64,000 nt of DNA from Tubiluchus corallicola (Eukaryota > Animalia > Priapulida), in NCBI GenBank assembly GCA_030141605.1, contig JAQGDQ010000231.1, positions 62,001-126,000 on the forward strand, read 5' to 3'. The notes beneath the pieces are model-generated. The model saw nothing but the letters and a program-made list of their open reading frames with translations. It ran no database searches and had not been told where the DNA came from. Numbering within the stretch: position 1 is the stretch's first letter; every line of letters starts with the position of its first letter. Below are positions 1 to 64,000 of this stretch, piece by piece. The position numbers and the translations under genes were made by a program.

Positions 1-565
1 TGTGTGATTAGTTGATGTTTAGTTGATTAGTTAGTTGTTTGACTGGTTGGCCGCTTAGTTGCTTGCTTGTTCGGTTGATTTGTTAGTTTTAGGACTCAAA
101 TAAAATGTGAACGACAGCAGTATTGCAAAAACAAGAAATCATGTGTAAAATGCATGAACAAGTATGAAGCTGATGGTAATTCACATGTGTACGTCCTCCG
201 AAAGGATCTACGCAAAGAAATTTAAAATTCCCTTTATACATTTTATTATTTTATTGCGTAAAACGAGATACATGTAAAGGGAAAATCTTGTCGTATTTAT
301 TTTTTAGCAATTATTTTTTACAACGAATAATTCAAATCCAAGAGAGTTTCACTTTTATAAAGTTAGGACAGTTATAGCATACATTATTAAATATTACCAT
401 TGGCCTTTCCCATCATACGTAGCGAAAGTAATAATGCGCTTTCATCTCGCACCTGGAATTGCCAATCTGTTTACACCAGATAAATATAATGCCAAAAAAT
501 AGCAACTTGGTGTTTTATAACTGTGGCGGTACCAGCCTCTTATTTCTTTTCAAAGGCAAGAGATA

Positions 566-660
566 TAGCTCAGTGGTAGCGTGCTCGCTTCCCACCCAGA
601 AGTTCGCGGTTTCAACTCTCGACCATGTCACGCCAAAGACTTAAAAAATGGTGCTGATTC
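566..660 (+). mobile_element. tRNA-derived SINE head and core (MetaSINE-like), decayed
   Basis: A-box TAGCTCAGTGG (566-576) and degenerate B-box GGTTTCAACTC (~608-618), followed by CCAAAGACTTAAAAAATGG, which recurs near 10107 (CCAAAGACTTTAAAAATGG). The Meta-domain assignment is from memory. Confidence 0.55.
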
Positions 661-770
661 TTCGACCAAACATACGGGCTTATCGAAGTAACATGCATTT
701 AATAGCAATCGGGGCGGCGTTGTAAATAAGTATTGAGTTACTTAACGTGTTATCCGTGGACTATGTCCTA

Positions 771-890
771 AACTACGGCCAAATCACGTTGAAAACACCA
801 GTTCTCGTCTGATCACGGAAGTTAAGCAACTTAGAGCCTGGTTAGTACTTGGATGGGTGACCGCCTAGGAATACCAGGTGCTGTAGGCTT
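771..890 (+). pseudogene. 5S rRNA-derived sequence (head of a SINE3-type element, not a canonical 5S gene)
   Basis: 120-nt match to metazoan 5S (CTACGGCC...GAAGTTAAGC...TTAGTACTTGGATGGGTGACCGCC...CTGTAGGCTT). The first two bases are AA instead of GC/GT, and no oligo-T Pol III terminator follows 890. Confidence 0.85.
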
Positions 891-1307
891 GCGGGATGCC
901 CACATTGTGTCTCGACACTAGGCGGAGGAGCTGCACAAGCAGCGAATGGCTAGAGGACGGAGGAGGTCAAGTGACCCAACGGCCGTGTGTAGAGGAATAA
1001 ACCTTCCAAATCAGGAGTGGAGCCCCGAAGGCGGACCAGTGCAGCATGATCATTGACTCCGGCAGCTCCTGCAGCCAACCTGGTGCCAAACGCATCGCTC
1101 CGCTTTCCTTTGGACTACACCAGCGATGGAGAGGGGGTTCCTGTTGTCTGGGCAACTCAGGATCTCCATACATTTTGCCCAGGCGTGCGCCCTGGAGACG
1201 TTCAAGGATCGCACTGCTCAGCCACAGTCGACGTGTGAACAATGTGATCAATAACTGACTCTCTTGGCGCACACTCCATTGTCTTCCGAGACAGAAGGAT
1301 GCCAACC
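774..1307 (+). mobile_element. 5S-headed SINE with RTE-like body and 3' tail
   Basis: 11-bp direct repeat ATGTCCTAAAC at 763-773 and 1308-1318 (TSD); 5S head; GC-rich body 891-1250; tail CCATTGTCTTCCGAGACAGAAGGATGCCAAC recalled as an RTE-clade 3' end. Confidence 0.8.
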
Positions 1308-2366
1308 ATGTCCTAAACGAAATCATTGTAGGCCTTTGAGATGGGACAACGAATCGACAATGAGGTGGGGGTGTTATACGCCCTCCAAGCAACTCATGCG
1401 ATATGTAAAACGTAATCAAATAACGAGAACTAAAGCAAACTGATGGATAGGAGATTCGTAAGAAGCAAACTAAGGGAAATGAACCGGTCACTACTGATTT
1501 TTCACGTCCGCAACGCAGTATTCGTCGATAGTTGTGAATTTCGTAAGGAAGCAGTTCCTTTTTCATACAAAATTGGTCCTCTTCCAGATGCATATATTTC
1601 TAAGATCTTATTTAATGAAGGTTTTCAGTTTCAGAAGTAAACAGCCCAATATCATGTGGCCTTGACAGAAACACAGCAGCCGAACAATGCAGTAAAAATG
1701 TTTTCAATTATTATGGCAATTTCGCTGCAAAATCTGGCCATACTTTTCGACGATTTCGGTTTTTCGAGTTTAGTCTGGACTGCACAACCATATTGACATC
1801 TGATATTTTGACAGAATTTATAGCATGTTATATTATTAAGTTTTTGCTGTACTTGCCTCTGTTCAATCATGCGTTTGTCAGGTATCAGCATTCAACAGGC
1901 GTTGAAGACGCACCAAGTTTGCTTTGTGACGCTGACGCTTCTGTTATGTTTTAATTTTGAAATCGCTAAATATTTAATTACTCAATAATTAACTGAATAA
2001 CGACAAACCATAAGAATAGCTCAGAATTGAATAGGGTGATACATTCGGTTTCTCTAGCGTATTTACTAAAAATGGGTCGCCACCTCTAATGACTCTAAGA
2101 ACTGTGGATAATATTTTAGGAGACTGGAAAATTAAAAATTATTGATCTTAAAATGAGTTGATTCAAGTGTTAAAACTTCCACAAGAGAGAAAGCAGGAGG
2201 TCACGAAGTTCGTCTGTGTAAGCATTAAAAAGTAATTTATAAATCATTAGTAAGAAATGCGAGTATTGCGAAAGAACGTTACTTATAGACCGAATCAATT
2301 AGTCGTATGTTTGTTAATGACGCTTCATAAATCAGGGCTGCTCTCAGCTGCTCACGAAAGTAGACT

Positions 2367-3420
2367 GATTGATTGAATGCTTTTATTTCGGAGCAAAGTC
2401 CGTATTACAATACAATACAACTCATAATTAACAATCAAACGTTATACATGTAAATCAATATAGCAATTATCATTTAGTAGTATCTCACAGTTAAATACAG
2501 TTAATTAATTATTTACAATATTTACGATTTAGCTTTGATAGGCTACAGTACATGGACATTTGTTCTAATGCCCATACAATCTAGATATAAGTAAACAGTC
2601 ACTGCGAAATATGTTATTTATCAATTTATTGTTAATGTTTGTAGCTCTGATTTTTAGTGACTAAATAGATCTTTTAACAATAAAATCAAAATATGGTACA
2701 TTTATGTCAACACACATTGTTCTAGCCGAGCAGTCATAGGGTAGATTGAACAAAGTTCTGATCACTTTATTATACGCAACTTTTAAATTCCTCAAACTAT
2801 AGTCATAAAAGTTGTTCCACGATGCAGCACAATAAAAGTTAAGCAGTATGCTTTGAACAAAGCTAGTTTGACTTCTGTACTACAGTTAGAAAAATGACAA
2901 ATTAATTTGTTAGAATGTATGGAGAACAAACGGCACTAGCGGTCAATATCTGTATTGTCCACTTTATCTGTTTTCAAAAGATGGTCTAAGTACTTATCTT
3001 CTGAACAAGATTTAATACTATTTAGTTCTGCATAAATATCCCCTGTAGGAAAATTTGTATAATTTAACAGTTTAAAGTTAGAAGCTTTGTTTTAGTATAA
3101 TTCACCTTAATGTGATAATTATTGTGCTGCATACTGCATGTACAAATTTAATAGACACTGCAGTCTCGTCATAGTAGATGCAATCAGACGGGTGTCGTAA
3201 GCGTACTTAAGATTATTAGTACATTTCCTATAAACAACCAGTTTCGATTCAGCTTAGAAAGGTAGGTATTTAATAGTTTGGAAATAAAATACCTGCCTTA
3301 TTTTACACATTTAGATATATTAAACTGAAATACTGTTCCTCCATCTAATTGCCATTTGCTGTTTCTGATACCATGTATGCAGTAAAGGCAAATTATTATT
3401 AATTTATACAGGCGAGTTTA
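2367..3420 (-). mobile_element. Possible highly decayed LINE (L2/CR1-like) 3' fragment
   Basis: Minus strand ends in AATAAAAGCATTCAATCAATC, a polyA signal plus short tandem tail. No intact ORF. Confidence 0.25.
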
Positions 3421-4808
3421 GTGTAGTTATTGCTTCATCATGCAAAGGGTCACCAGAGCTGGATTATGCGAGATACGATACCTGACTGTTAGGTGATCAA
3501 AAACTGTTAGTAATAAAATTATGGTCGCCAAACGGATCATTAACTTTGGGATGTCGGCAACCGGTAGGGCTGTCACAGAATAGGCATGGAAAGTGAACAG
3601 ATCAAAGTGTGTAGAGTTCCTCAAACTACACCTTCAAGACGTAGTGAATCACATGATGGAGTGTCGTTGATTGATTGGCCACCTGACGGTCTTGAGGTGT
3701 GGTTACTCTGTCAGAAATTCTTCAGAAAACCAGAATCTCCTAACTAACTTAAACTAACTTAAACCAAAGAATAAGTCACTCAGTATGTTGGGTTTATTTT
3801 ATTGTTATCATTTAAACTTAAAAATTATAACAAAGAAATTTGCAAAGAACTGCCTATAACATATAAATTTGAAATATACTACCTCAGAATGGAAATTTTC
3901 ACACGTGGTGGTTGCGGCCATTCACTTGAAAATCGTAGCTAGAAGAATTTGTGGCTTTCCACAAGCGCGCGCTGATTAAACAAATTCAAACTTCTGCAGC
4001 GTACCTAATGTTCACGCAAAAATATTGCAAAAATTAGCTAACTGATTTGTGTAAAAACTTATTACACTATTGATGAATGTGTGCTACTTTTTTTTCAGGA
4101 TGAATGACGTCATTGGAAGACGAATGGGCATTGAAAATGGGAGTGCCCAAGCATGAGGTGATCGCGATTTCAAGATGCTTATTGCAGTTTTATTACTAAA
4201 TTCTCCTAACATCTTTCGCGCGTAGTGAAATAAGCTAAATCTCCTAGAAGGCTTGTTCTTTCCTTTAAACTAGAACTAGAAAGAGAGAGAGAGAGAGAGA
4301 AAGAGAGAAGTGATGAAGCTAGAGACGTTCTGTTGTTAATAAGATCTTGACACAATACGCCGAGGATCGAATATTATGTGAGCATCGAGTGCTGGGGTGC
4401 AGAGGATGTGTACTCAAAAGATGCGGAGTGAATCACAACATCAATCTTACAACAGTTTGTTTGCTTTAAACCGACTATTTAGCACTGAACTGAAAAGATT
4501 TTTTCAACGGAAAAGTGTCACACGGGAAACAGTTATGGGCGTTTGTGTCTGGACAAGCCAATAGAATGTTAATGCATTGGGAAACGCACAGAACACGATT
4601 CGTGAAACCAAAATATTGAGTCCAAATGCAAAATACAAGCAGAGAAGCCAGACATGGACTTGTTCTGGTGAGAAGCACCAGCTTGCATAGGGGCGTAGAA
4701 TCACTTGAGTAAGATATCGTTTTATCGTTCCATGTCGACTGGGCAACTTCTAACTTTACAGACTTAACAAAGACGACCAAAAATATTTTTTTATACTTTA
4801 AAGGAGCC

Positions 4809-4930
<122 letters not shown>

Positions 4931-5530
4931 GAGTTGTAGCCTACTAATATTAGCTATACACTACATTTTGTTGTTTTGGGACTCGCAATTTATAATAATC
5001 TAGAATTCATTGACAGCATTGTCAACCAGTCCCCTGATCAACTTTTCCCTTCGAGCTTTTTTGTCCAGTCACAACGCTGAAGCAGACTGCAGAGGGTATC
5101 TACCACATAATGGGCCTGATTCTGAATAAATTTCCATGTTTTGAGGTAGACAGTTCAACTCATCTGATCAAACAGTACTTGAAAACCTAACGGGATTTAA
5201 CCAATTGAGATTCTAACATTTTCATGTAATTTCCAATTAATTGGTAGCGATGAACATGGCTATGTGGTCAAATATTGTGTGTTTGGCTCTGAAAGCGCCG
5301 AGCCTTGATAGTAAACAGATTGAACAAAAACATTTTGGAGATTCATCTGCCATATTGCATTCGATCATTTGCTCTAGTCGATTTTTCCATTACGATTCGG
5401 ATAATTTTTATTCCAAATTCGCTAGACAAATTAAACAGACACAACATGCATTCAAAATGCACAAATTTGCTAATTATATAATTTGCACATTACATTACAT
5501 ATACACACAAGTCTTCAAACAAATGCGAAA

Positions 5531-6270
5531 TTACATGTAGTTTGTAAAGTATGTTTCTGGTAAGCCGGTCATATTATGCTGTTTCATAAACTCGGATAGT
5601 TGTTTTATATAGGTATATCCCACTTCACGCAATTCCTCCGTGTAGGGATCGAATACTTTCATCTTGTTTCTCTTAAAGGTCCCAGTTTGATGAGCCATTG
5701 CACAGTCTAACCTCAACGAAAGTTCAGTCACATTGAAACTCAGAAAATTTAAAACACGCTCAGTTTCTGTACGCACATTCGACAGTAAATCCTCATAATA
5801 AACAACAATCTTCGCAGAGTCCGTAAATTTTATATACTTTTCATAAGTTATGTACCATTTCTTCATACCAACTCTAGCAAAACGCTCCCATTCTACAAAA
5901 AACAAAATTCACAGATATTAGTTAAATAAATTCAAACCTAATTACAGGTCTATATTAAATGTCAGAGACCTGTCTGTTTGATAACGTAAAGTAGTTTCTA
6001 ACTCACTAGTTTTTATTTTACGGAGTTCATAAATGACATTAAATTTTGGGAAACTTCTAGATAATGATCAAGACATACATGTCGTATGTTGCACGCTGTA
6101 TGTCCTGACCTCGTCATGTTTTTGATGTCGTACAAAACCCTCTAAAAGCCGTACAAAACCCTTCGTGGACCTAAGGCGCAATACACAAATGTACATGCAC
6201 ATGCACACGAACTATTTAATTGGAAATGCTTTAGAAATAGCTAAAGTTGCTTTAGTAACTTTACAGAAAC

Positions 6271-6349
<79 letters not shown>

Positions 6350-9198
6350 AAGAAAAGAAAGGACTAATTCGATAGAGGCAATTTTGGCATTCCTCGAATC
6401 TCACTGGAACCTGCACAGGTTTTCGTTTTTGTGATTTTGGCATATTGCCATTCATTTAGCTGTTAATTATACTTTTAAAAGATCGTGTGTATTGCAGTTA
6501 GTGCAGTAACAGCTGAGTAGCTGAACACGATGTAACAGCATGAAGAGAAATTTATTGTTACTTCGCCGGTGCATAAACCGCAAGTAGACTTAATATACGT
6601 CTACTAGCACCAACTTTGCACTGGCAAAGTGTACCACTGGCGGAAAACTAATGTGTACAAACGAAATGGACCACTATCAAAGTGTATACTGGGCAAAGTG
6701 TACACTAACCTAACTCTCATCTTAACCCTGACTCTAACTAGCAAATGTTGCATTGGCGAAATGGGCGGCCACTATATGAATAACCGTAACAGACAGATAT
6801 ATATGATGTATATGTAAAGGTACTTGTAATCAGCTGCTTTGGTGTTTGTGAATTTCCAACATACCAGCAATTTGAAATCTTTCGAGAGGAACGTCTTTTA
6901 CATGATTTCCTATCCGTCTCTTCCATTCTGTCATTACAGCCTTAAAAGGATTCCTGATAAGTAGTATTGCTGAGGAAAAGTAATTCACGTATCTGTGAGA
7001 TTTGACCACAATCGTCTTTCCCGATTTTGGCGATTCAATTGTTCCGAGAAAACCTAAAATAATTGTTTAATGTTAGTATTAATGCTGTTATTGTTGCTAA
7101 ATGTGAAGACGTTTTAAGGCCTTCTTCATTATATTGAAATAAACACAAAGTGCAAGGCGATTTGTTTACAGAAAACAGGTGCAAGAAATCGTCGTCTTTT
7201 GTCGCTATCCTCGTCGTTATAATCGTCATTTTTTTCAATATCAGTATCATCACAGTCAACGTCATCATCATCATCACAATGGTCATCATCATCCTCTTCA
7301 TTATCATCATTATTATTTTCCTTATGATCATCGTCGTCATCATTATTATCGTCACCACCAATAAAACCACCATCATCACCACCACCACCACCACGATTTG
7401 CAATGTCGTCTTCTCTAACTGATATTATTATCACTGCTATCATCATTGTCATTTTCAAGAATGTTGCCACCACAGTAATGATCAGTTTCCTCACAAACCA
7501 TTTCATTATTCAACTGTTTACCTCCATAAAAAAGAGTTGGATCTCTATGAACGCTGCCCGTGTATATTCCCGATGAAAGTTCAATCAACCATCGTAGCCA
7601 AGTGTTTCCGGAACCTGGAAAGCTTACCAGTCCCACAAGAGGATGTGATCCAGGTGGATCAAGCGTAACAATACCACAGCGGATGTCTATAAAAATAAAT
7701 TATTTCTTTGCCACAACTTACGAATGTTTTGTGCCATTTTAGTACTTAAGAAACACCGCAATGGGAAGTGACATTTCACAGAGAGATGCTTCCTTTTGTT
7801 TTGCCACATCCGCCATTCACACAAACAAAACAATAACACAGCTTACATAGTATGCATACTAGCTATTTTGCAATGTAATTATATTAAATAAGGGCACAAT
7901 TTCAATCATATTAGCTTGTACCTATAAAGTACAAAAGCTATATAATCTCACCATTAACTCTTATTTGTTGAATGCTTGACTCATAGAGCAGTAGCGTGTT
8001 TGATGAGAGACTGCAAAAATCTCCACTGCAACATTTTGTAATATTGAACTGGCTTCCAAGTTTGCTCAAACAGTAGCATTTTTCTCCGTGGTGCTGAATT
8101 CCAATGTATTTTGCTTTCCTAGAAAAATGGACGGGAAGTTCATCATCAGGTACCAGAAGCTCAGTCAAAAGATTGATAATGGCTAAATTATTGCGGACGC
8201 TTTATTGTTTCGGGTTTCACTTGACGGTTGCAATAATTACTCATTGGTGTGAAATCCGCAATTATCGAAATTGTGACATTTAAGTTAGTGCAAAAATCAT
8301 ATCGACAAACTAGAATTCAAATTCAAATTCAGTTGATTTCACCAGCAAACTACAATAATACAAATATTCATGTACAGCATCTTGTACAATTGAAAACAGC
8401 AGAAAATAAATAAAATAAGTTCTGACTCCCCAGAAATACTATATTAAGGTGTTGTTTGCAGCATGGTAGCTAAAAGGGAACATTGTTAAGCCGCAAACAG
8501 GACTGTAATTAGAGTCTGGAATATACGATTCTCGGTACATCAGTGGCGCTACCAGAGAAACCACTTTAAATTTTCGGGTCACGGTTGAAGATTGCAATTC
8601 ATTATAATCCAATGTTGCTGGTTCAAAATTCAAGCACCGTCATCTTATCCACGTATCTTATTCGTTGAATCTAATTTATCTAATGTCTATTTGAAGACCA
8701 TCACTAACTGTACCATTACTTATCAGTGGTTACAATAATTAGAAACAAAAAACCTTCTTACTCCGAGAAACACTTCCAGGCACAAGAAGATGATAAACCC
8801 CAATGTTGCGTCGATTCTTCATCACTCATCTCTGTTTGTCGAAGATCGTCAAGAGTAAAATAGCACCCAATGAAGTCGGCTACATGCACAAAAAATAGGC
8901 TTCAGAAACACAAGTTTGTTTTTGAGAATTCATGTGCAAGCTATACTAATAAGGTCGAGAAAAAGTTGACCTACAATGATTTAGAGATCTAGGGGTTATG
9001 TGTTTTGTTTTATATTATTTAGATTTTCGTATTATACCTCCTTCTATTGAAGTCAATCGTTGCGTGGACATCAGCTTATCATGCCTTTCAGTTATGATAT
9101 TCCAACCAGTATGATCCAATTTTATCTCAGACGCGCACTTGTCGCCTGCAACCGCAGTGTTATTCACTGACCACGGGCCATATCTCCAGAGGAAGACG
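5531..9198 (-). CDS. WSC domain-containing sulfotransferase (WSCD1/WSCD2 family), 5' end not located
   Basis: Phase-compatible GT-AG exons 9198-9038, 8879-8762, 8118-7952, 7686-7522, 7053-6865 and 5892-5531 (TAA). Degenerate WSC motifs (FIGCY; C-x3-C...[13 protein letters not shown]), 5'-PSB loop [23 protein letters not shown], 3'-[15 protein letters not shown] and YYEDL. Confidence 0.85.
6275..6345. repeat. (AG)n microsatellite, intronic
   Basis: About 35 AG units. Confidence 0.95.
7200..7450. repeat. Degenerate (ATC/ACC/GTC)n trinucleotide tract in WSCD intron
   Basis: 3-nt periodic low-complexity sequence lying between exons 7522-7686 and 6865-7053. Confidence 0.85.
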
Positions 9199-9261
9199 CT
9201 ATAAAAGCTGAGAATTGCGAAAACTGAAATAAAAATTATTCTGCTTATTGTATTTCACAAT

Positions 9262-9380
9262 AGTGTGGTGGTGATGGTGGTGGTGGTTAATGGTGGTAGT
9301 GATAGTGGTGGTGATGGTGGTAGTTGTGGTGGTGATAACGGTGACGGTGGTGATGATGGTGGTGACGGAAATGGTGGGAT
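9262..9380. repeat. Degenerate (GGT/GAT)n tract
   Basis: Trinucleotide low-complexity run. Confidence 0.85.
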
Positions 9381-9542
9381 GAATGTGAGGGTAGTGGTTG
9401 CATAGTCGTCTCCGGCGTCGTGTTAATGTCAGCACGATTAGGTATGCATTAACATTTAGCAAAAATGTACGAATGGGCGGCGGTCATACTGTTACTAGTA
9501 CGTCATTTTGCGCAGTTGCTTTTGTACAACTAAGCATGGATG

Positions 9543-11450
<1,908 letters not shown>

Positions 11451-11745
11451 TTCGTTGCTAAACAAAAACTTGGCCAAATTAATGCAGAATTGACAGCCTT
11501 TCGTGAGAATAGAACGGTGCCACACTACTTTCTGTGTTTCTATTTTTTTTATAGCGAGAAGAAAATATATGAAAGAAAAGACACGTAGCTTAAATCATAT
11601 TACCTGATATTATGCCGTTCCCAACAAGCTTCATTTTCCTGATTTTTTCTGATTTCTTTACAATAGTTAATCAAGTTAGTTACAAGTACACGTGCTCTTT
11701 AAGATACCACTTTAATCTGTAAAAGTCACTTTATCAAGAGTGGGC

Positions 11746-11876
11746 ATTTACCCGGGGCTAAATCATTAGGAAAATTAAGGTTGGGGGGGGGGGGACTCAC
11801 TTTAAACTCGAGTGAAAATTTGCCCGAGGCTAAATCATTAGGAAAATTAAGGTTAGAGGGGCACTCATGTTTTAAA
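11746..11876. repeat. Two direct copies of a ~72-nt-period unit
   Basis: GGCTAAATCATTAGGAAAATTAAGGTT at ~11756 and ~11828. Confidence 0.8.
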
Positions 11877-14800
11877 GTGTAAGTTGTTTGCACTGATATG
11901 CACATCTTCGACTGACTTAACAAATTTAATGGACAAAAGCAGGTTATAGCTTTGCCCTGAGATCTGGTGACAGTGCACGCCTAATCAATTACTCCGAATT
12001 ACTGCTCTTAGAAAACATTCATTTAGGCAAAATAGTTTAGTGTTGGTTTTGAAGGTAAAATTGCTATCTATACTGTGAGTAAAATTTAATGTCAACAACA
12101 GTGGTGTAACATTAAATAAATTACAGTTGAAACAATATGCAAAACTCATTTACTATCCACAAGCTGCCGTGTCCGCTTTTAGCGAATATTGCAAACGACC
12201 ACGGCAACAAAATTTACGACATTATACTAGGTTAGGAAGACCAATCAAGTTCTCTATTTGCCATGTAAATTTTTTACCAGGTGTTTCCACAGACAAAAAA
12301 TATAACGGAAAACCCAAACCCTAGTTGACAATTTTTAGTAGCGATGCTTTCACAAGAATTCAAAACGTTTGTGAAGTTGTAGGCCTAACTGGTTACAAGA
12401 CAAGAAGTTTTCATGTTGGATGTCAAAAATAAAAAGCCGCCGTGCAACCTGTTAAATGCAAGGAGTTTCGAGCTGTAACCGAGTAATAAAGTTCTTAAAT
12501 GCGGCTAACGTTGCATTCACGCCCGTGTTTTTAAAGTCAGAGAATGTGATGAGCATATTTTTGTGTAGGTAACATTTTCATAATTTTCAAGGTTTTTTCA
12601 CTAGTTACAAGTACCGTAATGACTAAATCCATCGGGTTTTTTTTTCATAATCCATACAAAGACTCACTGATCCCTTAGTTAGTGCATGTCTACATCGCCT
12701 ACTAATTATAAAAAACAATTTTAAGTTATTTATTTAGTAACTATAATATTTGATAGTAATTATTGGGTATTAGTTATTAGTTCTTATAATCAGGCTTGAG
12801 TCAGGTGCAATTTGCAAAACTTGTGAAAATTCATAGTGTGTATATATTATTACAGACCTGTCCTTTATTAGCAAAGATGCAAACTATTTTCATGTTTGAA
12901 TCATTCGAGCTCTTGAATGTTCCACTTACGTCTTGGGCGAAAATTATTCAGATATTGACCCAGTACGCATACTAGTAAATGGACTGTAAATTATGCATAT
13001 TGGGCCGTGCTTAGACTGATTTGGTCCCATGTCATGTCTTTAAGGGAAATTAATATGTGATGGGTCAATGTTAATACTAAGCTTGGCCCTAAGCATTTCA
13101 GGTTAAAAGCTAGGCAATGTTGGTACCAATCTTGGTCCAGTACTGCTTGCATATTTCTTCAAAACATGCTGCGCCAAAGTGAAAATCAGCCAACAATGGA
13201 AACGCAGACTTTAGCCTGTTGGAGGCTATATATTGTGCCTAAGCAAATTTCAGTGCAAAAACTGGATTGATTTTGGAGCCAAACCATGTGTGACGAGCCA
13301 AAGTTGGTACTGACGTAGGTCTTGTATTGTCTACAGTTAAGCATTTACTGCGCCAGAGTTAACATCCACGTCGGCCATTGAAGGCTATAATTAAGTTGCG
13401 CTTAAGTTAAGTAAATTGCACAGTAAAAGCCAGCCCAATATTCGTGTCTATGTCCGACGCTCGGCTGAAGTCAGTATGAAGGGCTAATAAGTAGTAACAG
13501 ATCTAGATTAAAACGACTTTTTATTTGGACAACAATGAGAACTGCTTTATACGAAATGGATAGATTTGTTATTGACTTCTACAAATTAATAACGCTGAGT
13601 TCTGTAATAGTTAAAAAGCTAAAGAACTAATGAATATATAATAACGTACCTTTTCCATCAATAAAAACTGTTCATAAATATTCAGTATCCAATCACTGAT
13701 ACAGGTTTATGAATACAGTCTTGTACACTCAGTACAATACGTTCTGACATAAAGATTTATCAATTTATTGACAAATACAGGTAACATGGCATTGAAAAGT
13801 TATATTGAAAGCTTTCTTTTTGCACTTAAAGCATTACTTATTTGTAAGCATTGTACAGTTAAAATTTGTTAACCAACATACAGATGAAACTAGTTATTAA
13901 GGCAAATTTTTGGTTTTGGTGACACAAATGTACACATCACATCCTCTGACCTTTAAAACATGGGTATGGATGCAACGCAACCACACTTAGGACTTTATTG
14001 CTTAGTTACGGCACAGAAACCATTTTTTGCTAATGGGGGTATGTATATTTTGCATTTTTAGGATTCTGGGATGTTCTGATAAAAATGTTATAGTTAAAGC
14101 TAATCGCACGTACACGAGCCCTCATGCAAGTCTCTCATATCCTGTCTGTAAGTGTATGTATTACGTTACCCATGTATAGCTTTAATGTTCGTCTGTAATT
14201 AAGACTAAGACTACGAGAATATTAATTCTTCTTTAATTAAAACTGCAAAAGTGATGCTGGCTTATCAAAATTGCGCGTTTGCCGATGGTATCAACCATAG
14301 TGTGCCAACGTTGTAGGCCCGTATCCTTATTGTCAATGCGCCACACTTCTTCCCCTGTTGCCCTAAACATCTATTGTAGACATTGAGCCTCTGTTCTTTA
14401 TTAGAGCAGCTCACTGTTTCCTGCTGCGCCACTCAAACTGTTTGACTGTCTGCTGGTTGATGGTGCCAGCGTAGCAGATAATCACAAAAATACGTAACAA
14501 TAGGAGAATTTTGTCACTACTTCTTCGATGTACTTTGATATTATTATTATCTATGGTTTTGGCGCTGTGATCTTTGTCACTAAAAGCGAAGATTTGCCTT
14601 GTGACATGTCGTGAAAAGAATGATCTCTGTAGGGCGCGGAGTACGCCACTAGCCAAAGTAAAGCGCCTTCGCTAAATTTGCGCAAAAGCTGTGTCGTGCA
14701 AAGGGCAGCCCAGATAGGGCACTGGGGATTTCTGTCGAAAATCGGGAATTATGATATAATAAAACATAAAACTAAATTTGTTTTAGAAAAAACTAACTTT

Positions 14801-15634
14801 ATAATAATGATGGATAGTCCTTTACAATTTACAAATGTATCTTTTTGCAATAATATCATCATTATTATTAGCTCCTTTAGTATCATCATAACTTTAAATT
14901 AAGTATCTAACGCTGACAGAGAATCTATGCAAGGCACGTAGCTCGCTAGGCCATTTACTTAGTAGAAAACAATTATTTGTCCAAGAGGTAGTGAAAATGA
15001 TCAACTGTCTGTGAAGCGAGAAAAAATAAAAACGATAATACATTAAGCAAATGTTGGAATCGCCTAAAAGCGGGCTTATTTTACTTCAAAAAGATTAATA
15101 TCGAAGCCAAATTTAATATTGGCCGTTCTACTAGCTTAGAATAAGATTATTTTATTTTTCCAGATGTATAATAAATTATTCAACGTATATAGAGGTTTCC
15201 AATTATTATTATTATTATTATTAAATAAAGACATTAGACGCTGCCAGTATAGTTAACGACTCAATTCGTGACCTGTCTCTAATGTCCTATTTGGGCAGCC
15301 CGTGTACGACGCGTCCTACTTGGGCAAGCCCATGTATGCCAATTTCGGCTAGTGTATCCTACTTCGGCTAGTGTCCTACTCCGCTCCCAACAATCTCAAT
15401 CGTACCCTATATGTGAATCGTAGTTAAACTGCGAAGGTACTACTGCTGATTTTGTTCAGATTGCATTTCTTTTTCGTTAAAAATTTGGGACATATCATTA
15501 AAAACAGTTATATGAATAGCACATGAATGAATTTAAAATAATTACAAATTCACAATTGGCAACGGTATTTACGCGATAATTACGGTAGGACAATCTCCGA
15601 CAAACTAGGTAAACTAATAATGCTGGTAATTATA

Positions 15635-15860
15635 CTATGTAAACTTGTATACTTTTATCATATCACCACGGACCTGTCTGTACCACATACTAAACAACTC
15701 TAAAGGCTTTAGACGCACCCCATAAGGCAGTTCCTTGTTCTGTGGGACTATCCTAGTTGCTCTGTGAAGAATTCCTTCGATCAGCTTCTGGTCCTTAACA
15801 TACCTGGGCGTCCATGCTGTTATACCATACTCAAGGTGTGGCCTAACTAATGAAATAATA
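15635..15860 (-). mobile_element. CR1-like LINE reverse transcriptase C-terminal fragment
   Basis: SLVRPHLEYGITAWTP...EGILHRATRIVP...RGDMIKVYK, typical CR1 ORF2 end motifs. Confidence 0.8.
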
Positions 15861-18800
15861 ATATGGCCCATAGTGATAATATCCTTGTATCATACTTCAG
15901 ACAGACCATATTTTGCTTACATATTGGAAGCACTCTTAAAGTAAATTTTGTGACTTTTGTCACCACTGAAATAATTATTGATCAAATTGGATTGGGCAAA
16001 TGAGAGCTGAAGAATTTGGTTGTCTGGCAATATGGTGAAACCAGTGAGATGTACAAACTAAAATGCTAGTCTATTGTTTAATCATGGAGGGTTTTGCAGG
16101 TTTTACTATAGCCCCCAAGAGCTATCTGTCAACATATTGATTTGTACAGAATTGAAAAACTTGGGTACTTTATCTCCTTAGTTACTTGTGTATTATTGCG
16201 TACAGGCCTCAAGAGACATCGTGCATCCATTTTCATGTGTAACAAAAAATCCTTCTTCAAATTTCTCAACTCAGGGCCATTTTGCAGAAATTTATGTTTC
16301 ATATTTTTATACATTTAATTTTTTATAGCACCCATTAATTATTTTTATTAAAACTACCTGCAATTTTTGTAGCTTTGATCAACCTTGCTACTGGATTTAG
16401 CTGGTATACTGAGACATATCGTCGCTATGCTGACAGTCTCCCACATCTAGTGTTGTTGTTGTTGTGTTTTGCATGCTTATATGTTCTAGAACATTGCATG
16501 CCTCACCGCTCCTGTCCACCTTTGCTGCCCATGATGCATCATCCATTAGTCTGCAGTTGTATTTGCTAAATCTGTTTGCTCTGTATCTATGTCAGTAGCT
16601 GACACCCACTTGGCTTTTTTGTTGTTCACAGAATTTTATGTAATGCTATAAGAGAGGCGATTTCTGAGGTTGTCTTAGTACATCCCCAATCCATTGCAAT
16701 CTTCTTACTTGGATTTGTGTAGTTCGAAGGATTCTTCTTCACCTCATCATTGGTGTTCTGTCAAGCCATTTAAGTCCTAACAATTTTCTGTAGATCTTTA
16801 AAAAGCTTCAGTTTCCTTCTGTTGTTTGGCTTTTATTATCCATAGCTCAGTATTAAAATCAGGTTCAACTGAAGCTGAAAGAATCTGAACTTTGGTTTCT
16901 ATACAAGGTATATTGTTTTCAAAAAACATAATGTGATTTGAATAAGCAGACAATGCTAGAATTTTCCTTGACTGCTACAGTGTCTAACAAGCTACTGAGA
17001 TAATTACCCTTTGTCATGAATCGTTACCTCTTTGCCGAATGTGATATTGTTTTGTTATCATAGTGCTGATCTTAAAAATTATATTTTTCTAAACGGCAAC
17101 TAATTATGCATTTTGTGTCTTGCAGTTAATCTAAATTTGTTGTAATGTAAGCTATATCGCATATTGCGTGGGTATTACAGATGGTCTTTCAAGTGCAACA
17201 TGATTATCCTAAACTAGTTTATCTGGTGAGAAGTTTCCTGGATTAAGATCTGTGTATGCATGCTATTCATCTGACCTAGCCGCAGCAAGATAAAAAGTGG
17301 TTAGAACTGCAGACTGATGCCTTTTTGTCCATGGTTACTACACGATTTTTTCCAAAAATGACAAAATAATAGCTGATTGTCCTTCTAGATATTATAGTAG
17401 TGTATCAGTTCACTGGGTGGAACCTTTGCCAAAACAAATCACAACTTTGGCTACAACTAAACATGCCAAATTTATCAAAAATGTTTTCCACATCTTTTCC
17501 AAAAAAACTGCTGTACTTTTTTACTTTTTGGCACAAATTTTTCACTGCTGGAATTTTCATTTCTTTTAAATTGTTTTCTGGGGCTAGTTGATTTTCAGAA
17601 GTTTGGCAGTATGGTCAAAGAAATTATATCGAATGAATTGAATTGAAAGACCATCAGAGAAGTAAATGAAATGAAAATTTGACATCTTCTTCTATTCTTA
17701 TCGATAAATTATCAAAGCCTGAAATAACTGTTTAATTTAAGATTCATTTGTTTATTTTCACCTACTCATGCAAAACAGTTACTCGCCTTTATAATTACTA
17801 TGCGTTGAGTGCACAAAGTTTTGCCATTTTGTGTAATGCCAAACAGCAAATTTTATTGTGAATACTCATGGGAGTTATATACAATAGGCCTGTAGAATAC
17901 CGCTGAAATTGATTTGTTTGCAAAATTTACCAGAATATCCTCTGTATTGCATTTTTCTGCATTGTATTATTATATGCTTAATATATATGTTCCATGTTCC
18001 ATCTGTTAATGTCTTAACAAAACTGGATTGAGCAAGTTTGGCATTTTTTACTAATCCAGCTAATGCGACTTATGTTCCAAATTGGCAGTAAATGCATATT
18101 ATGCGCTTATGTGGGTTTACATAAGACCTGCATGGATTGAATCTGTATACAAGCCCTGTTGTTCTCTATTGTACGAAAATGTATGTACACCTGTTTAACT
18201 TCGATCCTGGCAATACAATTTCTGCACGAGATTGCCCTATTCAAGCAGATGTTTCGCACCCAGAATATTCGTTAGGGCAGGTTTATGCTAATAATTTTCT
18301 CCAAATTATTTCAAATGCCGCAAAACGGCCAAAACACATTAAATCAGTGAAGACACACAGGTAAGGATTTTTTGGACACTTTACAAGGCGTAGATTCAGT
18401 GAGTGTTTCAGACAGTAGGTGACTAAGAAATCAAAAACTGTTGCAGTTACTGTCTGACTAAAAGAAATACTCATGGCAACGGTCTCGGCAAGAACGGAAA
18501 AACATGAAACAAATGTACATGAAAGAAAAAGGCATGAAGAAAAAGTCGATCTCGTCCCATCATCTTGGAAGATTTGTGGTAAAATAGTCACGTGTAGTAC
18601 ATAATGCAACAGCTCGGCGGTTATTTGAGCCACTGCAAGAGTTAGTTAGGCATGGACTTTTGTTATCAGTTAATCATTTAGAAAGCAGATTCAAATCACA
18701 TGGGATTCATATAAAACCCGTGTAAGTTTACTCCGGTAAGCTAGCTAAACTTGGTGATATAACAAGTCCCAAGATTACCAAGGCATTTCACCTATTACTC

Positions 18801-19083
18801 TAGCATTTTATTGTTTTGCTGTATGTGAATTATAAAAGTAGTTATTTTTGAACCTAAGGCACATCACAGAGAATTTAAAACAGTCTTTTTGTTTTTTGTA
18901 TTTCAGAATTGGACTGTGTTAGCAGTACATGAGCTGTTACAGCAAAGCCTTTCCGTAAAACACTGGAGTAAGTGCATTTAAGAAAATGTCACACCGTCAT
19001 AATATTTGTTTCATCGGTTGGCTTTAGTGACTTCAAAAAGTACAATATCAAGTAGTAACTTGGCCACCTGTATTGTCGTCACT

Positions 19084-21900
19084 ATGGCCGAGTTAGAAGG
19101 ATTTATAAATGAAGAAAAAGAGCTCCTCTTAGATAAAAAAATGGAGGCAATACGTCGTCGAAATGAAAAACTGCAGAAGCGATTTGAGGAAGTTGAAGCT
19201 GATAAAAAACATGCCGAACAGATAAGTTCATCTGCCAAAGTGGTGGATGACCACCATTCTGTGAAACCCCATGGTATGACCAAACGTGGTGCTGGTAGAG
19301 GCAAAAGGGTGTCTGCTGAACTCAAGCAAAATATATACCTAAATGATAAGCAAAATTTTATTCCTAGAATGACTGTTGAACCACCACCTGATCCTGTTTT
19401 TAGTTTTCTTGCTGATCGTTCCCGAGATGGGCAGTTCATATCTCCGGAGAATCAAGGTTCAAGCAGACGTCATAGGAGTAACTGGGGTGGAACAAATTTT
19501 GAAAACGTCAAAAGTAATATGACGCGCCAAAAGATAAGCGAAGATCGTTTTCCTCACCGACGGCAGGGATTCCCTTCGAAAGCAGAAAAAGAATTGGTTA
19601 TGACTGGAAAGGAACGACAAGAATATGACCAGTGGAAGTTGGAAAGGGAAAAAATAGATTTTGAGAGAAAAGTAAGGAAAGAGCGGGCTGGAAAGAAAGA
19701 GTGGGACCTAGATAAAGTACCAGATATTGACATTGCTCCAAAAGAGCCTGCCATCCCAGTGTCGAAAAGACATGGTAGAATGGCATACGAAAGACAAAAA
19801 GTTATAAGATCTGAAGATTTTGTAGTGGAAAACAGTAATTACCCTAGAAAGCAAAAACCTGAGCAAAGTAATGAGAAACAACGTGAACACAATACAAATC
19901 AACAAAGTGCCAATTACCATGCTCCACATTCAGAAAAACAAGGCAATAAGCTTAGTGGGATGTCACCATCCTCAGACTATGGTGATTCAAGTTTTCTTAG
20001 TGATTCTGCGGCTGGTGCTAGACAGAAAGAAAGAAATTACAACATGCATTCACCTGAAAATGTCAATACAAAACCTGCAATTGTTAAACATAAAGTGCTT
20101 TATAAAGAATCAACTGCAAAACAACTAGATGACGTTAATCCAGTCCAGAACAAACATTATAGAGCAGCTCGTGGTCGAGGTCGTCATTTACGTACCTGTA
20201 GAGAATCTTGTTCAATAGTTAATACTGCTTCTGTTGAACCCAGTTTTACTGACAATGGTGATGCAAAGAAAACAACACTGGCTACAATAGCACTAGACGA
20301 AAGCGCTACAGTACTGAGCAATGTAGATGATTCTGAATTAGAAAAAGATTATGCTATTACAACCAACAGAAAGGTCCAGTCACACAAGGAAAAATTGGTC
20401 ATAGAAATACAAAATAATCTAATGGGGAAGCTTTCTGGAAAAAATGCAGGCAAGAGAAGAAAACGAGGCAAACGAGACAGTTATAGTAGCTCTATTTCTT
20501 CTGATGCGGGAACTGCTTCTGAGCCTTCATCAGAGCTAATAATGAAAGAAAATGATGACAGTCACGTAGGTGATGATGGACAGGTAATAGAAGGTGCTGA
20601 TGATGATAACTGGGAAGACTGCTCAACTGGAAGTGAATCTGTAGAACTGTCTGGGGATTGTGCTCGTGAATCTATTGAATCACCTCATAAAGGCACTTCA
20701 CCACAGTTGCCAGATAGGGACAGTGCTGGCGGCATTTCTGACTGGGCTGCTGCTGTACAGTCGCCAACTACTCCTGTCATTGTGCAAAGCCCTGGTGGCC
20801 ATCAACATGTGCCAGAGTGGCCAGCTATGGCATTATTTAGAATAGCTGGTGACATCGAATGTGACCAATCAGATACCACTATGGCAGATTCTACTAAAGA
20901 CTTACGTGATTTCAAAGCAGAAAAGATAGCTTGTGCTGATTCTAATAAGCAATGTCTTATGCAACTGAAGACATCAGAACATGTTGCTGATAAACCTGAA
21001 GATCGAGCAGCAGTGAGTGATAAACCGCTAAATTTTTCCGAGGATTCATATCAGCCGTTACTTGAAAAACCTCCCGTTGAACGTTTTCAGCAACCTGATC
21101 GACAAAATCTTGATGCAAGTTTTCAAAAGCGTGTTCAGCAATCTACTGATGAAGCCATTTCTGAGTCAGCTGCCAAGTCTTCTGAATCCATACAAGAATC
21201 AGAGCTTTCAAATAATTCCGTTGAACATTCACCTGGAAAACCTGTAGATTTCGATATAGCAGATGAACAAGTGTGTAGTGATGATATTCACCAGAGTGAC
21301 AAGTTTATATCTAATGAGGGAAATCAAAATTGGAATGAAAACCACGATTCAGCAAGCGTAGACAAAATGTATTCTGTTCATTCTGTTGATGAACATCCCT
21401 ACAATGAGGAAGGTTCCGGTGAACCTATTCAGTTTTCCTCTGTGCAAACTATCGACATTATAGAATCATCAGATAATCAGCTTATTCAACAATTAGGTGA
21501 AGAGATTACTCAACCAAATGAAGAAATTTCTATTACACTTGTTGAACCTGTTTCTAATGGTAATTTAACTTCTGCTAAATCTGATCCCTTTGATGAACAG
21601 GCTGGTCCTGGTATTCATCAAGAATCGGTCAATTCATCTAACCAAACTGGTAGAGAATCTGTTCAAGAATTAGATGATCAAACTTCTCGTAACTTTGTTC
21701 AGCAAACAAATGAAATTTATGGTGATTCTATTCCACAAGCATATGTACAGATATGCAAAGACAGTGTTCAACAGTCTTGTCAGATTTCTGATGAAACTGT
21801 TTCCAGTGATCCTGTTCAGGCATCAAATGAACAGGTTACAAATGAATCTGATGAAACAGTTGAACAGTTAAATGAAGATAATCCAGGTGAGTCTCATTAA
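19084..21900 (+). CDS. CCDC9: CCDC9-like protein (DUF4594 family) with long acidic disordered C-terminus
   Basis: Uninterrupted ORF from ATG 19084. N-terminal coil LDKKMEAIRRRNEKLQKRFEEVEADKK and MTGKERQEYDQWKLEREKID...EWDLDK match CCDC9/CCDC9B motifs. 5'UTR acceptor TTTCAG ends at 18906. Confidence 0.8.
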   Translation: MAELEGFINEEKELLLDKKMEAIRRRNEKLQKRFEEVEADKKHAEQISSSAKVVDDHHSVKPHGMTKRGAGRGKRVSAELKQNIYLNDKQNFIPRMTVEPPPDPVFSFLADRSRDGQFISPENQGSSRRHRSNWGGTNFENVKSNMTRQKISEDRFPHRRQGFPSKAEKELVMTGKERQEYDQWKLEREKIDFERKVRKERAGKKEWDLDKVPDIDIAPKEPAIPVSKRHGRMAYERQKVIRSEDFVVENSNYPRKQKPEQSNEKQREHNTNQQSANYHAPHSEKQGNKLSGMSPSSDYGDSSFLSDSAAGARQKERNYNMHSPENVNTKPAIVKHKVLYKESTAKQLDDVNPVQNKHYRAARGRGRHLRTCRESCSIVNTASVEPSFTDNGDAKKTTLATIALDESATVLSNVDDSELEKDYAITTNRKVQSHKEKLVIEIQNNLMGKLSGKNAGKRRKRGKRDSYSSSISSDAGTASEPSSELIMKENDDSHVGDDGQVIEGADDDNWEDCSTGSESVELSGDCARESIESPHKGTSPQLPDRDSAGGISDWAAAVQSPTTPVIVQSPGGHQHVPEWPAMALFRIAGDIECDQSDTTMADSTKDLRDFKAEKIACADSNKQCLMQLKTSEHVADKPEDRAAVSDKPLNFSEDSYQPLLEKPPVERFQQPDRQNLDASFQKRVQQSTDEAISESAAKSSESIQESELSNNSVEHSPGKPVDFDIADEQVCSDDIHQSDKFISNEGNQNWNENHDSASVDKMYSVHSVDEHPYNEEGSGEPIQFSSVQTIDIIESSDNQLIQQLGEEITQPNEEISITLVEPVSNGNLTSAKSDPFDEQAGPGIHQESVNSSNQTGRESVQELDDQTSRNFVQQTNEIYGDSIPQAYVQICKDSVQQSCQISDETVSSDPVQASNEQVTNESDETVEQLNEDNPGESH

Positions 21901-24900
21901 TAGTCAATACTATATATTTCTTTGTTAGCTGAAAACATTAAATTACTTAACATTTTCCCTTTTTTGTGATGGATGATCATATTAACCTAGTGCAACAAAT
22001 TTATTTGTTTACCCATAATGAACATTTTGCAAATGCTGGTTGACATTTCAGGCCATGCTGCAATAGGTTTTTGCTGGGAATCACTGCCTATTTGTGCTCT
22101 TTATTTTACAAAATGTATTACATTAAATACCTATTTATCATTAGTGTAACCATTTTTAGCGTCCCTTCTATATGATGGTACATCTCACTAATTTTATCAT
22201 TTTGTTGCCTCTGTATTTTCTAGATATCTTTGTTGGTGACTAATCGTATGCAATTATTACCAGCACTGGGCTAGCTGTAACAATTCTTTAGATTGTTGTT
22301 CATCTTGGCATTGATAAAATGTATAGAACTTTGCATTCTAATTAGAAGCTTTATTTGATACATAATATTTTTAAGTCCCCGTGAAATTCCTCCTTTATTA
22401 GATCAGAATTGGCTGCATTTTTCATTAATGTACTAGTAAAAGAATAATACTGTAACCAGTTTAACAGACTTGGTAAGGAGGTATTACATATATATACTCA
22501 TTCTGCAGCCAATTATATAGAAATCATTGTATTCACCCGACAACTTGTATTCTCACTTATTCACATTGTTTTTCATACTTACTCAGCAGATGTGGTTAAC
22601 TGCATGAAAGCCCATATCATTGTAGTATAAGATGTTATTCGTTCAAATTATTCTGTTTACTTCTCTTCTGTTTCTGAATATTTTTAATATTCTTACTATT
22701 GCTAATATTTTTGTTTTACAGTTCATTATTTACCATAAGGTAAAAAGCAGTCATTGTTATGTTAAATTCTCCAATATAAATTGAATATTTTTCTGATAAA
22801 TTCTTCTGATAAAGGAATATTTTTATTACAAAACTTAATTTGGTGAACTGGCAGATTGTGTGCTTAATATTACGTAATTTAAAGCTGTATATCCACTGGT
22901 TAGAACTACAAAGCCTAAGCATTTTTACTCTGATTTAATAGAATTTATATTTTCTTATCATCATAAATAGGTTTTGAATAAAATGGCAATAAACCTCTGA
23001 TATTAATCATTGATAATGACCAAGTAATTATAGATATTAAAAAATGGCATATTTTAGCAGCCAATTTAGTTCATAAAATTTTTTCATTAAACTTAAAAAA
23101 CAATAATACTTTAAAGTCATGTGTTATGTCAATGCAGTTGATGGTGTATAGTTGTTATGGTAATGTATATGTATGGTGTAATCATGTAGTAATTATTAAC
23201 TAATTTTACTACCATCACAAGAATTTTGTGCGGGATATTGTTTTGTCCATAGATACTTGAAATTTTCAAAAAACAAGTGAATTTAGGCTTTTCATTTTTA
23301 CTGCAGCTGCTTACGCACCTAATGCTTGACTTAGTGTAATAAGTATTACTTAGTCCATTAGCTGAAATCTATTGAACTACATCTAATACGACGATTAATT
23401 TTGCCTCTTCACTTAATTCTTTTTTCACAATTAAATTTGCTACATGATGTTTTGCTTTTTTATTTACTTTTATTGATATGTTTTTGTAGCACGCAGAAAT
23501 ATCTGTTAGAATAGTTAGTTTCTTATATACATTTTACTGTATTAACGCGAAAACAGAGTATTTCGCTAATTTAATTTTTTATTCATGATAAAAAAATGTA
23601 GCTTATTAAGTTCAAATTTAATGTTGTTTTTGTTTTGTACATATATTATCTAATGCAGCTAGAAAACTGCCTGCTTTTGATTTGTTAATGTATCATTGTA
23701 ATAATGATAGGCCTATTATTGTCCTGCGTTGTTTTATTAATTTGTAAATGGCTACTCGTAAAGGAGCCTAGGTGCTTCAAATGCTAGTGTGGTTTCTTGT
23801 AGTGTACAGGCCAGGTTAGCAAGAACTTGGAGGGGTCTAATTATGTAGGTCAAATCATGTAGGTTTTTGCTTGAAACATAAATTTTCTTAAAACATCTTT
23901 GTTATATTTTTAGTTGGTTGTTTAAAACTTTAAATTGCAATGACAAACTTTATTGTGGAATAACTTTAAGTCGATATTATTTTTAAATTAAAAAATATTT
24001 AAGTAATAACAGCTGCATATCAGACTTGCAGGATAATTTTTACATTTTTTGTTTTAGTTAATGTTATTTCATTTGAATATGTGTTACATATTAGTGTAGA
24101 CAGAGTATGATTATGTAATCAGTGACAGATGATAAAACTAAACTAACAAAGCTCAGTAAATTATTCAAGACCTCTAATCACTGAGGGTATCCAGAACCAA
24201 CCCTTTGGAATGGATATATTTTTCTGCAAAAACCGGCTGTGTACAGTATGTATTTCACATAATGGGTATCTAAAATAAGTTATAGTGGTCTGCATGGCTG
24301 CGTCTTTGCAAGAATGACAATTCTGTTTTTATCTTATTAGCTGTGTTCTGTATTGTTGCTGGGTGTGAATTTCTGTTCATAACAGTTAAAGTTTTATGGC
24401 TCAAAATATAGGTCTGTCACTGTTTGTATAACAGTTTAACCCAACATTGTATCATTCTTACTTATATTTTTAATACTAAATTAATGATATGTTTGTATTA
24501 TATATATAATTATAATGTTAGACTAATAATTATCATGAAAACTTAGTAGTATGAAAGGTAATCAAATTTTTCTTTGTAAATAATTTGACTTAATGCAACA
24601 TTTTATGTTTTACTTTTGTTATTTTATTGTTGACATTGCAGGAAAAAGTACTAATGTTATTGGGAAGATAATTCTAGATTTAATAAGTGTGACTCAATCG
24701 TACCTTTACTAAAACTGAGCAAAAACTTTAGCTATGTGTTTTGTACTAAAACCAAACAAAATATTAAATTTTACTGTAAATTTTGGTATCAGTAATCAAT
24801 AAGTTTCTCCCCTCTTGTTCTTAAAAGATGTGCAACACGTAATTTTTGCATTGGATGATCATTATTGTAACTCGCTGTGATCTCACATCATACTTTTCTT

Positions 24901-27869
24901 CTAAATTAATAATTAATTGTACAAGAACATGCGAATATACCTAAGCTCATTTTAAAATTTAATGCTAAGTCTTGTTTACTGATTACGTCACCTCATGCTC
25001 TGAATAGTGTAGGATTACTGCACATAATTCTTGTGTGCAGTGATGATTTATTCAATACGAAACTGGTGTTTTTTGTTCATTACATTTTTGTTGCTAACTA
25101 ATATAACATAATAAATTTTATACAAAATGAATTAGCTGTTTGCTTTTGCTCTGTGATTGACTATGAGCAATTAGTTATAAACATCTTGTGCTTTTTGCAT
25201 TTACCTATATTGCCAATTTTTAAGTAATGAAAATGAGACTAACAAACATACTTCATGGCAGCATGAAATGAAGTAGCTCTTTATTGTAATAAGAAAAGGA
25301 AGACTTTGGTTTGTCAAGCTTATTGTTCATACATTGTTTGTATCATAGAAAAACAATGGAAGTAATGCTAAGCTAGAAACGTTCTGTGAAGTTTTGCAAT
25401 TACGCTGGAACTCACACCCAATACCTTCTGCATTCTGGGGCATATGCAACATAAAAGCTAAAGTGATTTTTTTGTCAATGCTTGATGTACTAGTTGTTGT
25501 ATCATTTATCACAAACTTTAGTTTTATCTACAAAATGCTGAAGTTTCAAATGAGCATTAAACAAAATAATTTCAACTTAATTCTTTGTTCTTGTTTTTTC
25601 CAGTCTTGTGCCCATTAGGAGCTATGCAATATTAGGTTGGCTTATCTGGCAGCATTGTATTTTCCCTATCTATCAAGAAATTAATTTTCTGGTTGTTTAA
25701 TAATTACATACTTTGTTACAATGTTATAATGGTTTTATAGAGTTTGTTCTTTTGTTTTGTATTGGCAGTTTGGCACTATATTTGCCAGCAATATTTTTTC
25801 AAATTTAAGAAATTTTGCATCTTTACTGGACTTGAACCCAACACTTTCTGTCTTCCAGGTATCTATGCTAATCTTAATTGGGTCCAACACAACAAGTTCT
25901 TGTTTTGCACAAATTGTAATATTCCTGGTTGACTTCATTAGGGTGAACAGATTTGAACATTCATGAATCATGATGCATGTTATTTGCTAGCAATATTTTT
26001 CTCAGATTCAATTCAAGTTACATATAATACAACCACATAAAATTATAAATGCTCGAAGGCAAAATTACATTAGGAGGTTACGCACATGCATACCAGCACA
26101 GTGCAATGCCTTAGTCACTGAACTAAGCAGCAGACAGATCATACGTCCCCAAGTCGGCCCGTCCCGATATAAGCACGCGTCTGTAGTGACTAGAGATGGG
26201 TCGCAGAGCTGGCACCTTGCACAGAGGAAATGTAGTGCGAAGAGCTCCCGTATTTAATTCTATTTGTTAGAGAAAACCACAGAGATAAACGTCTTCGCAT
26301 CCTGTAGTTGTATTTCGATCTCTTACTGGATGTAAATTTTTAATTTTTCGCTTTGAAAGTTCATTTTTTAATGGAAAAGTGGATTCACTTTTCTTTCTGT
26401 AAAAAGGCAAATGACCATCTAGCAAGAATCAGGCTCAGAGGTATACGAGTGCAATAATATTTATAATTTAATTTGAAATGATTTTTGATGGGCTTTTAAT
26501 TTTGCTAACATAGTTTAAGTTGCTTAGTTGACCATAATCGTTTTTTTTGTTTCGACCCGAGTGTCTCTAGTTTTGGATTCTAGTTTCAAGTCAAGGACAT
26601 ATAATGATAATGATCATTTTTTTCAAAATCAGTTATTGGTTTTTTGAATCATCACATCAGAGTCTATCGCCGAAATCTTCATACAAATGCTTTAATCAAC
26701 ACACATTAGATGTTTATCACAATGTAAAATTCTCTAACAAAAACTGAAAATGAGTTCACGGTGAAGTGACTCTAACACTGGTAAAACATGTACATAATAA
26801 TCGTGCCCGTTTGTTTAAATGTTCAGTGCTATCTATGAAAGGTCTTTATTTATTAGATCAAAATCTTTTTGGTCAGCATCTTCACATGATAATATATCTA
26901 CCAATATGAAATTAGATAGTCAGTATGCTGAGCAATGTTGTGTAACAGCACATCCCTTTGGTTAGAATAAAGTACACACTCAGACAAAAAATGTTCTGTA
27001 AATTCAACTAACCTGCATTCACAGATTGGATAATTAATGATTTCAATCTTCAGGAGATACTGAAGATAGTAGTTAAGTTTAGTAAGTTATATCAAAATGA
27101 AATAAGTGATTTTGGCTAACACTTAAATAACTAAATTAGACTGAACTAACTGGCAAAAATGAAATGGTAACTCCATTTATTTTACAACAACAGAAAAAAT
27201 AAGACAAAGAACTTAATTTAAGTACAACCTCGTGTCGCAATAATAAAACTTGCGCACTACAAAAAAAACAAATTTCTGATCATTTTTACGACCCATTACA
27301 AGAGATATAGCACAGGTGATACATTGTTAATTATAAATTAAACTACTAATTTAACAAAATAATGTGTGTGTAAATGCCATTGAAAATTTTGAACCATTTA
27401 GAGGCAGAAGGGAAATCCATTCTGTATTATTATGAATAGGCTAAAGAAAGAAGTGATGGAATTAAATTTTTGAAAATGTATGAGCTGAATATTGGGACGT
27501 ACAGCACGTAACAAATGAAAAGTGCCAATCAGATCACCACTTCTGTTCAAGATCTACTGCGCAGTACACCAGGTTGTCAAGCAAGTGCGAGGAAGTACAG
27601 ATGTGTCAAACTGTTGCAATTATGCAATAAACATGTAACAGCCTAAGACCTTGATCGTACATTTTTATATGTAATTCTGAAGGCTCTTCAATGTTTTGCA
27701 GCTGTTGCAATGAAGCTCCAGCACTGCCAAACAGTTCCTAATTAACCTAATATCAGTTAAACCAATACATGTTAATTTAGTTCATTGCAGATTTTAATTT
27801 TATTGCAGTTTCCTAATTAGAAAATACAGTAACTACACATCTTGAATGCAGACCACTCATATGATAATA

Positions 27870-28596
27870 CAGTAGGTGCCGCTTAATAGACTTATTTTCA
27901 GTTGGATGTGTATTGACCGAATTAACCGATTGAATCTATTAGCCGACATGTGTAGTATTACTAGTCTAGAAGTATGTGTCATCACTCCTCAGCTTGTTAT
28001 GCACTGCAAAGCCTGCGAGTGCTTTAAATATTAAGTCTACGCTTATGCTGTACTGTACTTTTCAGAATTAACTCTACACTTTAGGATGTTGTTTGTAAAC
28101 AATACTTACAGATTACTGTTGCTGCCTCGGTGTCATAACACCAACAGTTATACTGATTAAATGTGCTGTGAAAAGCAGGAAGAGCTTCAAAAGGAAACTG
28201 CCAGACAAGTGATTAAATTTTTAGCTTCCAGAAATTCTTGGGTAAAAGGGTTAATTGCAATAGAAGAGCGGCAACAGATTCAAAGCAAAACAGCAATGCT
28301 AGTATATTAGCGCACGATAAACGGTACCTGCTTACAAACAAAACTGTCCTTAAAACGTGATTGTTTTTTTTTGCATAATATAATGCACACAGATGAAGCA
28401 AAGATGGCATTGGAAAGTATTAAAAGCTCTCTGGTCACACACATATGTCTTATTTTAAGTTAAGTATCTGAATCAAAAATATTGAGTCAATTATGAGGAA
28501 TTATTTGAGACAGTTTTTATATACATTTAAATTGGAATGGCCCATAATTAAGCAAATGATTCTATTAATCGGGAGTTTAATAAATGGTGCCTACTG
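27870..28596. mobile_element. Pogo/Tigger-type non-autonomous element (MITE)
   Basis: TIRs CAGTAGGTGCCGCTTAATAGAC and reverse complement CAGTAGGCACCATTTATTAAAC, with TA on both flanks. Confidence 0.7.
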
Positions 28597-29582
28597 TATC
28601 CCAAATATAGTGAAGAATTACATAATTACTGGGTGGCTTACAATTTATAATGAATAAATTAGATTTTTTGACAACTTTCCACACTTTTCAACGAGTTGCA
28701 TTATAAACAAAATTACGAAGCACTTGTGTCCTGTAACTAGCTGCAACTGCATCGATCTTAAAGATTTTTCACATTGCTCAAACCTGTCATGGTGGCTCAC
28801 ATTATCACTGCTCCACTGTGTATATTGACCCTGTCGTGTCAGCCCACACACACAGAAGCTGTATTGCAGCTCCACCCGCAATCTTTGTTAGCATCGCATT
28901 ATCAACTGGCATAGTGCAAATAAGGTAGCCAGAGAAAAGATCAGCATATTTATAGGATGTTACTTAATGAATTCATATCGTTAAAAGATAAAACAGAAAA
29001 CGACGAGGCGATTAAAATATGTGTCAAAAGCAATACACTCCAAATTAAATATATGTACGAAATAAAATAAGCAAGTTACAACACTTGGTCAAAGAGAACG
29101 AAAAAGTCATTTATGGAAAAATGTAAACTCAGAAGAAAACAGAATTTTAGCCAGTTTTAAACTTGCTCTGAAAGAGAGAAAAACTGTGTAATGGAAAAAG
29201 AAGGAGATGCATGTTTAAATAGAGAAGCTATATCAAAAATGCATATTTTCGGATGTGAAAAAGAAGCAAATGCAAGAATGCATTGAAAGTAACTAACAGT
29301 ATTAAAAAGGGAGGAGTTGTTCACTCTGTTGATGAAAATAAAACAGTTACGTGTCATTAAGAAATAAAAAACTTCACACATGACATGAACAGTTGCTGCA
29401 GAAATAACAGCAGAATCACAAAATGTAAATAACCCAGCAGGAGTTCATTTCACAATGGCCAGTCAGTGCTTCAGCTAGGGAGCTGCTTCACAATGTCATA
29501 ACTCACAAACACCACAGTAAATGCAGATGCAGAATATAAATGCAGATGCAGAATATACTTAAACATACCACATATACTGCAA

Positions 29583-29584
<2 letters not shown>

Positions 29585-29618
<34 letters not shown>

Positions 29619-29620
29619 GT
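29585..29620. repeat. (GT)n microsatellite
   Basis: GT dinucleotide run. Confidence 0.9.
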
Positions 29621-30347
29621 ATACATGGTTAGATTATTTTTGTTTGGCCAAGAACAACAGACCAAAGTTGCTAATTGATCAAATGTGTGGAATTGAAGTC
29701 TTTAGAAATTAATTAATTAAAACCTTGCTGCCCTTTCCAAAGTAGCTAGCTTTCTATTCTGTCAAATTTGAAACTTTGCGTTTTTCTGTAATGAAGACTA
29801 TAATATACCAGCTACAGCACTACACTTGCACAGCAGGAGGTTGTCAAATGCTACAGTACAGAGCAAAATAGTATTTATTGAAGTTAATAGTTAGTAGGCC
29901 TTCTTAATTATGATATTCACAAAGTTTAGCCTAGGCAGCTTAGGCTGTTTAAAATCGAATGTTAGTGCTTACATAAGTCTTATTAATGCAGTTGGACAGA
30001 TACGAAATAAATAATACCAGTAAGACCCCATTGCATTTGATGTCTTTTGCTGAAGAACAAAATGCAATAAGAACCTTGAAAAATAAGACGGCAATTTGGA
30101 CAGCCAAGAGTATTGAATGTAACAAGAAATGATTCATTACAGAGTACCATTGACACATTTAACAAGTTACTAATATCAAAACAATGGTTGAATACATCAG
30201 TAAAAATACTAACAGCTTACAAGATTCTGAGTCTTGAGTCTTATAACTATTTATTTTGACAGATTGCTTTCATTCTTTGCAGCCTTTATACATTATACTG
30301 AATAAGGGAAGCTGAATTTTGGACTGAAAATTTGGTAAAGTGGTGAA

Positions 30348-30728
30348 ATGGCAGATGAAAAGAAAACTCAAAGTGAAAGTGAAGACAGTAATGCTGCTAC
30401 TGCTGTTCCCACTCCACCTCTGTCAGATTTCCTAAATCAGCTAGAGGAATATCCTGCTACCATTCCAGACAGTGTTGCTGCTTATTACCTTAACAAGTCT
30501 GGCTTCGAAGCTACAGACCCCCGAATTACGCGCTTAGTGTCCTTGGCTGCTCAGAAATTTATCTCGGACATTGTTAATGATGCTATGCAGAACTGTAAGA
30601 TGAGAGGTACCGGTCAGAGCTCAAAGCAAAAGGGAAAGGAGAAACAGTACACGCTGACTATGGAGGATCTGCAGCCTGCACTGATTCAGTATGGAATTGA
30701 TGTGAAGAAACCTTTTTATTACGTATAG
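30348..30728 (+). CDS. TAF10: Transcription initiation factor TFIID subunit 10
   Basis: LSDFLNQLEEYPATIPDSV...GFEATDPRITRLVSLAAQKFISDIVNDAMQNCKMR...TLTMEDL...YGIDVKKPFYY is the TAF10 histone fold. CDS has no intron; acceptor TTTGACAG ends at 30262. Confidence 0.97.
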   Translation: MADEKKTQSESEDSNAATAVPTPPLSDFLNQLEEYPATIPDSVAAYYLNKSGFEATDPRITRLVSLAAQKFISDIVNDAMQNCKMRGTGQSSKQKGKEKQYTLTMEDLQPALIQYGIDVKKPFYYV

Positions 30729-31682
30729 AGTTGCAAGAGCATCCGAATTTGATCAGTTGTGTTAGAAAAACAAGCTGGTTGATATTTACTGCTATCACCT
30801 CAATGCAACTGACTCTTAAAACTACTGTGAATATAATCATTTAAGTATCGAATACTTAAATTAAGATGAAAATTGTCCCTATTAGAAATATCTTCATAGG
30901 GATAACATTTAACCATGACAGAGCAATTGTAAACTTGTTTATGGCATGTTATAGACTTTCCGTAAGTCACAGTGGATTGATGATTAAAATTTGTAAACAC
31001 TAAATATCCTTTTCGTTGATATATCGAAATCTGATGGAGATGCTTGGTCACTAGCCAGTAGTAGGATTGTAATGCAAGATCATTCAGCATTTTTCTATGT
31101 GATACGATTGTGTAACTGTGAACTTTTGTGTTTGGAAGTGACTACCATCAATGAAATGAAAATCAAGGAGAAGAAAATATGACAGATATGACATTTTTAC
31201 AATAGGTCCATTTTTTGTTATCTTTGATTATGTGTTTATATTCCTGTCATTTGTTAATTCTCTCAGATTGGACCCTCAAGTCTCGTGATCGTCTAGCCAA
31301 TGGTTGCGGTGTTCATTTGTCAGTAATTTTTTGCTAACCAGTTGGTGTCGTTATTGCATTTCGTTTTTAAAAATATGTAATACTGATGTCAAAGATAACT
31401 GTACTGTAGACGGAACTTTTATTTGGCATATTTAATTTTTGCAAAACTAACCACTAGTAATCAGCAACAATTTTCGTAGATTATCAACAAATCAGTTAGT
31501 AGTCTGGCAAAAAAGCAACGGCAGTAAAATTATAGATCAGTGAGTTGTGAGAGAGTCAGAGAGACTAATAGGTTGAGGATTTGTGACTTATTTGTCATGC
31601 AATGAATTGTAAAAAACATAATCGAATGAAAGATTGTCTTTTGTATTAAAGAAATGAGCTTCGCTTCAATGGTTGCTTTAAT

Positions 31683-31859
31683 GGAGTGTTCAGACGTTGA
31701 GACTTCTCTCAGAACTTGTGACTGCACTTTTCTCTGTCAGTAAAGTTGCACGTGTAAATGACTTGGCAACTTCTTTTGCAACTTATTGCTCTTAACTCTC
31801 TGCAACTCTCGCCGAGTTTGCAACAAGTTGCGAGAGAAGGCTTTACATCTGAACACGCT
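31683..31859. mobile_element. Small MITE, PIF/Harbinger-like
   Basis: ~37-bp imperfect TIRs GGAGTGTTCAGACGTTGAGACTTCTCTCAGAACTTGT and reverse complement AGCGTGTTCAGATGTAAAGCCTTCTCTCGCAACTTGT; internal GCAACT subrepeats. Confidence 0.6.
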
Positions 31860-32796
31860 ATAAAACATCAAATTTTTAAAATAAATACTCTGTTGCAGCT
31901 ATGCAATTTATTCTTATTGGTTTAACATTCATCAACTGTTTTGCAAAGTTCCTTATCTTTAAAACTACAGAACATTAAATAATTTCATGCTTGCATATCT
32001 GGTTTGGGCAAAATACATGTAGTTTGGTCGATAACATCATTACACGTTAAATTTAGCAACAAATTAACGTATTATGTATGTTTATGAAACATTACTGGCA
32101 GCAGAACTAACTGATGTACGTCTGCTTCTCCCAGATCTCTGTAATAGTAACTAATGCTTCTGTTTAGGTGAGTTGAAAGTCGATTGTACTCAAGCTATAT
32201 ATAGGCCTATTCCGTGCAATTATAGAATTTAGTCACAGTGTACTTTCGTAGTGGGGTTGATGTAAACAGAAAATATAATTTCCGCAAGCTTACGTAGCGC
32301 GCATGCAAAAATCTGTGGTGTTAATTGTTGAACGTTTTATTCGTCTTCTTACTAAATGAATACAATAGGCGTTGTTAACGGATTCAGTCTGCGAGGGATT
32401 CATGAAAAACCCGTAATTAATGGGGTATAGTGACTTCGGCTAAACTTCGATCAGGCAAAACCGGCCGCGTCCGGTTGGCCGTGTGCGCGTCGGTAAACAA
32501 CAACTGAAGTCCATTTGGTCAACTGCCAAGTTTCAGTGGTAGTTCAAGGCTTGCAGTCTAATACGAGGGTGTTGCGTGTACTAGCGCAGCGCGTGCATTG
32601 TGCTGCAGTGGCAAGCCAACGTGTTGTACCCTGTAAATGGTGAACGTGAAATTGTTGAACGTTAGCTAGTTGTTTCTTTGCAGCTTGTACGTTTCCAGTG
32701 ATAGTGAGCATATCGCTTGTAGACGGAAAACCTGTTATAACAGTAATTGTTGGCACGCTGGGATTTAAATTTGCTTTGTTGCAAGAATTTGGTGCA

Positions 32797-32953
32797 ACTC
32801 ACGACAATTTTACTGGTCAATTTTTTTCTGCTTTTGTAGTAGGTAAGCGACTCACGACAATTTTACTGGTCAGTTTTTTTGCTTTTGTAGTAGGTAAGCG
32901 ACTCACGACAGTTTTACTGGTCAATTTTTTTTTGCTTTTGTAGTAGGTAAGCG
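32797..32953 (+). repeat. Three tandem 51-53-nt units upstream of SARDH
   Basis: ACTCACGACAATTTTACTGGTCA(T)nGCTTTTGTAGTAGGTAAGCG starting at 32797, 32850 and 32901. Confidence 0.95.
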
Positions 32954-34297
32954 ACAGCTGTTAAAACCATTTTGCTTTGGAAAATTTAATAGTTTTTTTA
33001 TGAAACATTGTAGTATTTCTAATTTTCTTTTATTTAGTAATCAAAATACCGAGTGTCGTTGTTTTAATTTGAACTTACTGTGAATCTCAGTGCAAAGAAG
33101 TAGATAAAATAATATAGGGAAGTATAACAGTACGTACTACATCATTGTAGATCTTCTAATTGCTATACACCTGCTATTGTTATGCAAAGTTTGTTTAGAA
33201 ATCGGCAAGTTTAGAAACCTGTCAAACGACGGTGTAACTCAGTGAGTGTGAGTCTGTGTGACCGACTCTACGGTTTGACGGGATACGTAGATTGAAGTTG
33301 CAGTTTTGTTGTTTCGTGATGATCATTTTACTTTAGTGCAACTTTTTTTGCTGATAAAAAGCATTAGGTTTGATATAACTAGATAGTTAGGCATTTAGAA
33401 CATTAATTATTTCTTGGATATTATTATGTTTGGTAGTGACTTGAATATGAATTTGTGTTGAATAACATTTGTATTATTTCAGACGATTTTGTAATTACGT
33501 TGCTTGGGTAAGATAATAGTAAAGGTGCCATGAATTGCTGCTTACATTGACGTTTTTGCCGAATTATTAAAGTACCCGAAGCCCAAAGGTTCGTAATTAA
33601 AAAGCTTTATCTGTGATACTACATACAGTTCTGTCCATATACAAAATACTGTGGTTAAATAAGAACTGATAATTGTATTTAATTGTGTTATGTAATTTTA
33701 TACATTTTAAGTTTTTATATGTTTTTCTCTGTGAGTATGCTGTTTTGCTGCTTTTGCACTTGTTCAAAAAGTTGCCAGTAAGTGAAATCTTAGCATCTGT
33801 TTTAGTGTTGAATTAGCCACCTTGATTTTTGTATAAACTTTCAGTGGTTGTTCATCTTTCTTGTATTAAGAGATACTACCTTGGAATGGGGTAAGTAAGT
33901 GTTGCTTTGTCTGTCTAAAGGTGCTACATTCTTGTAAATTGGAGACTCGACTATGTTATGGATAGAAATGTGTAGTTGTGATGGCACAAATCTACTATTA
34001 AGAAATTTTGATATCAAATATGAAATACAGGAAATGTGAGAGTTCGAAAACAGTCTGGACTTCAAACGGGGAGGTTCTGCCTTCAAAGCGGACATGTCAG
34101 ACCACACTTTATCTGTTACAGCTTTCTATCCAAATTCAGTGTGTAGCTAAAATTGATGGATACTGTTATAGCTATAATCAGCTAGGTGCTACAGCGGAAT
34201 TTCATTTACAGTTGACGAGTTACACTCAGTCGGTATATTGTGTAAACTGAGTTGATGAAATTTTTTCTAATTTTCTTTGAGCAGGTGTCCCCACAAA

Positions 34298-37200
34298 ATG
34301 TTAGGTAGCAGATGGAGTTTATTGAGAACTGGTGCCTGCTGGAGGGTACTAAGCATGTGCAATGAGTCGTCTGCCGTTGCTGGAGTTCCTTACGAATCAC
34401 TTGAAAAGACAAAGGTAAGTACGTCATTACAGAATTCATCATGCTTAGTAGCTGTGGGGCATTTTGTGATTTCGATTTAACTGGATAAATTAGATTGTGT
34501 TCCTATACCTATATCTTTTATTGTATTATTAATGGAGTTTATAATGGAAGAATTTGACTGCTGGTCCAGGAGTTCTGAATTCAAATCTCATTCAAGACTT
34601 TTCAAACATTTGCCACTCAAATGAAGGCCTACTCACGTTATCTGAGTACATGTGGGAGAAAGGTGACCGATCAATGAACAATCATAAATTGATGCCCTAA
34701 CCATCTATCCCAATGCTGGGCACATCTGACACGGCGCCATTTTACTTTCTTTTTATAATGACGATACTGAGGTGATAAATTGTAAATGGTCTGTATTTAA
34801 ATGGTTTATTAGGTTGATGTTCCAAGCAATGTTCCTACTGCTGCGGATGTTGTGGTGATTGGAGGTGGTTCATTAGGCTGTAATACTTTGTATCATCTTT
34901 CTAAACTTGGCATGACAAACTCATTGCTGCTTGAAAGAGACAGACTGACATCCGGTACAACGTGGCACACTGCAGGTTTGCTTCTTTTCTTTGCAATTCT
35001 AACCACAGAGCAGGGATGCTGTGCGCTGCTTGTAATCATGTGATGCCACCTGTATCTTTCATCACAAATCACAGTCTGCAATTGTAGAAATATATTTTTT
35101 TCATGAAATTTGCCACTACTATATTAACGCTTTAAGTACTATTTTTTGTAAAAGTTGTCCAAAACAAATATCTTGTTTTAGTTTTTTGTTTTTGAGGCCG
35201 CGAAGCATTAGTCAGGGTCATATCATCTAGTTGGCACTGTTACATCAAGCTTAGGACTTACAAAATTAGGAGCTTAAAATATGCGTGCTTGCATAACAAA
35301 ATCATCCATAAGTCAGCAATTAGCATTTTCTAGATATCCACATATCCCGAATCTCCATTTTATGAAGATCATTTTGATACCAAACTCAACGTTCTATGTT
35401 ATTTCTAAGCTGAAATAATCCACGTTGAAGTTGAGGTGCAGGCTATACAGTGAAAAACATAATCTTGAGGAATTCGCTGTTAAAGTCAGCCATTGTTTTT
35501 TGTCACGTCTTTACAAAACACTTAGCAACCGTCCGAAAGCGTAGTTGACATGGACCTTGCCAAGAGCATATTGAAGTAATGTTTGTCCAGCAGCTGGCTC
35601 TTCCTGACGAAGATCCGGTCTTGTCAACAGAAAAAACCCGAAGCAAAATGGCTGCTTTCACAAGCTACTGTCCGAGTTTGAAAATACAAGTTTTTACAAT
35701 TGCAGTCCTAGTTTCTATTCAGAAAAGTGGGTACAGGGTTATAAAATTAAATTTTTAGTATTTTTTTTCTTGATAATTTGATGCTAGAATATAAAAGTCC
35801 AATATATTTAGCGTGTTTTTTCTTAAAAAAACAAAAAATTAACATTAGACGAAAATTTGGTGCATTCTACTTTGAAGCATCGTAACGTAGTTTTGACTAT
35901 GCACTTATGGATGGTTTTGGTTTGCACGCACACGTATATTGCAGCTGCTTTATGCTGTTTTTCATTGTTATGGCCTTCATAATTTCGAATGTTTGAACGT
36001 AGATTTGACTTTTTTCAAAAAGGGTTTCATACCTTGTGTTTTAGGATTGTTATGGAATCTGAAACCCAGTGATGTAGAAGTGGAACTCATCGTCTATGCA
36101 CGTCACCTCATGGAAGACGTTTTGGAAGCAGAGACTGGCGTAAACACGGGGTGGATAAACAATGGAGGAATGTTTACAGCAAGTACCAAAGAACGACTTG
36201 ATGAATATCGCCGACTGCAAACGGTGTAGTTTTCATTGTGGCATTAATATGTTGTAACTTTAGCTATTGTTGTCGAATTTTTACGTTTTCGTGTTAAGTA
36301 ATTTTTTTTTTAAAGTGATCAATATCCCCCAACCCCCTACATTGTAAATTATAGATTTTTGTCAATTTGACATGTACTTTTGACGTCTGATGTAATGATG
36401 CTATCCTTCTATCTTCCTATTTCGCTTTTTAGCAGCTTTCAATAGGAGTGTTGCTGCTAATAAAGATTACCAAGACTTATTGCTAATTTGATCATTTAGC
36501 TTATACAGCCAGTTTCACTTAGCATACATCTGGTTAATTTTGATTTCTTATTTCATATCAGATCTCAAATCCCAAATGTTTAATAAACTGGGCACAATGT
36601 ATATGAATAATTATGCTGTTTCCTGCCCCTTTAATCACTTTGTTGTACTACGGCAGCTCGGCAGAGTATATGGCGTTGAGTCACACGTCTTATCACCAGA
36701 AGAAGCAAAGAAAATATATCCTCTGCTTAATGTTAGTGACACGTGCGGTGTTCTTTATAGTCCACGTGATGGAACGATCGACCCAGCTGGAATGTGTACA
36801 GCATTAGCAAGGGGTGCAACAGCAACGGGTGCCAAGGTGATTATTACTTTTTGGTGTTGACACCTAGTTCACTTGGATTTGGATAAGTAGATAAAAAAAT
36901 AGATGTTTTGACGTAATTACTAGTATTGTTAAAAGTTGAACGTTGCGAAGCTGTGTTTCAAACTTTCAACTGGTGGTCTGGGAAGCTGGGTTCTAAACTT
37001 ACCTTAGAAAAAATCAAACATAACGCATCATCAGTGTGTCATCTTCTTTCTTTCTAGGCTGTAATTTGATAAATTTGCCTATGAATACAATATGTTTAGC
37101 TTGATTTCTTTTTTACTGGGGGGCAAATCATTTAGTGCGCAGAATTTTATAAACTCGGAAGTCACTATACTGTTTGCATTTTCTAGATTTTTTTAACAAA

Positions 37201-40200
37201 CAAAGAAAAACGTTTAAGCTTCACTATTTTTGCTACTTTATTTAGGACCCCAAGAGCCTCAGCGACCAATGCAATATCTAGTCTTGTCTTGCATTGAGGA
37301 AGTCTCTCACAAGCCATAGTGTGAAGGAAGGGTCTATTAAAAAGCTACATTATAAAATCTTCCCTATGGACCATGTGAATAGTGATGCTCTGAATTTCCA
37401 CTGAACTTCAATTGGCTGTTGAATGTCATTATGCCAGGCTGACCTTGCACCTCATTTCTATCGTTACTACTGCATTGTCGCCATAGAAATGGGGCTTTAG
37501 CCAAGAGATAAATAAAAAAATTGCCAAAGGCCCCTTTTGATACAAGTAGGAGTTTGCTAAGATTAGAGAAAATTTGAACAAAAAATTGGAAATTAAAGTG
37601 TGTAGTGACTTTTGTGATGTTCTATATATATATATAGCCAAACAATTACATTCAAACGACGTTGTGGCTGCCTGTTGATCATGATATACTCAACTTTGTT
37701 GCTTGGTAGCATCATAATGCAAAATGTATGTGTACTTACCAAGCAAAAATAAGCTTCCAGATATAGATATTTTTCAGGTGATAGAGATGTGTCCTGTGAC
37801 TGACATTGAAACAACAGTAGATGATTTTGGCATAAAGAAAGTTACTGGTGTTGTCACTAATGCGGGCACAATAAAGACAAACTGTGTCATTAATTGTTGT
37901 GGTAAGTGTCTTACATTCTTAGAGCACTTGTGATTTAGCTTTTGTGTGGTGCAGTGCTTTTGTTCTAAAACATACAAAAAGTGTTTAGTTAACAAAAATC
38001 GTATATTAAAAATGATTTTTAAGGAAGAATTAAACAATTTCAGTTTTTATAACAAATTTCAAAAAACACCATCAAAAATTTATATATTAGTTGTCATGCA
38101 GAGACAGCAAAATTGGCAGTAACTACTGTAATTGTAACCCAGGCAAAAACACATCAACTGTGCTGCTTACAACAATAGCAACAGCAAGGACAACAAATGC
38201 CAACTTTATCAATCTAAACATAAAAAACTTGGCTGAACTGCACATTTCACTTGTTTCAGGTGTCTGGGCACCTTATATTGGAAAAATGGCTGGAGTGAAG
38301 GTTCCCCAACTTGCCATGAAACACGCTTACATTGTCACAGAACGTATCGAAGGCATTCAGAATATGCCAAATGCACGTGATCATGATGGATCTGTCTACC
38401 TCAAATTGCAAGGAGATGCACTGTCTATTGGGGGCTATGAACCAAATCCTGTATTCTGGGACGAGGTACTGCATGAATCGCAAATTGAATTTTTACATCC
38501 TGCAATGGGATGCCTAGCATTTGCTTGTGTTATTGTTGTTGTTGTTCTATGGATATTTTGTTCTAAAGTCAGGGTTTGCTTTGTTCATTCTTAGATGGTA
38601 TAGTTCACTTGAGCTTGTTCTTAATTGTCCTGTTGTCTGGTGCATAACTCCATTTTAGAGGAGCATTACACGTTAGGACAGCATAGATCTTGGGAATGCT
38701 CATCTTGTTTTTGCAGATGTGAATTCAGTATAAAGCTTAAAACTTTGAAAAGCTAAATAGGTAAAATGTTTTGCCAAATCAGGCAAAGGCAAGTAGGCAT
38801 TTCATATATTTCTTTCAAGTTGATTGTTTTCTTTTGAAATATTCGGAAAATGAAAAAAATTACATGATTTCGTTAACCAATGTAATGGCTTCCAAAAGAT
38901 ACTGTTTTTGCCAACAGCAGCATGGAGTTATAATGTGCAGTTGATTCGTTTTTTTATAATTTTGCAACTGGTATTTGCCTAGCATTTTGCATGTAGCATC
39001 ATTCCAGCTGCATCGCTAGAGTATACTGCTTATGCCGGTGTGTCACAACAAAGCAGCTATATTACATGGCTGCCGAGGCATCATATGAAAGATGCAGTTA
39101 GATTCTACAACTTAGTGAAGCATGTTGCTAATGCATAAAGTGTTTTCTACAATTTTTTACATCTTTTTTAGTCTGCTTACGTTAATAATGAATAACAAAG
39201 TTTCTTTATACAGGTGAAGAATGATTTCTCTTTTGGCTTATTTGACCTTGACTGGGATGTGTTTTCTGCTCACATTGATGTAGCAGTAAACAGAGTTCCA
39301 AAAATAGGAGAAGTTGGAGTGAAATCAACTGTCTGTGGACCAGGTAAAATGATCATTTTCACCTGCTATGGCAAACACAGTACAAAACCTATGTTCTGAA
39401 ATTTACAAAACACTCTTACACTTATATTTATCCTGTTCACAATAACTAAGTTTTCACAGTATGTGCTTGTCTGTGAAGTTAAGCAACGCTGCCATGGTTA
39501 GTAAATTGATTTGTGACCACTGAGAAAATTGTTTTTGTGTAGTTTTTGCTAAGCTGTACAGCCATTTGCCATGTAGCTGACTGACAGAAGTTTTATATGA
39601 GCATTAAAATGGGGATTATGATTCTATGCTATCATCAACATTGAGCAGGCGTGGCCTATAAGGACTGGATGCAGAGTGCGAAAGTACATAAAAAGTATCA
39701 TAACAAAGCAATTTTTACTATGCAAATGACAAGGGAACAGATTTCTATGAATAACTAGGTGTTTGTTTCATTTTGGTCCATGAAACCTCATGCTCACATT
39801 GTTATGATTGAAGTTTGTTTACATGTAACGCATTTGAAAACATTAATGGAAATTGTTTGTGGTTTTCAGAATGTGCAAGTGTTAGTTATATTTTACAATT
39901 AGAATCATTTAGAACTATGAATTTGCTTTAAGATTTACTAGTGAATTTATCTCAACACTTCACTAATATAGTTCCAACATGCGATTTTAATTTTTATCTG
40001 CTTTGAAATAACAGATGGCGATAGGTGGCTATCTGTTGCCTAATTGACCACTTGCATTTTTTTAGAGTCTTTTACTGCTGACCACAAACCACTGCTAGGT
40101 GAGTCACCTGAGGTGCGAGGTTTCTTTCTCGGTTGTGGATTCAACAGCGGTGGAATGATGATGGGACCTGGATGGGGCAGGGAGTTGGCAAAGTGGGTGA

Positions 40201-43200
40201 TACATGGTCGTCCTGAACTAGACTTGTTCAGCTATGATATCAGGTTTTTACTTGTTGCCATTTTCTTTGGGAATGTAATTTGCTGTGTCCTATTATAAAT
40301 TAAAGATTCGTGGAAATTAGTTGTTGTTAAACTTATAAAAGGAGTCTGTATTTTTAGAAGATTTTCGGCGCGTTTAACGGATAATTCCCGCTGGATAAGG
40401 CAACGAAGCCACGAATCTTATGCAAAAAATTATTCTATTGTCTTTCCACGTGATGAACCACTAGCTAGTCGAAATATGCGCAAAGATGCCTTGCATCAGG
40501 TACATCAGAATAGTTAGCTTGTCATTAGTTTAAATTAAAATTGCAAATTTTCACAATGATTGACTTTTGGATAAATTTCTAATAAGTTATAACATCAGTG
40601 CTAAACAAAAACGTACACAGAAGGCAATAAATTTGTATTTTGTCAGATTGTTGAGTTTGGTCATGACAGCTTAAATTTATCCATTTAAATCTATCGAAAT
40701 TTTGCATTTTGTACAAGATTTAACTGCACATTGATTGAAATCCATTTCTCTTAAAGTGAGACAACATGGCTTTTAACATGTAGTTAACTTTTGTATAAAA
40801 TGCAAAGTTTGGATAGATTTAAATGGATAATTTTATGCTGATTGTGACCAGTTAGACAATCTGGCAAACTTTTACAGTGATAAAATAGATAGGTTTAAAC
40901 TAATTTTTATTACCATTCATTGAGTGCAAGAAACTGAAACATAGATTTAATTTAGAAACATAGAAACATAGAAACTTAAATATAGATTCATAATGATATT
41001 ATGTAGTTTTGTGCTTATTTAGATCATCAGACTCACATTAACACATTGTCAATTTTTGTTTCAAAAGCTGTTTGAAAATACTTTATCCCATTTTGTGTCT
41101 GAATTGATTCAGTGATCTGAGCTTTAGCCATATGCAGATGATATACTACTCATTTATGTGAGGGTTCTGACCATTTTTAGGAGTGGGTTCGGTTGTGCTA
41201 TGTTAACCTAGCTGATTTACTAGCTAGGCATTTATTTATCTGATTGCTGCTTCCTCCTACATAAATAATTTATGCTTTTAATGTTATAATAGGTGCTGAC
41301 AGACAGAGGCTGTGTTTTTCAAGAGCGGCATGGATATGAGCGGCCTGGTTGGTTTATTCCTAATCAAGTAGTGCATGTATGTATTTTGTTTGTAGTATTT
41401 CCTTCATTGCCATAGTTAAAATTGATATACTTTTTGTTTCTCTGGCTTTTGTTATGTTTGCTTTAATTTGGAAGAATGTAGCTTAAGTTCTGGCATTTAA
41501 AGAAAAAATAAAGTTTGCAATAAGTTATATAGCTAACAATTACAAACAATTATTTTTCTCATAAATGTAATTCTTCCTTAACCAAATTATAAATAATTTT
41601 AAAGTGAATTACAGAATTTTGTTGTGACAACTGTTTATTGTGGGCATGACATCGTGTTAATGACTATAATAATCAGTTACTTAAAGTAAGTTTTCACTAT
41701 GTATTTTGTTATTTTAGTTACGGAAGTATGACTATTATGGTGCTTATGATAATCAAAGACATGAGAAATATCTCTACCGTGATTTGTTGGAACAGGAATA
41801 TACATTCGATTTTCCGAAGCATCACGACATTGTATGCATCATTTTGCAGTTATTTTAAGTATCGTAAGTCCTCACTTAATGACTTTAATGCATTCCAGCA
41901 AAGTGCTATGTTAAGCGTTAAACGAAGCATGATCTGCCATAGCGACAAGTTGTAGAATAATTCGTTTATCGTAAAGAAGACAAACTGCCCATTAAGTCTC
42001 AAAAATTTTTCATTTTTTACAGGAGCTTTCATCCTTCATGGACTTAGTCAGCTAAAATCTATTTGTATAGCCTAGATCTTGAAATGTGATTTTTCGTTAC
42101 CTGTTGTTTTCATTACTCTTATTATTTAAAAAACTAATTTGCTTCAAAAATTCACATCTTTATTGATTAAATTCGCTAATTCCTTCAATGCAAAGTCATT
42201 GTGCACATGAGTGTAAATTATAGCTGTTTAGTAACATTATTATATTCATTTAGATAGGTAAAGAAGCCCTGACATGTAGATCGTCCGTCTCTTTGTTTGA
42301 CATGTCATACTTTGGCAAATTCTACCTCTTTGGCTCAGACTCACAAAAGGCAGCAGACTGGATATTTAGCAATAATATGCAAAAACCTTCAGGTATATAT
42401 TCTGGTTAGATACGTAATAACTTTGTTTCATGATTATAATTTTATGACAACATTATGTTCTTTTGAAAAAAATTTACAATAATTTTGTTAGATTATCATC
42501 TAACAATTAAACAATTAATTATTTGATTAGTCAAGAAGATACCAGCTTGCAAATTTTATTTCTTGTTACTAATGTGATTTTCACAATCATATTAACCATT
42601 TTGCTAGGATCAGAACTGCATCTCGTGGACTAAATGCAGATGCATTGCTTCTTAAAATCTACTCTACCACAGTCTGTTACTTTGTACCAGATTTCACATT
42701 TATTTTGTTCACCAGCCTGGAATTGATACCTATGACCTAGACATTTAACATGGAGCTAAACTTCTACCTTCCTGATAATTGACAAAAGACCTTTACATTG
42801 CCATTAGATTACTTCGCTACACTTTTCATGATTTTAGGTTCTACGACATACACCTGCATGTTGAACAAAGCTGGTGGTGTAGAAGGTGACCTGACTGTTA
42901 GCAAAATTGATTCAGGCACAGGTACTGCTTGTGACCCTGAAGTTGAAGGTATGTAGCAAATGTGTTTTACTTACGTGTGTTTCAATTCATTTTGACATCC
43001 TTTTATATAAAAGCCATGCTGTGTGTTTAAATGTTATAATAGAAAACTTAACATAGGGTATAATTGCATGGATAATCCACAGCATAGTTACCGACAGATA
43101 ATTAAGAGTACTGTGTATATAGCATGGTACATTATAAAAGATGTGGTTTCATAGGTGATGGGTTCTACATTGCTGCAGGAGGTGCTGCAGCTCAGCAGAC

Positions 43201-46200
43201 TTGGTGTCATATTAACAATGCAATTCAAGATCAAAGGTTTAATTGCCTTCTAGTTGATCACACAGATGACATGATCATGTTGTCTATTCAGGGTCCTCGA
43301 AGGTTTGTGATGTATTTTCAATTTAAAGACGTCACCATATTTGCTTGTGAAATATAAACACTCCGGCTTGGCTTTGGCTAGTTCTGGATTCACTTATTAA
43401 AGACACATTTTCATATGTGTATGCACTTTTGTTTGATTGCCAATGATTCTGAGACCCACTCGAACACGTTATATATACATGTTGCCACAAAGCTTGCATA
43501 AATGTTTTAGTATTTCACTCTCTAAAAAGATGTTTCATCTAAACATGCAAGAAGCAGACACGTTCTGACTATTTTAAAAACCTGCAAAAAATGGGCAGCA
43601 TGCACAGCTTAATTTTTGATTAATTGACCCTTGAATTATAACAAACATCTCTCCAATGTTTGCTGCTGCTGTGGTAACTAAAGTTTGATTGGAAATTTCT
43701 TGTATTTAACAGATTTTGAATTGTAAGCTTTTTTGCGACTTAGTGTTGACTCTTTCCGAACTTATTTCCTGTTAAATGTGTTTTATATTTTATAATTTTA
43801 GCCGAGATGTTCTTCAGCCTATCTGTGATACAGAATTAACTAACGAAAACTTTCCTTTCTCAACGCATAAAGTGGTGAATGTAGCTGATTGTAAAGTTCG
43901 TGCTATGAGACTATCGTTTGTTGGAGAACTCGGTATTAATAACTTATTCATATTTGAAAAATGCTTGCTTAAATTCATATCATTGTATTCATATCATTGT
44001 TGATCATTTCAATGATGTTATAGATCTGTGACTAACACTAGCGCGACCTAATTTCCATTAGTTGTCTTACACATTTGCAGTGCTAAACAATAGGATGGTC
44101 TAAAGTTTTTTTAATCAATTGATGACAGTGTTAAAACCCAAAAGAGCATTTGCACATGGGAAATAAAACTAGTTTGTAGTATGACGCAAACAATGTGAGT
44201 TTTTTTATTGAGAACAACATTTTCCTAGTAACATTTTATGATCCAATATAGATCAGTGTTATCTAAAGATCCATTTTGTGCAGATTTCCTTGGTATTGAG
44301 AATTTTTGTAGCTAAAAATTTAATATTTGTTTTAATTCTTTCTATTTTAAATAAACTTTCGTAGTTCCAAGGAAAAAAGATACAAGATTTCTACAAAATT
44401 ATTTTCACTGTAATGCTGTTTAAGATGGTTCTGATTAATTAACAGTATGTGTATTTTGTTGCTTAAATAATATCCACCAATATTCTAATAAATCTGCAAT
44501 TTGTCAAAAGAGCATCGCGGACAGAAAATGGATTTGCTGTCGTGTAAAATGTTATCTGTGCCCTGCGGCAATTTCGAACAAGTTTTGCAATTCATTACGT
44601 GTCATGTGATCAGCCTATAGTAGATTCATAGAAGGCTTTATGTACAGTTGTTGTAGGAGTAACATTGTTGTTTGTAGAAATCGTTAAATGAAGTCATTTA
44701 CCTTTTCGTCTATGTCTGTCATTTACTTTACATGATACAAGGTTGGGAACTGCATGCACCTAATGAAGTAGCAACAACAGTTTACAGTGCTGTGATGAAA
44801 GAAGCTGAGAAGTATGGTGGTTGTAATGCTGGTTACCGAGCAATCGATTCTCTGAGTATAGAGAAAGGTGCCAATATAATGTCATTAAGAATTATTCTGT
44901 GCTACTGTACCAATATATGTTAAATTTATATAAGAGTCTTTTCCATCAATTCCGTTAACATTTCACTGTGTTAAGCTAATTTAAACTGATGATGATTTTA
45001 GTAAATTGCATTATCATTAATAAAAGCTGCTATTTATGTGTTCTATATAGAAAATTTATATAGAATCATGCACAATATTGTAATCAATATAATTAGATTA
45101 CATACTGGTAAAATTTGAATTTGTAGATGGTTAAGCCCTCTGATATCGTCGGGAATGCCTTTTATTACTCTAGTCGTTTTAGGACGTTTGGAAATATTTT
45201 TAGCTCACCATTTTGAAATCTTAAAACACTATAAGAAAAAACCAGAAAACTTGACAATGTTGACTTTTTAGAAACACAATATTTTATCCAATATGATTCA
45301 AAACATGTCGTTTGTTGGCCGATTCAGCTCCCTAAATCGTCTTAGTTTTTCCTGTTTGGGTTAACACTAAATTCCCATATTAGCACCTTTGTATTTTTAT
45401 TAAATGTAATAAACCAAATTTCTGTGTTTTTGTCAGAAATGTTAATCCGTTGTGTGAGCATTAAACTTTGTAGTTTTTAGCACTATGCTGATTTTATGAT
45501 GCTTCATTCACTTTTCTAGGATATAGGCATTGGCATGCTGATCTACGATTTGATGACACCCCTCTGGAAGCTGGACTGGCATTTACATGTAAACTGAAAA
45601 CTGACATTCCATTTCTTGGAAGGGAACCCGTGGAAAAACAAAAGCAAATGGGTCTGCACAAAAGAATAGCTTGTTTTACTATTGATGAGTAAGCATAGTT
45701 TTCTGAAATATTTTGCTTGTGGACGTTCCACCGGAACCTCAGCCTATGTATTGGACGATTGCGCCTTTTTTAAAACACTCAAAATGTGCTTGCTAATGTC
45801 TCAACGATGATTCCTAACATTCCAAACAAAAAATTGTTTCTTGTTACACAGTGTGGTGCATATGCAAAATTTCAAAAGATTTTATCATACGTTTGTTAGG
45901 CAAGATACCCCATTTTACAAATTTTGATAATGAGCTTTGGTTTTCTAGTCAGACAGAATGGTATTGCTATTATTAATTATAATACAAGTCTTACTGATTG
46001 TGTCGAAATAGATTGACAAACCAAGTTGAACTAAAGGTTATTAACTATGACCTTCTGAGACTTTCCATAGCCATAACAGTAAAAGAGGTTAGAATACTCT
46101 CAGGGTCTATTTCAGCCTAAGCGAGGCCCGGGGAATTGGGGGATGTGAGACCCCCTCAGGGGGGGTGCCCAGAAAATTTTTGAACTGCTAGAATGCCGGA

Positions 46201-49200
46201 GAAGCATTTTCGAAGAGAAAATATGGAGTTATACAGTTGTTAAAGGAAAGAACAATTGAAAGAAAAACTGCTTTATTCTCAAGACCAGTCCTTACTACTT
46301 GTCAAATAGTCAAATTAAAAACAACATCTTTGCAATATGTAATACCGTACTCTCACTTCCATACAAGCCAGTGTTAGAAATTCCAAAATTGAAAACAACT
46401 GAACATCGGCCCGAGCCGCACAAGGCAAACGGCGCTCGTACGGCAAGAGAAAAAGACAGAGAGAAGAGGCAGTATGTTCGCAGAAAGCAAAAAAAATTAC
46501 CTCGGCGTGAGGCCCCCCTGGAGGGTGAGGCCCATGGGAAGTATCCCCACTTCCCCCCACTTGAAATAGGGCCTGAATACTCTTTTCAGCTACTAAAGTC
46601 CGTAAGGGACAAATTTGTCTGAAGAAAAATAATGCATTTTTGAGACCTAAATGGCATTCTGACATTTTTTGTCTCTTATAGATATTCATCCTAGCCATGC
46701 CAGTAATCATGTTGGATAAGCATTTTTGGTTTTATGATACAAATAGGTCACAAAAAAGTTATAAATAGTACAAAATTCTGACAAAAAAACTTTCTACTTA
46801 TGTGTGTCAAAGACAGCAATTTTGTTACAAATCCACCGAGTGTTGAATTTTTTTTGAAGCATCTGAAGTAGTTCTAGTGCTTCCATGGAACGCCACAAGT
46901 TGTTTAGATTATGTGACACGTAGACACATGTAGATAAACATGAAGTTTTTTAGTCCTAATTACTGCCTAGTGTAAAAAGACATCGATGGTGTGGCGGATT
47001 GGCAGCAAATCTTATCACAGAGTGATTCAGTTAGTATTCTACTCAATATGATCACTGGTCGTCGAATCTAAGTGTGCTTCAAGCACTGATTATATAAGCA
47101 TTCTGCTAACCTTATAGGCATTGATTTTATGTTTTCCAATCACTAAAGTCATTTTCTTTTAGCCACTGATTAGATCTTTTAGCTACTGAAGGTAATAAAT
47201 ACACACTTAATTTGCTCATATTGCACAATGTTTCTGTTTGTCAGGCATGTAGCATTAAATGGTCTAGAAGCAATCTGGCGTGATGGTAAAGTAGTTGGCT
47301 ATATACGACGAGCTGATTATGCATTTACGTTAGGCAAATCTATAGGATATGGCTATGTTAAAAATCCAGATGGTGGAACAGTCACTCTAGATTTCTTACG
47401 GTATGTTGTGCAATATGCTTAGTAGCTTAATAACAATTCGTTTTGTAGATTATGAGACTTTCCATCCATTTTCTAAAGTACTTTAAAGCACTAAATTGTT
47501 TGTGGTGCATTAGCAACTTCTGAAATATAACCTGTCGGCCTCCTACAATTGTTTTTTGTTTTATTCCTTGCAGGATGCAGCCTATATATGGTGCGAACAC
47601 AACGAAAGCTTGTATAATCGCACTTATTATCAGCGCTTGTTGTTAGCGCTGATTATTATTATATTTTTGCAGCTAAAGCAGGTCATGGGAAAATATATGA
47701 GAAACCATTTCCAATTTCCAGCTGCACAAAATTCTCTCTATTTGTAACTGCAAACAGAAATTGTTTGACATGTTCCTAGTTGTTCGAATACTAATTGTTT
47801 CTTCAGTATTTGTATAAAAGAAGAAAAATGGTTGACCAACAATACACTTATATTATTTATCAGCGAGCTTCGTTCATTCTTTCATGTTTCGCTCATAAGC
47901 ATGGGAACAAGCACTTGAAACCTAGCATGAGCATCTGCTGTGTGTGGTTGTACGGGTTATCATAGAACGTTCTTGCTGCTTGTCTGCGCTTACAAGCGCT
48001 GGTATGTAACCCCCCTAAAACCAGCATTCGCTGTGTCCCTACCCTATGTTTAAAATATTATGGCAAAATATCACCGTTGCTGCAAAAAAGAGCAGCAACA
48101 TTTTTACTTTTTACCATGACATGCCTATTGAAAGACCTTTTTATGTTACCGGTAGTAAATAATTATGTGTAAAATTAATATAAAAATTTAAGACCTGTAA
48201 TACTTTTTATATGGACTAAACATAACGATTTTGTCACTGAAGCATGTCACTCATAGATTCATGGGTTTTTTCCGTAGAAGGCATTGCATAATGTTGTGTT
48301 ACGATTGTGGACTGTGGACTGAAGGTTTAACTGTACATGAGAAAAAAATCTTCACATGTTAAATAAATTTCAAATTAAAAATCAGTTAAACTATTCTGCA
48401 AGGTAACGATAAAATGTTAAGAATAGAGGATCTCGAAGATTTCAGCATATGAAGAGCACCCGTATTGCTGTTTGCCAGGAGGCAATTTTTAGCACGTTTA
48501 ACTATAAGAACTCCATGCAGCGTTAAGCAGATGTTTAACATTTAGAACGGTATATTATTTGCAGTTATACTTTTGTGATTAAAGGAACAATTATTAAATT
48601 AGTATAATTCGATACATTTATATTTGTAATTACGCTCTATGCGGTATGGCAGTATTATATGTAATTATTTTGTTGTTGTTATTTCAGCCTGATCATTGCT
48701 GCAATATCGTAAATAAACCACTTTGATCGATTCAGCAAAAACTTCCATAGTTATTTATGATCAGGCGGAAGAATGCCAATTGTTCAGTGCCCAATTACTG
48801 GCTGCAATTATGCAACAGAGGACTTGTCGGAGGCTATCGTTCTCGAACTCCTGCAAATACATCGTGGTAGTCACGCCACGAACACAGAGGCGGCACCACC
48901 CGCACATTCTGCTCCAACTGCGAAAATTGAAAAAGTGAAAAGGCCTACTGTATCTGCCGCCGGTACCAGCGAAGAATGGGCATATTTTACCACACGTTGG
49001 CAAGAATATGTAGATGCCACTGGTATCACTGGTAAAGACAGAGTAATTCAATTATTAGAATGTTGCGATGAAGCGTTACGCAAAGATCTCACTCGTTCTG
49101 CTGGTGGCAGTCTCAGTGGCAAAGCAGAAGATGTAGTTCTTAATGCTATCAAAAAGCTCGCTGTTCGCGTTGAGAACACCATGGTGGCTCGTGTAGCATT

Positions 49201-52200
49201 GCATGATATGCGACAAGACCATGAAGAACCTATCCGTGCATTCTGCGCCCGTCTACGAGGACAAGCCGGCATCTGCAATTATGAAGTGACATGTCCCGAG
49301 TGCGACACCAGTGTCAGCTATACCAACGAAATAATTCGTGACTGTATCACACGCGGCATTGCAGATCCAGAAATCCAACTGGACATTCTCGGCGACAAAA
49401 ATCAAGTCATGGATATCGAAGAATTATTAATGCTAATTGAAAGCAGAGAATCTGGAAAACGATCTGCTTCAAAACTCTTCGATACCCACAATGCTGAAGC
49501 AGTGCGTAGCTCATACAGACGAACAACAAGCAATCTAGCCAAAGATAAAACATCCGAACCATGCAGTCACTGCGGAAGACACGGTCATGGAAGTGGTTCT
49601 GATTTTAAATTACGACAGGACAAATGTCCAGCTTTCGGCAAAACCTGTACATATTGCAGTCGCAGAAACCATTTTGCTCCGGTATGTAGATCTAGAAATA
49701 AGCCAAAACATGCTGCTCCAGACCGTGACAGAGGTCGTGAACAATCCACCTCACTGGGTGAACAGGGAGCTGTGTTCGATACATTGTGTTCATTTACATC
49801 ACACGTACATGACAAAAATAGACGTCATACAGTTCCCCTTAGTCATCACCTATATGACCAGATGTGTAATAGTTGGCTACGCCAACCATCGAAGCCTCAA
49901 CCATTTGTTACACTGCGCATGTCAATAAACCCAAGCGACTACACAGCCCTTGGCTTTCGCTGTGGCAGACAACCAAATTCTTGTATAATTTCAGCAATTG
50001 CAGACACCGGATGCCAGAGTTGCTTGTGCAGCCTTAAAATGCTCACTCGCATAGGCATATCAGAGCAACATCTTATACCTGTCACCATGCGCATGCAAGC
50101 TGCTAATGATCGTGGAGTCAACATCCTTGGTGCTGCTATCCTAAGATTCACTGGTACATCTACGACTGGCAAACAACTGGAAACCAGGCAGATCGTATAT
50201 GTCACCGATACTTCAAACAAATTGTACATTAGCCGCGAAGCTTGTATTGCACTCGGAATGATCACAGAAAGCTTTCCAACGATTGGTGAGGTGTGCAACA
50301 CACTAGAGATATCATCATCAAACAGCACTTCATCTGAGACACATGACATATCAAAACCCCAACAAAACAGTAGTGGTTTGACATCTGAGTGCCACTGTCC
50401 ACGACGACAGCTGCGACCTACACCACCCTCCCAACTGCCATTTTCACCAACGCAAGAAAATTTGCCAAAACTGAGACAGTACCTCCTCGACACTTACAAG
50501 GCAAGCACATTCAACATATGTGAGCACCAACCTCTCCCACTTATGGAAGGGCCCCCTTTGAAACTCATGGTGAATTCTGATGCCACCCCCGTGGCACATC
50601 ACAACCCCATCCCAGTCGCCTTGCATTGGCAGAAACAAGTCAAAGCAGATATAGATCGTGACGTCCACCTAGGAGTCTTGGAACCTGTCCCCATTGGCGA
50701 ACCTGTCACTTGGTGCCATCGAATGATTGTATGCCCCAAGAAAAACGGCCAACCCCGCAGAACCGTTGACTTTCAAGCCCTAAATGCTCATGCCACAAGA
50801 GAAACCCACCACACCCAGTCACCATTTCTGCAGGCAAGATCTGTACCCCCAAACATGAAGAAAACAGTACTTGATGCCTGGAATGGCTACCACAGTGTCC
50901 CAATCCGTGCAGATGACCGCCATCTTACTACATTTATCACTCCGTGGGGCCGATATCGCTACAAAACAGCCCCTCAGGGTTACATTGCTTCGGGTGATGG
51001 TTACTCAAGACGCTATGACGAGATCGTGTCACACGTACCCCATCACACAAAATGTATTGATGACACACTCCTCTGGTCACCTACAATCAAAGAAAGCTTT
51101 TTCCAGGCAATAGAATGGCTTGACATATGTGGCCGTCATGGCATCACTCTTAATCCTGACAAGTTTATCTTTGCTGAAGACACAGTCGAATTTGCAGGAT
51201 TCGAAATTACACCCAATAGTGTCCGCCCTTGTCGGCGATATCTCCAAGCTATACTAGAATTTCCCACTCCAAAAAATATCACCGATGTTCGATCCTGGTT
51301 CGGCGTAATAAACCAAGTTAGTTATGCTTTCAGTATGGCTGACCGAATGCTTCCCTTCCGTGCACTCCTGAAACCCGGGACTCCATTCACATGGAATGCA
51401 CAACTAGATGAGATATTTAATGAATCCAAGGCACTCATTGTTCAGGAAATAGAAGACGGTGTTCGAATTTTCGATAAAACACGGCCGACATGCTTGGCCA
51501 CTGATTGGTCAAAATCAGGCATTGGCTTTTGGCTGCTGCAAAAACACTGCAAATGCCCCAAATCAACTCCTTTTTGTTGCCGTACTGGGTGGAAAATCGC
51601 TCTTGTGGGTAGCCGATTCACCACACCAGCAGAATCGCGATATGCCCCAGTCGAAGGTGAAGCCCTAGCAGTGGCAGATGCCCTTCAAAAAGCTAGGTAC
51701 TTCGTCCTGGGTTGTACAAACCTGACTATTGCAGTGGACCACAAACCATTGCTCAAGATCTTCAGCAACAGATCCCTTGATGACATGCCCAACCCTCGCC
51801 TTAGGAATCTGAAGGAAAAGACGCTCCGTTTCAAATTCCAGGTCATACATGTCCCTGGAGCAAAACATCGAGCTGCAGATGGCATCTCTCGACACCCGTC
51901 TTGCCCTGGCCATGCTGGTGATATGCCTCTGCCTGACGACATTGCCACAATTGGACAGGACACTAATATTACCTTGCCAAACCTACCTACTTTCTTTTTG
52001 GAAGGTATTCGTTGTCAGGAAACGCCTTCAGATTCCTTTGAGACATCCTTAATATGTTCAGCTGCCACAAAGCTTGCAAACTTCAAATCAGTGACATGGG
52101 ATATGGTCCGAGTTGCTACAACAAGTGACACCACCATGAACTTATTAAGAGACATCATAGAAACTAACATGCCAGAGGCACGTCAAGAGTTCCCAGCTCC

Positions 52201-54347
52201 AATACGTGAGTATTACCAGTTCAGGGAACACCTCCATACCATCGATGGTGTTATTCTTTATAAAGAGCGCATTGTTATTCCCCCATGCCTACGTGACACT
52301 GTGCTTTCATCACTCCATGCAGCACACCAAGGGGTCTCATCCATGATTTCTCGCGCAGAATCATCAGTATTCTGGCCAGGCATAACGACAGCCATATCGG
52401 CACTTCGAAGTCGTTGCCAAGAATGCAACCGTATTGCACCTTCACAACCTGCAGCACCGCCCGTTCCTCCAGTTATGCCAGTATACCCATTTCAGTGCAT
52501 CTGCGCTGACTTCTTTCATTACAAGGGCGTCTACTACCTCGTTGTTGTTGACCGTTATTCCAACTGGCCCATTGTCGAACGTTCTCCAATTGGGGCCACT
52601 GGTCTCATTGCCTGCCTCCGCCGAGTTTTTGTCACTTACGGCATTGCTGAAGAACTGGCCTCAGATGGTGGCCCAGAATTTATTTCATTCCAAACACGCC
52701 AGTTTTTTTCAGACTGGGGTGTCCATCATCGTCTCTCTTCAGTTGCCTTTCCTCACAGCAATTGCAGAGCCGAATTAGGTGTTAAGACCGTTAAGCGCAT
52801 GATTATGAATAATACTGGCCCCCAGTGAGACCTTGATACAGACTTGTTTCAACGAGCAATCCTGCAGTACAGAAACTGCCCAGACAGAGATACCAAGCTC
52901 TCACCTGCCCAGTGTCTGTTTGGCCGCCCTATACGAGATTTCATCCCTATAATACCCGGTCGCTACCAACCTCATAACACTTGGCAGGAATCACTACTAG
53001 CCCGAGAAGAAGCCTTGCGTAACAGACACATGAAAGCATCTGAACGGTGGACTGAACACACAAAACGCCTACCCCCACTAGTTGTTGGTGACAAGGTACA
53101 TTTACAAAACCAGACTGGTGATCATCCTACCAAATGGGACAAGTCTGGTATAGTCATTGAAGTCCGTCAGTATGACCAATATGTCATCAAGGTGGATGGC
53201 TCGGGCCGAGTAACACTTCGGAATAGACGGTTTCTTCGGAAATATGAACCAATTCATCCACCACGCCCCAGTATCTCTATTGATACTGACCTTGCTTACA
53301 ATGACAGATGCTTACCAGCTGAGAAACCTGCAACATCAGCCACTTTGCCACCTAAAACATACCAACGCCCTAATAATTCAACGTTACAGTCACCCAAACA
53401 CATGGATTTCAAACAAACAGATAAACCTGTTGGACCAGAGGACCCTCTCCCTAACCTCAGCACACCCTCACATATGCCACTAACTACCATACCAGACAAT
53501 CCCAAACCAGTTGATATGTCCATTGACTCCCCTTCGACTGCATCAGCTCCACCCAACCCAGTCATACCACTACGTCGTTCAACTCGGCAGAGGACAACTC
53601 CTGAGTGGCACAAAGACTTTGATATGTCTGGTAATTTGGTCAGTTATCAGTCTTCGACGTATGCTACCTCCGTCCAAGACTTAGGGGGGGATAGAGGATC
53701 TCGAAGATTTCAGCATATGAAGAGCACCCGTATTGCTGTTTGCCAGGAGGCAATTTTTAGCACGTTTAACTATAAGAACTCCATGCAGCGTTAAGCAGAT
53801 GTTTAACATTTAGAACGGTATATTATTTGCAGTTATACTTTTGTGATTAAAGGAACAATTATTAAATTAGTATAATTCGATACATTTATATTTGTACTTA
53901 CGCTCTATGCGGTATGGCAGTATTATATGTAATTATTTTGTTGTTGTTATTTCAGCCTGATCATTGCTGCAATATCGTAAATAAACCACTTTGATCGATT
54001 CAGCAAAAACTTCCATAGTTATTTAAAGAATTAGTAGATTACAGGGATCAATGGAAACTCACAAGATTCAGTAACATAAACATTCAATTAATTATTATAT
54101 GTACTTCTGCATGTATATTTGTTAGGAGAAACATACATTTTTGTATTTATAGTAAAATCGTTTTTTGAAACCAAAATTTCCTTTTTTGCTTCAATAGCAA
54201 GCTGTTATTGTATTGCACAAATTTTTGTCTTATTTCAGGTCTGGAGACTATGAATTGGAAAGCATGGGAACTCGTTATAAGGCAATATTACATACAAAGT
54301 CACCATTTGATCCAAAAAACTTACGAGTACAAGGCATTTACGAGTGA
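34298..54347 (+). CDS. SARDH: Sarcosine dehydrogenase, mitochondrial (19 coding exons, ~901 aa)
   Basis: Exons 34298-34414, 34813-34975, 36045-36223, 36657-36836, 37778-37901, 38260-38465, 39214-39343, 40066-40243, 40358-40499, 41293-41376, 41718-41831, 42254-42392, 42838-42948, 43155-43302, 43802-43932, 44742-44867, 45520-45688, 47245-47400, 54239-54347. All introns GT-AG; total 2706 nt. FAD motif VVIGGGSLG; covalent flavin His in [11 protein letters not shown] (SARDH-type rather than DMGDH); [11 protein letters not shown]; GcvT-like C-terminus [12 protein letters not shown]. Confidence 0.95.
39475..39526 (+). mobile_element. Decayed 5S rRNA-derived fragment (older SINE3-type copy) in SARDH intron
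   Basis: GAAGTTAAGCAACG...GGTTAGTA...GTGACCACTGAGAA aligns with the 5S internal control region at 818-871. Confidence 0.55.
40640..40867. repeat. ~230-bp foldback (inverted repeat, MITE-like) in SARDH intron
   Basis: TTGTCAGATTGT...TTATCCATTTAAATCTATC...TTTGCATTTT pairs with AAAATGCAAA...GATAGATTTAAATGGATAA...ACAATCTGGCAA. Confidence 0.8.
45716..46899. mobile_element. Putative TIR element hosting a hAT MITE
   Basis: CTTGTGGACGTTCCACCGGAA (45716) versus reverse complement CTTGTGGCGTTCCATGGAA (46899). No clear TSD. Confidence 0.45.
46101..46575. mobile_element. hAT-superfamily MITE
   Basis: TIRs CAGGGTCTATTTCA and CAGGCCCTATTTCA; perfect 8-bp TSD AATACTCT at 46093-46100 and 46576-46583. Confidence 0.85.
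48424..48757 (+). repeat. 5' LTR (TA...TA termini)
   Basis: Matches 53692-54025 except A48629/C53897. TATA-like 48653-48660, Inr-like TCAG 48684-48687, AATAAA 48712-48717. Confidence 0.95.
48758..48770 (+). promoter_or_regulatory. Primer-binding site, self-complementary to the LTR (non-tRNA)
   Basis: TGATCAGGCGGAA abuts the LTR end and pairs at 12 of 13 positions with TTCAGCCTGATCA at 48683-48695. Confidence 0.7.
48773..52828 (+). CDS. Gag-Pol polyprotein (Gag zinc knuckles, protease, RT, RNase H, integrase core)
   Basis: Knuckles CSHCGRHGH and [14 protein letters not shown]; protease ADTG; [10 protein letters not shown]...CIDD; RNase H LATDWS...[11 protein letters not shown]...VDHKPL; integrase HAAH..CQEC, ADFF, SDGG, SNCRAE. 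Ends at an in-frame TGA. Confidence 0.95.
52829..53794 (+). pseudogene. In-frame continuation of Pol (integrase C-terminal part) beyond a premature TGA
   Basis: Same frame as 48773; ILQYRNCP...[22 protein letters not shown] and RRSTR motifs; runs through the PPT into the 3' LTR. Confidence 0.85.
53692..54025 (+). repeat. 3' LTR
   Basis: Direct repeat of 48424-48757, preceded by the PPT and followed by the TSD. Confidence 0.95.
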
Positions 54348-55313
54348 GACATTGCTGAATATTTGCAGAAGGCTAACATGTAGGTTAAGGTGTTACATTA
54401 ACGGCTAGAAGAATCATTCAATTTTCTTCAATGTTGGAATCGAATAAGATTGTAAAGAATGATAGCATTCGAGCCATGCTGGTTGTGAGTTTGGAGGAAT
54501 AAACTTCCAGCAATTTGTGGACTAATTCTATTGTATCCCATCATTTGCTCAATGTTCGTACGGCTAATGTGAGTCGTAGGTGCCATCCATGGTCAATTTG
54601 TCAGAGTCTACTGAGTCTGATTGAGTGACTTTATTCATGCTATGCAAGTGTTACCTAAATATGCAAGTGCCAAATGGCTCTTTTGGAGTAATTGGTTCAA
54701 AAATCTATTGTAATACTACTCATGTTGTTATTTTGCTTTAATTTAACTTTATACTCCATTTGTTAATAATAAATCAGTGAAAGTTTTTGCCCTAAATGTA
54801 GATTTCCTTGGTGCTGTTATAAATCTTGAACAGATAATTATTGATACGTTCTTTTGTGATTTTTTATCGTTGGATTATGAACATATTGTTTCTATTGCTG
54901 TTTGCTGTTTGTTTTATTGTTCTGGGCTAATAACCATATTCTTTTTTTAACAGAGATGATTTTAGTGTACGCTTTTTAACCAAAATATGATTGTTATAAA
55001 AAGTTTGACAGTGGTTTATATCTCACAAACGTTTGCAAACTAAATGAGATGTTACAGCTTTCATTGCTGACTGATGGATGTCTGATTAAATTTTTATCAT
55101 CCTAAACTGTTTTTCTTGTTTTGAAACCAGGATATTAGATAAACGTACATGAATTAGAACCTTAATTTCTGTAAATTTTATTTGTGCAGTTTGTTTGCTA
55201 TTTTTGGAAAATAGTATGATTGTTAATCGAAAGAAAATCATAAATTTGGTAGTTTTTTTGTTGTTGTGTGCTATAAAATGACTAACCTAATGTTGATAAT
55301 TATATAATATAAT

Positions 55314-55314
<1 letters not shown>

Positions 55315-55365
<51 letters not shown>
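55315..55365. repeat. (CA)n(TA)n microsatellite
   Basis: Compound dinucleotide run. Confidence 0.9.
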
Positions 55366-55369
<4 letters not shown>

Positions 55370-56799
55370 GATCATCAATACACTAGTTGTAAATAACATT
55401 TTTGCAAGATGTTAGTGCTTTAGAACCGTAATTACCAATGAACTTATGTAAGTTAGGCCAGCAGTTTTTTTAGGGAAGGGAGAAGGGGGAATTTAAAGCA
55501 TATATCTCAAAAACAAACATTACAAAGTTGAAAGACTTATGTGATTGGAAAAGAAAATTCTTAATAAATTTTATAAAGTGTTCAAGCCAACTGGTGAAAC
55601 GGCACCATATCACCATTCCAGTGTGCAACACTGGCTCACAAAAACTGCATTAACAATAATTTTATTGACAATACAAAGTAATTTTATACTTTTGCGTGGT
55701 TAAGAAAGAGTGTACTATGAATGCTCTGATTACTTTTCGCAATGCGATGTTATTTAAATAATCGCCATAATTTACAATTACCATAATTGCTTGCCATCAA
55801 TTTATTTTCGATCTATTTTCCTTTTCTATTCTTTATTTTGTTCTAATAATATTTGCTCGCCATGTTGAAATTAGTAGACTCACTATTTAGGGATGGCAGA
55901 CAAGATTTGGTCTTTCGCTATTCCGTTCTTTTCTAAACTTTGTAACTCATTGTCATATACTATCTATGACTATTATTTTGAAGCCAAATAAATCGTTATT
56001 TTATAAAAATTAAAATGGCTGCGCCTAACGAGCATCGTAGGAGCTTAAATTTACAAGTTTTATGCAATGTTACTGCAAATGCAAGCTCTGCACACAAAAA
56101 GACAGCATGTAGATGATACAAAATTTAAAAGCGAAATTTTGAAGGTTTATTTATTTATTAACTGAGATAAAACATCTGTGTGACGACGAAGTTTTGCGTT
56201 GTGGTATGCCATAAGGCGGTGCGTCCCTTCAACCATCGTTCGATAAGAAAGAAAATGTCTGCGTTCGTGTAGTCGTGCTAATTTGTGGTAAAAAGTCGTA
56301 ACTGTAATAATTGTAAGAGCCGTAGTGGGATTCGGGCGTGTATTCATTAATAAAGTCTAACATATTGGCTTTCCCGAGGTAAATTGCGTAGCATGTAACC
56401 AACTGCTTAGCATGTTCTAACTCATTTGCACTTGTAGTGTCTGTGGTGTAGGTGAGTCAAACATGAATGACGTATTCAAGAGAGTGACGAATCAACACGT
56501 ACTTATTTCCCTGTATTGAATCTTGGACCGTACTCCAGTCACATATCGATGAAGCGCTTTTAGGTTATTTGACTTTTTCCTAGTTAAAAATTATGGAAAC
56601 GGTAATCTCTAATACTATATAGTAATACTATAGTAATACGATTAGAGGTAGTATGTAACCAACTAAGTTCTCTCGATCACCTCCTGTTCTTCACTTACTT
56701 AACTGCCTTAACGATCTTACCAGGGCGTTTGACAAATGTCATTCATGTGGGACGTAACAACAATCATCATCTGTATTACTTTAACAACTCTCTTAACAG

Positions 56800-57420
56800 C
56801 AGTTGATCAAGAAGTGAAGTTGGGACTCATCACTGATGCTAGTCTCAACTTCCGCAGTTATATTGTTTTACATAGAGAAGAAAGGCGATCAACTTTTCGA
56901 CTCATATCAACCACAAACACCTAAAGGACATCTAGTGTCATACTACCTATATCTGTGTCTATTGTCAGACCTCACTTAAGACTTTCTAACCCAAGTATGG
57001 CATCAATATTTTAAGAAGGACATCAACATCCTAGAAGAAGTGCAAGAGAGAGCAGTCAACATGATCCAAGGGCTAGACAATCTATTGTACACTGAGAGAC
57101 TACAACGTCATGGACTCCATTGACTCTCTCCACATAGACAACACGGTAGACTGATCGAAATATTCAAGATCTTACTTGGACTCACTTACATTACTTATGA
57201 AACTTTTTTGACCTTAAGTCATACTTGCACCAGAGGTTATTCGCTGAAACTATACATTAACACGGACAGAGCTAGCATCAAGAGCTACAAGCACAGCTTT
57301 TCAAATGCTGAAATAGATCTATGGAATTCCCTACCGGAAGAAGTTATAGGACTATAAATGATCTACCCCTTCAAAAATGCACTGGACAAATATTCATGTA
57401 CTAGATGTCTCCTATATTAA
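56800..57420 (+). mobile_element. Decayed CR1-like LINE 3' fragment
   Basis: Frameshifted remnants SIVRPHL, KKDINILEEVQERA, LIEIFKI, TRGYSLKL, WNSLPEEV and FKNALDK. Confidence 0.75.
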
Positions 57421-59554
57421 CACCTTTGAAGTATCATTGCCGGCTGAGCATGTTTTTGTAAATATCTTTCCTTGAAGGGTACGGTGAATCCTCTACTATT
57501 TATTTGCAGATAACCGTTTTGTTACACGACTAAACTTATACCGTGCTTCCCGTTTCTTTCCAAGCTTTTTCAAAATAAATTCAAAATATTTTCCACCACA
57601 ATATTTTCATTAATGTGGTTGCAGCCAAAGTGTTGAAAAACACAGATCAATTTGACTTCATCTGCAAAAGTGTTTGTTTACTGTTTATTAGGGCTTGGTC
57701 GATATAGGGTCTTACAGTGATCATGTACCGGTTCATGCCAGTTCTCGGGTGCTTGTACCGCAATCTTTCTTCTGTGTTCAAATTACTGGAATCAGGGATG
57801 TCATAAATTACATCACTACTGTTACTGTCGAAGAGAGTGGTTTAGCATAATAAGTTATAAACCTCCCCAACCTTCCTTCATGTGTAAAGTTATTTAATGT
57901 AAAAACATGCAGCTTATTCCATTCATCAATTACTCGCATTGTAAATGCTTTTCATTTACTGTTTTACCTATTCAGAAGATCTCTCTTTTTAATTTTATAG
58001 GAATGTCCTTTAATATCAAGGTGTATTTGTTGATAGAAAATTTCTTGTACACAAAGGTTTCTAAGCCTTTAGGAATTCGGAATGTTTAAGTGAGGTCATG
58101 TACATCTATAATTCAGGGTTGTAAGGCCCAGCCTGTTGCTAATGATGAAGATTCCAAGAAAATTAATTATACATCGTAAGTTCTCCACTTAGCGATGGTA
58201 GCGTGTTACAGCAAAACACATCATTAAGGGAAATGTCCTAATATGAAACAATGCCTTCCACATAAAACAGTATAAAAGCATCCAGTTGCATTCCTCACAC
58301 AAAGATCAATAACACTTGGCCTGCCTAAAAGCCTTCACTAAGTTGCACTGCATGACAAAATCAATAATGCCTGTCTATGTAAAGGCCTCATTATTCCTGA
58401 CAGTTTTTAATTAAAGTTAAACAGAACTAAAGTTTACGAGTTGTGAGAATTCCAACTTAAAACATAACCTTTCTTTCTTGCATACATGTTACTTCCTCTA
58501 ATTGCTTCCTTTGTGCCATTTCTTCCTCTTTCTGTCCTTGTTGCAACACTAAAGAATGTCAACATCATGTCTCTCTTTTGAACTTTACTTTGACTCTTTG
58601 TCTGGCTTATTTTCTCAAAAAAAATCCAAGTACAGCATCAATACTGTATTTTCAAAAGCTTCATGCAGATGTTTAAAACTAGCCTTTTTGTTTGACACTC
58701 CTGAAGAATATGTTTCTAGTGTTTTTCTTCCGACGATGTAAATGCAAATGAGGTGAACACAACTCTAGTTAACCTAACAATGTAACAGGAAAGGAATCCC
58801 ATCTGTTCTTGTGAAAGTGCTAGCAATTAGCAAGCCGCCAGCAATGAATCATTGCTGCTTAGGTCTGACAGCTTAGTAGGGCAAATTATTAACATGATAT
58901 CTGTTAGTAAGGCTTCTTCATAAAATGCAACTAGCAAAATTTCAGCACTTAAAGGCCGAAAAGAATCATCATTGAAATGAAACAGGCATCATTAAATGAT
59001 CAAAAGGTGTCAAAATATCTTTGTCTTTAAAACAAATATAATTAAACGACGCGTCAAAAAACGAGGATTTACCGTAAATTGTATTAAGATTGGAGCGAGG
59101 CTGCTACCCTTTGGTATACCTTGTAATTAATACTACATAGTATTTAAGACAAGCTTTTGTAACAAATGGAAGTTAAATAACCAATTGATACAATAAACCA
59201 TTGCTTTTAAAATTTAATTTTTTTAACAATTGTCACTCCAATGCTCGTGCATCGCAACAAAGATTGTGACCATTATTTTAGTTTAGTGTTTGTGACTAAT
59301 CTTGCCATAGTTGGTTGTTCATAGAACTGATTTGAAATATGTGTCTCTGGAAACTGGAATTATTAGCTTTCTTCCCACCATTGCCTCCTAGTGAGTGCGT
59401 TGTCACTTTCCATTGTATAATGTAAAAAGGATTTAAAAAGAATAATCGGAACTTTTTCTATTTCAGGGTTGGTTAAGCATCCCATAAGTGGGCGAATTAA
59501 AATTTGTTAGTTTTCAATAGCTGTGAAGGTCTGTAATGCTGACTCATATTTTTA

Positions 59555-59863
59555 ATGACGGAACCTGTAGACACTTCTACTGTGCCAGCTGGTGAACTTG
59601 TAACTATGAGTATCTTACCACAGCCAGATGTCACATATGCTCCCCAGACGTCATCTCCTACCAGAACTCGAAGAAATCGGGAGAGTCAACCACTTCTGGG
59701 TGCTTTGGAACACGAATTTAGTGTGGCAGAGAACATTTTCCCCGACGATCCGGACTTTACAGCAATGGTACACGATTGCGAGCAGGCCATTGATGAAGGC
59801 GTTTATCCAGAAAGAATTTATCAGGGCTCAAGTGGAAGTTATTTCGTGAAAAATCCACACAAT
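59555..59863 (+). CDS. PI4K2: Phosphatidylinositol 4-kinase type II, first coding exon (rest of gene not seen in the window)
   Basis: ESQPLL dileucine sorting motif; FPDDPDF...AIDEGVYPERIYQGSSGSYFVKN; donor AAT|GTAAGT at 59863/59864; acceptor TTTCAG ends at 59466. Confidence 0.92.
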
Positions 59864-60786
59864 GTAAGTGTTTTCCTTTTTAGTTTATTAACATATGGCC
59901 CATTTAAACAATCATACAACCCTGATGATTTATCGTGAAAGTGAGTGACGCTGTCTCAGTAGTTTGGACACGTGCTTTAATAGCTGCTTTGCTTGATACT
60001 GATGAAATCCAACTGCATAGTTTTTGAGTGACACGATGAAATTTAGAGGTCTGTCAACCTAACAGAGGTCTGAAATTTTTGAATATGATCACTGCTTTTG
60101 TTACCGAACTTTGTTTTCCTTCCCGAAAGCCCAATAGTCCAGACGCACGATCCGGGATGCATAGTGTGCAAGGATCACTTTGAGTGTCACTTAGTCACAA
60201 TGGGAACCAATTTAGTATAAACAGGGTTTAAATTACCATAAAAATGGCACCTAGTGTCCTTTAATAAGTACTCGGCATAATAAAGTAAAGTGCTAGGCCA
60301 TGTGCTGTTCCATTAATCATCCTGGCTGTCTGCTCCAAATAATGACAGTGTGGGCAACTGTGCATTGCACATATATGGTTATAGTTCAGCCAGCAGCACC
60401 CATACCAAGGCTCCTCATAAAAGTATGACATGAATCACATAATTAATGTTTAATCAAATACACCGGGTCAATTGATAGGCTGTACAAGTTATTCTATTAA
60501 ATGTATATTTGTAACTATATTATTGTACATTAGAAGTTGTAGCTTTGCGTTGAAACATTTAACAACATCAGAACAAGGGATTAATTAAGGTGAGGTGAAA
60601 TTGCTACATTTAACCCATCTGAGTCAATCAGATGCACTTTGTCATGCAGCTCACTGAATGCTAGTAATGCAGCCCGGATGAAAGAAATGTAGGCCTGCAC
60701 AAAATTAGGGTCTACATTACTTTTGCAAACTGAATACAACTCATTCCCATTGTCCACTCTAGTGAAAGTTCAGGAGCTTTCTTAGT

Positions 60787-60858
60787 TATTACTGCAAACC
60801 AGCACACTCGTATTACTGCAAACCAGCACATGCATATTGCAGTAAACCAACACACGTG
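60787..60858. repeat. 24-nt minisatellite, about 3 copies
   Basis: TATTACTGCAAACCAGCACACTCG-like units. Confidence 0.8.
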
Positions 60859-61849
60859 CACATGTGTATTATTGCATTGTTGACTCATTCCTATCCTAGC
60901 AAAATGTGCGTTATTGACCATTACATTTCAAATACTCTGCAAGGAACTCTTACTAAAAATAAAACAATTTCGTTAATGATGTGTGCCCTGCAGTGATGTT
61001 AAGCAATGCAGAACATACTTAATAAATGGACGGATGATCACCCGGAAAACCGTTTTTGTCTCCTGCCCACCTTTTGCAGTTAGAAGAGGTTCTAGAAGAG
61101 GGTGTACATTACTGCTAAGCTACTGTTAGGGTGTCTAGCTAAGTGCACAGATGAATGTGGCAAAGGCGTCTTTGTCAGTCCAAAGTCTCATCTCAAAGGG
61201 TGATCTTTGATGTCTGATGAGCTAGCTTAGAAGTGGCCACCACACCCATCTACATTGCAGGGTGCTGAACTGTACAAAACTTTTCTGGAATGCAAAGCAT
61301 TTTGTTACTTGCTTATTGAGTTTTTCTTGCCCAACTGCTGTGATATGTCAGTTAGAACACCATTCATCATTGTCTTTGATTCTGTTTTATCATTACTGTG
61401 CCATTCATTGTGCCATTTAGTCATTGTAATAGTATCTGTCTTGTCCTAAACATGCCATTAAAACACCGTTTGCCAATGTTGTGAATCCATTCTTTGTAAA
61501 AATTTAGAATACCTGGCAACTCAGTTGTGACATCACAATATCAAAAACGGATAAAAACGTATTACCAGAAAAAAAACCAACCAGAACAAAAAGAAAACTA
61601 CAGGAATGAAGACCATGGCAGCATCATGGCAAAATAACAAAACTCTTTATACAGTTAACTGTGCCAACAAGTAACCCAAAATCTTGCATACTGTACCTAG
61701 TTTCATACATTGTAGAAGAAAAGGTTCTATAAAACAATAATTTCTTGCAGATTGAATAGTCATTATAGAACTCAAAAGGCATATTGCTTTTGCTATTCAG
61801 CTAGTAACAATTAGCAAGATATCAGTAATTATACCATCGTTCAAAAATT

Positions 61850-62003
61850 ATTAATTAATAATGACTGTGATTGCCAGAATATTTATAAACCATTGCGGTT
61901 TATCTTACCGATTATTACTCATTATCCACAATAAGTAATAATTTGTAAAATAAACCACAATGGTTTATAAAAATTCTGACAATCACAGTCATTATTAATT
62001 AAT
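61850..62003. repeat. 154-bp near-perfect palindrome (foldback MITE-like)
   Basis: ATTAATTAATAATGACTGTGATTG...TTTATAAACCATTG pairs with CAATGGTTTATAAA...CAATCACAGTCATTATTAATTAAT. Confidence 0.9.
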
Positions 62004-63831
62004 GATATCATTAGTTGCTAGCTAATTTGGGAAAGTATTATACAAAAATTGTTGATAAATTTCACACAATGATGTGTCGGTCAGCTAATGATGTCTGCAA
62101 TACTTACGTAGCTTATTGAGAATTGAGAGATAGAGCTCATATTTTGTTTTTGAACAGATGTACATATCAACAGTATATAAACTTGATGACTTAGCAATAT
62201 AAGAAATCCTTGATAGATGCTACTAAGTTACTAACCTGATCACATGCACCTAATCTGAACATGGATCTGGTGCTCATGGTTTTCCCTTGTATTTTTGCAT
62301 AATCTGTAATTATTATATTTTATACTGTTGCTGAGTTAGTAAGTATTTCATCATTTCACAAGTTATGTTAAAATATGGAACATTACAAGTAGTAGCAATA
62401 GCTAGCACTAAAATCAGAGGGGTAGACCTGGTATCACTTGAAGTATCACCTTGAATCACTTGCGCATAGCAATACCATAATGTACCATGGGCTTTTCCTT
62501 ATATTGAAGGGTTAAGCTTGGAAATTAGCCTCTCCCATGAATAGCTATAACAGTGTTAGTAAAAAGATCAGTCTCCAATGTGGTAGAACTTACAAATTTG
62601 TAAGTAACTTGTTACTATCAAATCCTAGTGTTACTATTGTACTTTTGATTATTTATTTATAATGCTCTTTGGCCACACTTGTCATTATATTGGCAGAGAG
62701 CAATCTAAAATGCTCAAAAGTATAATAGTAACATTCTACTTAAGTTACGTTCAGGTTGGCTAGATTTTTGACAGGTATGTGGATAATGCTTAGTAGCCTA
62801 GATGCAGTGCGCCAAGTTACCAACCAGGCAGTGTTTGCTGCCAATGGGCTGATTGCAGGCTGTCACAGATGTGTCCTACTTCCTAGCCTCCCTGACCGTT
62901 CCCGCGATTTATCATGGCATTTTGGTGTACTGTGTGCAACACGTGCAACGTGAATGGAAAATTGGCTGTTGTGTTTATTGAAATGTTTATAAATTTTTCT
63001 TCGTAATTATTTTTCGGGGCAGCGTTACAGTTATGGTGTTAAGTAATATTTGACTTTTGTGAAACTTGTGACAATTTTGTGAATGTATGTACGAACTGTG
63101 GTATCGTCCCTCATGGTAACGCGCTTTTATGTCAAATTTCTTTAGAGATGATCTCACTCATTTAGCCATGATTCACATGTGTGTTGAATAGATTAGCAAT
63201 TTTATTAACGAATCCAGACATTTGATAAACTTAACACTGGTAGACTGTGTGACTATTAAAATTGCTTTGCTTCTTCTGGCGACTTCTTAAAATTTGAATT
63301 AAAGCCACCAAAGTATAGTGTATTATAGCCGCATCATTGGGATTTGGTCCATTTAGATGAAATCTACAGGACAGTTGTCGTAATATTTCACTTTGTGAGC
63401 TCAGAGCATTCAGTCAGTTTTTGCTACATTTATAATGACTTTTTGAAATATGCAGCTTTAGTTCTCTAATTGGCACTAGAGAATTTGCTGCTAGGAGCTT
63501 TTTCTATATTCTAGGTTTTTGGTACACATTTTGTATGTGGCATAAATTATATGTATCAACTCTGTTATGTATTGGAGATCTATATTGCTTATGCATATTA
63601 GATTTTATAATTATTGCATTTCTTAGCAACTAAACACTGACTGTTCAGTTTTGAGAGCTTATTTGTAGTGGGTAAATGAACTTTGGAGCTCACTAGTTAT
63701 AATGTTTGCATCTAGGTCACTTGACTGCATCATTTTGTCAATGTTTGCACTAAGCTAAATACTAGGTCATTCTTCTAGTAAAGAAAGAATCATCTTAAAA
63801 TAAAGCATCAGACAACTGAAGTTTTGATATA

Positions 63832-64000
63832 CCGTATTTTCCCATGTATAAGAGACCCTTTTTTGCTCAGAATTTTCACTTTAAAAATAGGGGGTCTCTT
63901 ATACATGGGAGTAAGCCAACCCTAGGAGAAGTCTGCAGCTGGGTCCTCAAGGCATGGAATGGTGTAAAGCCAGAGGTCATTATTAAATCTTTCAAGAAGT
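63832..64000. mobile_element. Left end of a pogo/Tc1-type element, truncated by the window edge
   Basis: TA followed by CCGTATTTT terminus; perfect 19-bp subterminal inverted repeat at 63840-63858 and 63892-63910. Confidence 0.6.

Follow-up and report, generated by a model that had tools for sequence, protein, structure and literature searches.

The window, i.e. the whole 64,000-nucleotide (64-kb) stretch of DNA that was analysed, contains a Ty3/Gypsy LTR retrotransposon, in which LTRs, a target-site duplication, a polypurine tract and the order reverse transcriptase (RT)-RNase H-integrase are all present (Table 1). The element is a young Gypsy insertion, as seen from the single mismatch between its LTRs and its 5-bp target duplication, and it lies in an intron of a gene which we take to be sarcosine/dimethylglycine-dehydrogenase-like and whose exons with DAO and GCV_T_C domains span 36562-54345. 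The acceptor-like CAG and the AATAAA that the element carries into this last intron could truncate the host mRNA. Elsewhere in the window we observed an exon matching TAF10 (30427-30594, Pfam E=3e-23), a 965-codon open frame with a DUF4594 match (19003-21900) and two long simple repeats with a three-base period, which stand in opposite orientation (4810-4942 and 10273-10447). A search of the window with ARAGORN gave 0 tRNAs.

The terminus that the 5' LTR has at A48757 follows from its 3' copy together with the AAGAA duplication of the target, and the LTR begins far upstream of position 48653, at which the interval of the first-pass annotation had started. The gag-pol frame encodes, in this order, an N-terminal Cys/His finger-like motif, a CPA-type double zinc knuckle, a protease-like motif recognized by eye, RT, RNase H and integrase, and its best relative of solved structure is Ty3 Gag-Pol (E=3e-34). 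The finger-like motif at the start of Gag (48773-48880; Cys-Pro-x3-Cys...His-x3-His) is invariant among 44 aligned proteins and gave no clear match in Pfam. The integrase is interrupted by an in-frame TGA, across which five relatives align at 70-73% identity; with this stop, the window copy would need help in trans to transpose again. The pol frame passes through the purine tract and continues for about 100 nt into the 3' LTR (53690-53794).

In a sequencing run of a kind that is not on record (X1), which appears DNA-like as the intron was covered, the summed contig depth was about 75-195 on the element and 1-3 on its flanks, an excess that fits a multi-copy family and gives no copy number. Steps in the X1 depth at 48679-48757 were considered as a mark of the start site and dismissed; in our reading, they come from contigs that overlap near variants and the ends of the LTRs. 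The variants listed in this run all lie outside 48687-95 and 48758-66, and one minor variant breaks the pair T48696:A48757. A second run (X2), guessed to be RNA and likewise consisting of contigs, gave one 83-nt piece with 10 differences.

Table 1 Features of the element and of the intron that holds it, in positions of the window.
Feature	Position	Strand	Remark
Last intron of the presumed sarcosine/dimethylglycine-dehydrogenase-like host gene, holding the element in sense orientation	47401..54238	+	GCV_T_C and DAO on upstream exons
Left target-site duplication AAGAA	48419..48423	+	
5' LTR, 334 bp, ends TA...TA	48424..48757	+	Single mismatch to the 3' LTR (48629/53897)
TATA-like TATTATAT, 33 to 26 nt upstream of A48686	48653..48660	+	Putative function
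TAAT, T-rich tract and TTTCAG: candidate initiator (A48686 = +1), equally a 3' splice-site look-alike	48661..48687	+	
Predicted self-primer segment GCCTGATCA	48687..48695	+	Predicted cut 3' of A48695
R-U5 stem, TTGCTG (48696-701) with CAGCAA (48733-38)	48696..48738	+	AATAAA (48712-17) in the loop
Short U5 hairpin (AACT/AGTT), third arm of the predicted three-way junction	48740..48752	+	Weak support
Candidate primer-binding site TGATCAGGC, adjoining the LTR	48758..48766	+	Without TGG
Single gag-pol frame from ATG (48773) to in-frame TGA (52826-28)	48773..52828	+	
Remainder of the integrase, in frame with the preceding part and reaching about 100 nt inside the 3' LTR	52829..53794	+	No chromodomain, GPY/F or SH3_Tf2-1 match
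Polypurine tract AGGGGGGGA, adjoining the 3' LTR	53683..53691	+	
3' LTR	53692..54025	+	Direct repeat with the 5' LTR
Right target-site duplication AAGAA	54026..54030	+	

Pairing of the primer site with the element's own LTR

The first-pass annotation had proposed that the bases following the 5' LTR pair with a segment of that LTR rather than with a tRNA. Indeed, the candidate site directly adjoins the LTR end and is without TGG, and the 9-bp duplex of G48687-A48695 with T48758-C48766 exists with all bases as described. T48696:A48757 adds one further pair, and TTC (48683-85) meets GAA (48768-70) across an A:G mismatch; the TATA-like box, the AATAAA and the nested stem were likewise located where the annotation had placed them. 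When the upstream 135 nt were shuffled, an anchored run of at least 9 Watson-Crick pairs arose in 11 of 20,000 cases (P=0.00055). The leader folds in prediction as a three-way junction with a z of -3.4, both for 48683-775 and for 48687-775, and this value weakens with wider flanks (-2.2 for 48680-800 and -1.2 for 48660-790). The duplex of the window element is among the shortest of its clade (9 bp, or 8 after the AG), and the ATG of Gag follows only 6 nt past it.

Relatives were collected through a Gag search, which returned 356 proteins, few of them named (from Mytilus, Diadema, Actinostola and Clytia, with Lamellibrachia in one cluster), and through two scans leading to 89 loci, of which those in bacterial assemblies are inferred to be animal host DNA. 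The viral contigs searched gave no match, and the homologue P0014 hit generic RT clusters only in the ESM Atlas. Among 90 sequences including the window, 81 have a Gag start and 70 of those an LTR-end motif, as judged with a profile that derives from 10 ends known through repeat pairs and takes in the first two site bases; the ends of L037 and L087 were moved by hand to the motif nearest the ATG. The 11 sequences without the motif include L030, L038 and L066, in which the LTR end or the site is deleted, late-starting contigs and repeats. Two of the 70 loci were left out for too little upstream DNA, and the other 68 represent 41 families.

In 38 of these 41 families, the family's own LTR pairs with at least 9 of the 10 leading site bases, compared with 19 of 1640 combinations in a cross-family swap control, and the site 10-mers are of 39 distinct kinds. 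Compensatory covariation of LTR segment and site, which the first-pass annotation had suggested looking for in relatives, is thus present. The families that fall short are L015 (8 of 10), L069 (7 of 10) and L028, whose LTR is truncated, and duplex-breaking changes in single copies occur in L022, L026 and L064. Among the 38 families, which were selected for passing, positions 0 and 1 are invariant and the first site base forms an A:T pair throughout, all four Watson-Crick pair types are found at positions 5 and 7-10, and G never occurs at position 3. In 37 of the 38, the first site base anchors the duplex and TT comes directly behind it, and position -1 shows a T:T in 35. None has TGG at the site start. 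The predicted primers end in CA in 32 families, the sites correspondingly starting with TG, and this CA may be a relic of an ancestor with TGG.

The nested stem varies in concert as well: at the third base after the primer, 23 families have TTG:CAA and nine TTC:GAA, the remainder being discordant (four), other (one) or unanchored (one). For this covariation, Fisher's test gave p=2e-5, a value that is uncorrected for kinship and to which many TTC families contribute as kin. The inner stems fold in prediction as two arms in 28 of 38 families, yet their stability does not exceed that of shuffles (mean z -0.25). Two subgroups are referred to in the following, subgroup A with a short leader (13 families, including the window element) and subgroup B with a leader of 100-126 nt (12 families). 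In 19 of the 38 families the fold encloses an AATAAA or ATTAAA, a signal that is absent from 11 of the 12 in subgroup B. Subgroup B loci such as L016, L031 and L081 carry a recurring CACCACCA-like leader motif about 10-25 nt 5' of the ATG. TA...TA ends with 5-bp duplications were found in the window element, L016-L029, L056, L062, L081 and L086, and TA...CA ends in L120; the TA...TA termini imply a changed end recognition by the integrase.

Position of the clade among Gypsy elements

As controls, we searched five host-contaminated assemblies with RT and obtained 40 stretches, one without an RT match, three within the clade and 28 outside it with a repeat pair, some boundaries of which are rough. 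Among these 28, a TGG adjoins the LTR in 24, and pairing of 9 of 10 bases was reached in a single one, with 19 offsets tried. The five assemblies, deposited as bacterial genomes, hold 136 Gypsy RT matches, many within intact LTR elements, and these are likely to be animal host DNA binned as bacterial. In five of the control elements (L134, L137, L139, L141 and L149), the frames end with RT-RNase H, which suggests an integrase placed 5' of RT, an order that we take to be Gmr1-like.

The unrooted RT-RNase H tree comprises 52 rows, i.e. 17 of the 38 families, three other in-clade sequences and 32 others; four near-duplicates were left out, and named Tf1, sushi or Mag sequences are not among the rows. 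The self-complementary group forms one side of a long branch (100/100), and it includes the deeper relative L120, the RT of which is 53% identical, with TA...CA ends and all 10 of 10 site pairs. The neighbouring group (95/94) consists of L121, L122 and L124, in which the CPA knuckle recurs together with TG...CA termini and a site with TGG; the CPA knuckle layout is common to the window element and L121-L123. Elements bearing GPY/F are separated from the clade by several strongly supported branches, and long branches meet elsewhere in the tree. A tree of Gag is weakly resolved, with 6 of 33 branches starred.

That no chromodomain is visible, as the first-pass annotation had reported, agrees with our Pfam scan of the C-terminal 287 amino acids and three full-length relatives, which returned no chromodomain match and included no chromodomain-bearing positive control. 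GPY/F, SH3_Tf2-1 and Integrase_p58_C were absent from P0245, L120, P0005, P0014 and P0035, and Integrase_p58_C was detected in 8 control proteins by the same scan. Three of the Tf1/sushi traits tested, the chromodomain, the GPY/F-type module and TG...CA ends, were thus not found in the clade. The annotation had further called the Pol Mag-like and proposed an RT phylogeny against Tf1/sushi and Mag. On this point, the sister group combines Mag-type traits with sites of the tRNA type, and the clade itself lies far from GPY/F-bearing elements; because the tree is without named Tf1, sushi or Mag sequences, the label Mag-type rests for the nearest neighbours on the traits described in PMC5408684.

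From the Mag-type, tRNA-primed sister group and the lack of chromodomain and GPY/F in the clade, we conclude that self-priming here is likely to have an origin independent of Tf1/sushi, within a tree that holds no named reference. The trait is likely to have arisen once, on the long stem of the clade, from a tRNA-primed ancestor. Judged by its sequences, this Mag-type group of Gypsy elements, which end in TA...TA and have no visible chromodomain, in our view bears a real, clade-wide signature of predicted self-priming.

Predicted priming mechanism and its alternatives

The position of the site, its pairing, the covariation with different letters, the stem behind the segment, the lack of TGG and the structure of the clade are properties of the DNA itself. 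Start site, fold-back, cleavage by RNase H, extension and recopying would, by analogy to Tf1, be arranged as follows. The RNA would start at A48686 or within two bases of it, and its first 9-10 nt would fold back onto 48758-66 and thereby close the three-way junction. The element's RNase H would cut after A48695, beside the conserved T:T mismatch, and from the new 3' OH, synthesis would proceed beginning with the last base of the LTR. Once the strand has been transferred, the 3' LTR would serve to recopy the primer segment and U3, so that both pairing partners would be inherited and must change together. That these Gypsy elements prime RT with a segment of their own LTR, whatever sets the edge of that segment, appears very likely, and the version with an RNA start near A48686, as in Tf1, is probably the correct one.

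The edge of the predicted primer could also be made by splicing of a host exon, a spliced leader or a short LTR exon to C48688, the element still being self-primed. The duplex has a YAG at its 5' edge in 25 of the 38 families (0.18 in the background), and pairing ends exactly after the AG in L012, L013, L025, L077 and L120. In subgroup A, T accounts for 60% and pyrimidines for 71% of the 19 nt 5' of the YAG, another AG is missing in 85% and a branch-like motif is present in 77%, compared with 34%, 51%, 29% and 33% for 794 background YAGs; seven host acceptors, one of them taken one base off, resemble this context, and a joint acceptor filter is passed by 8 of the 13 families and 3.9% of the background. 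TATA-like motifs are rare in subgroup A (1 of 13 at -30) and some U3 regions measure only 34-58 nt, which makes the promoter step weak there, and the window copy lies in sense orientation in a host intron (n=1). A conserved donor-like site about 143 nt 5' of the YAG in L056 (1241-1550) and L060 (697-1009) would, upon splicing, add four pairs to the 10-bp duplex (14 bp; p=0.09), and L120, which also has a strong donor-like GTAAGT in U3, would gain two. Against this, none of 12 families showed a significant extension of the duplex across a junction (best p=0.06; window p=0.7), the search for a conserved internal donor was negative (8 of 38 at best, for a site in a Lys-Val codon pair), and L001 pairs through TTTCAG itself (18 bp), a match that the window element retains in part. 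Five of the 38 families are without a YAG 6-25 nt from the primer end, and subgroup B fits TATA plus initiator better: here the motif reads YCAGT, its A is the exact first base of the duplex in 8 of 12 families, and 6 of 11 have a TATA-like motif at -31 to -29, an arrangement that one would expect around a start site. Moreover, the T-rich tract might be an upstream poly(A) element. The letters alone do not decide between initiator and acceptor; we favour the putative initiator because it accounts for subgroup B and for the families without YAG, and consider an edge set by splicing unlikely. Unlikely as well is the further-reaching proposal for subgroup A, in which the LTR would largely be a splice acceptor rather than a promoter, insertion would take place in sense orientation into host introns, and host or spliced-leader splicing to the CAG would both make the genomic RNA and set the primer edge, so that start site and tRNA would be dispensed with. 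Two related schemes were discarded, a copia-like gag-only splice into the 3' LTR, as there is no conserved donor, and a BEL/Pao-type junction primer, as genomic pairing suffices in the 38 families and the junction extensions were not significant.

Self-priming has also to be weighed against explanations in which the LTR segment is not the primer. The fold-back could be real and serve to mask the 5' poly(A) signal, to control translation or in packaging, another RNA or a protein acting as primer, and the poly(A) signals inside the fold in half of the families and the closeness of the Gag ATG would be compatible with this. However, in all 38 families the duplex opens with the base directly behind the LTR, from which minus-strand synthesis has to proceed, the poly(A) signal is looped and unpaired besides being missing from nearly all of subgroup B, and no alternative primer site is visible, which renders such a role very unlikely. 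Priming by a tRNA fragment, i.e. a half tRNA or an internal 3' end, with an incidental match to the LTR would have a parallel in the half-tRNA priming of Copia lineages (PMC6317226) and would suit the frequent CA ends of the predicted primers. The many distinct sites, each matching its own LTR but not those of other families, cannot track a few conserved tRNAs; we hold this explanation to be highly improbable. Chance complementarity in one AT-rich LTR, to which the short duplex of the window element and its fading z with wider flanks might point, is practically negligible in view of the shuffles, the swap control and the single pairing control outside the clade.

Comparison with known self-primed and tRNA-primed elements

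Experimental proof of self-priming is known for Tf1 of fission yeast only; elsewhere it is a prediction, made for the chromoviruses akin to Tf1 and for one Copia lineage of plants. A large clade from marine animals, whose named proteins belong to mussels, a sea urchin, a sea anemone, a hydrozoan and a tubeworm, would, nested as it is within Mag-type elements that are tRNA-primed, represent a separate origin. The tRNA-primed sister group lets the switch in priming be studied directly, and the conserved geometry, with the predicted cut site by a T:T mismatch and a covarying stem, offers a ready substrate for studying how RNase H cuts an RNA duplex. Given TA...TA ends and no tRNA site, standard LTR finders are likely to miss or mis-trim such elements.

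In Tf1, the primer site lies next to the LTR and stems flank the duplex; the site of the clade also adjoins the LTR, with stems beside its duplex. Tf1 and Tf2 of S. pombe, Tj1 of S. japonicus and the Tf1/sushi and Tcn1 chromoviruses are described, in the accessible parts of the sources, with a primer site complementary to an upstream LTR segment and not to a tRNA (PMC4600332, PMC6317226), and the clade resembles them, as known here from sequence, in a site complementary to its own LTR and without TGG. Unlike Tf1/sushi, it has no match to a chromodomain, GPY/F or SH3_Tf2-1, carries TA...TA rather than TG...CA ends and a CPA-type double knuckle, and is set apart in the tree from GPY/F-bearing elements. 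A canonical TGG site is also reported to be lacking in dictyostelid Skipper, fungal GalEa and bivalve TRIM (PMC5006619, PMC6934838); in the portions available, Skipper is described as having no complementary LTR region, and the hairpins of GalEa and TRIM lie within the internal domain, unlike those of the clade.

Mag elements (A, B and C clades; MolGy3 and MolGy11 in molluscs) are characterized, in the part of the source at hand, by two adjacent knuckles, no gag-pol frameshift, no GPY/F and no chromodomain (PMC5408684). The clade agrees with them in its double knuckle, single gag-pol frame and lack of GPY/F and chromodomain, as well as in a size of about 5 kb, a 5-bp duplication and short LTRs. 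In the excerpts available, the primer sites published for Mag correspond to tRNA Leu, Ser or Arg (PMC3286476), and TG...CA is given for the ends of its LTRs (PMC3601003, Table 3), whereas the clade has a self-complementary site and TA...TA ends, and its RT-RNase H is at most 36% identical to everything with which it was compared outside the clade. Four peptide motifs of the clade were absent from the five searchable supplements of the mollusc paper, one further PDF consisting of pictures beyond search. The name 'Smaug', which we presumed to denote a Gypsy group, was abandoned for this use: the paper found gives it to a gene, and the available text of the Ginger paper is without it.

As far as the accessible parts of these papers go, self-priming is placed in Tf1/sushi, in Tcn1 and, by prediction, in plant TAR Copia elements, and mosquito Mag elements have tRNA sites (PMC4600332, PMC6317226, PMC5006619, PMC6934838, PMC3601003, PMC5408684, PMC3286476, PMC6238403, PMC11042837, PMC2836005, PMC3315495, PMC4558846, PMC13383693). 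Our literature search found no description of self-priming in Mag-type elements, though Repbase entries, subscription journals or one unreadable supplement could hold one. For the plant Ty1/copia TAR lineage (Houba, Osr-1), the sections seen of PMC6317226 report self-priming as predicted from sequence outside Tf1/sushi, so that an independent origin, as we consider likely for the clade described here, has a precedent, although TAR belongs to a different superfamily and its hosts to a different kingdom.
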